Source: Candidatus Fervidifonticultor quintus | GTDB lineage: Bacteria > Sysuimicrobiota > Sysuimicrobiia > Sysuimicrobiales > Humicultoraceae | Direction of reading: 5' to 3' | Assembly (NCBI GenBank): GCA_031459535.1 | Contig: JAVKIJ010000015.1 | Coordinates: forward strand, 1-45,902 | DNA: 45,902 bases | Shown here: one piece after another, positions 1-45,902 of the stretch | Layout of the letters: each line of letters starts with the position of its first letter | Position numbering within the stretch: position 1 is the first letter of the stretch | The notes under the pieces: generated by a model | Told to the model about the DNA's origin: nothing | Database searches by the model: none | What the model saw: the letters and a program-made list of their open reading frames with translations, nothing else | Made by a program: the position numbers and the translations under genes

Positions 1-342
1 GGCGATCTGCTGACCGTGGGCCTCCGCTCGGCGTACAGTTTCCACATGGAGAATCTCAACCGACCGGAGAACCGCGAGATCGTCGAGGGGGCGCTCGCCA
101 GAGTACTGGCCAGGCCCCTGCGGTTTCGGTGCCAGCTCTACGACACCCCGCCTGCCGCGCCCCTGGCGGATGTCACCGAGGCGGCCCCGGCAGCCGACGC
201 CGGGCCAGCTGCGGCCACGGCCGAGACCGCAGCGGTGCAGACAGCGGCTACGGCACCGGAGCCAGGGGACGCGATGTCCTTCGTCGAGCGGGCCCGGCAG
301 ATGTTCGGCGCAGAGATCGTGGACGAGCGGCCGGCACCCTAG
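1..342 (+). CDS. dnaX: 3' end of DNA polymerase III subunit gamma/tau (5'-partial)
   Basis: Frame is open from base 1 (GDLLTVGLRSAYSFHMENLNRPENREIVE...), has an Ala/Pro-rich linker and ends ...ARQMFGAEIVDE. It lies directly upstream of ybaB-recR, the conserved dnaX-ybaB-recR order. Confidence 0.75.
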   Translation, partial: GDLLTVGLRSAYSFHMENLNRPENREIVEGALARVLARPLRFRCQLYDTPPAAPLADVTEAAPAADAGPAAATAETAAVQTAATAPEPGDAMSFVERARQMFGAEIVDERPAP

Positions 343-396
343 CGCCCGGGCCGCCGCAGGCGCCCGACGCCGCAGGATGAGTGAGGAGGTCGGCCC

Positions 397-720
397 GTGC
401 GCATGGGCGATATGGGCAAGATGCTGAAGCAGGCGCAGAAGCTGCAGGCGGAGATGGCGCGCGTGCAGGAGGCCCTGGCCGCCGAGCGCGTGGAAGCCAC
501 AGCTGGCGGAGGTGTCGTGCGCGCGGTGGCCAGCGGCCACGGTGAACTGGTGGAGCTCGTGATCGACCCGGCCGTGGTTGACCCGTCGGACGTGGGCATG
601 CTCTCCGACCTGGTGCTGGCCGCGGTGAACGAGGCCCAGCGCAAGGCGCGGGCGCTGGCCGAGGAGCGCATGAAGGCGCTCGCAGGTGGCCTGCAGATCC
701 CTGGCTTCCCGGGCCTCTGA
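397..720 (+). CDS. ybaB: YbaB/EbfC family nucleoid-associated protein
   Basis: MGKMLKQAQKLQAEM...EATAGGGVV...IDP...DLVLAAVNEA signature; RBS GAGGAGG at 383-389; precedes recR. Confidence 0.95.
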   Translation: MRMGDMGKMLKQAQKLQAEMARVQEALAAERVEATAGGGVVRAVASGHGELVELVIDPAVVDPSDVGMLSDLVLAAVNEAQRKARALAEERMKALAGGLQIPGFPGL

Positions 721-756
721 CAGGCCGGGGGAGGGCGCCAGGCTTCATCCATCCCG

Positions 757-1353
757 ATGGACTACCCGGCTCCGCTTGCCCGTCTGATCGACGAGCTCAC
801 CAAGATGCCGACCGTCGGGCCCAAAACCGCCCAGCGGCTCGCGTTCCACATCCTCCGCCTGCCGCCCGAAGAGGCCCAGGCGCTCGCCGAGGCCATCCTG
901 GACGTGAAGGCAAAGATGCGCCACTGCTCGGTGTGCTTCACGGTCACCGACGTCGACCCCTGTGCGATCTGCAGCGATCCCGCCCGCAGCGACGAACTCC
1001 TCTGTGTCGTGGAAGATCCCAGAGACGTGCTGGCGCTGGAACGGACGCGCGAGTTCCGGGGTCGCTACCACGTGCTACACGGCGCGATCTCCCCGCTCGA
1101 CGGCATCGGCCCCGATGACCTGCGGATCCCAGAACTGCTCGCCCGGGTGAAGGGCGGCGGCGTGAAGGAGGTCATCGTCGCCACGAACCCGCGGGTCGAG
1201 GGCGAGGCGACAGCGATCTACCTGGCCCGGCTGCTCAAGCCGCTCGGCGTCCGCGTGACCCGGATTGCGCACGGGCTGCCGGTGGGCGGCGACCTGGAGT
1301 ACGCCGACGAGGTGACGCTGGCCCGGGCCCTGGAAGGCCGGCGCGATCTCTAG
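757..1353 (+). CDS. recR: Recombination mediator RecR
   Basis: HhH motif ([12 protein letters not shown]), C4 zinc finger CSVC...CAIC, Toprim ([25 protein letters not shown]). Confidence 0.98.
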
Positions 1354-1354
1354 G

Positions 1355-2584
1355 ATGCGCGCCGGGGCCCAACTGGCCCGCTCCCCGCGCTTTGGTGCGC
1401 TTCGCCACCGGAACTTTACCATCTTCTGGCTGGGCCTGCTGATCTCGCACACTGGCACCTGGATGCAGTCGGTGGGCCAGGGCTGGCTCGTCTATCAGTT
1501 GACCAACACGCCGGTGTGGTTGGGTCTGGTGAGCCTGGCGTTCGCGGTGCCAATGCTGATCCTCCCGCTGTTTGGCGGGGCGGTGGCCGACCGCGTCAAC
1601 CGGATCAGCCTCATCCGTAGCCTGCAGCTGTTCACGGCGACCGCCGCGCTGGTCCTGGCGGCCGTGACCTATCTCGGCGTCGTGAGCGGCTGGCACCTGG
1701 CGGGCTTCAGCCTGGTTCAGGGTCTCGTCCTGGCCTTCGAGGGCCCCGCGCGGCACGCGACGATCCCGCAACTGGTGGATCGGGAGCATCTGCTGGGCGC
1801 GGTATCGCTGTTCCAGTCCACCTACCAACTGGGAGGGTTCTTCGGCCCGGCGCTGGCCGGATTACTGCTCGGCGCGTTGGGGACCGAGCGCATCTACGCC
1901 CTGTTTGCCGTCAACGGCCTGACCTTCCTGCTGTTCGCCGGCGCGCTCTCCCTGCTGCGCGACGCCCCGCAGGAGCGGGAGGCGGGCGCGTCGCTGGTGG
2001 CATCGGTCTCAGACGGCGTCCGGTTCGTCTGGAGCCGCGCGCCGCTGCGGGCGCTATTGGTCCTCATCGCCGTGGCGGGCGTGTTCGGGCGCTCGTATCT
2101 GGCCCTGATGCCGGTTTTTGCCCGGGACGTGCTCGGCACAGACGCGCGGGGCCTGGGTTTCCTCACCGCCGCGCCCGGCATCGGTGTCATCGCGGGCGCG
2201 GCGCTACTCTCAGGGTTTGGCGTGGCGGGTTCGCAGGGACGACGGATCTTCGCCGCGGCCGCGCTCTTCGCGGTGCTGCTTGGGGCCTTTGCCACGTCCC
2301 AGTCCATGGCGTTGTCGCTGGGCCTCCTGGTAACCCTGGGCTTTGCGACCGTGACCCTGGTCGCGAGCATATCGGCGGCTATGCAGACCGCGGCCCCCGA
2401 CGCGCTGCGCGGTCGCGTCATGAGTCTGTGGGCCATCGCCAATGTGGGGTTGCCGTCCTTGGGCGCGATGCTGACTGCCAGCGTCGCGGCCGCAGTGGGC
2501 GCACCCATGGCCGTCTTGGGCGGCGCGGGCCTAGTGGCCGTGGCCGCCGTAGCCCTGGGATCGAGGATTCGGGCCATTCCGTAG
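1355..2584 (+). CDS. MFS transporter (MFS_3/DHA3-like)
   Basis: About 12 hydrophobic segments; ALRHRNF...GTWMQSV, GGAVADRVNR and PDALRGRVMSL motifs. Confidence 0.9.
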   Translation: MRAGAQLARSPRFGALRHRNFTIFWLGLLISHTGTWMQSVGQGWLVYQLTNTPVWLGLVSLAFAVPMLILPLFGGAVADRVNRISLIRSLQLFTATAALVLAAVTYLGVVSGWHLAGFSLVQGLVLAFEGPARHATIPQLVDREHLLGAVSLFQSTYQLGGFFGPALAGLLLGALGTERIYALFAVNGLTFLLFAGALSLLRDAPQEREAGASLVASVSDGVRFVWSRAPLRALLVLIAVAGVFGRSYLALMPVFARDVLGTDARGLGFLTAAPGIGVIAGAALLSGFGVAGSQGRRIFAAAALFAVLLGAFATSQSMALSLGLLVTLGFATVTLVASISAAMQTAAPDALRGRVMSLWAIANVGLPSLGAMLTASVAAAVGAPMAVLGGAGLVAVAAVALGSRIRAIP

Positions 2585-2610
2585 CGCTTTCCGGCCCGAG
2601 GCTGCGACGG

Positions 2611-2616
2611 TATACT
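2611..2616 (+). promoter_or_regulatory. Putative -10 element (TATACT) for the ykuK-like gene
   Basis: TATACT in a GC-rich intergenic gap, just upstream of the GGAGGG RBS; no convincing -35. Confidence 0.45.
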
Positions 2617-2637
2617 GTAGACGGAGGGAAACCCGGC

Positions 2638-3108
2638 GTGGAGTTCATCAGCCCCACACAGGGGCGCGTGACCTTCGATCAGATGTTCAAGCAACTGGTC
2701 GGCTACATGAAGAGCGAACCCGACCAGCACTACCACTTGATCATTGGTACCGACTCCCTGCTCTCCGACGACACCACCTTCGTGACCGCCGTGATCATCC
2801 ATCGGGTCGGTCACGGCGGCCGGTACTTCTACCGGCGCTTCCGCAACCGGAAGATCGAGAGCCTGCGCCAGCGCATCCTCTTCGAGACGTCGTTGTCCCT
2901 GGAGACCGCCCACCTGATCACCACGGAGCTGGCCCGCAACGGCTATTCGAAGCTTCCCGTGGAGATCCACCTCGACGTGGGGAACAACGGCGAGACCAAG
3001 CGGATCGTGCGTGAGGTGGTGGGCATGGTCTCTGGCTCGGGGTTCAGCCCGGTGATCAAGCCGGACGCCTACGGCGCCACCAAGGTGGCCGACAAGCACT
3101 CGAAGTAA
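2638..3108 (+). CDS. Ribonuclease H-like YkuK family protein (DUF458)
   Basis: IIGTDS, FVTAVIIHRVGHGGRYF, EIHLDVG..GET, IKPDAYGATKVADKH. GTG at 2638 with a GGAGGG RBS is preferred over the ORF-track start at 2428. Confidence 0.88.
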   Translation: MEFISPTQGRVTFDQMFKQLVGYMKSEPDQHYHLIIGTDSLLSDDTTFVTAVIIHRVGHGGRYFYRRFRNRKIESLRQRILFETSLSLETAHLITTELARNGYSKLPVEIHLDVGNNGETKRIVREVVGMVSGSGFSPVIKPDAYGATKVADKHSK

Positions 3109-3138
3109 CCTGACAGTCCCCGCGGCACGTCGCCCGGG

Positions 3139-4035
3139 CTACGGCCGGTGGGCGCGCAACACGCTTCGCGCCGTGGTCAGGAACGCCTCGATCAGGGGGT
3201 TGGGCGGCCGGTCTCGGTGGGCGACGCTGTAGAAGGTGCGCGTAATCCGGCCTTCGCGCAGGCGAATTCCGCACAGGTGTCGCCCAAGCCGGCGCTGCTT
3301 CAGCAACGTCGCCGACAGGAACGCCACACCGGCGTTGGCGCTCACCAGGTCCAGGGTGACCTCGTTGCTACTCACCTCGAAGGCCGGGCTCACCTCGATC
3401 CCGAACCGGGCCAGGAACTGTTCCACCGTCTGACGGGTCATGGAGCCAGCTTCACGCATGATGAGCCGCTGGCCTCGCAGCGCGTGGGCAGAGACGACCC
3501 GGCGTCGGCTCCAGGGATGTGCCTTCGGCACCACCAGCACGATCTCGTCCACGACGAACAGCTCCACCGCCAGGCGTTCGTCATCCACCGACCGGCCCAC
3601 GAACCCCAGATCGTCCTCCAGGCCGGCGACCCGGTCCAGAACCTCGGCGCTGTTGCCGAGGATGAACCGGACCCTGGGGCCCGGGAACGTGGAGACGAAG
3701 CGCTTCAGCACCCGCGGGAGATAGACCGTGCCCACCGTCAGGCTGGCCCCCAGGCGGAGCAGGCCGCCCCGTAGTCCCCGCAGGTCGTGCAGCCTGGAGT
3801 CCAGCTCCCGCTCCAGGACGCTCACGCGGGAGGCGTAGTCGAAGACCACGTGACCGGCGTCGGTGAGCGCAACGGCCTGGCCGGTCCGGGACAGCAGGCG
3901 TACCCCGTACAGCCGCTCGAGCCCGCGCATCTGCAGGCTCACCGCCGGCTGGGAGATACCGAGCACGCGGGCGGCGCCCGAGTACGACCCTTCCCTGACC
4001 ACGTGGAAGAATGTGCGCAACCAGTTGAGGTTCAT
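3139..4035 (-). CDS. LysR family transcriptional regulator (CysL-like substrate domain)
   Basis: N-terminal HTH (GSYSGAARVLGISQPAVSLQMRGLE), LRLGAS and REAGSMTR motifs; 298 aa; divergent from the phnX-like operon. Confidence 0.95.
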   Translation of the reverse strand: MNLNWLRTFFHVVREGSYSGAARVLGISQPAVSLQMRGLERLYGVRLLSRTGQAVALTDAGHVVFDYASRVSVLERELDSRLHDLRGLRGGLLRLGASLTVGTVYLPRVLKRFVSTFPGPRVRFILGNSAEVLDRVAGLEDDLGFVGRSVDDERLAVELFVVDEIVLVVPKAHPWSRRRVVSAHALRGQRLIMREAGSMTRQTVEQFLARFGIEVSPAFEVSSNEVTLDLVSANAGVAFLSATLLKQRRLGRHLCGIRLREGRITRTFYSVAHRDRPPNPLIEAFLTTARSVLRAHRP

Positions 4036-4045
4036 GCCATCCTCC

Positions 4046-4063
4046 CTATAAATTCAATTATAG
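4046..4063. promoter_or_regulatory. Inverted repeat CTATAA-N6-TTATAG, candidate LysR operator
   Basis: AT-rich perfect 6-bp inverted repeat between the LysR start and the -35 of the divergent promoter. Confidence 0.5.
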
Positions 4064-4068
4064 ATTTC

Positions 4069-4097
4069 TTGACATTCCTTTGTTTGACGTATAGCAT
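4069..4097 (+). promoter_or_regulatory. Sigma70-type promoter of the phnX-like operon
   Basis: TTGACA (4069-4074), 17 bp spacer, TAGCAT (4092-4097). Confidence 0.75.
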
Positions 4098-4145
4098 CGT
4101 CAGCCGTACGCTCTCTTCGGAAGGTGACCTGGCGAGGGGAGCAGG

Positions 4146-4961
4146 ATGGGACGGTACAGAGGCAGGATCAAGCTCGCGGTGCTGGATACAGCCGGCGTGG
4201 TGTGCGACGGCCCCCAGGATCTCCGGCACCTCTACCCGCGCGACGACCTCAAGGGCGTCAAGGCGCCCGTGATCGCCTTCGACGAAGTGCTGTCCCGCTA
4301 CGGCCTCCAACTGGCCTGGGCGGTCATCCGCAGGCCGATGGGCCTGTTTAAGCGGACGCACCTGCAGCGGCTGCTGGAGGACCAGCAGGTCGCGGCGCAA
4401 TTCGTCGCGGCCCACGGCCGCCCGTGGACGGAGGCGGACATTGACCGGCTGTTCGAGGAGTTCCGGCCGGTTCTCGACGAGGTGATCGTCCGGGAGGAAC
4501 TCGCGCGCCCCATCGACGGAGTCAGGGAGTGCCTGGCGGCGCTGCGAGCGGAGGGGATCGTGATCGGGTGCGACACGGGGTATACGGCGTCGGCGTCGGC
4601 GCTCCTCAACCAGGCGCTGGCAGAGCGGTTCGGGATCGTCTTCGATGTCACGACGAACTCGGAGGTGGTCAGAGGCCGGCCCAGCCCCTTCATGGTGTTC
4701 GACTGCATGGAGAAGGCCGACCTTTATCCTGTGGAAGCCGTGGTGAAGGTGGACGATACACGGGCGGGCATGTACGAGGGCCGCAATGCCGGCGCCTGGA
4801 CCGTAGGGGTGTACGAGTCCGGAAATGACTCCTACGATCAGCTCAGGGAGGCGGAACCCGACTTCCTGATCCCGTCCATCAAGGCGCTCCCGGAGGTCAT
4901 TTTCAACCAGATCGAGCCCCGGCTGACCCGGGGCGCCCTGCCCGGGCAAGACACTCGATGA
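4146..4961 (+). CDS. phnX: Phosphonoacetaldehyde hydrolase (phosphonatase)-like HAD enzyme
   Basis: LDTAG (cf. PhnX DWAG), PMGLFK (Schiff-base Lys motif), GRPSPFM, VKVDDT, EGRNAGAWTVGV. Confidence 0.75.
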   Translation: MGRYRGRIKLAVLDTAGVVCDGPQDLRHLYPRDDLKGVKAPVIAFDEVLSRYGLQLAWAVIRRPMGLFKRTHLQRLLEDQQVAAQFVAAHGRPWTEADIDRLFEEFRPVLDEVIVREELARPIDGVRECLAALRAEGIVIGCDTGYTASASALLNQALAERFGIVFDVTTNSEVVRGRPSPFMVFDCMEKADLYPVEAVVKVDDTRAGMYEGRNAGAWTVGVYESGNDSYDQLREAEPDFLIPSIKALPEVIFNQIEPRLTRGALPGQDTR

Positions 4962-4995
4962 TCCGGGCGATGCGGCCAGGCTCCGCAACTGCCCC

Positions 4996-6039
4996 ATGGA
5001 GGTGAGCGGGATGGTTCGCTGGTTCGTGGTCAGTATGGTAGTGACCGGGCTCGTGCTGGGCGCGGGGACAGGGCTGCGAGCCGCCGCGCCGACTCAGTTC
5101 GCCACTTATGGCATGCCCCACGAAACGGTATGGGCACTGGTCATCGACGCCTTCTGCAAGAAGTACAACTGCATCCACGTGGACACCGACATGGGCAGCG
5201 CCGAGGCCATCACCAAGTTCGTGGCCGAGCGCAGCAAGCCTGTGGCCTACGCCACGGAGGTGGGTATCGCGTTCGGTCCCGTGGCGGTCCAGCGCGGGGC
5301 AGCCATGATGTACAAGAACGCCAACTGGGACAAGATCCCCTCGTGGGCCAAGGATGCCGGCGGTGGATGGTTCGCCGTCTACGCCGGCGTCCCCACATTC
5401 CTGGTGAACCCCCGGGCGGTGAAGGCCGTTCCCGCCTCCTGGCGCGACCTGCTGAACCCGGACTACCGGCGCACCTTCGCGATCAAGGACCCCCGGACGT
5501 CAGGAACCGCCCTGGCCACGGTGCTGGCCGCCAACGCCGCGATGGGCGGAACGCTCACCAATCTCGACCCGGGCATCGCCTACTTCAAGCAGCTCAAGGA
5601 GATGGGGATCCTCAGCCCGACGCGGGTCAGCGACTCCAACATCCAGAAGGGTGAAATCCCCATCACGGTCAAGTATGATCACGAGAACCTGGTGCTGCGC
5701 GACGCGCTGAAGAACGAGCTGCGACTGGAGATCATCGTTCCCAGCGATGGCACCATCTACGCCCCCTCGGTGCTGGTGCTGAACCGCTACGCCCCGGACC
5801 AGGCGCTGGCCAGGGCGTTCGCCGACTTCGTGACCTCCGACGAGGGGCAGCTACTGGTGGCCAGGGCCTACCCCAGGCCGGTTCGCTACGTCGCCGGCAA
5901 CCTGAAGGTGCCGGCCGACATTCGGGCGCGGTGGCTGCCGGACTCGGCGTACGGGACCCGCGTGCGCAAGGTCCTTGAGTGGGACAAGTTCTCGATCGTC
6001 GCGTTCGCGGAGAAGTGGGCGAAGGAAGTGGCTCCATAG
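4996..6039 (+). CDS. ABC transporter substrate-binding protein (Fe3+/polyamine/phosphonate-like family)
   Basis: Signal peptide; VPASWRDLL, DPRTSGTA and IVPSDGT motifs; followed by two permeases and an ATPase. Confidence 0.88.
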   Translation: MEVSGMVRWFVVSMVVTGLVLGAGTGLRAAAPTQFATYGMPHETVWALVIDAFCKKYNCIHVDTDMGSAEAITKFVAERSKPVAYATEVGIAFGPVAVQRGAAMMYKNANWDKIPSWAKDAGGGWFAVYAGVPTFLVNPRAVKAVPASWRDLLNPDYRRTFAIKDPRTSGTALATVLAANAAMGGTLTNLDPGIAYFKQLKEMGILSPTRVSDSNIQKGEIPITVKYDHENLVLRDALKNELRLEIIVPSDGTIYAPSVLVLNRYAPDQALARAFADFVTSDEGQLLVARAYPRPVRYVAGNLKVPADIRARWLPDSAYGTRVRKVLEWDKFSIVAFAEKWAKEVAP

Positions 6040-6917
6040 GGATCTCACCGGGCCGCCCGCGAGGCCGGCGCCGCGCACGGATAGGCGCGCCGGCCGATCT
6101 GCTGGCGGTCGTCCTGCTCGCCGCCTTCGTCCTGGCCACCCTCGTGGGGCCGGCCGGTGCCCTGGTGTGGAACAGCCTGCGGGCCGAGGGCAGCCTCTCG
6201 CCGGGGATCTACGCGAGGATCCTGCGGTCGCCGAACCTGCGCCAGGCCGTCGTCACCAGTCTCGCGCTGGCCGCCACCGCCGCCACGGTAGGCACCACGC
6301 TGGGCGCGCTGCTCGCCCTGGCTCTCCACGGCACGGTGGGAGATCGCTTTCGCTCCACGTTCCTGTCGCTGGCCACGGTCGCCAACAACTACGGCGGGGT
6401 GCCGCTGGCGTTTGGCTTCATCCTGCTGCTGGGCTCCACAGGAATGATCACCCTGCTGGTGAGTACGGTGCTCGGCCGCCGGGTAGAGATCGAACTGGTC
6501 TCGTTCTGGGGCCTGATCGCCGTGTACCTGTACTTCCTGATACCACTGTGCGTCCTCACGTTTCTGCCGTCGCTGGCGGCGCTACGGGCCGAACTGCGCG
6601 AGGCCGCCGAGGTCCACGGGGCCAGGGCCTACCATTTCTGGCGCTACATTGGCGGACCAATCCTCATGCCCCCCCTGCTGGCCAGCTTCGTCTTACTGTT
6701 CGCCTCGGCGCTGGGCAGCTACTCGACACCATGGGCCATCATCGGGGGCGGCGCCGGCCTGACGCTGATGACCGTGCAGATCGGGTTCATCTTCGGCGAG
6801 TCCGGTTTCGACATCGCGGTGGCTGACGGCCTGGCTGTGATGATCATCGGGCTGGCCTCAGCGTCGCTGGTGGCCTACCACGCGCTGATGTCGCGCGCCG
6901 CCCGGTGGATGCGATGA
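6015..6917 (+). CDS. ABC transporter permease (start uncertain)
   Basis: Multiple TM segments and EAA loop (ELREAAEVHGA); stop overlaps the next start (ATGA at 6914-6917). Confidence 0.85.
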   Translation: MGEGSGSIGISPGRPRGRRRARIGAPADLLAVVLLAAFVLATLVGPAGALVWNSLRAEGSLSPGIYARILRSPNLRQAVVTSLALAATAATVGTTLGALLALALHGTVGDRFRSTFLSLATVANNYGGVPLAFGFILLLGSTGMITLLVSTVLGRRVEIELVSFWGLIAVYLYFLIPLCVLTFLPSLAALRAELREAAEVHGARAYHFWRYIGGPILMPPLLASFVLLFASALGSYSTPWAIIGGGAGLTLMTVQIGFIFGESGFDIAVADGLAVMIIGLASASLVAYHALMSRAARWMR

Positions 6918-7735
6918 CCGCATCGCGCCTGTGGCGGGGATGGGCCCTCGTGCTCATCGGCGCCTTCGTGATCTACCTGGTGTTGCCGCTGGCGGTCACG
7001 CTGCTCTTCGCCCTGGCGACGCGCTGGACCAGCACGGTCCTGCCGGAACACCTCACCACCGAGTGGGTGATCCGCACCGTCCGCGAGCCCAGGTTTGGAG
7101 AAACGATCCGCCGCTCGCTGGCGTTGGGCGGCGTGGTGGTCCTCGCCGACCTGGTCCTGGTGGTGCCCGCCCTGGTGGTGGCGACCATCCGGCAGAGCCG
7201 GTGGCGGCCCGTGCTGGACGCCGCCTCGCTGCTACCGTACGCGATGCCGGGTGTGGTGCTGGCGCTGGCTCTGCTACGCTTCTACGGCGCGGCGGCACCG
7301 GCGTTGTTGAACACGCCGTGGCTGCTGGGTGCCGCGCACGCGACCCTGGCCCTGCCCATCGTCTACTGGGCAGTGCTCAACAACCTGCGGGCCATTCGCC
7401 TGCACGAACTCTACGACGCCTCGGTCACCTGCGGTGCCCGGTGGACGCAGACGCTGCGCTACGTGGTGCTGCCCAACATCCGCACCGGCATGGCCGTCGC
7501 CGCGGTGGCCGGTTTCACCGCATCGTTCACCGATTTCGCGGTGGCCAACTTCGTGGTGGGGGGAAGCTGGTTGACCTTCTCGGTCTGGCAAGGATACATC
7601 ATGCGCCAGAACGGACACATCATGGCGGTCACGTCCATCGTGAGCCTGGTCGTGACCATGACCACCACGCTCCTGCTCATCCGCCTCGCCCGCGAGGCCG
7701 GGCTGGCGCCGCGCCAGGCGCGTGGAGGTGGCTAG
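6914..7735 (+). CDS. ABC transporter permease (PotC-like)
   Basis: TM segments, PYAMPGVV and EAA-like loop (LYDASVTCGA...VVLPN). Confidence 0.88.
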   Translation: MTASRLWRGWALVLIGAFVIYLVLPLAVTLLFALATRWTSTVLPEHLTTEWVIRTVREPRFGETIRRSLALGGVVVLADLVLVVPALVVATIRQSRWRPVLDAASLLPYAMPGVVLALALLRFYGAAAPALLNTPWLLGAAHATLALPIVYWAVLNNLRAIRLHELYDASVTCGARWTQTLRYVVLPNIRTGMAVAAVAGFTASFTDFAVANFVVGGSWLTFSVWQGYIMRQNGHIMAVTSIVSLVVTMTTTLLLIRLAREAGLAPRQARGGG

Positions 7736-7736
7736 C

Positions 7737-8825
7737 ATGGCTTATCTGGTCCTGGAGAATCTCTGGAAACGGTTCGGTGCCACCGCCGCCGTGGCCGGCC
7801 TCAGCCTTGAGATCGAACGCGGCGAGTTCGTCAGCCTGCTGGGGCCCAGCGGCTGCGGCAAGACCACCACGCTGCGCCTCGTGGCCGGTCTGCTGGCACT
7901 GGACGCCGGGGACATCTGGCTAGAGGGAGAACGGATCTCCCATCTGCCCGCCGCGGAACGGGAGATGGGAATGGTGTTCCAGGCGTGGGCCCTCTTCCCC
8001 AACATGACCGCGGCGCAAAACATCGGCTTCCCCCTCAAGGTACGCGGCCTCCCGCCCCGCCAGATCGCCGCGCGCGTGGCCGAGATCATCGGACTGCTGG
8101 GGCTCGAAGGGCTCGAGGACCGCTACCCCCACGAGCTGAGCGGCGGCCAGCAGCAGCGCGTGGGCCTGGGGCGGGCGCTGGCGCGCGAGCCACGGGTGCT
8201 GCTGCTCGACGAGCCGCTGAGCGCCCTGGACGCGCCGGTGCGCCGGGGGCTGATCGTGGAGATCCGCCGGCTGCAACAGCAACTGGACATGACCACGCTC
8301 TATGTCACCCACGACCAGGAAGAAGCCCTCAGCATGAGCGATCGGGTCGCGGTCATGGACCGGGGCCGGATCGTCGAGATGGGCACGCCCGAGCGGCTCT
8401 ACGCCGAACCGGCATCGGCCTTCACCGCCAGCTTCATCGGGGCCACGAATGCCCTGGTCGCCGAGGTCACAGATGCCGCGCGGTCGCTGGTGAGCGTGGC
8501 CGGGCTGACGCTTCGGGTGCCCGACCTTGGAGGCGCCGGCCCCGGCGACCGAGTACGCATCGGAATCCGGCCAGAAGACCTCCGGATTGCCCCGTACCCG
8601 CCACTCGCAGGCGCCAACGCCCTGCAGGGTCGGGTGCTCGTGAAGACGTTCTTGGGACCGGTCACGCGGGTCGAGGTCCGGTGCCAGCAGATGCCGCTGC
8701 GCGTGGATGTGCCGTCGGCGGAAGCGGTGACCGTTTCAAGCCAGCAGGACGTCTGGCTGCTGTTCCCGGAACACTGCCGGGTGCTTGAGGTCCTCGGGAA
8801 AGAGGTAGCCGACCGTGGCCGGTAA
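7737..8825 (+). CDS. ABC transporter ATP-binding protein (PotA/PhnT-like, C-terminal TOBE)
   Basis: Walker A GPSGCGKT, signature LSGGQQQR, Walker B LLLDEP, YVTHDQEEA; RBS GGAGG. Confidence 0.95.
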   Translation: MAYLVLENLWKRFGATAAVAGLSLEIERGEFVSLLGPSGCGKTTTLRLVAGLLALDAGDIWLEGERISHLPAAEREMGMVFQAWALFPNMTAAQNIGFPLKVRGLPPRQIAARVAEIIGLLGLEGLEDRYPHELSGGQQQRVGLGRALAREPRVLLLDEPLSALDAPVRRGLIVEIRRLQQQLDMTTLYVTHDQEEALSMSDRVAVMDRGRIVEMGTPERLYAEPASAFTASFIGATNALVAEVTDAARSLVSVAGLTLRVPDLGGAGPGDRVRIGIRPEDLRIAPYPPLAGANALQGRVLVKTFLGPVTRVEVRCQQMPLRVDVPSAEAVTVSSQQDVWLLFPEHCRVLEVLGKEVADRGR

Positions 8826-10161
8826 CGGGCGAGAGGGAGAGGCCGGCCGCCTGCGCGACTGGCTGGCGCGAGCCGGCCGGCTCATCCCCGGCGCGACTTT
8901 CGATGAGCTGGTGCTGCCCGAGGCCGTGGCCCTCATCCCGGAGTCAGGGTCGGGGAGCCGCCTGCGCGATGTCAACGGCGGCGAGTACATCGACTACACC
9001 CTGGGCGGCGGCGCGCTGATCCTGGGCCACGCCCACCCCGACGTGGTGGCCGCGGCCGCGGACCAAGTGCGCCGTGGGTCGGCGTTTGCCATGATCTCGC
9101 CGCCGCTGCTGGAGCTGGCGCAGGTCATAGTGGAGACCGTCCCGTGTGCCGAGCAGGTCATGTTCGCGGCGACCGGCGCCGAGGCTACCTATATCGCGCT
9201 GCGGCTGGCGCGCGCGCTCACCGGGCGCGCGCGCATCCTCAAGTTCGCCGGCGGCTACCACGGCTTCCACGACGTCGGCATCCTGAGCGTGACGTCCGCC
9301 GGGCGGAGCACGACGCCCACCCCGGAATCGGCCGGTGTAGCGCCCCACGCGCTGGACGACGTGCTGGTGGCGCAGTTCAACGATATCGACGGCACGGCTG
9401 GGCTCATCCGCCAACATCACGACGCGCTGGCTGCCATCATCGTGGAGCCAGTGCAGCGCGTCGTGCTGCCCCGCCCCGAGTTCCTCACGATGCTACGCGA
9501 GGAGAGTCGGCGGTTCGGCATCACGCTGATCTTCGACGAGATCGTCACCGGTTTCCGCTTCGCCTACGGGGGCGCGCAGGAACTCTACGGCGTGACCCCC
9601 GACCTCGCGACCTACGGCAAAGTGCTCGGCGGAGGCTACCCGCTCTCGGCGATCGCGGGATCGCGAGCCCTGCTGGGTCTGGCGAATCCGCGGGGCGGGC
9701 CTGCGGCGATAAGCGGCTCTCAACACGGCAACGCCGTCGCCGCCGCTGCCGGTCTGGCAACGCTGCGGCACCTGGCCCGGCCGGGGAGTTTCCAGCGGCT
9801 TCGGTCGCTGACAGTGCTGATGGAGTCCGCACTCAAACAGGCGCTGGCCGCCGCCGGGATTGCCGGTCGGGTGGTCGTGCTGGGACCGGTGTGGCACCTC
9901 CTGCCCCTGGCAACCGGCGACGGACCGTTTCCAGACCACGCGTCCTCACTGCCCGTCGACCCGACGAGAGCTCGCGCCTGGATTGAGGCCCTCTCCATCG
10001 AGCTGACCCGCCGGGGAGTGCTGGCCTTCCCCCGCCCGCTGCGCGGCTACGTACGGGGGTACCTGTCGCTGGCGCACTCCGAAGACGACATCCGCCAGAC
10101 AGGCGAGCGCATGCGTGAGGCCCTGGAAGCCGCAACCAGGCGGGTGCAGGCCGCGTGGTGA
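8815..10161 (+). CDS. Class III PLP-dependent aminotransferase (GSA-aminomutase-like)
   Basis: DVNGGEYIDY..G..ILGHAHP, GGYHG, IIVEPV, LIFDEIVTGFR, PDLATYGK.LGGGYP (PLP Lys). Confidence 0.88.
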   Translation: MAGNGREGEAGRLRDWLARAGRLIPGATFDELVLPEAVALIPESGSGSRLRDVNGGEYIDYTLGGGALILGHAHPDVVAAAADQVRRGSAFAMISPPLLELAQVIVETVPCAEQVMFAATGAEATYIALRLARALTGRARILKFAGGYHGFHDVGILSVTSAGRSTTPTPESAGVAPHALDDVLVAQFNDIDGTAGLIRQHHDALAAIIVEPVQRVVLPRPEFLTMLREESRRFGITLIFDEIVTGFRFAYGGAQELYGVTPDLATYGKVLGGGYPLSAIAGSRALLGLANPRGGPAAISGSQHGNAVAAAAGLATLRHLARPGSFQRLRSLTVLMESALKQALAAAGIAGRVVVLGPVWHLLPLATGDGPFPDHASSLPVDPTRARAWIEALSIELTRRGVLAFPRPLRGYVRGYLSLAHSEDDIRQTGERMREALEAATRRVQAAW

Positions 10162-10185
10162 GGGCGGTGGCTCGGAAGTGGCGCC

Positions 10186-10249
10186 CTCGGGCATAGACCG
10201 GCCCTGCGCGTTTCGCGCAGGGCCCGCCGTTCACGGCGTGCTGCCCGAG
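10186..10249. terminator. Multi-hairpin structure between convergent operons
   Basis: Outer stem CTCGGGCA/TGCCCGAG encloses GGCCCTGCGCG-TTT-CGCGCAGGGCC (10200-10224) and CGCCG-TTCA-CGGCG; no U-tract. Confidence 0.5.
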
Positions 10250-10250
10250 C

Positions 10251-11555
10251 CTACTTGGCCGCGTCGGCAATCGCCTTGTTCGCGAGACGCTCCGCTTCGG
10301 CCAGGGCCCGCTCTACCGTGGCCTGCTCGTGCCAGGCCTTCTGGATCGCACCGCCGAGGGCGTCCATGACACCGTTCAGCCCCAGGTTGATGGGCAGCTT
10401 GCGGCCGTAGGGGGCGAGCCTCAGCAGGGCCTGGGCGTAGGTATCCGACTTGAAGGGTTCCTTGGCCCAGTTCGCCTTGTACCGGGGCGTGAGATCGAAC
10501 TTCCTGGCGATCTCGTAGTCCTTGGCCTCGCTGTTCAACCATTCGATCGCCTTCCACGCGAGTTCCTTGTTTCTGGCCGTCTTGGGCACGGAGAACAGCC
10601 AGGCGCCCAGCAGGCAGCCGGGCCGATCACCCGCCTTGCGCACCGGAGGCGGCGCGAGGCCCCAACCGGTCATCCAGGGCATGTTCGGCGCTTCCTTGGG
10701 CTGACGGGAGCGGATACTCACGACCTCGCTGATCTGCATGGAGGCGATCCCCTTCAGGAACGCGGCCCGGGGATCGGGGAAGTTGAGACTGGTGGACTTA
10801 TCGACGTTGAGCATCTCCAGCACCAGCTTGAGCGCCGCGCGTCCGCCGGCGTTGTTGAACGCGGCCTGGCCGCCGCGGAGGAGGTTGGGCTTGTCGATGA
10901 TGTCGGCGCCGGCGCCCCACAGCGCCCACGTGAACTTGTGCACCACGCCGTGGGGATGGCCGACGTGCCGGATGGCGAACCCCACCCGGGTGATGGTGCC
11001 CCGCGCATCCCGCTTGGTCAGCTTCCTGGCATAGTCACGGAACTCGTCCCACGTGCGCGGTGGCCGGTCGGGATTCAACCCGGCCTCCCGGAAGTGCGCC
11101 TTGTTCCACGTGAGGCCATAGATGTCGATACCCATCTGGGGGTACCCCCACATGGCGCCGCCGTAGTCTGAGAGCTCCTTGATCTCCGGGGACACCGCGC
11201 CGAACCACTGTCTGGTCTTGGCGGCGTCCACCTGCTCGAGCAGCCCTTCCTTCAGGAAGCCGGGCAACCACGATCCGTCCACGAAGAGGATGTCGGCGAC
11301 ATTGCCGGCCACGGCCGCCGCAAAGATCTTCTGCTGCATGGTGTCATAGTCGACGGCGACCATTTCCACTTTGACATTGTTGGCCGCCTCGAACTCCTTG
11401 AACAGCTCCTTGTCCGCAAACGGACTCACCGGTCCGGCGGCGATGTCGCCGGCCGGGTACCACAGGGTGATGGTCCTGGGCTGCGCCGAGGCAGGCGACG
11501 CCAGCGGGACGAGGACCAGTGCCAGCAGGATCACCAGCCATGCATGGGCTCTCAT
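10251..11555 (-). CDS. Carbohydrate ABC substrate-binding protein (paralogue 2)
   Basis: Signal peptide after AAAGGAGGAGG RBS; ADILFVDG.W, LTWNKAHFREAGL..PP.TWDE. Confidence 0.92.
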   Translation of the reverse strand: MRAHAWLVILLALVLVPLASPASAQPRTITLWYPAGDIAAGPVSPFADKELFKEFEAANNVKVEMVAVDYDTMQQKIFAAAVAGNVADILFVDGSWLPGFLKEGLLEQVDAAKTRQWFGAVSPEIKELSDYGGAMWGYPQMGIDIYGLTWNKAHFREAGLNPDRPPRTWDEFRDYARKLTKRDARGTITRVGFAIRHVGHPHGVVHKFTWALWGAGADIIDKPNLLRGGQAAFNNAGGRAALKLVLEMLNVDKSTSLNFPDPRAAFLKGIASMQISEVVSIRSRQPKEAPNMPWMTGWGLAPPPVRKAGDRPGCLLGAWLFSVPKTARNKELAWKAIEWLNSEAKDYEIARKFDLTPRYKANWAKEPFKSDTYAQALLRLAPYGRKLPINLGLNGVMDALGGAIQKAWHEQATVERALAEAERLANKAIADAAK

Positions 11556-11688
11556 GCAGCCTCCTCCTTTGTGCACGTCCCCTGACGGTTGCCGGCTCCC
11601 AGGCCGAGGGGCGTGCATGTTCATGCTTCGCCGACGCTCGCAGCAGGCCTGCTCCGTCCGCGCGTCTGCGACGTGCGCCTCGTACGGT

Positions 11689-12510
11689 CTACTTGAGCCC
11701 CGTCAGCGCGATCCCCCGGATCATGAACCGCTGGGAGAACGCGTAGGTCACCAGCATGGGGGCCACGGAGATCACCGTCCCCGCCATCAGCGGGCCGTAG
11801 TCGATGTTGCCGTAGGGGTCCTTGAAGAGGGCGATCCCCACGGGAATCGTGCGCAGGTGCTCGGAGTTGATGACGATCACCGGCCACAGGAAGTCATTCC
11901 ACGAGCTCAAGAACAACAGCATGGTCACCGCGGCCAGGACCGGCTTGATGAGCGGGGCCACAATCCCCAGGACGATCCGTACCTCACCGGCGCCGTCGAT
12001 GCGCGCCGCGTCGATGAGATCCATCGGCACGGTCTGGACCGCCTGCCGCGTGAGGAACACCGCGAACGCGCTGGCGAAGTTGGGCGCCAGGATCCCCTGA
12101 TAGGTGTCTACCCAGCCCAGCCGGGCCAAAAACACGTAGAGGGCCACGCTGGTGACCTGGACCGGCACCATGAGCGTGGCCAGGGTCAGCAGGAACAGCG
12201 GCGTCTGCAGCGGGAACCGGTAGACGGCAAACGCGTACCCCGCGAACAGCCCGAAGACGACCGAGCAGCCCACCGAGATGACGGCGACCACCAGGCTGTT
12301 CCTGTAGTAGACCAGCCAGGGCGCCTTCGTCCAGGCGTCCCGGAAGTGGTCCCAGACGATCTGGCTGGGAATCCACTTGGGCGGGAACGCGATGATGTCC
12401 GGCGCCGGGCTGACTGAGGTGATCAGCATCCAGTAGAAGGGCAGCACCATGATCAGCGCCCCACCGCTCACCACCAGGAAGACCGCCAGGCGCCACACCC
12501 GCTGCGCCAT
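11689..12510 (-). CDS. Carbohydrate ABC permease (MalG/UgpE-like)
   Basis: DLIDAARIDGAG EAA loop; WNDFLWP; FMIRGIALTGLK C-terminus. Confidence 0.93.
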   Translation of the reverse strand: MAQRVWRLAVFLVVSGGALIMVLPFYWMLITSVSPAPDIIAFPPKWIPSQIVWDHFRDAWTKAPWLVYYRNSLVVAVISVGCSVVFGLFAGYAFAVYRFPLQTPLFLLTLATLMVPVQVTSVALYVFLARLGWVDTYQGILAPNFASAFAVFLTRQAVQTVPMDLIDAARIDGAGEVRIVLGIVAPLIKPVLAAVTMLLFLSSWNDFLWPVIVINSEHLRTIPVGIALFKDPYGNIDYGPLMAGTVISVAPMLVTYAFSQRFMIRGIALTGLK

Positions 12511-13418
12511 CAGTAGGTCACCTCGTAACGGCGGCTCGCCCGGTACTGCAGGACGGTGATCACCAGGATGAACAGGAACAGCACCATGGCCTCGGCGGCC
12601 GCGTACCCGAACCGGTAGCGCTGGAACGCCTGCCTGTAGAGCTCGAGGACCACCACATTGGTGGACTCGGCCGGGCCACCGCCAGTGAGCACGAACACCT
12701 GGTCGAATACCTGAAAAGCAAAGATGCCGTTGTAGATGAGGATGAACGCGGTCACCGGCGCCAGCAAGGGAATGGTGATCTGCCAGAACCGCTGAACGGC
12801 ACCCGCACCGTCAATGGTGGCCGCCTCGTAGTACTCCTGCGGGATGGCCTGGAGCCCGGCGATGTAGATCACCATGTTGTAGCCCAGCGTCTTCCAGATG
12901 CTGAAGATGATCACCGACGGCAGGGCCCAGGTGCTGGACAGCAGCCAGGGCGAGGGGGGCAGGCCGACGAGCCGCAGCAGGACGTTGAACAGACCGTACT
13001 GTGGGTTGTACAGCCACCACCACACCACGGCCGCCGCCACGGTGCTGGTCACCATGGGGGCGAAGTAGACGCCCTTCAGCAGCTCCTTCCCCGGGAAGCG
13101 CTCGTTGAACAGCACGGCCAGGATCAGGCCCAGGGCCGCCGCGGCGGGTACGATGGTCGCGGCATAGATGATGGTGTTCTTGATGGCCAGCTGGAAGATC
13201 TCGTCGGAGGCCAGATCGATGAAGTTCTGCAGCCCCAGGAAGGTGAGCCGGCGGCGGACCAGCTCGACATTGAAGAAGCTGAAGTAGAGCGTCTGCAGCG
13301 CCGGCCACACGCGAAACAGGCCGAACGCCACCAGCACCGGCGCGATGAACAGGTAGGCGTGGAAGTAGTACCGCTGGTGCGCGCGCCGCAGCCAGGCGCT
13401 CACCTGGGGCGCCATCAC
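12510..13418 (-). CDS. Carbohydrate ABC permease (MalF/UgpA-like)
   Basis: AGLQAIPQEYYEAATIDGAG...ITIPLL; FQVFDQVFVLTGGGP. Confidence 0.93.
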   Translation of the reverse strand: MMAPQVSAWLRRAHQRYYFHAYLFIAPVLVAFGLFRVWPALQTLYFSFFNVELVRRRLTFLGLQNFIDLASDEIFQLAIKNTIIYAATIVPAAAALGLILAVLFNERFPGKELLKGVYFAPMVTSTVAAAVVWWWLYNPQYGLFNVLLRLVGLPPSPWLLSSTWALPSVIIFSIWKTLGYNMVIYIAGLQAIPQEYYEAATIDGAGAVQRFWQITIPLLAPVTAFILIYNGIFAFQVFDQVFVLTGGGPAESTNVVVLELYRQAFQRYRFGYAAAEAMVLFLFILVITVLQYRASRRYEVTY

Positions 13419-13485
13419 GACAGGCGGCCTGGGGCTGACACGGGGGCATCAGCCCGCCGTGCCAGCCCGGGTGCGCAAGACCGCA

Positions 13486-14793
13486 CTACTTGGCCGCGTC
13501 CTGGATCGCCCGCGTCGCCATGCGCTCGGCGTCGGCCAGGGCCTGTTCCACGGTGGCCTCGCCGTGCCAGGCCTTCTGGATCGCGCCGCCCACGGCGTCC
13601 ATGATGCCGTTCAGCCCCAGGTTGATGGGGAGCTTGCGGCCGTAGGGCGCCATCTTCAAGAGCGTCTGCACGTAGGTGTCGGACTTGAATGGCTCCTTGG
13701 TCCAGTTGGCCTTGTACCGCGGCGTCAGGTTGAACTTGGCCGCGAGCCGGTAGTCGTTGATCTCGCTGTTGAGCCACTCGAGGGCCTTCCACGCCAGGTC
13801 CTTGTTCTTCGCCGCCTTGGGCACCGAGAACAACCACGCACCGAGCAGCGTGGCCGGCCGGTCCCCGGCTCGCCGCGCCGGTGGCAGCGCCAGACCCCAC
13901 CCGGTGCTCCAGGGCATGGCGGGCGCCTCTCGCGGCTGGCGCGCGCGGATGCTGACCGACTCGCTGATCTGCATAGACGCGATCCCGCGCAGGAACGCCG
14001 CCCGCGGGTCCGGGAAGTTCAGGCTGGTGGACTTGTCCACGTTAAGCATGTCGAGCACCAGCTTGAGGGCCGCACGGCCGCCTTCGTTGTTGAACATGGG
14101 CTTGCCGCCCCGCAGGGCCTTGGGATTGTCGATCAGGTCGGCGCCCGCGCCCCAGATGGCCCAGATGTGCTTGTGGACGACGCCGTGCGGGTGGCCGACG
14201 TGCCGGATGGCATACCCGACCCGGGTGATGTTGCCCTGCGCGTCGCGCTTGGCCAGCCTCTTGGCATAGTCGCGCAGTTCATCCCAGGTGGCAGGCGGCC
14301 GCTCTGGATCCAGCCCGGCCTCCCGGAAGTGGGCCTTGTTCCACGTGAGGCCGTAGATATCGTGCCCCATCTGGGGATAGCCCCACATGGTACCGGCTCC
14401 GTAGTCCGAGAGCTCCACGATCTCAGGGGACACGGCCGCCAGCCAGCGCCGGGCCTTGGTGGGATCCAACTGCTCGAGGAGGCCCTCCTTGAGAAACCCC
14501 GGCAGCCAGGACGTGTCGATGAACAGGATGTCGGCCACGTTGCCCGCTGCCGCCGCAGCGAAGATCTTCTGCTGCATGGTGTCGTAGTCAGTGGCGACCA
14601 GCTCGACCTTGACATTGTTGGTCGCCTCGAACGAAGCGAACACCGTGGGATCGCGCAGGGGGAGCGTACTCTGCGTGATCTCACCGGCCGGGTACCACAG
14701 CGTGATCGTCTGCCGGGCCCCGGCTCCCAGCGGCTGCACCCCGGCCGCCAGCAGCACCACGAGCAGTACGGCGATAATCGCCAGCTTCCTCAT
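13486..14793 (-). CDS. Carbohydrate ABC substrate-binding protein (paralogue 1)
   Basis: Signal peptide, GGAGG RBS; nearly colinear with the 10251-11555 protein. Confidence 0.92.
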   Translation of the reverse strand: MRKLAIIAVLLVVLLAAGVQPLGAGARQTITLWYPAGEITQSTLPLRDPTVFASFEATNNVKVELVATDYDTMQQKIFAAAAAGNVADILFIDTSWLPGFLKEGLLEQLDPTKARRWLAAVSPEIVELSDYGAGTMWGYPQMGHDIYGLTWNKAHFREAGLDPERPPATWDELRDYAKRLAKRDAQGNITRVGYAIRHVGHPHGVVHKHIWAIWGAGADLIDNPKALRGGKPMFNNEGGRAALKLVLDMLNVDKSTSLNFPDPRAAFLRGIASMQISESVSIRARQPREAPAMPWSTGWGLALPPARRAGDRPATLLGAWLFSVPKAAKNKDLAWKALEWLNSEINDYRLAAKFNLTPRYKANWTKEPFKSDTYVQTLLKMAPYGRKLPINLGLNGIMDAVGGAIQKAWHGEATVEQALADAERMATRAIQDAAK

Positions 14794-15010
14794 GACATCA
14801 CGCCACCTCCCATGGAACCAGCATATCCCCCAGCGAGACTACTTCGGCTCCGCGGCCCCAGTCCCCGCCGGGGGCCCTCATCTCCATTACACCACTACAC
14901 CACGCGGCGGGGCGAAGGGAGTCCCCCCACCCCACCGTACCCGGGGTCGACGGGGAGTGGCCCGGCGGGCCGCCGAAGACTCTGTGGGGACGCCAAGAGG
15001 GAGGACACCG

Positions 15011-15907
15011 ATGCGATTAGGAGTCACGGTAGCCCATGCTCGTGTGCACTACGGCGAGACACCGACCCTGGAGGCGTACGAGCGGTTCGCCCAGTGGGCC
15101 GCCGCCGAGCGCTTTGAGGGCATTGAGATTGCGGCGTTTACCAGCGAGCACTTCGAGAGGGACTTCGCCGACCCGGACGCCCTGCGGCGGTTTGGTGCGC
15201 GGTGCCGCGATGCGGGTCTCGCCATCAACGCCTTTGAGGCCGGGTTTCTCCGGCACATGACCGTGAGCGTCGACCCAGCGGTGCGCCGCCGCGCCGTGGG
15301 AGAACTGGAGCGGTCAGTGCGCGTCGCCCAGGCGCTGGGGACAGATCTGGTCTACCTCCATTCCGCGCCGCACCCGTCGTGGCGTATGGAGTTCAAGCGC
15401 CTCTACGACGACTTCACGCCCCCGGTGCGGGTCGAGGTACCGGTCGGGTTCTCGTGGCCCGCCGCCTGGGAGCAGTACGTCGCCGTGGTCGGGGAGATGG
15501 CAGCGGCCGCCCAGCGGGCAGGAATCCGCCTGGCCCTGGAGATCCGGCCGTATGAGATGGTGAGCAACGCCGATGGCATGCGGCGCCTGGTCGAGGCCGT
15601 GGGCTCGCCGGCCCTGGGCCTGGTGTTCGACACCGCCCACTTCGTGGTGCAGAAGGAGCTGCTCCCGGTGGCCGTCGAGAAGCTCCGCGACCGCATCTTC
15701 CTCGTCCACCTGGCCGACAATGACGGTGCCAGCGACTACCATTGGGCGCCGGGCAAAGGTGTCGTCCCCTGGGACGGCGTCGTGGGCGCCCTGCGCAAGA
15801 TTGGCTACGAGGGCTTCGCCAACATCGACGTCGCCGGCAGCTACGACGACATCGACGCGGAAATCCGCGCCGGGCGGGACTTCTGGCTGGGACGCCTGGC
15901 CGCGTAG
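15011..15907 (+). CDS. Sugar phosphate isomerase/epimerase (xylose isomerase-like TIM barrel)
   Basis: FEGIE, IRLALE, GLVFDTAH, VHLADN...PGKG.VPW..LRKIGYEG; GGAGG RBS before ATG 15011. Confidence 0.88.
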   Translation: MRLGVTVAHARVHYGETPTLEAYERFAQWAAAERFEGIEIAAFTSEHFERDFADPDALRRFGARCRDAGLAINAFEAGFLRHMTVSVDPAVRRRAVGELERSVRVAQALGTDLVYLHSAPHPSWRMEFKRLYDDFTPPVRVEVPVGFSWPAAWEQYVAVVGEMAAAAQRAGIRLALEIRPYEMVSNADGMRRLVEAVGSPALGLVFDTAHFVVQKELLPVAVEKLRDRIFLVHLADNDGASDYHWAPGKGVVPWDGVVGALRKIGYEGFANIDVAGSYDDIDAEIRAGRDFWLGRLAA

Positions 15908-15917
15908 GGACCCGCGG

Positions 15918-16736
15918 TCAGCGGGGCGGCAGGAGCGCCCGGACGAACCGCAGGCCCTGGCCGGCTGCGGCCTCGAAGCCCGGCGCCAGGCTCATCTCCA
16001 GGCCGACGGCGCCCGCGTATCCGATCTCGCGCAGCGCTCGGGCCACGGCGCCGAAGTCCAGGTGCCCCCAGCCTGGCGCCCGTCTGTTGCTGTCGGCGAA
16101 GTGCACGTGCACCAGGTGCGCCGCGCCCAGACGCACCGCATCGGGGATGGACGCCTCCTCGATGTTCATGTGGAACGTATCCACCAACAGCCGCAGTGAG
16201 GGCAGCCCCACCTCGGCCAGGAGGTCCAAGGCCTCCCGTACCGTGTGGACGAAGTCGGTCTCGTACCGGTTCCCCGGTTCGAGGGCCAGGGTGATTCCGC
16301 GCGCCCCGGCATAAAGGGCCGCCTCGCGCAGGCACGCTGCCAGGTGGGCCGCCGCTTCGGCGCGCGAGGCGCCGTCGACCAGTTTTCCACGGACGATGCC
16401 GACGGAGACGAAGGGGGCGCCGACTTGGACCGCGATGTCGACGCACCGCGTCACCCCTTCCACGGCGCGGCGGCGCACCCCAGCGTCGGGGTGCGTGAAG
16501 GTCAGCCCGTGCTCCACCGCCAGGAACCCCGAGGCGATCACGAGTACCTCGAGCCCGCAGCGCGCCGCGGTGGCGGCCACTGTTGCCGGATCGGGATCGC
16601 TGAAGTCTGTGGGCATGATCTCCACGGCGTCATAGCCCAGCGCCGAAGCCCGGGCGAGCGCTGCCTCAAGGGACAGCGGCGTGGCTGCGGTCCAGAAGCG
16701 GGAGCCGGGAGCGGCGAGGTAGAGCGCGATCTTCAC
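15918..16736 (-). CDS. Ketose 3-epimerase-like (DTE/IolO family) TIM-barrel protein
   Basis: LEPGNRYET, DTFHMNIEE, HVHFADSNRRAPGWGHLDF, IGYAGAVGLE; GTG overlaps the serS stop (GTGA). Confidence 0.88.
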   Translation of the reverse strand: MKIALYLAAPGSRFWTAATPLSLEAALARASALGYDAVEIMPTDFSDPDPATVAATAARCGLEVLVIASGFLAVEHGLTFTHPDAGVRRRAVEGVTRCVDIAVQVGAPFVSVGIVRGKLVDGASRAEAAAHLAACLREAALYAGARGITLALEPGNRYETDFVHTVREALDLLAEVGLPSLRLLVDTFHMNIEEASIPDAVRLGAAHLVHVHFADSNRRAPGWGHLDFGAVARALREIGYAGAVGLEMSLAPGFEAAAGQGLRFVRALLPPR

Positions 16737-18007
16737 GAGGGGCGCAACTCGGTCCGGCCGCCCATGTAGGGCACCAGGGCGTCGGGGAGCCGCACCGACC
16801 CGTCGGCCCGCTGGCCGTTCTCGAGGACCGCGATCAGGGCCCGACTGGTGGCGACCATCGTGCCGTTCAGGGTGTGCACGAACTCGGCCTTGCCCCGCGC
16901 ACCGTCGCGAAAGCGAACGCCAAGCCGCCGGGCCTGGAAATCGCCGGCGTTGCTGCAGGAGTGCGTCTCGCCGTAGCCGCCGCGCCCCGGCATCCAGGTC
17001 TCGAGGTCATAAGTCTTGGTCATGGCCAGGCCGAGGTCGCCGCCGCAGAGCAGCACCACACGGTACGGCAGGCCCAGGGTGCGGACGAAGCGCTCTTCCA
17101 GACCGACCAGGTACTCGTGCTCCTCTGCCGAGTGGGCCGGGTGCGCGTACGAGAACATCTCGACCTTGTAGAACTGGTGCACGCGGTAGAGGCCGCGGAT
17201 GTCCTTCCCGTACGAGCCCGCTTCCCGCCGGAAGCAGTGGGAGAGCCCGACATAGCGCAGCGGCAGTCTTGCGGCGTCGAGGATCTCGTCCATGTGATAG
17301 GCCGCCAGGCTCTGCTCACTGGTCCCGATCAGCGCCAGGTCCTCGGCCTCGATCTTGTACGTCTGCTGGGTATCCAGCGCGAGGCCGCCCCAGGCACCGG
17401 TGATGACCTGGCTGCGGACCAGCATGGGTGTGACCATCGGCACGAATCCCTCGGCGACCAGCAGATCGAGCGCGAGGCGAACCAGCGCCAACTCCAGGAG
17501 CACCCCATCGCCGCGGAGGTAGAAAAAGCGAGAGCCGGCAGCCTTGGCGCCGCGCTCGAAGTCGAGGATACCCAGTCGCGTGCCCAGGTCTGCGTGGTCC
17601 AGAGGCGGGAAGTCGAAGGCCGGGGGCTGGCTCCAGGTGCGCACGACCACGTTCTGCGAGGCGTCGCGCCCGTCCGGGACGCTCTCGTCCGGCTGGTTGG
17701 GCAGGGCCAGCAGCGACGTGTGCAGGTCGCGCTCGATGGCCTGGACGTCGGGTTCCAGCGCGCGGATCCGTTCGGCCAGGGCGCGCATCTGGGCCATGCG
17801 CGCGTCGCGGTCGGGGCCCTGCAGTCTGGGGATCTCGGACGACGCGCGCTTCTGTTCGGCCCGCAGCTTCTCGATCTCGGCCAGCAGCGCCCGCCGCCGG
17901 CGATCGGCCTCGAGGATGCGGTCGATCGGCTCGGCGTCGAGGCCCCGCTTGCGCAGGCCGGCCCGAAACCGCTCCGGATTCTCCCTAATGCTCTTCAGAT
18001 CCAGCAT
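16733..18007 (-). CDS. serS: Serine--tRNA ligase
   Basis: N-terminal coiled coil (MLDLKSIRENPE), LIGTSE, CFRREAGSYGKDIRGLYRVHQF, SCSN.GDFQARR, HTLNGT. Confidence 0.98.
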   Translation of the reverse strand: MLDLKSIRENPERFRAGLRKRGLDAEPIDRILEADRRRRALLAEIEKLRAEQKRASSEIPRLQGPDRDARMAQMRALAERIRALEPDVQAIERDLHTSLLALPNQPDESVPDGRDASQNVVVRTWSQPPAFDFPPLDHADLGTRLGILDFERGAKAAGSRFFYLRGDGVLLELALVRLALDLLVAEGFVPMVTPMLVRSQVITGAWGGLALDTQQTYKIEAEDLALIGTSEQSLAAYHMDEILDAARLPLRYVGLSHCFRREAGSYGKDIRGLYRVHQFYKVEMFSYAHPAHSAEEHEYLVGLEERFVRTLGLPYRVVLLCGGDLGLAMTKTYDLETWMPGRGGYGETHSCSNAGDFQARRLGVRFRDGARGKAEFVHTLNGTMVATSRALIAVLENGQRADGSVRLPDALVPYMGGRTELRPS

Positions 18008-18058
18008 ACTCCCCTCTTAGCCTCCTCAGGCGAAGGCTGTGGCCATCGGGCCTTCCCC

Positions 18059-18064
18059 ATCATA
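18059..18064 (-). promoter_or_regulatory. Putative -10 (TATGAT) for serS
   Basis: TATGAT on the minus strand about 50 nt upstream of the serS start; no clear -35. Confidence 0.4.
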
Positions 18065-18177
18065 CCCCGCCGGTCCTGGAGACGGGGGACGCGCACGCAG
18101 CGGAAATCGCCCGGATGGCAGCACTGCGCCCGCGCGGCAACCCGTGGGGTGCGCCGGCCTAGTCCGTCTTCCTGGAT

Positions 18178-18524
18178 TCAGGCGACCGGGGTGACCGCGG
18201 CCTCGTCGCGCTCGCCGGTGCGGATCCGGTAGACGCGTTCCACGGGCAGCACGAAGATCTTGCCGTCTCCGACCTCGCCGGTCCCGGCCGATTCCAGAAT
18301 GGCGCGCACGGTGGGCTCGACGAAGTGATCTGAGACGCCGATCTCCAGGCGCACCTTCTCGGAGAGCACCATCTTGACCGTGGTACCGCGGTAGGTCTCC
18401 ACGCGTTCGATCTCCCCGCCGTGCCCCTGAACTCGGGTGATGGTGAGGCCTCGGACTTCTGCCCTGAAGAGCGCCTCCAGGACATGGTTCAGCCGCTCGG
18501 GCCTGACGATGGCGACCACGAGTT

Positions 18525-18528
<4 letters not shown>
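18178..18528 (-). CDS. glnK: P-II nitrogen regulatory protein
   Basis: MKLVVAIVRP, T-loop ETYRG, TGEVGDGKIFVLPVE..RIRTGE; ATGA-coupled to amt. Confidence 0.95.
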
Positions 18529-19823
<1,295 letters not shown>

Positions 19824-19843
19824 GGCCACAGTCACCCCTCTGC

Positions 19844-19876
19844 AAAAGCGAAAGCCCCCACGGTTGGGGGCTTCGC
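19844..19876 (-). terminator. Intrinsic terminator immediately upstream of the amt RBS
   Basis: Minus strand GCGAAGCCCCCA-ACCG-TGGGGGCTTTCGC-TTTT. Confidence 0.8.
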
Positions 19877-19902
19877 GGCCCGGACATCGAGTTATTGGTG
19901 CC

Positions 19903-19919
19903 TCTTATAACGCCTAACA
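19903..19919 (-). promoter_or_regulatory. GlnR/TnrA-like box upstream of amt-glnK
   Basis: TGTTA-GGCGTTA-TAAGA matches TGTNA-N7-TNACA with one mismatch; a perfect TTGACA lies at 19940-19935. Confidence 0.5.
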
Positions 19920-19936
19920 CCGGGGGCCGGCGGCTG

Positions 19937-22900
19937 TCAACTGCCGGAGCCTGTCAGCAAGCCTGCGCCACGCAGCCTGCCGTCCACCTCACGGACGAAC
20001 CGCGCCGCGCCCATGCCCGCGAACAATCCCCGCGCCCGGTCGAAGGCCGCTCGGGCCCGGGGTCGGTCAGCCAACATCAGCAACGCCTCGCCATACCTCA
20101 AGAGAGCCAGGGCCAGATCAATAGGATACTCACGCCTCTCCAGCACCTCGAGGCTCTGCCCGAACAGCGCCTCGGCCGCCTCTCGCCTGCCCTGCGCCGC
20201 CCTGATCTTCCCGAGCGTGGCCCGGTGCGTGGCCTGGGCCACCACGTCGGTCTCGGGCAGCACGTCCAGGGCCCGCTCAGCGTGCTCGGCGGCCGCAAGC
20301 AGGTCACCGCGGGCCAGGTAGAGCTCGGCGAGCGCGCGCAGCACCAGCCCGGACTCGGTGTTCACGCCATGATCGCGGCGCAGTGCCCTGGCCATGAGCA
20401 GCTCCCGCTCCGCCTCGCCCAGGCGACCGACGCGCAGGTAATGCATCCCCAGGCGCAGCCGGGTGTACGCCTCGGCCAGCAAATTGCCCAGATCGTGCCG
20501 GATGCGGATGGCCTCGGTCAGATACCGCACCGCGCCGGCATCGTCGCCGGCCAGGTGCGCATAGATCCCCAGCCCGGTCAGCGCGTAGGCGCTGCTCAGC
20601 GGCTCGTGATGTTTGGTCGCCAGGCGCAGGGCCTCTGTGAGCACCCGGTTGCCCTCCTCGAGCTGGCCGTTGTCGATCAGTGCGCGCCCTAGGCGCGCCA
20701 TGGTCCTGGCCATCCCCTGACCGTCCTGCATCTCGCGGTACAGGTCGAGAGCCTGACGATAGGCGAGGTGGGCTTTGCTGAATTTGCCCCGCAGGTCCTC
20801 GGTGACGAACCCGGCCACCTCCAGCGCCTCGGCTTCGCCTCGGCGGTCGGCCTGCTTCCGAAACAGCTCCAGTGCCCGGCCAATGGCCTCCTCGGCCGGT
20901 TCCAGCCGGCTCCGGTTGTACTCGGCGAACGCCCGGTTCAGCCAGGCGCGCGCCAGCAGGTCGTCCCGTCCGATGGTGGGTGCCAGGCGCAGGATGGTCT
21001 CGGTATCTTCCTCGAGGATCTCCACCGAGAACATCCACTTGGCCACCTCACAACGGTCGGTCAGGACCTGGAGCAGCAACGGGGTGTCATCGGTCAGGCC
21101 GGCATTGCGCAGCACGGCCAGCGCCCGGTCGTAGAGCCGCAGCGCCTCCGGCAGCGCCCGCAGCCGTCGGCCCCGTTCGCCGGCCCGCCGCAAGGCCTCG
21201 ATGGCGGTGCGGGCCAGGGCCTCGTCGTGCTCGCCGGCGTCGAACCGATACCGCCACGCCTGCTCGTAGTGGTAGGCGAGAATCTCGAGGAACTCCTCAT
21301 CGGTGCCGCTCGCAGCCTCCAGCCAGCGGGCGAACCGGAGGTGTTTGGCGCTCCGATCGCTCTTGGGCAGCGTGCCGTAGGCCACCTCGCGGATCAGCGT
21401 GTGCGTGAACGTGAACTCCCGCTCTCCGGCCAGTGACGACGCCGGCCGCTCCTCGATGACCTCGCGCTCCTGCAGCCGGTCCAACGCGGCACTCACCTCC
21501 GCTGGGTGCAGCCCGCCCACCGCCAGCAGCGCGCTCAGCCAGAACCGGCGGCCCACGAGCGAAGCATCCTGGGCGACCCGCTTCTCGAGCGCCGTGAGCA
21601 GGTCGAGGCGGGAAGTGAGCAGCCCCGTGATCGTGTCAGGGATGCGGATCTCAAGCGGGTGCTCGGCCCACCGCCAGCCATCGCCACCCCGCACCAGGCT
21701 GCCGCCGTCGATCAGCATCCGCAGGATCTCCTCGATGAAGAACGGGTTCCCCTCGGCTTTGGCAAGAATCGCCGCGCGCACATCCGTCGGGACCATCTCG
21801 CCATGCAACAGATCGCTGATCAGGCGGTCACCCATCGCCTCGGGCAACGGCCCCAGCGACACCGCGGTGTAGTTGCGCACCCGAGCGCCCCACTGAGGAT
21901 AGCGCTCGAGGAGATCGGGCCTGGCCAGGCAGAGGATCAGCAGCGGCGCGTCGCCGATGCGGATGGCCAGGTACTCGACGAGATCCAGCAAGCTCTGCTC
22001 CGCCCAGTGGAGGTCCTCAAAGACCAACACGAGCGGCCGGGCGGCGGCCTCATCGCAGATGAAAGCGCGCAGCGACCGCGCCAGCGCGCCCTCCGCAGCC
22101 TCGGGCGCGCCGAGCGCAGTGAGGCTCTCCCTCGCGCCCGAGCGCGTTTCAGCGACCCGCCGAAGCGGCTGCAGCCGCTGGTTCCAGACCTCCTCGGCTC
22201 CAGGAACCTCCACGCCGAGCACCGGCGCCAGGCCGGCCACAACCGCATCGCAGTCCTCGGATGCGAGCCGTGACCCGCAGACGCCGTAGACCCGCTCCCG
22301 CAGCTTGGCCACGACCTCCAGGGCAGGGTCGTCGTCCCTGATCCCACACGCCTGCTTGAGCATCTCCGCGATCGGCCAGTAGGTGAGCCCCTCACCGTAC
22401 GCCGGACAGCGCCCTCGCAGGACCTGCGGCTCGTCGGCCTCCCCGCCCAACGCCGCGAGGAACTCCTCAGCCAGGCGGCTCTTCCCCACGCCGGCCGGTC
22501 CCACGATCGTCAGCAGGTGTGGCCGTCGGCTGTCCGCGACGCGCCGGTAGAGGGCCTGGAGGAACACCATCTCGCCTTCCCGGCCGAGCATTGGTGCCCG
22601 CAGCCGCTTCGCTTTGGGGCGATCGGCGAGGCCGCCGACCTCCCACCACGCCCGACCCGCGAAGTCGCCATCGAGCGGCGTCGGAAGCGGTCGGCCAGCA
22701 ACGACGTGCCGTACGGCCTCGTACGTGCGCGCGTCCACGACGATCGTGTTGGGGGCGGCCCGCTGCTGCAGCCGCGCGGCCAGGTTGACCGCCTCGCCGG
22801 TCGCCATGAACTGCCCGGCCCCGACTGCTGCGGCATCGGCGATGACTTCCCCGGTGGCGATCCCGATGCGCAGGGCCAGGTCGGCGCGCAGCCGAGCATT

Positions 22901-23332
22901 CAGAGCCACCATGCGCTCCCTCATGGCCAGCGCGGCGCGTACGGCCCGTTCGGGATCGTCCTCGTGCGCGACCGGCAGCCCGAACAGCGCCATCACCGCA
23001 TCACCGATGAACTTCTCGACGACGCCGCTGTGACGCTCGACCTCGCCGCGCATGTCGGCGAAGTAGTCGGTGATGATGGCGCGCGTCTTCTCCGCGTCCA
23101 GCCGCACGACCATGGGGGTGGAGCCCACGAGGTCGGCGAACAGTACCGTGACCACGCGCCGCTCGGTCGCGGCCTCTGCTGTCAGCGGAGTACCGCAGCC
23201 GAGGCAGAAGTGGGCGTCCAGTGGGTTCTCGGTGCCGCAGTTCGTGCACCGCCGGGTGAGCGATGCGCCACAGCGCATGCAGAACCTAGCGTCGGCTGGG
23301 TTCTCGGTGCCGCACTGCGAACAGGGGATCAC
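19937..23332 (-). CDS. Double zinc-ribbon / class III nucleotidyl cyclase / AAA (STAND) ATPase / TPR protein
   Basis: Four CxxC at the N-terminus; VLFADLVGST, EKFIGDAVM, GEAVNLAARL; Walker A GPAGVGKS; VFEDLHWAE; AEGNPFFIEE; C-terminal helical repeats. Confidence 0.93.
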   Translation of the reverse strand: MIPCSQCGTENPADARFCMRCGASLTRRCTNCGTENPLDAHFCLGCGTPLTAEAATERRVVTVLFADLVGSTPMVVRLDAEKTRAIITDYFADMRGEVERHSGVVEKFIGDAVMALFGLPVAHEDDPERAVRAALAMRERMVALNARLRADLALRIGIATGEVIADAAAVGAGQFMATGEAVNLAARLQQRAAPNTIVVDARTYEAVRHVVAGRPLPTPLDGDFAGRAWWEVGGLADRPKAKRLRAPMLGREGEMVFLQALYRRVADSRRPHLLTIVGPAGVGKSRLAEEFLAALGGEADEPQVLRGRCPAYGEGLTYWPIAEMLKQACGIRDDDPALEVVAKLRERVYGVCGSRLASEDCDAVVAGLAPVLGVEVPGAEEVWNQRLQPLRRVAETRSGARESLTALGAPEAAEGALARSLRAFICDEAAARPLVLVFEDLHWAEQSLLDLVEYLAIRIGDAPLLILCLARPDLLERYPQWGARVRNYTAVSLGPLPEAMGDRLISDLLHGEMVPTDVRAAILAKAEGNPFFIEEILRMLIDGGSLVRGGDGWRWAEHPLEIRIPDTITGLLTSRLDLLTALEKRVAQDASLVGRRFWLSALLAVGGLHPAEVSAALDRLQEREVIEERPASSLAGEREFTFTHTLIREVAYGTLPKSDRSAKHLRFARWLEAASGTDEEFLEILAYHYEQAWRYRFDAGEHDEALARTAIEALRRAGERGRRLRALPEALRLYDRALAVLRNAGLTDDTPLLLQVLTDRCEVAKWMFSVEILEEDTETILRLAPTIGRDDLLARAWLNRAFAEYNRSRLEPAEEAIGRALELFRKQADRRGEAEALEVAGFVTEDLRGKFSKAHLAYRQALDLYREMQDGQGMARTMARLGRALIDNGQLEEGNRVLTEALRLATKHHEPLSSAYALTGLGIYAHLAGDDAGAVRYLTEAIRIRHDLGNLLAEAYTRLRLGMHYLRVGRLGEAERELLMARALRRDHGVNTESGLVLRALAELYLARGDLLAAAEHAERALDVLPETDVVAQATHRATLGKIRAAQGRREAAEALFGQSLEVLERREYPIDLALALLRYGEALLMLADRPRARAAFDRARGLFAGMGAARFVREVDGRLRGAGLLTGSGS

Positions 23333-24690
23333 TCACCTAGGGTAACACGGAGCTGCACCCTGAAAGAAGCGAACACCCCGCGCAGCGCTGCGGGTATCGC
23401 CGGGCCGCGGGCACCAAGGAACAGCCAGACGGCGCCCAGGGTGATCAGGCCGACTGTCAGCGCGGACCCCAGCACCACGAGCACAGTGCGGTGGAACGCC
23501 CGGCCCCCAAGCCATGAGGCGTAGACGGCCTTGGCCAGCGTATTCGAAGCGACAGCCAGGGCGATCGCGTAGCCAGCCGCAGATGGGGTCAGCACCGATG
23601 GGGCCATCCCGGCCAGGGTCAGCGTGATCGCATCGACGTCCGTGAGGCCAGCGACGACCGCGGCCGCCACCACCCCCCAGGCGCCGAGGTAGCGGGACGC
23701 GGCGGCAACCGCGAGCTGCACGAGCCCGTACACCACCGCAAACCGGATCGCCTGCTCCAGGCGGAACGGGTTGGTCACACCCGGTGCGGCGCTTGGCCCT
23801 GTCGGCGTGCGGCGCGGCGCAGCCGCCACCGCAGTGCCGCCGCCAAGGAGAGCTGCCAGCAGGAACGGCCCCAGGTGGGGCAACACCTCCGGGCCTGCCA
23901 GCGCGGCCAGGATCGCCACGCGCACCAGCATCACCAGGGAGGCCAGCCCCGCGGCCACCCCAAGCGCCGCCGCCTGCGCCGGCTCCTCGCGGGAGCGGCT
24001 CGCGAACGACACTGTGGCGGCCGTGCTCGAGACCAACCCGCCAAGGATCCCGCTGACGAACAGGCCGCGCGCATGCCCCCAGACCCGCATGGCCACGAAC
24101 GCCGCGAACGAGAGCGCGCAGACGATCACCACCATCCCCCAGAGGTGCCGGGGATTCCAGACGCCCCAGGGACCGTAGCGCGCATCGGGCAAGACGGGCA
24201 GGATCACGGCTGCGATGACGGCCAGCACCAGGGCCGCGGTCAGCTCCTCGGCGGTGAGCGCCCGGGTGAAGGCCTCGAGCCGTGCCTTGGACGCCAGCAG
24301 CACGGCCATGCCGATGCCCAGGGCACCCGCAAGCAGCAGTGCCCCACCGCCGGCCAACACGCCCACCCAGTAGGTGAGGAGCGCAGCGGTCTCGGTCGTC
24401 GCGCCCACGGCGCCCTCCACGCTCGTTCGGAGGTAGGACGCGACCACGAGCGCCGCAACGGCCGCGAACCCCGAGACGACGGCTGCGCCGACCTGTCCGC
24501 TGACCAGCGCCAGGACGGCGCCGAGCAGGGCGAAGAGCGGGAAGGTGCGCACCCCGGCGAACTGCTCCCGCGCGCCCCGGCCCTCGGCGCGCTCGCGCTC
24601 GACGCCGATCAGGCCGCCCAGCAGCGCCGCCACGAGCAGGCGCATCAGGGCCACGTGAGGGCGCGCGATGGGATCTATGGCATCGAGCAC
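23329..24690 (-). CDS. MgtC/SapB-family membrane protein with DUF4010-like domain
   Basis: LLGGLIGVERE, FAGVRTFPL, GATTETA, GGLVSSTAAT, NPFRL, AGLTDVDAITL, ASNTLAK. Confidence 0.85.
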   Translation of the reverse strand: MLDAIDPIARPHVALMRLLVAALLGGLIGVERERAEGRGAREQFAGVRTFPLFALLGAVLALVSGQVGAAVVSGFAAVAALVVASYLRTSVEGAVGATTETAALLTYWVGVLAGGGALLLAGALGIGMAVLLASKARLEAFTRALTAEELTAALVLAVIAAVILPVLPDARYGPWGVWNPRHLWGMVVIVCALSFAAFVAMRVWGHARGLFVSGILGGLVSSTAATVSFASRSREEPAQAAALGVAAGLASLVMLVRVAILAALAGPEVLPHLGPFLLAALLGGGTAVAAAPRRTPTGPSAAPGVTNPFRLEQAIRFAVVYGLVQLAVAAASRYLGAWGVVAAAVVAGLTDVDAITLTLAGMAPSVLTPSAAGYAIALAVASNTLAKAVYASWLGGRAFHRTVLVVLGSALTVGLITLGAVWLFLGARGPAIPAALRGVFASFRVQLRVTLGE

Positions 24691-24726
24691 GGCTGTACTC
24701 GCCTCTGAGTCCTCAGCCGAATGGGG

Positions 24727-26310
24727 TCAGGGCACGCGGGCCATCCAGACGTTCCAGTGGAAGGTCCCGGGGCCTGCCACGACTCCGCGGAGTTCGCCGC
24801 GGCGCAGCTGCAGCGGGAACCAGTCGCCCAGCCGCACCGCCACCGCCTCCTGGTAGAACCGCCGCTGCGCACGCGCCCAGATCTGGGCCCGCACTCCTGG
24901 ATCGGCGTGCCGCCAGAGCAGCCGCAGGTAGGCCCCCATCTCCCGATCCTGGTACCACCCCGGCCAGCCGGGAGACAGCGGCAGCAGAAACACCGGATCG
25001 GGCACGAAGCCGAAGGTGGTGGTAAAGACATCCCACCCCTCCGGCCGGGCGCGGCGACTGACCAGCGTGGCCCAATCCGTCACTTGCAGGTCCACGACCA
25101 GCCCCACGGCCTCCAGTTGCGCTCGGGCAATGGTCGCAGCCGCAAGATGGTGGGGCATCTCGCCACTGACCAGCCAGCGCACCGGCTGGCCGCGATAGCC
25201 GGCCTCCGCCAGCAGTCGGCGGGCCTGCGCCGGATCGCGCTGCCGGTAGATCTCGGCGCCGGCGTCGGTCCACAACGGATGCCCGCGCGGGAAGAACGAT
25301 GCGGTGGCGCGCCAGAACTCCCTGGGACCGTAGGTGCCGCGCAGGATCGCCTCTTCGTCGATCGCCGCGACGATGGCTCGTCGCAATGCGCGGTCCGCGG
25401 TCATCGGCGATCGGTGGTTGAACATGAATCCCGCCCACTGCGGCGTGGTGATGACCAGGGGGAGCGCCGCACGTCCTCCTCGAAGCCTCGGGTACTCGTC
25501 GGTGGGAATCGAGTGGGCAAAGTGATAATCGCCTCGGAGGACCCCGGCGATCCGGACCGAGGCGTCCGGGACCGGGAGGAACTCGATCGCGTCCAGGTAG
25601 GGCTCGCGCCGGCCCGCCATGCCGTCAGGCGGGTCGTCGCGCGGCCGGTACCGCTCGAACCGCTCCAGCCGGATGCGCACGTCTGCGACGTGCTCGACAA
25701 ACCGGTACGGCCCGGTGCCGATCAGGCGGCGGATCTGGCCACCGCCGGCCTCGTCGATGACCTCGCGGGGATAGATCACCGCACCCTGGCTGGGAATGGC
25801 CAGGGCCAGGGGCACCAGGCCATTGGGTTCGCGCAGCCGCATCTCGACCGTGGAGGCGTCTCGGGCCACCACGCGCTCGACGTCCCGGAACAACTCGCGA
25901 CCCCTCGCCGCCACACGCCCCCACCGCTGCAGCGACGCCACCACGTCATCCGCGGTCATCTCCCGTCCGTGATGGAACAGGACCCCGCGCCTCAGCTCGA
26001 ACGTATACGTGCGGCGGTCGGACGAGCGCGTCCACCGATCGACCAGCATCGGCCGGGCCTCGTAGCCGCCCGACAAGGCGAACAGCCCCTCGAAGATGTG
26101 AATGGCGACATCCTGGGTGGGGGCGCCCGAGGACCAGTGCAGATCTATGGTGGGCGGTTCGCCGGTGTGGGCGACTCGCAGCACCCCGCCGCGGACCGGC
26201 GACTCCGCCCACGCGGCGGGCGCGGCTCCCGCGGGCAGGTCGGGGCCCCACCCACCGAGCACGAGCGCCGCGGCCGTCACCAGGGCGGCCCGCCCGAGGC
26301 ACCTAGACAT
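24727..26310 (-). CDS. ABC substrate-binding protein, family 5 (peptide/nickel-like)
   Basis: GGVLRVA, YTFELRRGVLFHHGREMTADDVVASLQRW, IGTGPYRF; ATG 26310 overlaps the archease stop. Confidence 0.9.
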   Translation of the reverse strand: MSRCLGRAALVTAAALVLGGWGPDLPAGAAPAAWAESPVRGGVLRVAHTGEPPTIDLHWSSGAPTQDVAIHIFEGLFALSGGYEARPMLVDRWTRSSDRRTYTFELRRGVLFHHGREMTADDVVASLQRWGRVAARGRELFRDVERVVARDASTVEMRLREPNGLVPLALAIPSQGAVIYPREVIDEAGGGQIRRLIGTGPYRFVEHVADVRIRLERFERYRPRDDPPDGMAGRREPYLDAIEFLPVPDASVRIAGVLRGDYHFAHSIPTDEYPRLRGGRAALPLVITTPQWAGFMFNHRSPMTADRALRRAIVAAIDEEAILRGTYGPREFWRATASFFPRGHPLWTDAGAEIYRQRDPAQARRLLAEAGYRGQPVRWLVSGEMPHHLAAATIARAQLEAVGLVVDLQVTDWATLVSRRARPEGWDVFTTTFGFVPDPVFLLPLSPGWPGWYQDREMGAYLRLLWRHADPGVRAQIWARAQRRFYQEAVAVRLGDWFPLQLRRGELRGVVAGPGTFHWNVWMARVP

Positions 26311-26719
26311 CGAAGATGATCCGTGCCGTCCAGCCGTCGTCCTGCCTGGTGACCTGGAGCTGATGGTAGGTGGCGGCCTTGACATCGAGCCGGAAGCGGT
26401 GGCGGCTCGGGTCGACCGGCTCCCCGTGGATCGTCGCCCGCACGCGGCGCTCGCTCACCTCATCCACGACGAACACCCTCGGTACGAACGCCTCGGCGGC
26501 CAGCAGCGTCAGCAGGTCGTTGAGCCAGGCCACCAGCAGGCCCTCGAGGTCTTCGGCTTCCACGCGCCGCTCCAGCCACGCCCGATTCTCCACACCCGCA
26601 GGATCCACGATGAACGAGAACATCCCTTCGGCCGCGGTCTCGAACAGATCGGGCAGCGTGGCGGCGCGCACCACGATCCCCACATCGGCGGTGTGATCAA
26701 TGACCTCGTAGGTTCCCAC
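26303..26719 (-). CDS. Archease
   Basis: YEVIDHTAD at the N-terminus, LLVAWLNDLL, VKAATYH, and C-terminal IIFDV. Confidence 0.93.
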   Translation of the reverse strand: MGTYEVIDHTADVGIVVRAATLPDLFETAAEGMFSFIVDPAGVENRAWLERRVEAEDLEGLLVAWLNDLLTLLAAEAFVPRVFVVDEVSERRVRATIHGEPVDPSRHRFRLDVKAATYHQLQVTRQDDGWTARIIFDV

Positions 26720-26726
26720 GTGACGC

Positions 26727-26733
26727 TATAATA
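26727..26733. promoter_or_regulatory. Overlapping divergent -10 elements (TATAAT on +, TATTAT on -)
   Basis: Only AT-rich patch in the 32-bp gap between the archease and selD starts. Confidence 0.55.
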
Positions 26734-26751
26734 CCCCGGGGAGGTGGGGCC

Positions 26752-27801
26752 TTGACTGACCGGGAGCGCATCCGGCTCACGTCCATGGTCGCCTGCGCCG
26801 GCTGAGCGTCCAAGCTGTCGCCCGGCGACTTGGCGTACGTGTTGCGCCGTCTTCCACAACCCAGCGACCCGAACCTGCTGCTCGGGCTCGGAACCGACGA
26901 TGACGCGGCCATCTACCGCCTTACGGACGAGCTGGCCATCATCCAGACGGTGGACGTGTTCACGCCGGTGGTGGACGACCCCTACCAGTACGGCGTCATC
27001 GCCGCCGCCAACGCTCTCTCCGACATCTACGCCAAGGGCGGCCGGCCGGTGCTGGCCCTCAATGTGGCCGCCTTCCCGCGGAAGCTATCGCTCGACATCC
27101 TCGGGGACATCCTGGCCGGCGGCGCAGACAAGGCGAAGGAGGCGGGGGTGCTGATCGTCGGCGGACACTCGATCGACGATCCCGAGCCCAAGTACGGCCT
27201 GGCCGTCACCGGCTTCGTCCATCCCGCCAGGTTCGTGGCCAACCGCGGCGCGCGACCGGGCGACGTGATCTACCTGACCAAGCCCATCGGCATCGGGGTC
27301 GTGACGACCGGGATCAAGCAGGAGAAGACCGTCGATGCGCTGGCCGCGGAGGCGATCCGTGTCATGAGCATCCTCAACCGGGCGGCCTCGGAAGCCATGA
27401 TGGAGGTTGGCGTCCACGCGGCGACCGACGTGACAGGATACGGGCTGCTCGGGCACCTCCATGAGATGGTGCTGGGCGACGCGGTCACCGCGCGGGTCTG
27501 GGCCGGTGCGGTGCCGGTGCTGGCTGGCGCGCGGGAGCTGGCCGGGCAGGGCGCGGTCGCCGGCGGCACCGCCCGCAACCTGGAGTGGCTGCGGGACAAG
27601 GTCCGCTGGGCGCCGGGCATTGACGAAGTCACGCAGATCCTCCTGGCCGACGCACAGACCTCGGGCGGGCTGCTGCTGGCGGTGCCGCCGGACCGCACCG
27701 GCGCCCTCGAGACCGCCCTCCGGCGCCGGGAGGTGGAGACCATCGCGCGGGTCGGTCAGTTCCTGCCCCGCACTACGGTCGCCATCGAGGTCGTCGAGTA
27801 A
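26752..27801 (+). CDS. selD: Selenide, water dikinase containing selenocysteine (UGA at 26803-26805, codon 18)
   Basis: TTG start after a GGAGGT RBS gives MTDRERIRLTSMVACAG-U-ASKLSPGDL, in frame with the ORF at 26830; DDAA, QTVDVFTPVVDDP, ANALSDIYA, TDVTGYGLLGH, DAQTSGGLL. Confidence 0.95.
26806..26836 (+). promoter_or_regulatory. Candidate bacterial SECIS hairpin
   Basis: Immediately 3' of UGA: CCAA(GCT)GTCGC-CCG-GCGAC-TTGG, extendable by GCG/CGT. Confidence 0.6.
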
Positions 27802-27819
27802 GGCGCCCCCGGCCTCGCA

Positions 27820-29334
27820 TCAGGCGCCCAGCGCGCCTTCGGCGGCGCGGAGGATGGCTCCGGACTGGACCAGCTCCATGGCCTGCGCGAAATCCCCGGC
27901 GAGGACCCGGTCGTCCTCAAGCGAGGGGACCGCGTCCCGCACGCAGCGGTAGGCGGCAGCCGTGCCCCGGCCGAGGGCGAGTGTGTTCTCCCCCATTTCG
28001 ATCCCCTGGGCGGCAACGACCAGTTCGATCGCGAGGACCTGCTGGCTGTTCCGCAGCACAGCGGCGGCCTTGCGAGCGGCATGGGCTCCCATGCTCACGT
28101 GGTCCTCCTGGTTCGCGGAGGTGGGAATCGAATCCACACTGGCCGGGTGGCACAACACCTTGTTCTCGGAGGCGAGGGCGGCGGCGGTGTACTGCGCCAG
28201 CATGTACCCCGACTGCAGGCCGCCGCGGCCGGTGAGGAACGCCGGCAGCCCCGAGAGGTAGGGATTGACCAGGCGCTCGATCCGCCGCTCGCTGATGGTG
28301 GCCAGTTCAGCAACGGCCATCGCCGCGTAGTCGAGCGCCAGGGCCAGCGGCTCGGCGTGGAAGTTGCCGCCGGAGATGACCTCGTCCTGGTCGGGAAACA
28401 GGAGCGGGTTGTCGGTGGCGCTGTTGATCTCCACCGTGAGGACTTCGCGCAGATGCGCCAGCGCCTGCCGGACGGCGCCGTGGACCTGCGGCATGCAGCG
28501 GAGCGCGTAGGCATCCTGCACCCCGGGGTGGGAGGATCGGTGGACGCGCTCGCTCCCCTGAAGCAGCAGCAGCAGGTGACGGGCGCTGGCGATCTGGCCT
28601 GGGTGCTGGCGCGTGAGGTGCAGCAAGGGATGGAATGCGCGATCCGTGCCCCGCAACGCCTCCAGACTCAACGCACCGGCCACATCGGCGATCAGAGCCA
28701 GGCGTTCGGCCCCGAGCAGGAACAAGACCCCGATCGCGCTCACAAACTGCGTGCCGTTGATGAGCGCGATGCCCTCCTTGGCTTCCAAGACCAGGGGCTG
28801 GAGCCCGGCCTCGCGCATCGCCTGGCCGCCGGGCAACCGTGCCCCTCGGTACGTGGCCTCGCCCTCGCCGATGACCACCAGGGCCAGGTGGGCGAGCGGT
28901 GCCAGATCGCCACTCGCGCCCAGTGATCCCTGCTCGGGGATGACGGGGTGCACGCCCCGCTCGAGCATGTCTGCCAGGGTCTGGATGACCAGGGGCCGGA
29001 CGCCCGAGTAACCCAGAGCCAGGGCGTTTGCCCGAAGCGCCATCATCGCCCGCACCACCGACTCCGGCAGCGGCGCACCGACCCCGGCGGCGTGCGACCG
29101 AACGATGTTGCGTTGCAGCGCCGCAGCGTCCTCGGGGGAGATCCAGACCGTCCGCAGTTCGCCCACGCCGGTCGAGACACCGTAGACGGCCCGACCCTCG
29201 CGGAGGATGCGCTCGACCATCTGGCGGGATCGCGCCACCCTCTGCAGCGCACTGGGAGCCACGGTCACCGCCGCACCACCTGCCACCGCTTCCACGGCTT
29301 CCGGGGTGAGCGTGCATCCATCGATCTCGACCAT
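27820..29334 (-). CDS. hutH: Histidine ammonia-lyase
   Basis: VYGVSTGVG, IVRSHAAGVG (SH, His-type), MIO motif GSLGASGDLAPLAH, QDAYALRC, SGGNFH, ANQEDHVSMG; ATG 29334 with GGAGG RBS. Confidence 0.95.
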   Translation of the reverse strand: MVEIDGCTLTPEAVEAVAGGAAVTVAPSALQRVARSRQMVERILREGRAVYGVSTGVGELRTVWISPEDAAALQRNIVRSHAAGVGAPLPESVVRAMMALRANALALGYSGVRPLVIQTLADMLERGVHPVIPEQGSLGASGDLAPLAHLALVVIGEGEATYRGARLPGGQAMREAGLQPLVLEAKEGIALINGTQFVSAIGVLFLLGAERLALIADVAGALSLEALRGTDRAFHPLLHLTRQHPGQIASARHLLLLLQGSERVHRSSHPGVQDAYALRCMPQVHGAVRQALAHLREVLTVEINSATDNPLLFPDQDEVISGGNFHAEPLALALDYAAMAVAELATISERRIERLVNPYLSGLPAFLTGRGGLQSGYMLAQYTAAALASENKVLCHPASVDSIPTSANQEDHVSMGAHAARKAAAVLRNSQQVLAIELVVAAQGIEMGENTLALGRGTAAAYRCVRDAVPSLEDDRVLAGDFAQAMELVQSGAILRAAEGALGA

Positions 29335-29356
29335 GGCGGCCTCCCGCATTCCGCTG

Positions 29357-29395
29357 AAAACATGGGAGCCACGCCGCGCGGGCAGCATGGCTCCC
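29357..29395 (-). terminator. Intrinsic terminator/attenuator in the hutH leader
   Basis: Minus strand 14-bp stem GGGAGCCATGCTGC-CCGC-GCGGCGTGGCTCCC followed by ATGTTTT. Confidence 0.85.
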
Positions 29396-29441
29396 TCGTA
29401 TCTCGCGTCTCTGAGCCGACCCGACTCCTCGCTGACCCCTT
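29395..29441 (-). promoter_or_regulatory. Two putative HutP-binding sites (three NAG triplets spaced by 4 nt)
   Basis: AAG-GGGT-CAG-CGAG-GAG (29441-29425), 13 nt spacer, GAG-ACGC-GAG-ATAC-GAG (29411-29395); the last G is the first base of the terminator stem. Confidence 0.75.
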
Positions 29442-29510
29442 CTCGCGCAACCCCACGATTCCTGCCGGCGGCCCGCGCCGGGCGCGCGCAGGCTGGCAGG
29501 CGGTGGCGGG

Positions 29511-29966
29511 TTAGAGGTGCACGATGCCCAATCCGACCACCTCGTGCTCGTTACCCTTCACGGGCTGGCCAATGGTGCCGTAGAGGGCGACCGCGATCCA
29601 GGTCGTCTGATCACCGGGCAGCCGCGGCCCGCGGACCGCGGCAAACCTCAGCCCGACCGTGCGCAGCAGCGTCCCCAGGGCCAGTTGCCCTCGACCGACG
29701 CCGTGGAGCGCCTCGATGATGGCGTGGTAGAGGGCGTGCTCCTCAGCATATTCGGCACTGATGAGACCCTCGCGAGAGGCCGCAGTCTCCACGGCGGCAA
29801 TGACCTTCTCAATGTCCATGGTCCCGACGCGGCCTGCGACGCTGCGGTACCCACTCAGGCCGGCCAACACGGTCTGGGGATCGTCGGCGAGCACGGCCAG
29901 GAGCGCCACGCGGCCTATGGTGTCGGCCCGAATCCGGACCTCGCGGTTCACGACAGTCTCGCCCAC
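29511..29966 (-). CDS. hutP: Hut operon positive regulator (RNA-binding antiterminator)
   Basis: IGRVALL, GRVGTMD, EEHALYHAIIEALHGV.RG, LLRTVGLRFAAVRG, WIAVALYGTIGQPVKGNEHE, closely matching Bacillus HutP; alternative GTG start at 29951. Confidence 0.93.
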   Translation of the reverse strand: MGETVVNREVRIRADTIGRVALLAVLADDPQTVLAGLSGYRSVAGRVGTMDIEKVIAAVETAASREGLISAEYAEEHALYHAIIEALHGVGRGQLALGTLLRTVGLRFAAVRGPRLPGDQTTWIAVALYGTIGQPVKGNEHEVVGLGIVHL

Positions 29967-30814
29967 CTGGCCCCGACGAACAAGTGCTGCTGGGCGTAGC
30001 CGGCCAGAGCGCCGAACCGCTCACGGGCCCAGGCGCCAATGGCGCGCGGTGTCTGCGACCGGCCGTGGAAGTACCAGCGCTCGACCGCCCGCCTGACCCA
30101 CACGTCCACGGGGAACGCCTCGTCGTGGCCCAGGCCGAAGAGGAGCACGCACTCGGCTACCTTCTCGCCGACACCGGGCAGTTCCAGCAGGGCCGATCGG
30201 GCCTCCCCGAGCGGCAATCTGGAGAGCGCGTCCAGGTCCAGGGTGCGGTCGGCCACCAGGCGCGCGAGGTCTCGCACGTAGCGGGCCCGGTAGCCGAGTG
30301 CGCACCGGCGCAGCGCCGGCAGGCTGGCCTCGGCGAGCCGCGCGGGGCAGGGGAACGTCCAGTCCACGGGGCGCGCCTCGCTGCCAGCGGCCCCCCCGTC
30401 CGCGATCGGCTCCCCGAAGCAACGGGCCAGCGCCTGAATGCTCATCCGGATCTTCGGGATGTTGTTGAACGCGGAGACGACGAAGGACACCAGGCACTCC
30501 CATGGATCCTGGCGCATGATCCCGATGCCCGAGGTGTGGGGGAGCAGGCGGCTGATTGGGCGCTCACGGGCGAGGGCCCCCTCGACGGCCGCCAGGGGCC
30601 GGTCGGCGCCGAGGTATCGCAGCAGGCGGCGCGGCGAGTCCGCTGATCCGCCGCACCGCACCAGCAGCCCCTCGGGCCGCTGCCTCAGCCAGACGACGCT
30701 GCCGCCCACGACGCCTCTCGCACCCCTCGGGGTCAGCACCCACCTGAAACACTGGCCGCTTCGCAGGGTGCGCTCCAGACTGTAGGGTGCGGGAACGGGA
30801 AGCGCCGCGATCAC
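29948..30814 (-). CDS. 8-oxoguanine DNA glycosylase (OGG1-type, HhH-GPD)
   Basis: TLRSGQCFRW, RQDPWECLVSFVVS.FNNI, LGYRARY, LPGVGEKVAECVLLF, FPVDVWV, AGYAQQHLF; GTG overlaps the upstream stop. Confidence 0.9.
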   Translation of the reverse strand: MIAALPVPAPYSLERTLRSGQCFRWVLTPRGARGVVGGSVVWLRQRPEGLLVRCGGSADSPRRLLRYLGADRPLAAVEGALARERPISRLLPHTSGIGIMRQDPWECLVSFVVSAFNNIPKIRMSIQALARCFGEPIADGGAAGSEARPVDWTFPCPARLAEASLPALRRCALGYRARYVRDLARLVADRTLDLDALSRLPLGEARSALLELPGVGEKVAECVLLFGLGHDEAFPVDVWVRRAVERWYFHGRSQTPRAIGAWARERFGALAGYAQQHLFVGARWARLS

Positions 30815-31437
30815 GGTTCCAGCAGCCTCGCGTCCACCACCAGCTGCGACCATGTCTCCATCTGCGGATAGGCGGCGCGCACCTCGTCGCGGGAGGCGAG
30901 CCGCCCGACCAACCGATCGGCCTCCCTGACCGAGACCTCGCCGGATGCGACGTCCACCACGTGCACCAGCCCGAAATGCACCGCGCCCACGGCGTTGTCG
31001 TCGTCGTTGAGCACGCCCACCAGCCGCACGGACCACGGCCCGCCCATCACCAGCTCCTCCCCGAGTTCCCGCCGGAGCCCGGCAGCCACCACATCGTCGC
31101 TCCCTTCGACATCTTCCCTAGCCACGTGCCCGCCCACCCCGATAGAGAAGAGCCCGCGCAGCCGGCCTTCAAGGCCGCGGTGTGTGCGCTGAAAGAGCAT
31201 GTACCGGGCACCGCTGCGGACGAGCACATAAGGGATGATCTGTTTCAGCGTCGGGTCATCTTCCACATCGCGGCGACGGCGGAAGACGCCGTACCGCCGT
31301 ACGCGGCGCAGATACTCGTCGAGCCGTTCGGTCAAGACCCCGCGGAACGGCCCGCTCCAGAACAGATCGGCGCGTGGAACGACCAGGATGTCTTCGTCCA
31401 TCTCGTCGCGGGCATGCCGGACTGCCTCCTGGCTCAC
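30811..31437 (-). CDS. Predicted Nudix-family phosphoesterase (YmaB/COG4112-like)
   Basis: EDDPTLKQIIPYV, EGRL..SIGVGGH, RELGEEL, NDDDNAVGAVHFG, METWS; alternative start ATG 31401. Confidence 0.85.
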   Translation of the reverse strand: MSQEAVRHARDEMDEDILVVPRADLFWSGPFRGVLTERLDEYLRRVRRYGVFRRRRDVEDDPTLKQIIPYVLVRSGARYMLFQRTHRGLEGRLRGLFSIGVGGHVAREDVEGSDDVVAAGLRRELGEELVMGGPWSVRLVGVLNDDDNAVGAVHFGLVHVVDVASGEVSVREADRLVGRLASRDEVRAAYPQMETWSQLVVDARLLEP

Positions 31438-31946
31438 AGCGTCCCCCGGTGGATCCGCACACCGTCTGGGAAAGGGGCCTCGGCATCCGCGTAGGTGAAT
31501 TTCGCCAGAATCACCGTACTGTCCCGGTCCCGCAGATGCGGGAGCAGCAGAGGGATGTCTGGGAGGACCGGCAGCGACGCGATCTCCTGTGGCGAGGCCC
31601 ATCGCAGCGGCCCTTCGTGAGATGGGGTGACGGTGCGGTCGGCGACCTGCGCGGAGAACAGGAAGATGGCCCAATGATCCCCGGTGGACCGTACCACCAC
31701 GGTGGCGACGCCACGGAACGCGAGCGGCGGCTCGATGCCGGCCTCTTCCCTCAGCTCGCGTCGAGCGGCGTCGAGCGGATCTTCTCCGCGGTCGAGCTTG
31801 CCACCGATGGCGTTCCACCGGCCGACGTCGGGAGGCCGTTGCCTGCAGATCAGCAGCAGGTCCTCGCCGCAGAACACGAAGCAGAGGGTCCGCAGACGGA
31901 TCGCTGCGGGACCTTCAGGATGCGGGTTCGGCCGCACGATCCCCAC
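31434..31946 (-). CDS. Nudix hydrolase, MutT/8-oxo-dGTPase-like
   Basis: Nudix box GGKLDRGEDPLDAARRELREEAG; RTLCF, WNAIGG and EGPLRW motifs. Confidence 0.85.
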   Translation of the reverse strand: MGIVRPNPHPEGPAAIRLRTLCFVFCGEDLLLICRQRPPDVGRWNAIGGKLDRGEDPLDAARRELREEAGIEPPLAFRGVATVVVRSTGDHWAIFLFSAQVADRTVTPSHEGPLRWASPQEIASLPVLPDIPLLLPHLRDRDSTVILAKFTYADAEAPFPDGVRIHRGTL

Positions 31947-32742
31947 TGCCCGCCCCGTCGATCGCCACGCGCAGCGACCAGACGAACTCGCCCAATGGCG
32001 GACCTGCGCCGACGCCCTCGCGCTCGACGATGGTCACGATGGCGCTGCCCACGATCACGCCGTCGGCGACCGATGCGACCTGGCGCGCGTGTTCTGGCGT
32101 CGAGACACCAAACCCCACGCACACCGGCAGCGCCGTGTACCGACGGAGCCGCGCCACCAGATGACCCACGTCCGCCGAGAGGCTCTCCCGGACACCGGTC
32201 ACGCCGGTTAGCGAAACGCCGTACACGAAGCCGCGGCTGGCTGCCGCAACCCGCGCCAAGCGCTCATCGGTGCTCGTGGGTGCGGCCAGGAAGATGACGT
32301 CCAAGCCGGCGGAGGAGGCCACGGCCCGGAACACCGCCCCTTCTTCCGGCGGCAGATCGGGCACCACGACGCCGTCCACCCCGGCGGCCGCAGCCCGTTC
32401 GACGAAGGCGTCGAGCCCGTACCGCAGGATCGGGTTGTAGTACGAGAGCAGCACGACCGGCTGCTGGAGGAACGATCGCACCTGCGCCACCATGGCCAGC
32501 ACGCCGGCCAGGGTGGTGCGACAGCCCAGCGCCCGTTGCGCGGCTCGCTGGTTGATCGGGCCGTCGGCGATCGGATCGGAGAAGGGCACACCGATCTCGA
32601 GCAGGTCGGCGCCTGCCCCGGCGCACTGCTGCAGGAACCCGGCGGTGGCTTCCAGAGAAGGATCGCCACCCATGACGAACGGCATCAGGGCGCGCCGGCC
32701 CCCCCGGCGCAGCGATGCGAAGGCGTCCTCGATCCGGCTCAC
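31915..32742 (-). CDS. trpA: Tryptophan synthase alpha
   Basis: [48 protein letters not shown]. Confidence 0.97.
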
Positions 32743-33932
32743 GCCTCGTCCCCCATCGCCCGCGCGACGACCTCGACGTCCTTGTCGCCGCGCCCGGACA
32801 GGCCCACCAGGAGCAGGGATCCCGGCGCGAACGCCGATGCCGTGTGTGCCAGATACCCGATGGCATGCGCGGGCTCCAGAGCGGCCAGGATCCCCTCGGT
32901 CCGCGCCAGCAATCGAAATCCCTCCAGCGCCACGCGGTCATCCACCGCGACGTACTCGCCGCGACCCGTGTCCTTCAGGTACGCGTGTTCAGGGCCTACG
33001 CCCGGATAGTCGAGGCCCGCCGAGATGGAGTGGGTGGTCAGGACCTGACCATCGGCGTCCTGGAGGACGTAGCTCATCGCGCCGTGCAGTACGCCAGGCG
33101 ACCCGGCCACCAGGGTTGCGGCGTGCCGACCCGTGGCGACCCCCTCGCCGCCGGCTTCCACGCCGATCAGCCGCACCGGGTCGTCGCGGAACGCGTGGAA
33201 CAGGCCGATGGCGTTGCTCCCGCCGCCCACGCACGCCACGACCGCATCCGGGAGCCGGCCGGCCTGCTCCAGGATCTGCGCCCGCGCCTCGCGGCCGATG
33301 ACCGCCTGGAAGTCGCGAACCAGCGTGGGATACGGATGCGGGCCCACCACCGAGCCGATGACGTAGAACGTCGTCCTCACGTTGGTGACCCAGTCGCGCA
33401 GCGCCTCATTGATGGCGTCCTTGAGGGTTCGCGATCCGGCTTCGACCGGAATCACCCTGGCGCCGAGCAGCCGCATGCGGAACACATTCAGGCTCTGCCG
33501 CACCACGTCCTCGGCGCCCATATAGACTTCACAGGGCAGCCCCACCATGGCGGCGGCGGTGGCGGTCGCCACGCCGTGCTGGCCGGCGCCGGTCTCGGCA
33601 ATGATCCGCTCCTTGCTCATCCGCCGCGCCAGGAACACCTGTCCCAACGCGTTGTTGATCTTGTGGGCGCCGGTGTGGAGCAGGTCTTCGCGCTTGAGGT
33701 AGACTTGGACGCCCAGGGCCCTGCTGAGCCTGGCGGCGAAGTACAGCGGCGTGGGTCGACCGGCATAGTGGCGCAGCGCTCCGGCGAGCTCTGATTGGAA
33801 GTCGGAATCGGCGGACAGACGGGCGTACGCGCCTTCGAGTTCCTCGAGGGCGGGGATCAGGGTTTCCGGCACGTACCGCCCGCCATACGGGCCGAAGCGC
33901 CCTGTCCCGGCGGCGGAGGACGCTGCGATCAC
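32739..33932 (-). CDS. trpB: Tryptophan synthase beta
   Basis: [56 protein letters not shown]. Confidence 0.98.
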
Positions 33933-34570
33933 CGTCGCACCTCCGCCAGGCGCGCGGCCGCCTCCCTGGCCGCGACCACAAAGGCTCGAATCTTCCCAGG
34001 GTCCTTGCGGCCGTCGGTCTCGACGCCCGTGCTGACGTCCACGCCGTACGGGCGGACCGCGGCGATCCCCTCCCCCACATTCTCGGCGGTGAGCCCGCCG
34101 GAGAGAATGGTGGGCATCACCCGCGCCACCGGAGCGCCGTGGCGCCAGTCGAAGGGCTCACCGGTCCCACCCCGCTGGCCAGGCCGGTACGCGTCCAGCA
34201 AGATCGCGGAGACCGGCAGGGCCCGCAGCGCCCCCACCTCCAACGGTCCGGTCACCGGGACGGCCTTGATCACCGTGATGCCCATCGCCGCCACGGCCTC
34301 GCAGTACCCCGGTGACTCGTCGCCGTGGAGCTGCACCGCATCCAGCCGCACGCCATCGACCAGCGCCCGCAAGTGCTCCAGCGGCTCGTTGACCACGACG
34401 CCCACGCGGGTTACAAACGGCGGCAGCGACGCAGCGATCCGCCTCGCCCGGGCCAGGTCCACCTGGCGGCGTCCCGGCGCGAAGACCAGGCCGATGGCAT
34501 CCGCGCCGGCCTGCGCCGCGGCATGGGCGGCGGCCTCGTCCTGGATGCCGCAGATCTTGATGCGGATCAC
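33929..34570 (-). CDS. trpF: Phosphoribosylanthranilate isomerase
   Basis: [34 protein letters not shown]. Confidence 0.96.
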
Positions 34571-34597
34571 CTGGCGGCCTCGTCCCGATCCACTCCG

Positions 34598-35614
34598 TCA
34601 GGCCCGTTCCCGGACCCCACGGTAGTAGGACATCTTCATCGCGTCTCGCACCCGGTCCAGCGTCTCCTGGGCGATGGCGCGGGCGCGTCGGCTGCCCTCG
34701 ACAACGATCTCCTCGATGTACGCCGGCCGGGCGGCGTACTGGGCCCGCCGCTCGCGGATGGGGGCAAGGAAGGCGTTGAGGGCGCGGGCGAGCCGCTGTT
34801 TCACCTCCACGTCGCCCACCTTGCCGGCCCGGTAGCGTTGCTTGAGCTCCTCCACCTCGGCCCGGTCGGCGTTGAACGCCTCGTGGTAGGTGAACACCGG
34901 GTTGCCCTCGACCGTCCCAGGGTCGGTGGAGTGAATGCGCTTGGGATCCGTGTACATCCGCATCACCCGCTGGGTAACCACTTCGGCATCATCGGATAGG
35001 TAGATCACGTTGCCCAGCGACTTGCTCATCTTGGCCCGGCCGTCGGTGCCCGGCAGCGTGCCCACCTCGCCGATGAGCGTGGCGGGCTCGGGGAACACCG
35101 GCGCGAACGTCTCGTTGAACCGCCTGGCGATCTCGCGGGTCAGCTCCAGATGCGACGCCTGGTCCTTGCCCACCGGGACGATCTCACCGCGCACGGAGAG
35201 GATGTCGGCGGCCTGGAGGACCGGGTAGTTGAGCAGACCGGCCGACGGCTGGACGATGTGCAGGTCCCTCATGACTTCCTTCAACGTGGGCACCCGCTGC
35301 AACCTCGGCACGGTCACCAGCATGGAGAAGATGAGCTGCAACTCGCTGATCTGGGGCACCGCCGACTGGAGGAAGATCGTGGAGCGCTCGGGATCGATGC
35401 CCACGCTGAGGTAGTCCAGCACGATCTCCCGGATGTTGTGCTCGATCTCCTCGAGGTTCTCCAGGCGCGTGGTGAGGATGTGGTAGTCGGCCAGGAGGAA
35501 GAAGCACTCGTACTCGTCCTGCAGCCGCACCCGGTTGGCGAGCGTGCCGACATAATGCCCCAGGTGGAGCTTCCCGGTGGGACGGTCGCCCGTGAGCAGA
35601 CGTCCCTTCTTCAT
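34598..35614 (-). CDS. trpS: Tryptophan--tRNA ligase
   Basis: LTGDRPTGKLHLGHY, YPVLQAADI, VPVGKDQ, KMSKS; ATG overlaps the trpC stop. Confidence 0.97.
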   Translation of the reverse strand: MKKGRLLTGDRPTGKLHLGHYVGTLANRVRLQDEYECFFLLADYHILTTRLENLEEIEHNIREIVLDYLSVGIDPERSTIFLQSAVPQISELQLIFSMLVTVPRLQRVPTLKEVMRDLHIVQPSAGLLNYPVLQAADILSVRGEIVPVGKDQASHLELTREIARRFNETFAPVFPEPATLIGEVGTLPGTDGRAKMSKSLGNVIYLSDDAEVVTQRVMRMYTDPKRIHSTDPGTVEGNPVFTYHEAFNADRAEVEELKQRYRAGKVGDVEVKQRLARALNAFLAPIRERRAQYAARPAYIEEIVVEGSRRARAIAQETLDRVRDAMKMSYYRGVRERA

Positions 35615-36441
35615 CGCACCATACCTCCTATCTGATCGGCGGTCTCGGCGGCGAGCCGCAGGCTTCGCAGATGCGCCGACGGGTCTGGATGTGCCATCAG
35701 CGCGGTCCCCACCAGGATCGCATCGATCCCGGCGGCGCACACCCGCCGCACGTCATCCGGGGTCTCGATACCGCTCTCGCTGATCACGACGACGCCGGCC
35801 GGAATGCGCGGCCGCAGCCGGCGGGTGGTGTCCAAATCGACCCGCAGGGTCTGGAGATCGCGGTTGTTGATGCCGATGACCCCTGCCCCGGCCGCCAGCG
35901 CCAGGTCCACGTGGGCCTCCGTGTGCACCTCGAAGAGGGCCGTCATGCCCAACTCTTGGGCCAGACGGCCCAGCGTGATCAGATCCTCCGACGCGACGGC
36001 GCCTGCAATCAGCAGCACCGCGTCCGCGCCCAGCGCCCGCGCCTCGTACATCTGATAGGTGTCCACGATGAAGTCCTTCCGCAGCACCGGCAGCGCCGAG
36101 GCCGCGCGCACGGCCGGCAGATCCTCGGGGCGACCGGCGAAATACCGACGGTCGGTGAGCACCGAGATGGCCGCCGCGCCAGCGGCCTGGTACCGGCCGG
36201 CTATCGCGGCAGGATCCGCGTCTGGCCGGATCGCACCCGCTGACGGCGAGGCACGCTTGACCTCGGCGATGAGGCGCACCGGCGGGCCAGTCACCGCCGC
36301 CGCAAAGTCCTGGGCGCGCGGCGCGGCCAACGCGCGTCGACGCATGGCTTCCAGGGGCACGGCCTGGCGGCTGGCCGCCACCTCCTGCCGCTTGTGCGCG
36401 ATGATCTCGTCGAGGATCACGGTGGTCACGTCGTCCCGCAC
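35611..36441 (-). CDS. trpC: Indole-3-glycerol phosphate synthase (start could be 36441, 36429 or 36420)
   Basis: ILDEIIAHK, IAEVKRASPSAG, ISVLTD, LRKDF, IGINNRDL, SESGI. Confidence 0.96.
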   Translation of the reverse strand: MRDDVTTVILDEIIAHKRQEVAASRQAVPLEAMRRRALAAPRAQDFAAAVTGPPVRLIAEVKRASPSAGAIRPDADPAAIAGRYQAAGAAAISVLTDRRYFAGRPEDLPAVRAASALPVLRKDFIVDTYQMYEARALGADAVLLIAGAVASEDLITLGRLAQELGMTALFEVHTEAHVDLALAAGAGVIGINNRDLQTLRVDLDTTRRLRPRIPAGVVVISESGIETPDDVRRVCAAGIDAILVGTALMAHPDPSAHLRSLRLAAETADQIGGMVR

Positions 36442-36457
36442 TCCTGGCCGCCTCCCC

Positions 36458-37468
36458 CTACGCCGCCCGGGTGTGGACCCGCAACTCCTCCAGCTTCTCA
36501 TATGCCGCGCCCGAGTCGATGGCGCGGGCCGCCAGGTCCATGCCCTCGGCCAAGTCCTCGGCCAGCTCCGCGGCCACCAGTGCGGCGCCCGCGTTGGCGA
36601 CCACCAGGTCCCGCGCCGGCCCCCTCTCGCCCCGCAGGACGGCCAGGGTCACCTCGGCGTTCTGCTGCGGCGTCCCGCCGGCGATGGCATCGGCCGGGGC
36701 CGGCGGGATGCCCAGCGTCGCCGGCTCGATCATCCGCACCTGGACCCGACCGTCGCGCAACTCGGCCACCTGCGTGGGCCCCAGCGTCGACACCTCGTCC
36801 ATGCCATCGCCGTGGACGACCAGCGCCCGCCGCACCCCCAGCTCGCCCAGCACCTCGGCCATGATCCTCACCAGCGAGGGATCATAGGTGCCGACCAGCA
36901 GGCTCGACGCTCCCGCTGGATTGGCCAGGGGACCAAGGATATTGAACACGGTCCGAATGCCGATCTCCCGCCTCGGGCCGGCCGCGTGCTTCATCGCCGC
37001 GTGGTAGATCGGGGCGAAGAGGAATCCAATGCCGATGTCCTCGATGCAACGCTGAACGACGTCGGGCGGCACCTGGATGTTGACACCCAGCGCCTCGAGC
37101 ACATCGGCGCTCCCGCACTGCCGGCTTATCGCCCGGTTGCCGTGCTTGGCCACGTACCCCCCACAGCCGGCCACGACCAACGCCGCCGTCGTCGAGACGT
37201 TGAACGTGCTGACCCGGTCGCCGCCGGTCCCGACCACGTCAACGAGCCGCTCAACCCTCGGGACCACCCGCAGCGCCCGCTCCCGCATCGCGCGGGCGAA
37301 ACCCGCGATCTCGTCTACCGTCTCCCCGCGCATCCGCAGGGCGGTGATGAAGGCTGCGATCTGCGCCGAGGTGGCCTCGCCGTCCATGATCTCGCCCATG
37401 GCCGCCCAGGCGTCTTGCTCTGAGAGCGTCTGGTGGTCGGTGACCGCGCGGATCGCTTCGCGAATCAT
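36458..37468 (-). CDS. trpD: Anthranilate phosphoribosyltransferase
   Basis: DVVGTGGD..TFNVST, AKHGNR, GSADVLEALG, RTVFNILGPL. Confidence 0.97.
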   Translation of the reverse strand: MIREAIRAVTDHQTLSEQDAWAAMGEIMDGEATSAQIAAFITALRMRGETVDEIAGFARAMRERALRVVPRVERLVDVVGTGGDRVSTFNVSTTAALVVAGCGGYVAKHGNRAISRQCGSADVLEALGVNIQVPPDVVQRCIEDIGIGFLFAPIYHAAMKHAAGPRREIGIRTVFNILGPLANPAGASSLLVGTYDPSLVRIMAEVLGELGVRRALVVHGDGMDEVSTLGPTQVAELRDGRVQVRMIEPATLGIPPAPADAIAGGTPQQNAEVTLAVLRGERGPARDLVVANAGAALVAAELAEDLAEGMDLAARAIDSGAAYEKLEELRVHTRAA

Positions 37469-38118
37469 CTCGCGTCCTCCATCGGAGCCGCAGGAACGGG
37501 CTCGCCGCTCCGTCGCCGCCCTGCTGCCGTCCCGCCGGCGGGGCGGTACGCCGCCGCCAGACCCAAAAAGCGCGCCAGGATCGCCTGGCCCACAGCCGTC
37601 ATCACCGACTCGGGGTGGAATTGAACACCCTCGATGGGGTAGCGCCTGTGCCGCAGTCCCATGATGGTCCCGTCCTCGAGCTGGGCCGAGATCTCCAGCT
37701 CGTCGGGGAGGCCCTCGCGGGCCACGATCAACGAGTGGTAGCGCGTAGCCTCGAACGGCAGGGGGAGCCCCTCGTAGATGGTCCGTCCGTCGTGGTGGAT
37801 GCGTGAGGTCTTGCCGTGCACCGGCACCGGCGCGCGGACCACGCGGCCGCCGAAGGCATCCCCGATGCACTGGTGGCCCAGGCAGACGCCGAGGATGGGT
37901 GTGCTCGGTCCCAGACGGCGGATGACCTCGACCGAGATGCCGGCTTCCCGGGGCGTGCACGGCCCCGGCGAGATGACGATGGCCTCGGGGCCGCGGGTGG
38001 CCAGCTCGTCGACCGTGATCGTGTCGTTCCGGAATACCTCGAGCGCGGCGCCCAGTGCCCCCAGGTGCTGCACCAGGTTGTACGTGAACGAGTCGTAGTT
38101 GTCGATGACCGCGATCAT
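37465..38118 (-). CDS. trpG: Anthranilate synthase component II
   Basis: IDNYDSFTYNL, ISPGPCTP, GVCLGHQ, RYHSL, GVQFHPES. Confidence 0.96.
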   Translation of the reverse strand: MIAVIDNYDSFTYNLVQHLGALGAALEVFRNDTITVDELATRGPEAIVISPGPCTPREAGISVEVIRRLGPSTPILGVCLGHQCIGDAFGGRVVRAPVPVHGKTSRIHHDGRTIYEGLPLPFEATRYHSLIVAREGLPDELEISAQLEDGTIMGLRHRRYPIEGVQFHPESVMTAVGQAILARFLGLAAAYRPAGGTAAGRRRSGEPVPAAPMEDAR

Positions 38119-39620
38119 GTGGCCACTCCTGCCCGCATAAGGGGCTCGCGGGCCCGGCCGACGATCTCCAGGGCGCGGACCAGGGCTCGGGCCTTGCTTA
38201 CCGTTTCCAGGTACTCGCGCTCGGGCACCGAGTCGGCCACGATCCCGGCTCCGGCCTGGAGGTACGCGCGGTCATCGGACACAAAGATCGTGCGGATTGT
38301 AATGGCCGTGTCCATGTTGCCCGAGTAGCCCACATACCCCACCGCGCCGGCGTAGGGGCCGCGGGAGACCGGCTCGAGCTCGTCAATGATCTCCATGGCG
38401 CGGATCTTGGGCGCCCCGGTCACCGTGCCGGCCGGGAAACAGGCGCGCAGTACGTCGAACGCATCGCGGCCCGCATCCAGCCTGCCGCGCACGTTGCTGA
38501 CGATGTGCATCACATGGCTGTAGCGCTCGATGCTCATCAGGTCGGTGACTTCCACGGTCCCATAGCGGCAGACGCGGCCGAGGTCGTTGCGACCCAGGTC
38601 CACCAGCATGGTGTGCTCGGCCCGCTCCTTCTCGTCGGCCAGCAGCTCTGCCTCCAGGCGCCGGTCGTCGGCTTCGTTCAACCCGCGCGGCCGCGTGCCG
38701 GCCAGCGGCCGCGTCTCCACCACGCCGTCTTCGAGCCGCACCAGCAGCTCGGGTGAGGAGCCCACGATCTTGACGGCGTCGAAGTCCAGGAAGAACATGT
38801 ACGGCGACGGATTCACCCTGCGCAGCGCTCGGTAGATGTCCAGGGTGTCCAGGCCCGCCACGCGCGCCGAGAACCGCCGCGACAGGACCACCTGGAAGAT
38901 GTCTCCGGCCGCCACGTACTCCTTGGCGCGCGCCACGGCCCGCAGGTAGTCGGACGCCGTCGTCTGCTGATCCATCACGGGCTCGACGCGCCCGGTCGGC
39001 TCAGGCGGGACCAGCGGCTGCCGCAGGCGTTCGTAGATCTGCTCGATGCTCTCCACCGCGCCCCGGTAGGCCTCGGGCGCACTGCTGTCCACCACGGCGT
39101 TGGCGACGATCTTCATCCCGTGGGCGACATGGTCGAAGATCACCACCGCATCGGTGAGCACCAGGAAGCACGTCGGGATGCCCAGGGGGTCGGGCGGCGG
39201 GTTCGGCAGCCGTTCCCAGAGCCGCACGCAGTCGTACCCGAAGTACCCCACCAGGCCGCCATAGAAGCGCGGCAGCCCGGATTGGGGAACGGGCGTGTAC
39301 CCGGCCAGCAGGCTCCGTGCCACCTCTAGGGGATCGCCCTCGGTCGCAAACGACCCCCGGGCGCCTTCCACCACCACCTGACGGCCGTAGGCGCGCAGCC
39401 GGGTGGTGGGGCCGGTACCAATAAAGGAATAGCGGCCCAGCTTCTCACCGCCCTCGACGCTCTCCAGCAGGTAGGCATCCTGACCGGTGCGCAGCTTGAG
39501 GAACGCCGAGATGGGGGTCTCCAGGTCTGCGAAGAGATCACAGGTCACGGGGATCAGATTGCCACCCCGCGCGTGACTCAGGAACTCCGTCTTGGTCGGC
39601 GAGATGGCCAGGCGGCTCAT
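38115..39620 (-). CDS. trpE: Anthranilate synthase component I
   Basis: LLES (Trp feedback motif), NPSPYM, GSSPE, AGTRPRG, KERAEH.MLVDLGRND, GAPKIRAM. Confidence 0.96.
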   Translation of the reverse strand: MSRLAISPTKTEFLSHARGGNLIPVTCDLFADLETPISAFLKLRTGQDAYLLESVEGGEKLGRYSFIGTGPTTRLRAYGRQVVVEGARGSFATEGDPLEVARSLLAGYTPVPQSGLPRFYGGLVGYFGYDCVRLWERLPNPPPDPLGIPTCFLVLTDAVVIFDHVAHGMKIVANAVVDSSAPEAYRGAVESIEQIYERLRQPLVPPEPTGRVEPVMDQQTTASDYLRAVARAKEYVAAGDIFQVVLSRRFSARVAGLDTLDIYRALRRVNPSPYMFFLDFDAVKIVGSSPELLVRLEDGVVETRPLAGTRPRGLNEADDRRLEAELLADEKERAEHTMLVDLGRNDLGRVCRYGTVEVTDLMSIERYSHVMHIVSNVRGRLDAGRDAFDVLRACFPAGTVTGAPKIRAMEIIDELEPVSRGPYAGAVGYVGYSGNMDTAITIRTIFVSDDRAYLQAGAGIVADSVPEREYLETVSKARALVRALEIVGRAREPLMRAGVAT

Positions 39621-40429
39621 CGCCCAAGCACTCCCTCTTCAACGTCGCGACGGAGGCGGGCCACTTCGGCTTCGAAGCGCACCAGCGCCCGCAAAATGGC
39701 CTCACGGTTGGCCCGGCAGATCTCCTGCCACAGGGCGAGAGGGCTGCGCGCCGCGCGCGTCATGTCCCGCATGGTGGGCCCGCCCACGGCTCGCGCATCG
39801 TCGGCGATGGCACGGTCGAGCGCCAGGCTCACCAGGTAGGGCAAGTGGCTGGCCTGGGCCACCAGCTCGTCGTGCTGCACAGGGTCCAGCACGACGGGCT
39901 GCATGCGCAGGGCTGCAATCACGGCCCGCATAGTGGCCACCGCGGCGGGATCCGTGCGGGCGGTCGGCGTCAAGACGTACGGCCGGCCGTCGAGCAGCGA
40001 CGCGTCCGCAGCTGCCATCCCCTGCTTCTCATTGCCGGCCATGGGATGCCCGCCAACGAACCGGACGCCGCCGGGCAGAGCGGCGCTGATGGCGGCCACC
40101 ACCGGCACCTTCACGCTGCCCGTGTCGGTGAGGATCGCACCGGGCCGCATCCGCCGGGCTGCCGCGAGCCCGACCGGGGCCACCTGCGCCAGGGGGGTGG
40201 CCACAATAACCAGGTCGGCGCCGCCGACCAGATCCAGGCCGACCCCACCCGCGTCCACGGCGCGGCGTGCCTGCGCTTCCTCCACGGCCCGCAGATCGAT
40301 GTCGATGCCCACGACGTGGACACCCACCTCGCGCAGCCGGAGCGCCAGCGACCCACCGATCAACCCCAGGCCGATCACGGCCACGGTGCGCGGAAAGCCA
40401 GCGGGTTCCCCGGGAGTGTCCACGGTCAC
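39617..40429 (-). CDS. tyrA: Prephenate/arogenate dehydrogenase (270 aa, no ACT domain)
   Basis: [25 protein letters not shown]...SHLP, RDMTR.A. Confidence 0.92.
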
Positions 40430-41445
40430 ATCTGGCGGCCGACCGCGCCCGCCACCGCCCGCAGCGACGCCATCAGCCCCGAAAAGTTCTCCAGGGTGAG
40501 CGACTGCGGGCCATCGGAATACGCATTAGCCGGGTCGGGATGCACCTCGACCATCAACCCGTCGGCGCCGGCCGCCACGGCGGCGCGCGCCATCGCCGGG
40601 ACATACTTCCACTTCCCGGTGCCGTGACTGGGATCAACGATGACCGGGAGGTGCGTCAGGCTCTTGAGGACCGGCACAGCCGAGAGGTCCAGCGTGTAGC
40701 GCGTGTGGTTGTTGAACCCCCGCACGCCGCGCTCGCAGAGCACGACCTGGTAGTTCCCTTCGCTCAGGATGTATTCTGCGGCCAGCAGCAGTTCCTCGAG
40801 GGTGGCGCTGACGCCCCGTTTGAGCAACACCGGCAGTCGGAGACGGCCGGCCTCGCGCAGCAGGGGGTAGTTCTGCATGTTGCGCGCGCCGATCTGGATC
40901 ATGTCTGCGTAGCGGCTGACCAGCTCAAGCTGAGAGGCGTCCATGGCCTCGGTCACGACCGGGAGCCCGGTGCGCTCGCGGGCTTCGACCAGCAGCCGCA
41001 GGCCTTCCTCCTCGAGCCCCTGAAACGAGTAGGGAGAGGTGCGGGGCTTGAACGCGCCGCCCCGTAGGATGGTGGCACCGGCGGCCTTGACGGCGTCGGC
41101 GGTGGTCAGGATCTGCTCCCGGCTCTCCACCGAGCACGGCCCGGCCATGACCGCCAGGCGCGGCCCGCCCACCTCGGCGTTCCCGACGCGCACGACGGTG
41201 TCCTGCGGGATGAACTCCCGGCTGACGAGTTTGAACGGCTGGAGGATCGCGACGACCTTCTCCACGCCGGGGGCGACCTCCAGCGACTCCCGGAGGATCT
41301 CCTTGGTTCGGTCGTCGCCGACGACGCCGATCACGGTGCGCGCCACGCCCACCGAGACGTGGGTGTTCAGGCCCGCAGCCTGGACCCTCTGGACCACCGC
41401 CTGGATCTGTGCTTCGGTGGCGCTGGGCCCCATGACGACGATCAT
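40426..41445 (-). CDS. aroF: DAHP synthase type I-beta with N-terminal regulatory domain
   Basis: MIVVM start, [47 protein letters not shown]. Confidence 0.95.
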
Positions 41446-41504
41446 GCCATCCACCCCACCGGCTCGAATCCCATCAGCTCCTCACCCCCTCTTGATGCCC
41501 TCAC

Positions 41505-41541
41505 AAACAAACACCTCTCGCCCTACGAGGGACGAGAGGTG
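41505..41541 (-). terminator. T-box terminator
   Basis: CACCTCTCGTCCCT-CGT-AGGGCGAGAGGTG followed by TTTGTTT. Confidence 0.9.
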
Positions 41542-41850
41542 AACTCCCGCGGTGCCACCCGGGTTCCGCGCGTGCCTCCCTGGAACGCGCGGCGCTCGTA
41601 CTCCTGTCTCGACGGAGTCGCCGATGAACCTACTGTGCGGCGTGATGAGCCTGGCCGCGACGTGCTATAGCTGTCCAGGCTCCAAACCCCACGCTACACC
41701 TTCGCTTCATGCCTCCCGGGCCCATTCCCCACCCCGTGGCTGCCACGGTTTCACCACCCCGCAGCTCTCTTCCGCCGGCGACGCCCTGGCGGCGACGCCG
41801 ACGCCCATCGGGAAGCCACCGATGGTGGGTACTCTCCCCGGTCCTCGGCC
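41505..41850 (-). ncRNA. T-box riboswitch, Trp specifier
   Basis: Stem I with AGUA/GAA loop E, AGAGAG bulge, GGUGAAA distal loop and specifier UGG (41724-41722); stem II with GAA/AGUA; IIA/B ACUCC/GGAGU; T-box AACCCGGGUGGCACCGCG (41565-41548); terminator. Confidence 0.93.
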
Positions 41851-41867
41851 TATGAGATTTTCCTGTA

Positions 41868-41876
41868 AGTATACCA
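41868..41876 (-). promoter_or_regulatory. Extended -10 promoter (TGGTATACT) for the T-box/aro-trp operon
   Basis: TGn-TATACT about 18 nt upstream of stem I. Confidence 0.7.
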
Positions 41877-41964
41877 CGGGAAGGCAAGCCCCGCAGGAGC
41901 CCTGGGGCTGGTGCCGAAACCACCATCTCCAATACCGACATACCGATCGGCGAGGGGGGACACC

Positions 41965-43611
41965 ATGGACGATGACGCGCGCCTGGAAGCAGTGCTGTCT
42001 TGCTTGAGCCCCACCACGCGGCGGCAGTTCCTCAAGCAGATGTCCGCACTGGGCGTCACCGCCGCCACCGCTGGGGCTATTCTCCTCCGAAACCCTCTGA
42101 TCGTCAACGCGGCGCCCAGCCCTAAACGCGGCGGCACCGTGCGGGTGACGGGTCACCAGGAGGTGTCCAGCCTCAGCCCTGACGATGACGCGCCGTCGGT
42201 CCACTGGGTCATCACCACCCAGCTCCACAATGCGCTGCTCGAGGGCAACGAGTACAACGTGATCGAGAAGGTGCTGGCCGAGAGCTACACGGTGTCCAGG
42301 GACGGCCTCACCTACACCTTCAAACTGAGGCGCGGGGTCAAGTTCCACGACGGCAGCGAGTTCTCCGCCGAAGATGTGAAGTACACCTACGAATGGTACA
42401 TGAACCCGACCAATGCCGCCAACGGGGCCATCAACTTCAAGAGCGTCGACCGGATGGATGTCCCCGACAAATACACCGTCCTCGTCAAGATGAAGGAGCC
42501 GTTCGCGCCGTTCCTGGTCAACACGGCGACGACGTTCATCTACTCCGCCAAGTACCACGGCCGGATCGGCGAGAAGGCCTACAAGAGCCAACCCATGGGG
42601 ACCGGGCCGTTCAAGCTGCGAGAGTGGCGGCCAGCAGAGTACACCCTCCTGGAGGCCTTCGACCAGCACTTCCGGGGCCGGCCCCACATCGACTTCTTCC
42701 GCCAGGACGTGGTGCCCGAGCCGTCGGTGCGTGCCATCGCCCTGCGCACCGGGGCCTCGGATTCGGCCACGTGGCCCTTGCTAGTGGAAGACAACCTCCG
42801 GTTCGAGCAGGACCCGAACTACGTGGTGTTCCGGACGCCCAGCACCGGCGTCAACCACTTCCCGCTCAACAACAAGCTGCCTCAGCTCTCCGACAAGCGC
42901 GTGCGCCAGGCCATGATGCACGCCATCGACCGCCAGCGCCTCATCGACGATGTGTTCCGCGGCACGGCACAGATCGCCCATTCGATCTATCCGCCGTCCA
43001 TGCGCACCTGGTACGACCGCGGGCTGAAAGTCTACAACTACGACCCCGGCCGCGCCCGCTCGCTCCTGGAGGAGGCCGGCTGGCGCATGGGGCCTGGCAA
43101 CGTGCGCACCAAGGACGGGCAGCGGCTCTCGTTCACGTGCGCGGTCATCACCGGTGACCGGGCCCGGCGGCCCGAGGCCGAGATCGCCCAGCAGGACCTG
43201 GCGGCGGTCGGCATCGAGATGCGCATCGTCGAGCGGCCGGTGGCCACCATCCTGGAACAGCTCCCCAAGGGCCAGTTGGACGCCTCCCTGTTCAACTGGA
43301 CCTACAACAGCGGCGCGCTAGAGCCAGACCCGCAGAGCACCCTCAGGACAGGCGGCGTGCGCAACTTCGCCAGCTACAGCAACCCCCGCATGGATCAGCT
43401 ACTGGACCAGGGCCTGCGGGAGACCGACGTCAAGAAGCGCCAGAAGATCTACCAGGAAGTCCAGCGGATCTTCGTGGAAGACGTGCCGGTGCTGTACATC
43501 ATGTACTGGGACTGGTTCAACGTGTTCAACAAGCGCATCAAGGGGCTGCCCACCAAGCCCGAGACGGCGTTCGAGATCTACCGCAACGCGTACAAGTGGT
43601 GGATCGAATAG
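41965..43611 (+). CDS. Peptide ABC substrate-binding protein with Tat signal
   Basis: TRRQFLK twin-arginine motif; YTFKLRRGVKFHDG, GTGPFKL, VRQAM..AIDR. Confidence 0.92.
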   Translation: MDDDARLEAVLSCLSPTTRRQFLKQMSALGVTAATAGAILLRNPLIVNAAPSPKRGGTVRVTGHQEVSSLSPDDDAPSVHWVITTQLHNALLEGNEYNVIEKVLAESYTVSRDGLTYTFKLRRGVKFHDGSEFSAEDVKYTYEWYMNPTNAANGAINFKSVDRMDVPDKYTVLVKMKEPFAPFLVNTATTFIYSAKYHGRIGEKAYKSQPMGTGPFKLREWRPAEYTLLEAFDQHFRGRPHIDFFRQDVVPEPSVRAIALRTGASDSATWPLLVEDNLRFEQDPNYVVFRTPSTGVNHFPLNNKLPQLSDKRVRQAMMHAIDRQRLIDDVFRGTAQIAHSIYPPSMRTWYDRGLKVYNYDPGRARSLLEEAGWRMGPGNVRTKDGQRLSFTCAVITGDRARRPEAEIAQQDLAAVGIEMRIVERPVATILEQLPKGQLDASLFNWTYNSGALEPDPQSTLRTGGVRNFASYSNPRMDQLLDQGLRETDVKKRQKIYQEVQRIFVEDVPVLYIMYWDWFNVFNKRIKGLPTKPETAFEIYRNAYKWWIE

Positions 43612-43635
43612 AGGGCCGGGGGCCGGGCCCCTCCC

Positions 43636-43666
43636 GAGGGAGCCGCGCCAGGGGCGCGGCTCCCTC
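43636..43666 (+). terminator. 14-bp hairpin after the binding-protein gene (mRNA-stabilising or partial terminator)
   Basis: GAGGGAGCCGCGCC-AGG-GGCGCGGCTCCCTC, with no U-tract. Confidence 0.55.
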
Positions 43667-43700
43667 CTGCTGAGCGGCACCGCCGGGGGACGCGCCAGGG

Positions 43701-44627
43701 ATGCAACGCTACATTGCCGCCAGACTGGCCCAGGGGCTGGTGGTCATCCTCCTGGTCAGCATCGGCACGTTCGCCATGATGCACCTCATCCCCGGCGATC
43801 CGATCTCGCTCCTCATCGGCGAAGCCCGCATCAGCCAGGAGCAGATTGACCTCATCCGCGCCAAGTGGGGCCTGGATAGACCCCTGCACGTGCAGTACCT
43901 GACCTGGATCGCAAACCTGGCGCGGGGCGACTTCGGCCAGTCGGTGGTCCGCAGCGGTGTCCCCGTGCGGACCATGATCACCGAGGCCGCCTCGGTAACC
44001 ATCACCCTCAACCTCATCGCCTTCGTCATCTCCATCGTCCTGGCCATCCCCGCAGGCGTCCTGGCCGCCGTGCGCCGCTACTCGGCCTTCGACTACGCCA
44101 TCATGGTGGGCGCCACGCTGGGCGCAGCACTGCCCAACTTCTGGATCGGCCTGATGCTCATCGTGGTCTTCTCCCTCCTGCTGCGCTGGCTGCCGCCGTT
44201 CGGCCTGGGGTCGTGGCACGGGTATGTGCTCCCTGTGACGGTCATCGTCATCGGACAACTGGCCCTGCTCGCGCGACTGATGCGCAGTACCACCATTGAG
44301 AACTTGGGCGAAGACTTTGTGCGCACGGCCCGCGCCAAGGGCCTGCGGGAACCGTTAGTGGTGATCCGGCACGTGGCGCGCAACGCGTTGCTGCCCATCG
44401 TCACCGTCATCGGCTACCGACTGGCATTCATCTTGAGCGGGACCATCGTCGTCGAGACGGTGTTCGCCCTCCCTGGTCTGGGGCAACTCTTCGTGGAATC
44501 GGTCAACCGTGTAGACTACCAGGTGGTTCAGGCCATCGTCATGGTGCTGAGCGTCCTGGTGGTGCTGGGAAACCTGGCGACCGATCTGGTCTATGGGTTC
44601 ATCGACCCGCGCATCCGCATCCGGTGA
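43701..44627 (+). CDS. Peptide ABC permease (OppB/DppB-like)
   Basis: PGDP, GLDRPL..QY..W, GDFGQS, DFVRTARAKGL, DPRIR. Confidence 0.93.
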   Translation: MQRYIAARLAQGLVVILLVSIGTFAMMHLIPGDPISLLIGEARISQEQIDLIRAKWGLDRPLHVQYLTWIANLARGDFGQSVVRSGVPVRTMITEAASVTITLNLIAFVISIVLAIPAGVLAAVRRYSAFDYAIMVGATLGAALPNFWIGLMLIVVFSLLLRWLPPFGLGSWHGYVLPVTVIVIGQLALLARLMRSTTIENLGEDFVRTARAKGLREPLVVIRHVARNALLPIVTVIGYRLAFILSGTIVVETVFALPGLGQLFVESVNRVDYQVVQAIVMVLSVLVVLGNLATDLVYGFIDPRIRIR

Positions 44628-45546
44628 CACCATAAGCCGCGAGGCCGCCACGCTGCCCGCTGTTACCGCCTGGAGCCCCGCCGGCCGGCGCCGATCCGAG
44701 TGGAGCCGCGGCTGGCAGCGCTTCAAGCGCTATCGGCCGGGCATGGTGGGGCTGGGGTTCATCCTGGTCCTCGTGGTGCTGGCGACCTTCCCGGACCTGT
44801 TCGCGCCGTACCCCTACACCCAGGTCTTCCGCGGCATGCGGGGCGCGCCGCCGTCCTGGTCGCACCCGCTGGGCTTCGACCACATCGGCCGAGACGTGCT
44901 GAGCCGCATCATCTGGGGCACCAGGGTGGCGTTGATCGTCGGACTGCTGGCCAGCGGCATCGCGGTGGCCATCGGGGTCACAGTGGGCGCCGCAGCGGGC
45001 TACCTGGGCGGATGGGTGGACAGCCTGCTCTCCCGCCTCGTGGACACCCTGATGGCCTATCCCCTCCTGGTGCTGCTCATCACGCTGGCCGCCGTGCTCG
45101 GTCCCAGCCTGATCACCGTGGTGGTCATCATCGGCCTCACGACCTGGGCGCAGTACGCCCGGGTGGTCCGGGCCGATGTGCTCAGCCTGCGGGAGCGCGA
45201 GTTCGTCCTGGCTGCCCAGGCGGCCGGCGCCAGTACCGCGCGTGTCGTCTTCCGCCACGTGATCCCCAACGTCCTGGGCCCGGTCATCGTGCTGGCCAGC
45301 TTGGGTATCGGCGGCATCATCCTGCTGGAGTCGGCGCTCTCATTTCTGGGACTGGGCGCGCAGCCCCCGACGGCGTCGTGGGGCGGCATGCTTGCCGACG
45401 GCCGCGCGTTCATCCTAACTTATCCCCAGATCGCCATCGCTCCCGGGGTGATGATCTCGCTGACCGTGCTGGCCTTCAACCTGGTGGGCGATGGCCTGCG
45501 GGACGCCCTCGACCCCCGGCAGAAGGACGTGACGATCAACCGCTAA
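44593..45546 (+). CDS. Peptide ABC permease (OppC/DppC-like); start uncertain
   Basis: HPLG.D..GRDVLSR, REFVLAAQAAGA, ESALSFLGLG, GDGLRDALDP. Confidence 0.92.
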   Translation: MGSSTRASASGDTISREAATLPAVTAWSPAGRRRSEWSRGWQRFKRYRPGMVGLGFILVLVVLATFPDLFAPYPYTQVFRGMRGAPPSWSHPLGFDHIGRDVLSRIIWGTRVALIVGLLASGIAVAIGVTVGAAAGYLGGWVDSLLSRLVDTLMAYPLLVLLITLAAVLGPSLITVVVIIGLTTWAQYARVVRADVLSLREREFVLAAQAAGASTARVVFRHVIPNVLGPVIVLASLGIGGIILLESALSFLGLGAQPPTASWGGMLADGRAFILTYPQIAIAPGVMISLTVLAFNLVGDGLRDALDPRQKDVTINR

Positions 45547-45569
45547 CCCGAAAGCGTCGACCCGGCGTC

Positions 45570-45902
45570 TCAGGTGATGACGAGCGACTCCAGGTCCCGG
45601 GGATAGTATGTCAGCATCTCGATCCCGCGCTCGGTGACCAGGATCGTGTCCGAATGGCGGAATCCCGCGAAGCCGTTGACGTAGATGCCCGGCTCCACGC
45701 TGAAGACCATCCCCGCTTTGATCTCCGTGGCATCGCCGATGTCGAGGAACGGCGCCTCATGGATGCCAATCCCCAGCGCGTGCCCCACGTGATGGCGCCA
45801 GCATCCCATCAGGTCGTGTTTCTCGAAATAGGCGCGGACGGCCCGGTCCACGTCCGCGCAGGGCCGCCCGGGCCTGATGGCCTCGAACGCGGTCTCCTGA
45901 GC
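45570..45902 (-). CDS. M24 (Xaa-Pro) peptidase, C-terminal part; 5' end outside the window
   Basis: HHVGHALGIGIHE.P, FSVEPGIY, GFRHSDT. Confidence 0.88.
   Translation of the reverse strand, partial: AQETAFEAIRPGRPCADVDRAVRAYFEKHDLMGCWRHHVGHALGIGIHEAPFLDIGDATEIKAGMVFSVEPGIYVNGFAGFRHSDTILVTERGIEMLTYYPRDLESLVIT

Follow-up and report, generated by a model that had tools for sequence, protein, structure and literature searches.

How does a gene for histidine degradation come to lie behind a tryptophan operon, and does its position there mean that one amino acid governs the breakdown of the other? The question is raised by a string of 15 genes on the minus strand of a 45,902-nucleotide stretch of DNA (the window, analysed as a whole) from Candidatus Fervidifonticultor quintus, which has a Trp T-box leader at its head and hutP and hutH as its last two members. 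A sequence-only reading had proposed that hutP and hutH depend on T-box read-through and then on HutP antitermination, histidine degradation being gated by tryptophan limitation. Two-switch serial control is probably real in the present genome, yet incidental, and probably an evolutionary accident. We regard the coupling as a by-product of the site at which a hutP-hutH cassette landed, and saw no evidence for a selected Trp-AND-His gate.

After the T-box, the minus strand reads aroF-tyrA-trpEGDC-trpS-trpFBA-nudix-nudix-like-ogg-hutP, followed by a NAG site, a terminator and hutH. Families were assigned with Pfam and NCBIfam profiles, and gene starts were refined by hand. The string opens with aroF (40426..41445), encoding a DAHP synthase with an N-terminal ferredoxin-like domain, and tyrA (39617..40429), encoding a prephenate/arogenate dehydrogenase. 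These are followed by trpE (39620-38115), trpG (38118-37465), trpD (37468-36458) and trpC (36441-35611), which together occupy 35611..39620, by trpS for tryptophanyl-tRNA synthetase (34598..35614; TIGR00233, 310 bits against a cut-off of 177), and by trpF (34570-33929), trpB (33932-32739) and trpA (32742-31915), over 31915..34570. The profiles confirm DAHP synthase, prephenate dehydrogenase, TrpE, G, D, C, F, B and A, and one NUDIX protein, the hydrolase encoded at 31434..31946, whose start overlaps the end of trpA. Two nudix genes had been claimed; the first has its family match, whereas the second (30811..31437; chosen GTG start overlapping the preceding stop, alternative ATG at 31401) found no match in Pfam and NCBIfam searches and is called NUDIX-like from an Atlas lead alone, its orthologue in the congener G001 giving a weak NUDIX match (E 8.8e-4). 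Next come ogg, of the 8-oxoguanine DNA glycosylase family (29948..30814; OGG_N and HhH-GPD domains by profile search), hutP (29511..29951), whose GTG start overlaps the ogg stop (GTGA), and hutH for histidine ammonia-lyase (27820..29334; TIGR01225, 665 bits against a cut-off of 539), with a chosen ATG at 29334 preceded by GGGAGG. Beyond hutH lies a convergent AIRS-family gene on the plus strand (26830-27801). As a separate observation, nudix and ogg are housekeeping genes placed under a Trp attenuator, which argues for some additional promoter.

The near-continuous packing claimed from aroF to hutP is real: 10 of the 13 junctions are 4-nt ATGA or GTGA overlaps, the trpA/nudix junction is a 32-nt overlap (23 nt if the alternative start is used), and at the remaining two the genes stand 16 nt (trpD-trpC) and 27 nt (trpS-trpF) apart. 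G+C and GC3 are uniform over all 15 genes, and hutPH bears no foreign signature by either measure.

The Trp T-box leader (41503..41854, minus strand) scores 38 bits against Rfam RF00230, whose gathering score is 93 (local E 8.8e-7), so that no match appears over the whole window at the gathering threshold and the leader surfaces only under an E-value threshold. Its defining elements are nonetheless conserved, being kept in all four genomes that have the leader region. The UGG specifier (41724-41722) is preceded by GAA and followed by a purine (GAA-UGG-G, 41726-41721), a context found in 4/4 of these genomes, one of which has A after UGG. The antiterminator, GGG[UGGCACC]GCGGGAG...CUCUCGU-CCC, is invariant in the four-genome comparison and carries the UGGC bulge at 41557-41554; the tRNA-Trp(CCA) of the present genome has a GCCA end matching this bulge. 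A terminator stem at 41541-41512, followed by the tail TTTGTTTGT (fold z -4.1), is mutually exclusive with the antiterminator, the 5′ strand being common to both. Ahead of the leader is the sole AT-rich island near the operon on that strand, which makes 41868..41887 the likely operon promoter: it has an extended -10, with TG at 41876-41875 and TATACT at 41873-41868, and a TTGCCT hexamer (41887-41882) merely 8 nt upstream of the -10. Its strength is uncertain because two congeners have a 16-nt spacing at this position (TTGCCA or TTGTCA, 16 nt, TGnTATACT). Between leader and aroF lies an upstream ORF of ten codons (41442..41474, minus strand) with a strong Shine-Dalgarno sequence before it and a stop that overlaps the aroF ATG (ATGA). 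Its ATG, at -29 from the aroF start, opens a 10-codon ORF in 4/4 genomes with the region, with length and ends conserved and a variable middle.

At the other end of the string, HutP is well identified (PF09021, 91 bits against 25; NF002838 equivalog, 169 against 155) and aligns with the solved Bacillus subtilis HutP structures (E 2e-39, 138 bits). Its residues H72, H76 and H136 are invariant in all five aligned sequences and match histidines of the solved protein; in the B. subtilis protein these three histidines are the His/Mg2+ ligands. A search of PMC2425495 found neither His73 nor His138 mentioned. A putative HutP RNA site (29395..29441, minus strand) consists of two sets of three NAG triplets with 4-nt spacers, at 29441-29425 and 29411-29395, with 13 nt between them, the second set adjoining the terminator stem. 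Over the whole window the NAG pattern has 6 matches (11.4 expected), two of which fall within the hutP-hutH leader. Among relatives, the proximal set alone is clearly conserved, fitting the strict pattern in the hutP-hutH gap of 8 of the 11 loci examined, the window included. The intrinsic terminator of the hutH leader (29354..29395, minus strand, from the consensus scan and folding) is a stem at 29395-29364 followed by ATGTTTTCAG; it folds at -46 kcal/mol (z -3.2), and across seven loci 4 of its 14 pairs have changed on both sides with pairing kept. The hutU and hutI genes sit on other contigs of the same genome. As a second HutP target hutU was rejected, no NAG set or terminator being seen in the ~90-nt gap before it (contig C106). 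HutH identity was uninformative as a clue to the origin of the cassette, being 70-76% to every copy compared, whether or not hutP accompanies it.

Does anything between these two switches start or stop transcription? The sequence-only reading had seen no terminator or clear promoter from the T-box to the hutH leader, and consensus and relaxed scans agree. The consensus scan gave nine terminator-like sites over the two strands, where 3.3 ± 1.7 would be expected; three correspond to the two attenuator terminators, while the other minus-strand sites, at 40229, 37589 and 31893, are short stems within coding sequence. There is no convincing terminator other than the T-box and hutH-leader attenuators, the sole strong intrinsic terminators on the minus strand. 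The one promoter-like match of the consensus scan falls outside the operon. Relaxed scans of 27820 to 41840 returned no 30-nt window that reaches 57% A+T, and only two -10 hexamers matching at five or more of six positions, at 38301 in trpE and 36886 in trpD. The only sigma-70-like or AT-rich promoter island is the one ahead of the T-box, and real promoters in these 70% G+C genomes are conspicuous AT-rich islands (examples in G001, G005 and G054); the consensus scans are blind to promoters of other sigma factors, to weak promoters and to Rho-dependent ends. A 4-nt overlap joins hutP to ogg in the present genome and in G001, and in G003 hutP follows ogg by 26 nt, so that a separate hutP promoter has nowhere to sit.

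The RNA evidence is one metatranscriptome library in the form of contigs, without DNA control, starts, ends, strand or level. These contigs cover 30/30 bins of the stretch and bridge ogg/hutP (contig at 29663-30477, 2 differences), trpB/trpA, trpS/trpF, aroF/tyrA and T-box terminator/aroF, a contig over two genes not being the same as a single transcript. RNA depth is lowest in bins 30988-31955, around the nudix/nudix-like junction, which is not evidence of a break.

The T-box/trp-nudix-ogg string is present in all six genomes of the genus, and hutP-hutH lies behind ogg in three of them. The complete gene order is repeated in G003 and, save for one inserted gene, in G001, which leaves the series arrangement unbroken in 2/6 genomes, the present one and G003. 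In G001 the trp genes are cut off from nudix-like-ogg-hutP-hutH by a kynureninase-like gene on the opposite strand and by a perfect TATAAT island; from this position it follows that the block can work without the T-box. In G004 a convergent AIRS gene and then an SBP5 gene lie beyond ogg, as in the window's flank beyond hutH, which suggests that hutPH was either added or lost at the operon end. The expected trpA-to-hutP synteny therefore holds in part: trp-nudix-ogg is linked in 6/6 and hutPH in 3/6, but the latter is absent from three genomes and interrupted in G001. Elsewhere, 78 of the best 80 HutP loci have no trp gene in the upstream flank examined (at most 10 kb), and the linkage of hutP to a trp gene is confined, among these 80, to congeners.

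The anatomy fits one long transcript with the Trp T-box terminator first and the HutP/His terminator last. Transcription would start from the single extended -10 promoter near 41873. The UGG specifier would pair with the tRNA-Trp anticodon and the UGGC bulge with the uncharged GCCA end, the antiterminator then replacing the 41541-41512 terminator. Polymerase would go on to cross ~12 kb and 14 translationally coupled genes, hutP being the last. With no histidine, the transcript would stop at the 29395-29364 terminator, which would then be the operon end; with histidine (and Mg2+, as for the B. subtilis protein), HutP would bind the NAG triplets beside the stem and allow read-through into hutH. 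In such a scheme the T-box would set the amount of hutP/hutH template and HutP with histidine would decide whether hutH is on or off, so that the Trp-hut coupling would act as a graded multiplier. The trpS gene of the operon is the only one found in this 89%-complete genome, and for that reason the T-box is probably a homeostat with permanent basal read-through and no off switch. We give about an even chance to the reading that hutP-hutH is a promoterless cassette at the 3′ end of a genus-wide Trp T-box operon, living on read-through. The proposed dependence on the T-box and then on HutP is favoured by the one-transcript anatomy and the lack of promoter space before hutP, and weakened by G001, where the block is split off.

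Could the tail of the string instead have its own start? An internal promoter, non-consensus or read by an alternative sigma factor, in the 3′ part of trpA, in nudix or in nudix-like would make nudix-like-ogg-hutP(-hutH) independent of Trp and leave histidine, through HutP, as the only specific input to hutH. DNA-repair and house-cleaning genes would be expected to be on at any Trp status, G001 shows the block able to run from its own TATAAT island, and the trpA-nudix gap of 37-80 nt in 4 of 5 congeners could house a signal. These gaps, however, show no AT-rich island by eye; there is no gap here at trpA/nudix, nudix/nudix-like or nudix-like/ogg, and the stretch from 29948 to 31946, covering nudix, nudix-like and ogg, holds neither an AT-rich window nor a -10 hexamer matching at five or more of six positions. 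An internal promoter is on balance doubtful, while keeping a real share of the probability.

That the arrangement is instead a selected two-input gate, in which the T-box feeds amino-acid starvation into hut in the role that CodY has in B. subtilis, and hutH is made only when Trp-tRNA charging is low and histidine plentiful, with selection maintaining it in two species or more, seems to us distinctly unlikely. The series arrangement is retained in two species (the present genome and G003), and B. subtilis offers a precedent for starvation acting on hut, since there hut is repressed through CodY when amino acids are available (PMC12591593, in excerpt). Against this, the linkage is confined to the genus and broken in G001, three congeners carry hutH elsewhere without hutP, and with the sole trpS inside it the operon would never be off. 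Moreover, hutU and hutI lie apart, with neither NAG site nor terminator seen before hutU. The idea of a designed circuit in which Trp limitation gates histidine degradation thus finds no support, given the 3/6 occurrence of hutPH behind ogg, the interruption in G001, the 78/80 HutP loci without trp and the place of the sole trpS. Finally, an assembly artefact joining a trp operon and a hut cassette not adjacent in the cell is very improbable. The genome was binned from a metagenome as 138 contigs (89% complete, 5% contamination), but two congeners that were assembled independently have its gene order, one of them on a contig of 197 kb, the RNA contig at ogg/hutP spans the junction, and the 15 genes are uniform in G+C and GC3.

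T-box-controlled trp operons are known. Like the Gram-positive trp and trpS leaders, the one described here has a Stem I UGG specifier, a 7-nt bulge with UGGC and terminator/antiterminator competition, and lies upstream of Trp biosynthesis genes and trpS. It differs in its host, a member of the candidate phylum Sysuimicrobiota, in an operon that fuses aroF, tyrA, trpS, two NUDIX-type genes, ogg and hutP, and in falling under the Rfam gathering threshold, as do 10/10 T-box candidates of the genome (best, 77 bits). Because the standard model scores every candidate below threshold, routine annotation would miss the T-boxes of this genome.

The B. subtilis aro supraoperon is a long aromatic-pathway transcript with an internal, protein-dependent (TRAP) trp attenuator, its downstream genes being under two serial controls. 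The second, protein-dependent attenuator within a long aromatic operon is common to both, but there it senses the product of the same pathway, Trp, whereas here each sensor responds to a different amino acid and a catabolic gene is under the second. With B. subtilis hutPHUIGM the locus shares the HutP protein and its three histidines, NAG triplets with 4-nt spacers in two sets, and a hutP/hutH terminator. There, however, hutP comes first behind its own promoter, while here it is gene 14 of a foreign operon, overlapping the ogg stop, and hutH alone follows it, hutU and hutI being on other contigs. B. subtilis HutP acts at two XAG-rich sites and needs His and Mg2+ (PMC2425495 and PMC12591593, both in excerpt); site II lies downstream of a G-C-rich segment with a 17-nt linker (PMC2425495, in excerpt), whereas here both NAG sets lie on the 5′ side of the G+C stem and the linker is 13 nt. 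Tandem riboswitch gates place two serial RNA sensors, each with a terminator, in a two-input response (PMC9481103 and PMC5912903, in excerpt). Their sensors adjoin in one 5′ leader, whereas the terminators here are ~12.1 kb and 14 genes apart and one of the switches is protein-RNA. In PMC9481103 the T-box appears in the reference list only, a literature search on HutP with T-box and tryptophan gave general reviews only, and histidine, tryptophan, hutH and T-box are all absent from the main text of the phylum paper (PMC11604079).

The novelty is a new arrangement of known parts: the parts are textbook, and their linkage is confined to one genus. Its practical value is modest, and the biological meaning of the linkage is putative. 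T-box and HutP control are extended to an uncultured, high-G+C candidate phylum. If the reading as a selected gate were true, a Trp T-box would have been recruited as a nutritional input to histidine catabolism. With no second promoter feeding hutP and hutH, hutH output would then be the product of uncharged tRNA-Trp, as a sign of amino-acid starvation, and of histidine sensed through HutP, a natural serial gate in which a single 14-kb mRNA carries both an RNA-tRNA and a protein-RNA switch. Should T-box read-through be the only supply of hutP and hutH, the locus would be a natural case of two unrelated attenuators acting one after the other on the same mRNA, the first an RNA that senses tRNA and the second a protein that senses histidine. 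It would also illustrate how a regulatory cassette may be left without its promoter and come under a foreign input through its landing site.

The sequence places two attenuators of known types on one strand of the window, 12.1 kb apart, with translationally coupled genes between them. The window is an entire contig from a metagenome bin (3.1 Mb in 138 contigs, 89% complete, about 70% G+C), and family searches confirmed every gene name given in the sequence-only reading. On the minus strand, the products are DAHP synthase (aroF), prephenate/arogenate dehydrogenase (tyrA), TrpE, G, D and C, tryptophanyl-tRNA synthetase (trpS), TrpF, B and A, a NUDIX hydrolase, an Ogg-type glycosylase (ogg), HutP and histidine ammonia-lyase (hutH). 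Pfam and NCBIfam give no match for the protein encoded between nudix and ogg; it looks NUDIX-like by a protein-atlas lead only. The tight packing reported from aroF to hutP also holds: with start codons refined, 10 of the 13 junctions are 4-nt ATGA/GTGA overlaps, trpA and nudix overlap by 32 nt (23 nt with an alternative start), and gaps of 16 and 27 nt separate trpD from trpC and trpS from trpF. The spacing from hutP to hutH is 176 nt.

The first switch is a Trp T-box leader ahead of aroF. Rfam gives no match at its gathering score, and a permissive scan finds a full-length match at 41854-41525 with 38 bits against a gathering score of 93. Such scores are the rule in this genome, whose 10 T-box candidates all fall under the threshold (top score 77 bits); standard annotation would thus list no T-box here at all. 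The specifier reads UGG, preceded by GAA and followed by a purine. The antiterminator fold has a 7-nt bulge beginning with UGGC, matched by the GCCA 3′-end of the genome's single tRNA-Trp(CCA), and the terminator has 12 bp and a T-rich tail (z -4.1). The leader and the extended -10 promoter upstream of it, TGnTATACT, are both kept in the 4 genus genomes that have the region. In this genome's copy of the promoter (41868-41887, minus strand), the spacer from the -35-like hexamer to the -10 is only 8 nt, vs. 16 nt in two congeners, and is 8-10 nt shorter than in three congeners; an RNA-library contig has the same promoter region with one base absent at 41857. Downstream of the T-box terminator and ahead of aroF is a 10-codon ORF (41442-41474, minus strand), preceded by the leader's strongest Shine-Dalgarno, its stop overlapping the aroF ATG. 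In 4 of 4 genomes (the window and congener loci L006, L007 and L096), the ORF keeps its length and both end codons, while the middle is variable, which suggests a device for coupling translation to aroF.

The second switch lies between hutP and hutH. HutP scores above the Pfam and NCBIfam cut-offs, aligns to the solved B. subtilis protein (E 2e-39), and in the aligned sequences has three invariant histidines, which we take to be metal and histidine ligands. In the hutP-hutH gap, NAG triplets spaced by 4 nt occur in two sets of three, putative HutP sites; such patterns number 6 in the whole window against 11.4 expected, 2 of the 6 being in this gap, and the strict pattern is matched in 8 of the 11 hutP-hutH gaps examined, this one included. 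The second set adjoins a strong terminator (29395-29364, -46 kcal/mol, z -3.2), whose stem has both-sided changes at 4 of 14 pairs in an alignment of 7 of these 11 loci. In B. subtilis, site II is located 3′ of a G-C-rich stem segment, with a 17-nt linker (PMC2425495), whereas here both NAG sets precede the stem, with a 13-nt linker. Directly 3′ of the hutP stop and 5′ of the NAG sites is a G+C-rich hairpin (29457-29496, minus strand) that lacks a T tract and shows no obvious conservation in congeners G001 or G003.

That no clear promoter or terminator separates the T-box from the hutH leader was borne out by consensus and relaxed scans. Terminator-like sites number 9 against 3.3 ± 1.7 expected; 3 belong to the two attenuators, and the remaining minus-strand ones are short stems within tyrA, trpG and the NUDIX gene. 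Relaxed promoter scans, which weak or other-sigma-factor promoters could escape, return one extended -10 promoter, ahead of the T-box. The only -10 hexamers with 5/6 matches inside the operon, in trpE and trpD, have no good -35. No 30-nt window in 27820-41840 reaches the 57% A+T that the T-box promoter reaches. This absence carries some weight because relatives' promoters are obvious AT-rich islands: a TATAAT island in G001, an island 3′ of ogg in congener G005, and TTGCGC-17-TAACAT before hutP in G054, a related genome. On the RNA side, contigs of one metatranscriptome run, in which half of the sampled sequence words are present, cover 30 of 30 bins of 27600-42100. One of them (29663-30477, 2 differences) bridges ogg/hutP, and others cross trpB/trpA, trpS/trpF and aroF/tyrA or run from the T-box terminator into aroF; these are among 8 of 121 pieces listed, and such contigs cannot demonstrate one transcript. 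What they show is limited to the occurrence of the stretch, including the ogg/hutP join, in an RNA library.

Synteny, named earlier as a check on the linkage, gives a divided answer. Of the 61 related genomes searched, 5 have HutP, the present one among them. G001 and G003 retain the full aroF-to-hutH order, with ogg and hutP overlapping by 4 nt in G001, as here, and 26 nt apart in G003; but the other three congeners retain aroF to trpA-nudix-(nudix-like)-ogg without hutP, hutH being elsewhere, and the string is interrupted in G001. Beyond ogg, congener G004 has, in this order, the small gene, convergent AIRS-family gene and SBP5 gene that in the window come beyond hutH; the operon end has therefore either gained hutPH or lost it. 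The interruption in G001 is an opposite-strand kynureninase-like gene (L006:13273-14502, minus strand, Aminotran_5/KYNU_C type, a tryptophan-catabolism enzyme type), which splits trp-nudix from nudix-like-ogg-hutP-hutH. A perfect TATAAT stands in the adjoining gap, its island at about L006:14500-14600 before the nudix-like gene, and the block that holds hutP and hutH can evidently be expressed independently of the T-box. More widely, with each species represented by a single genome, a scan gave 221 relatives of HutP; in the best 80 of these loci, the G001 and G003 records alone have trp genes upstream of hutP. In more distant relatives, hutP is preceded by its own intergenic region; in one (L012:7750-8110), a same-strand gene about 80 nt upstream has a C-terminus presumably resembling histidinol-phosphate aminotransferase. 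In G054 (L009:6560-7377), the promoter-like sequence, a NAG-triplet set and a terminator all stand ahead of hutP and the next gene is not hutH, which suggests that hutP is autoregulated through its leader and has a different target. In G004 (L119:4870-5300, minus strand), which has no hutP, hutH lies about 115 nt 3′ of a tRNA-Trp gene, itself preceded by rpmG and a TATAAT box; this is another Trp-hutH adjacency within the genus, unlike the first, and may be a coincidence.

How would such an operon work? A single promoter would supply the entire string, the T-box would tune flux by the charging state of tRNA-Trp, and the hutH-leader terminator would end the operon unless histidine-loaded HutP opens it. 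We consider it an even chance that, in this genome, the T-box promoter is the main supplier of hutP transcription. An unseen internal promoter is somewhat less likely. The idea that histidine degradation is gated by Trp limitation finds partial support: it keeps its two attenuators in series on one strand, but has against it the patchy linkage, the break in G001, and the only trpS found in the genome, which is inside the operon. The T-box must therefore permit permanent expression, and the Trp input would be graded, not on/off. A gate selected for its two inputs is improbable in view of the patchy distribution and the string broken in G001, and on these same grounds we argue that the Trp/His coupling is incidental. 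With hutU and hutI located on other contigs, and no HutP-type leader seen ahead of hutU, HutP would govern the first step of histidine breakdown alone. A search of one literature collection on HutP together with T-box and tryptophan returned general reviews only. The arrangement is new, in an uncultured phylum, and is built of two known mechanisms rather than being a new kind of system.

Follow-up and report, generated by a model that had tools for sequence, protein, structure and literature searches.

A candidate histidine-responsive HutP-type attenuator ahead of hutH in Candidatus Sysuimicrobiota, with a flank helix that may take part in the switch

The window that we analyzed is a stretch of 45,902 nucleotides from Candidatus Fervidifonticultor quintus (contig JAVKIJ010000015.1), an uncultured hot-spring bacterium of the phylum Candidatus Sysuimicrobiota (CSP1-3) with a G+C content of 69%. 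On the minus strand, the gene for a HutP-type antiterminator is located immediately upstream of hutH, and the gap between the two genes contains NAG triplets and a terminator hairpin (Table 1). The start region of hutP is overlapped by the stop of an ogg-like gene.

Table 1. Features of the ogg-hutP-hutH region in window coordinates. P1 is the flank helix discussed in the text.
Feature	Position	Strand	Description or basis
8-oxoguanine glycosylase-like (ogg) gene	29948..31036	minus	Pfam OGG_N and HhH-GPD
hutP, RNA-binding antiterminator	29511..29966	minus	151 aa from GTG 29966
Distal NAG triple AAG-gggt-CAG-cgag-GAG	29425..29441	minus	function uncertain, not conserved
13-nt linker between the triples	29424..29412	minus	
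P1 5' strand GGCUC	29413..29417	minus	alignment, pair counts, register test
Proximal NAG triple GAG-acgc-GAG-atac-GAG	29395..29411	minus	conserved HutP site, position of B. subtilis site I
P1 3' strand GAGCC	29389..29393	minus	bases 2-6 of the terminator 5' arm
Terminator hairpin	29364..29395	minus	14 pairs (one G-U, 10 G-C), 4-nt loop CCGC; terminator scan
Tail AUGUUUUC, short U tract	29356..29363	minus	after the hairpin
GGGAGG ribosome-binding site	29340..29345	minus	5 nt before the hutH ATG, read from the sequence
hutH, histidine ammonia-lyase	27820..29334	minus	504 aa from ATG 29334

The hutP frame has an alternative start, GTG 29951, which forms a GTGA overlap with the stop of the ogg-like gene and gives the 146-aa form present in the protein collection (P0001). 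The protein scored 91 bits against Pfam PF09021 (cut-off 25; profile positions 2-127 of 128) and 169.2 bits against the NCBIfam equivalog NF002838 (cut-off 155). Its residues 16-151 aligned to PDB structures of Bacillus subtilis HutP with E = 2e-39, and the HALYH and EHE stretches were identical in the B. subtilis chains. Six residues, H77, H81, H141, Y73, R92 and R102 in the numbering of the window protein, were invariant among 31 homologues. The ligand site presumably consists of three histidines for Mg2+ and of a tyrosine, a glutamate and an arginine for L-histidine; judged by the alignments, these residues are kept. Dependence on histidine and Mg2+, hexamer formation and RNA binding we infer from the B. 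subtilis protein.

HutH was identified by scores of 646 bits against Pfam Lyase_aromatic and 665 bits against the TIGR01225 equivalog (cut-off 539). The open reading frame list starts the hutH frame inside the terminator, at ATG 29388 in the 5' arm, as an earlier note on this DNA had pointed out. The HutH proteins of relatives align from residue 1 with the product of ATG 29334, and a GGAGG ahead of the start codon is kept in their hutH genes. The conserved start of hutH is 29334 and not 29388, and the annotation is corrected here. In 103 of the 161 loci examined, hutH was found downstream of hutP, and by analogy with B. subtilis the gene is probably induced by histidine through HutP.

The description that the same note had given of the hutP-hutH gap proved accurate. 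The minus strand reads AAG-N4-CAG-N4-GAG, 13 nt, and GAG-N4-GAG-N4-GAG, with a 14-bp stem (29395..29364) and the sequence AUGUUUU ahead of the hutH ATG. The stem starts with the last G of the proximal triple, the U tract comprises four U following AUG, and ATG 29334 lies 22 nt past the last U of the tail. The 66-nt leader folds to the terminator (-36.2 kcal/mol, z = -4.0), and none of 200 shuffles was as stable. The pattern AG-N5-AG-N5-AG occurs six times on the two strands of the 45.9-kb window (shuffle mean 11.4), and two of these occurrences are the distal and proximal triples. In the 3.1-Mb assembly, 583 NAG triples directly adjoin a hairpin of 8 bp or more; a T-rich tail, a 14-bp hairpin and the flank helix described below occur together only in the hutH leader. 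The strength of termination is uncertain, because the U tract is short and because the 92%-identical relative L084/L085 does not have any T-rich tail. Across the whole window, Rfam gave no match at gathering thresholds, and in 29300..29560 a search at E up to 10 gave two chance-level matches (E 6-7) to eukaryotic families. A promoter scan of 27500..31500, which is uninformative for Ca. Sysuimicrobiota, identified no sigma-70-like promoter.

Searches for HutP gave 449 matches in genome contigs and 281 in metagenomes, and 160 of these were taken for leader analysis. A first leader detector accepted perfect stems only, and many leaders were missed or placed in a wrong register. With a second detector, L057, L128 and L028 were still mis-registered, and all three were removed before the counts given here; in L036, L122, L124, L026 and L081, the third NAG was assigned out of register. 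Thirteen relatives from the phylum clade of the window keep the proximal triple and the terminator; among them, the N of the NAG varies (GAG, CAG, AAG or UAG) while the AG stays. RNAalifold predicted 12 stem pairs for the 14 clade leaders, four of them with compensatory double changes. The same NAG-terminator core was present in 59 distinct leaders from Bacillota and Ca. Sysuimicrobiota. A total of 43 leaders have 4/4 spacers; in their alignment, the AG columns were invariant throughout and the N columns were variable. Curated profiles and conservation within the clade, both at the level of sequence, support the earlier claim of a HutP-type attenuator before hutH in a GC-rich host outside Bacillus. 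We consider it highly likely that the leader is a functional HutP attenuator, and quite likely that the proximal triple is the operative HutP site.

A hairpin without HutP control, acting as a constitutive weak terminator or an mRNA-stability element, would suit the short U tract and the relative without a T-rich tail, with HutP being a relic or having another target. Gene content can be cited for this explanation as well. The congener G004 has hutH, and both hutP and the leader are absent; some HutP homologues of Ca. Sysuimicrobiota adjoin an opine-dehydrogenase-like gene and have no leader. On the other hand, the hutP frame in the window is intact and above the equivalog cut-off, the genome contains no further such site, and throughout the clade the NAG triple, the flank helix and the stem persist, with compensatory changes. 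We regard the absence of HutP control as very unlikely.

The distal triple fared differently. The earlier note had counted it as one of two sites in a variant geometry. It was found in 1 of the 14 clade leaders, that of the window alone, and was missing in two congeners with 92-93% identical HutP. What the note had proposed to look for in the gaps of related genomes, conserved NAG spacing and stem covariation, was found for the proximal triple and the stem, and not for the distal triple. Upstream second sites were not enriched among the 59 leaders (strict definition, 2 against 0.54 expected; relaxed definition, 8 against 6.3), and a geometry with two upstream sites was therefore rejected as a family-wide pattern. 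Within the window itself, the distal triple is modestly unlikely to be due to chance: when the 99 nt preceding the proximal site were dinucleotide-shuffled, a triple occurred anywhere in 2.0% of 20,000 trials, and with an 8-30-nt linker in 0.57%.

The shuffle frequency of 0.57% and the exact N4 spacing of both triples could be taken to mean that the faces of a HutP hexamer grip the distal and the proximal triple across the 13-nt linker and thus destabilise the terminator, in a geometry different from that of Bacillus; according to PMC2425495, the second face can be reached with linkers of 12-17 nt. A linker that lies outside the stem cannot act as a lever on the hairpin, and we consider such an arrangement improbable given that none of the 13 other clade leaders, those of the two congeners included, has the distal triple, and that upstream sites are not enriched in the larger set. 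The position of the proximal site is not a variant one either. Site I of B. subtilis, with UAGs at U498, U505 and U512, likewise adjoins the terminator (+515 to +553) on its 5' side, as mapped in PMC2425495, so that the proximal site occupies the standard position.

The actual difference from the B. subtilis geometry lies in the hairpin, where no site II of the B. subtilis kind was found; the sole AG in 29394..29364 is within GGGAGCC. In B. subtilis, an XAG-rich site II follows site I at 12-17 nt, and PMC2425495 describes this site inside the hairpin as required in vivo. A relaxed second site was present in the hairpins of 13 of the 59 leaders (2.6 expected), which indicates that it is lineage-specific and not universal. 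The switch itself is of the ordinary Bacillus type, with the regulator gene hutP, an RNA site and a terminator hairpin before hutH. As in the B. subtilis hut operon (hutPHUIGM), whose induction is roughly 55-fold, a HutP of the same family is encoded directly before hutH, and three NAGs spaced by 4 nt run up to the base of an intrinsic terminator. The two systems differ in the triplets, which are GAG in the window and UAG in B. subtilis, and in the host, which has 69% G+C and belongs to Ca. Sysuimicrobiota and not to Bacillota. Furthermore, the hutP gene of the window overlaps the ogg-like gene and is not promoter-proximal, and the operon comprises two genes only, with hutU elsewhere and no HutP site nearby. 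The hutU gene sits on another contig (C106), in a 3.6-kb locus in which no NAG triple was found. As the assembly does not contain a second leader-like site either, control of hutU by HutP was rejected.

The sequences on both sides of the proximal triple are complementary. In 53 of the 59 leaders, the terminator 5' arm starts with bases that pair with the 4-8 nt ahead of the first NAG, giving at least four consecutive pairs in register (helix P1). With a flank taken from 20 nt further upstream, the count was 1 of 59, and in shifted registers it was 0-1 of 59. Five of the six misses were the leaders in which the detector had set the third NAG out of register. In the 4/4-spacer alignment of 43 leaders, 42-43 sequences formed the four inner P1 pairs, and A 29412, between the P1 5' strand and the first NAG, was invariant. 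One pair of columns contained GC 30, AU 9, GU 2 and UA 1, another UG 18, CG 13 and UA 12, and a further one GC 12, UA 11, AU 2 and GU 1. Clade-specific extensions of P1 were still complementary (CUACUC/GAGUAG, UUUUGCCU/AGGCAAAA and GUCCC/GGGAC). Paired cells made up 77% of P1, compared with 28-58% when the partner was slid by 1-3 columns. The covariation score was 0.364, compared with 0.229 in shuffles, and was reached by 0 of 500, a statistic that overstates independence because the 59 leaders are related; we estimate that there are about eight independent double changes. Flanks were also shared, GCCC/GGGC occurring in 19 of the 59 leaders and GCUC/GGGC in 16. The B. subtilis template given in PMC2425495, GCCC-A-UAG-N4-UAG-N4-UAG-GGGGC, shows the same type of complementarity between flank and 5' arm (GCCC...GGGC).

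In the window, P1 has only 5 bp and closes a 19-nt loop that holds the three NAGs. Folding of 40-nt nascent RNAs gave P1 as the minimum-energy structure in four of the five leaders tested, that of the window included; the L004 40-mer adopts another fold. At full length, the leader forms the terminator instead of P1. Since the 3' strand of P1 is part of the terminator 5' arm (Table 1), P1 and the terminator base are mutually exclusive. We put the P1 helix forward as new, although Oda et al. (2000, 2004; Mol Microbiol) may bear on priority, and propose that it may be a mechanistic refinement of the HutP switch.

On balance, we lean towards the explanation that hutH is controlled by a histidine-responsive, HutP-type attenuator that works through a P1 clamp; for the clamp as such, which is deduced from sequence comparison, we see an even chance. 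[quoted passage not shown] During transcription, the weak P1 would form first, with the NAGs in its loop. Without histidine, the 3' arm would displace P1, the 14-bp hairpin would form, and transcription would stop before hutH. With histidine, HutP would grip the three NAGs on one face of the hexamer and clamp P1, because the RNA path on HutP is triangular with a 7-nt period and would bring the ends of the site together. With P1 clamped, the stem beside the U tract would be blocked, and RNA polymerase would read into hutH. The distal triple may add affinity via the second face of the hexamer, and the model works without it. Since the P1 5' strand lies within the 13-nt linker, wrapping onto the second face, if used, could compete with P1.

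According to the model published for B. subtilis in PMC2425495, HutP melts the terminator by a steric "roll-over". Applied to the window, site I alone would act in this way, the third NAG, whose G is the first stem base, would allow HutP to pry the G-C-rich stem open, and the flank helix would have no role, its complementarity serving another purpose, such as accessibility of the NAG loop, or being a by-product. In its passage on HutP, PMC8934654 has the protein bind terminator-loop repeats directly, unlike proteins that use a separate structured element, which fits such a mechanism. However, the overlap with the stem is a single base, compared with a hairpin of 14 bp and -36 kcal/mol, and the B. 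subtilis model needs a second site past the G-C-rich arm, which the window does not have. The register-exact, covarying complementarity of most leaders would also be left unexplained. We therefore consider roll-over from site I alone unlikely.

A clamp could also be general. Whether in all HutP leaders, B. subtilis included, the NAGs are in the loop of a covarying helix that HutP acts on by clamping is, in our opinion, evenly balanced. The closing pair of P1 would then span approximately one 21-nt turn of the triangular RNA path. If P1 is right, the switch would resemble the BglG/SacY/LicT antiterminators, whose RAT principle is treated in PMC8934654 and PMC12591593, in that a protein stabilises a weak helix overlapping, and excluding, the 5' part of a terminator. 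In contrast to these proteins, HutP has an unrelated fold, would hold single-stranded loop triplets and not a helix, and responds to histidine as a ligand and not to PTS phosphorylation. TRAP, like HutP, is a ring oligomer that reads spaced (G/U)AG triplets beside a terminator/antiterminator pair, as described for the two proteins in PMC3064811 and PMC2425495. TRAP has 11 repeats as its target and favours termination by keeping the antiterminator from forming, whereas HutP, which has an unrelated fold, binds three triplets on each face and prevents termination.

Accounts of the mechanism have so far drawn on a single species and depend on a second site, which is missing from most leaders. A covarying helix common to about 60 leaders from two phyla suggests a simple mechanism for a textbook antiterminator. 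If this is true, HutP would join the RAT- and ANTAR-type antiterminators as a mechanistic class, and site II would be accessory in some lineages and no requirement. A minimal leader of approximately 60 nt with one site would be a compact histidine-responsive part for thermophilic or GC-rich hosts.

The HutP system is not confined to Bacillota, and the probable histidine switch described here belongs to an uncultured thermophilic phylum. A 2025 review, in the part that deals with HutP, names homologues for three Bacillus species only. The NCBI titles of the nearest relatives ("Bacillota", "Armatimonadota") had raised the possibility of a recent transfer from Bacillota, which was dropped because a genome search places the contigs of these relatives in the phylum of the window itself. 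A 347-nt contig of a metatranscriptome library covers 29181..29527 and bridges the terminator, a weak hint of read-through whose source could be contaminating DNA; 29528..29662 and 28739..28853 were uncovered by metatranscriptome contigs. Within Ca. Sysuimicrobiota, HutP is patchy (9 of 94 genomes), and tblastn synteny indicated that the order ogg-hutP-hutH is kept in the closest relatives, L004, L005, L084 and L085.

All the elements that the earlier note had described in front of hutH are present on the minus strand, and the observation was confirmed by the strand sequence, its rarity and its predicted fold. The ORF list does open the hutH frame within the 5' arm of the terminator (ATG 29388), as had been remarked. 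The start at ATG 29334 is favored by the proteins of relatives, which align from residue 1, and a GGAGG precedes the gene in relatives too.

Features of the hutP-hutH region
Feature	Position	Strand	Remark
hutP	29966..29511	minus	151-aa product
G+C-rich hairpin	29500..29461	minus	directly after hutP stop codon; no U tract
Distal triple AAG-gggt-CAG-cgag-GAG	29441..29425	minus
Linker, 13 nt	between distal and proximal triples	minus
Proximal triple GAG-acgc-GAG-atac-GAG	29411..29395	minus
Terminator hairpin	29395..29364	minus	14 pairs, loop CCGC
Tail AUGUUUUC	directly after terminator hairpin	minus
GGGAGG	29345..29340	minus	before hutH ATG
hutH ATG	29334	minus	histidine ammonia-lyase

HutP matched the Pfam HutP model with 91 bits (cut-off 25) and the NCBIfam equivalog "histidine utilization transcription antiterminator HutP" with 169.2 against 155. 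Residues 16-151 align to solved B. subtilis HutP chains (E = 2e-39), with which the HALYH and EHE stretches are shared. Three His, one Tyr and two Arg columns, which we take to be the Mg2+ and L-His binding residues, were invariant in an alignment of 31 HutP homologues. HutH scored 665 bits against 539 for TIGR01225 and stayed under the cut-offs of the tyrosine and phenylalanine lyase/mutase models. Translation of hutP may start at GTG 29966 or at GTG 29951, the latter giving the 146-aa form of the protein collection. GTG 29951 overlaps the stop codon of an upstream ogg-like gene (OGG_N and HhH-GPD domains) as GTGA (29948-29966, minus strand), and the order ogg-hutP-hutH is retained in loci L004, L005, L084 and L085. 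Thus hutP may share a transcript with a DNA-repair gene or be coupled to its translation, whereas hutP of B. subtilis lies behind its own promoter.

The triple-AG pattern occurs six times on the two strands of the window, against a shuffle mean of 11.4, and two of the six matches are the distal and proximal triples. The leader folds to the terminator with -36.2 kcal/mol (z = -4.0; none of 200 shuffles was equally stable). Across the entire assembly (3.1 Mb, 89% complete) there are 8,676 NAG triples, of which 583 adjoin a hairpin of 8 bp or more; the hutH leader is the only one where a flank helix, a stem of 14 bp and a T-rich tail occur together. No NAG triple was found within the 3.6-kb locus of hutU on another contig, and from these searches hutH alone seems to be under HutP control. 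One hot-spring metatranscriptome library contained 68% of the words sampled from 28800..30000, including a 347-nt contig with one mismatch that covers 29181..29527: it begins at the end of hutP, crosses the two triples and the terminator, and reaches hutH. The contig is compatible with read-through transcripts; it may also stem from DNA in the library, and such contigs show neither transcript ends nor levels.

For comparison within the phylum clade, we took 13 further leaders (L004, L005, L084 with the identical L085, L007, L008, L089, L087, L091, L092, L094, L096, L010 and L006; HutP 73-93% identical). The proximal triple stays in register throughout while N varies (GAG/GAG/GAG, CAG/AAG/GAG, GAG/UAG/AAG, AAG/UAG/AAG), with one of the three triplets degenerate in L010 and L006. 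RNAalifold placed the hairpin in 14 of 14 leaders, with 12 pairs, four of them changed on both sides. A HutP-family protein is encoded next to a conserved site that abuts a conserved terminator. That the hairpin lies outside HutP control appears very improbable.

The distal triple fared differently, so that only part of the proposal of two NAG-repeat sites held in the alignment of relatives' hutP-hutH gaps: the register of the proximal triple and double changes in the stem were recovered, but a strict N4/N4 triple 5' of the core site was present in the window alone (1 of 14), and two congeners carry unrelated sequence at the aligned position. When the upstream 99 nt were dinucleotide-shuffled, a distal-type triple arose in 2.0% of trials, or 0.57% with an 8-30-nt linker. 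The triple is therefore unlikely to be a chance occurrence and yet is not conserved; that it is in use is possible but rather doubtful. A wrap of HutP around two upstream sites, as the earlier note had it, draws on that low chance frequency (0.57%), but it is quite unlikely given the single occurrence in the clade and the lack of enrichment of upstream second sites in the larger set of leaders described below.

The geometry is also less unusual than had been thought. According to Gopinath et al. (2008; PMC2425495), the UAG triplets at U498, U505 and U512 make up site I of B. subtilis, which immediately precedes the terminator (+515 to +553) and is essential to binding; site II begins 17 nt beyond site I, within the hairpin, at C532, and its mutations affect binding 2-5-fold, one of them abolishing induction in vivo. 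The proximal triple of the window thus occupies the standard position of site I, and the "variant geometry" no longer applies. Unlike B. subtilis, the window has no site II inside the hairpin, where the sole AG of 29394..29364 lies within GGGAGCC. A cluster of CAG, GAG and CAG at the top of the terminator hairpin in a congener (G003; L005:3035-3060) is possibly a B. subtilis-like site II of the kind that the window lacks.

For a wider comparison, 161 HutP loci were assembled from the best 80 of 449 confirmed in genome_contigs, the best 80 of 281 in metagenomes, and the window; L001-L003 duplicate the window, L004 and L005 and were excluded. Of these loci, 103 have hutH downstream of hutP, another 17 have it at some other place in the retrieved sequence, and 41 showed no hutH there. 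Our detector looked for a single hairpin and a T-rich tail downstream of a NAG triple (spacers of 4-6 nt) and gave a candidate leader in 101 of the 161. Of these, 62 passed the filters, namely a fold energy <= -15, an A preceding the first NAG, a distance to the hutP stop codon of no more than 1100 nt, and distinct sequence; without the mis-registered L057, L128 and L028, 59 were left. A second upstream triple was found in 2 of the 59 by strict criteria (0.54 expected) and 8 by relaxed ones (6.3 expected); by these counts, upstream second sites are not a family feature. Triples inside the hairpin exceeded expectation (strict 3, 0.14 expected; relaxed 13, 2.6 expected, shuffle maximum 9) and yet were confined to these few leaders, which argues that a B. 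subtilis-like site II is real in some lineages and not general.

What recurs instead is complementarity between the bases just 5' of the first NAG and the start of the terminator 5' arm. The two strands of this putative helix, P1, keep a constant register, separated by an invariant A and the 17-nt site.

Strands of the putative flank helix P1
Leader	Flank	5' arm
Window	GGCUC	GAGCC
Bacillaceae and the B. subtilis template as printed in PMC2425495	GCCC	GGGC
Desulfosporosinus	GCUC	GGGC
Syntrophomonadaceae-type loci	CUACUC	GAGUAG
L111	GUCCC	GGGAC
L127	UUUUGCCU	AGGCAAAA

The leaders whose spacers are 4/4, 43 in number, were aligned without gaps; 40 came from the set of 62, and L005, L087 and L096, missed by the T-tail filter, were added. 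Complementarity played no part in the choice of rows. The four inner pairs formed in 42-43 of the 43, with several standard pair types at three of the four and at the next pair outward. P1 cells were paired in 77%, against 28-58% when the 3' partner was slid by 1-3 columns, and the covariation score was 0.364 against 0.229 ± 0.022 for shuffles, none of 500 reaching it. At least four consecutive in-register pairs were found in 53 of the 59 leaders (five of the six failures were register errors of the detector); when the flank was instead taken 20 nt further upstream, 1 of 59 had them, and in shifted registers 0-1 of 59. Because the leaders are related, all these figures overstate independence, and we estimate about eight independent double changes. 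When folding is limited to the initial 40 nt, which precede the 3' arm, P1 is the minimum-energy structure in the window, L005, L027 and L037; in L004 it is not.

These comparisons show a predicted, covarying helix, five bases of which also belong to the terminator 5' arm. B. subtilis HutP requires L-His and Mg2+, and each face of the hexamer takes up three NAGs along a triangular path that repeats every 7 nt (PMC2425495). Since the P1 closing pair spans 19 intervening nucleotides, about one 21-nt turn of this path, HutP binding would bring the two P1 strands together. The clamped helix would withhold the stem bases adjoining the U tract, and polymerase would read through; without histidine, the 3' arm would displace the weak P1 and transcription would end about 22 nt before hutH. 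We offer this clamp as a hypothesis with good comparative support. Melting of the terminator by steric hindrance, in which P1 plays no part, is unlikely in our judgment.

The leader belongs to an already known kind of element, to which the P1 helix is the hypothesis added. Full-text searches of the available literature returned no work that joins HutP to this phylum or compares HutP leaders with one another; HutP does not occur in the Sysuimicrobiota paper (PMC11604079), and no Rfam family for this leader was found. The accessible parts of PMC12591593 (a 2025 review), PMC8934654 and PMC7430163 describe direct binding to terminator repeats, as well as two NAG clusters, and do not mention a closing helix, which may figure in Oda et al. 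(2000/2004), Kumarevel et al. (2005) or the Bacillus terminator alignment of PMC2425495 (Figure S3).

The G+C content of the window is 69%. Its congener G001 is recorded as Candidatus Fervidifonticultor quartus, placed by NCBI taxonomy in Candidatus Sysuimicrobiota, formerly CSP1-3. A protein query found HutP in 3 of 41 related genomes, namely the window's own and two of five congeners, and in none of the 35 genomes of other genera. The Pfam HutP model matched 9 of 94 genomes of the phylum (5 of 31 genera) and, among 14 control genomes, B. subtilis only. The nearest HutP loci are titled "Bacillota bacterium", "Armatimonadota bacterium" and the like, but their contigs are identical with those of these Sysuimicrobiota members. 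In congener G004 (L168), a 70% identical hutH lies behind tuf-rpmG-tRNA with neither hutP nor the leader, so that one genus holds hutH with and without the HutP cassette; in G002, hutH is at a contig end and its missing hutP is uninformative.

Several minor variations were seen. The hairpin at 29500..29461 is deleted in L004 and different in L005. In the phylum clade (L007, L008, L084, L087, L089, L092, L093, L094, L096, L006), a CAGGAG element recurs 40-80 nt 5' of the NAG site, just past the hutP stop codon; it reads CAGGAA in the window (about 29460-29466) and L005, and is often followed by AAG-N6-7-YAG immediately 5' of the flank helix. A degenerate triplet (UUG, GUG or GGG for NAG) also occurs in Desulfosporosinus-type L036, L122, L124, L026, L066 and L028; these leaders, like L010 and L006, retain flank helix and terminator. 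L084/L085 (HutP 92% identical) have the NAG triple, flank helix and hairpin, followed by GCGCUUCC; as the T-rich tail is missing, termination there may be weak or occur by other means. Some Bacillota loci (L011, L012, L013, L016, L020, L073, L076 and others, 17 in all) have hutH upstream of hutP, and no canonical leader was detected after their hutP. In L098, L099, L101, L102, L104 and L171, where neither hutH nor a NAG/terminator leader was found, an octopine/opine-dehydrogenase-family gene lies immediately 3' of hutP (Pfam Octopine_DH, 87 bits in L099). Their HutP proteins form a sub-clade, 70-75% identical to that of the window, which may have another target or another mode of control.
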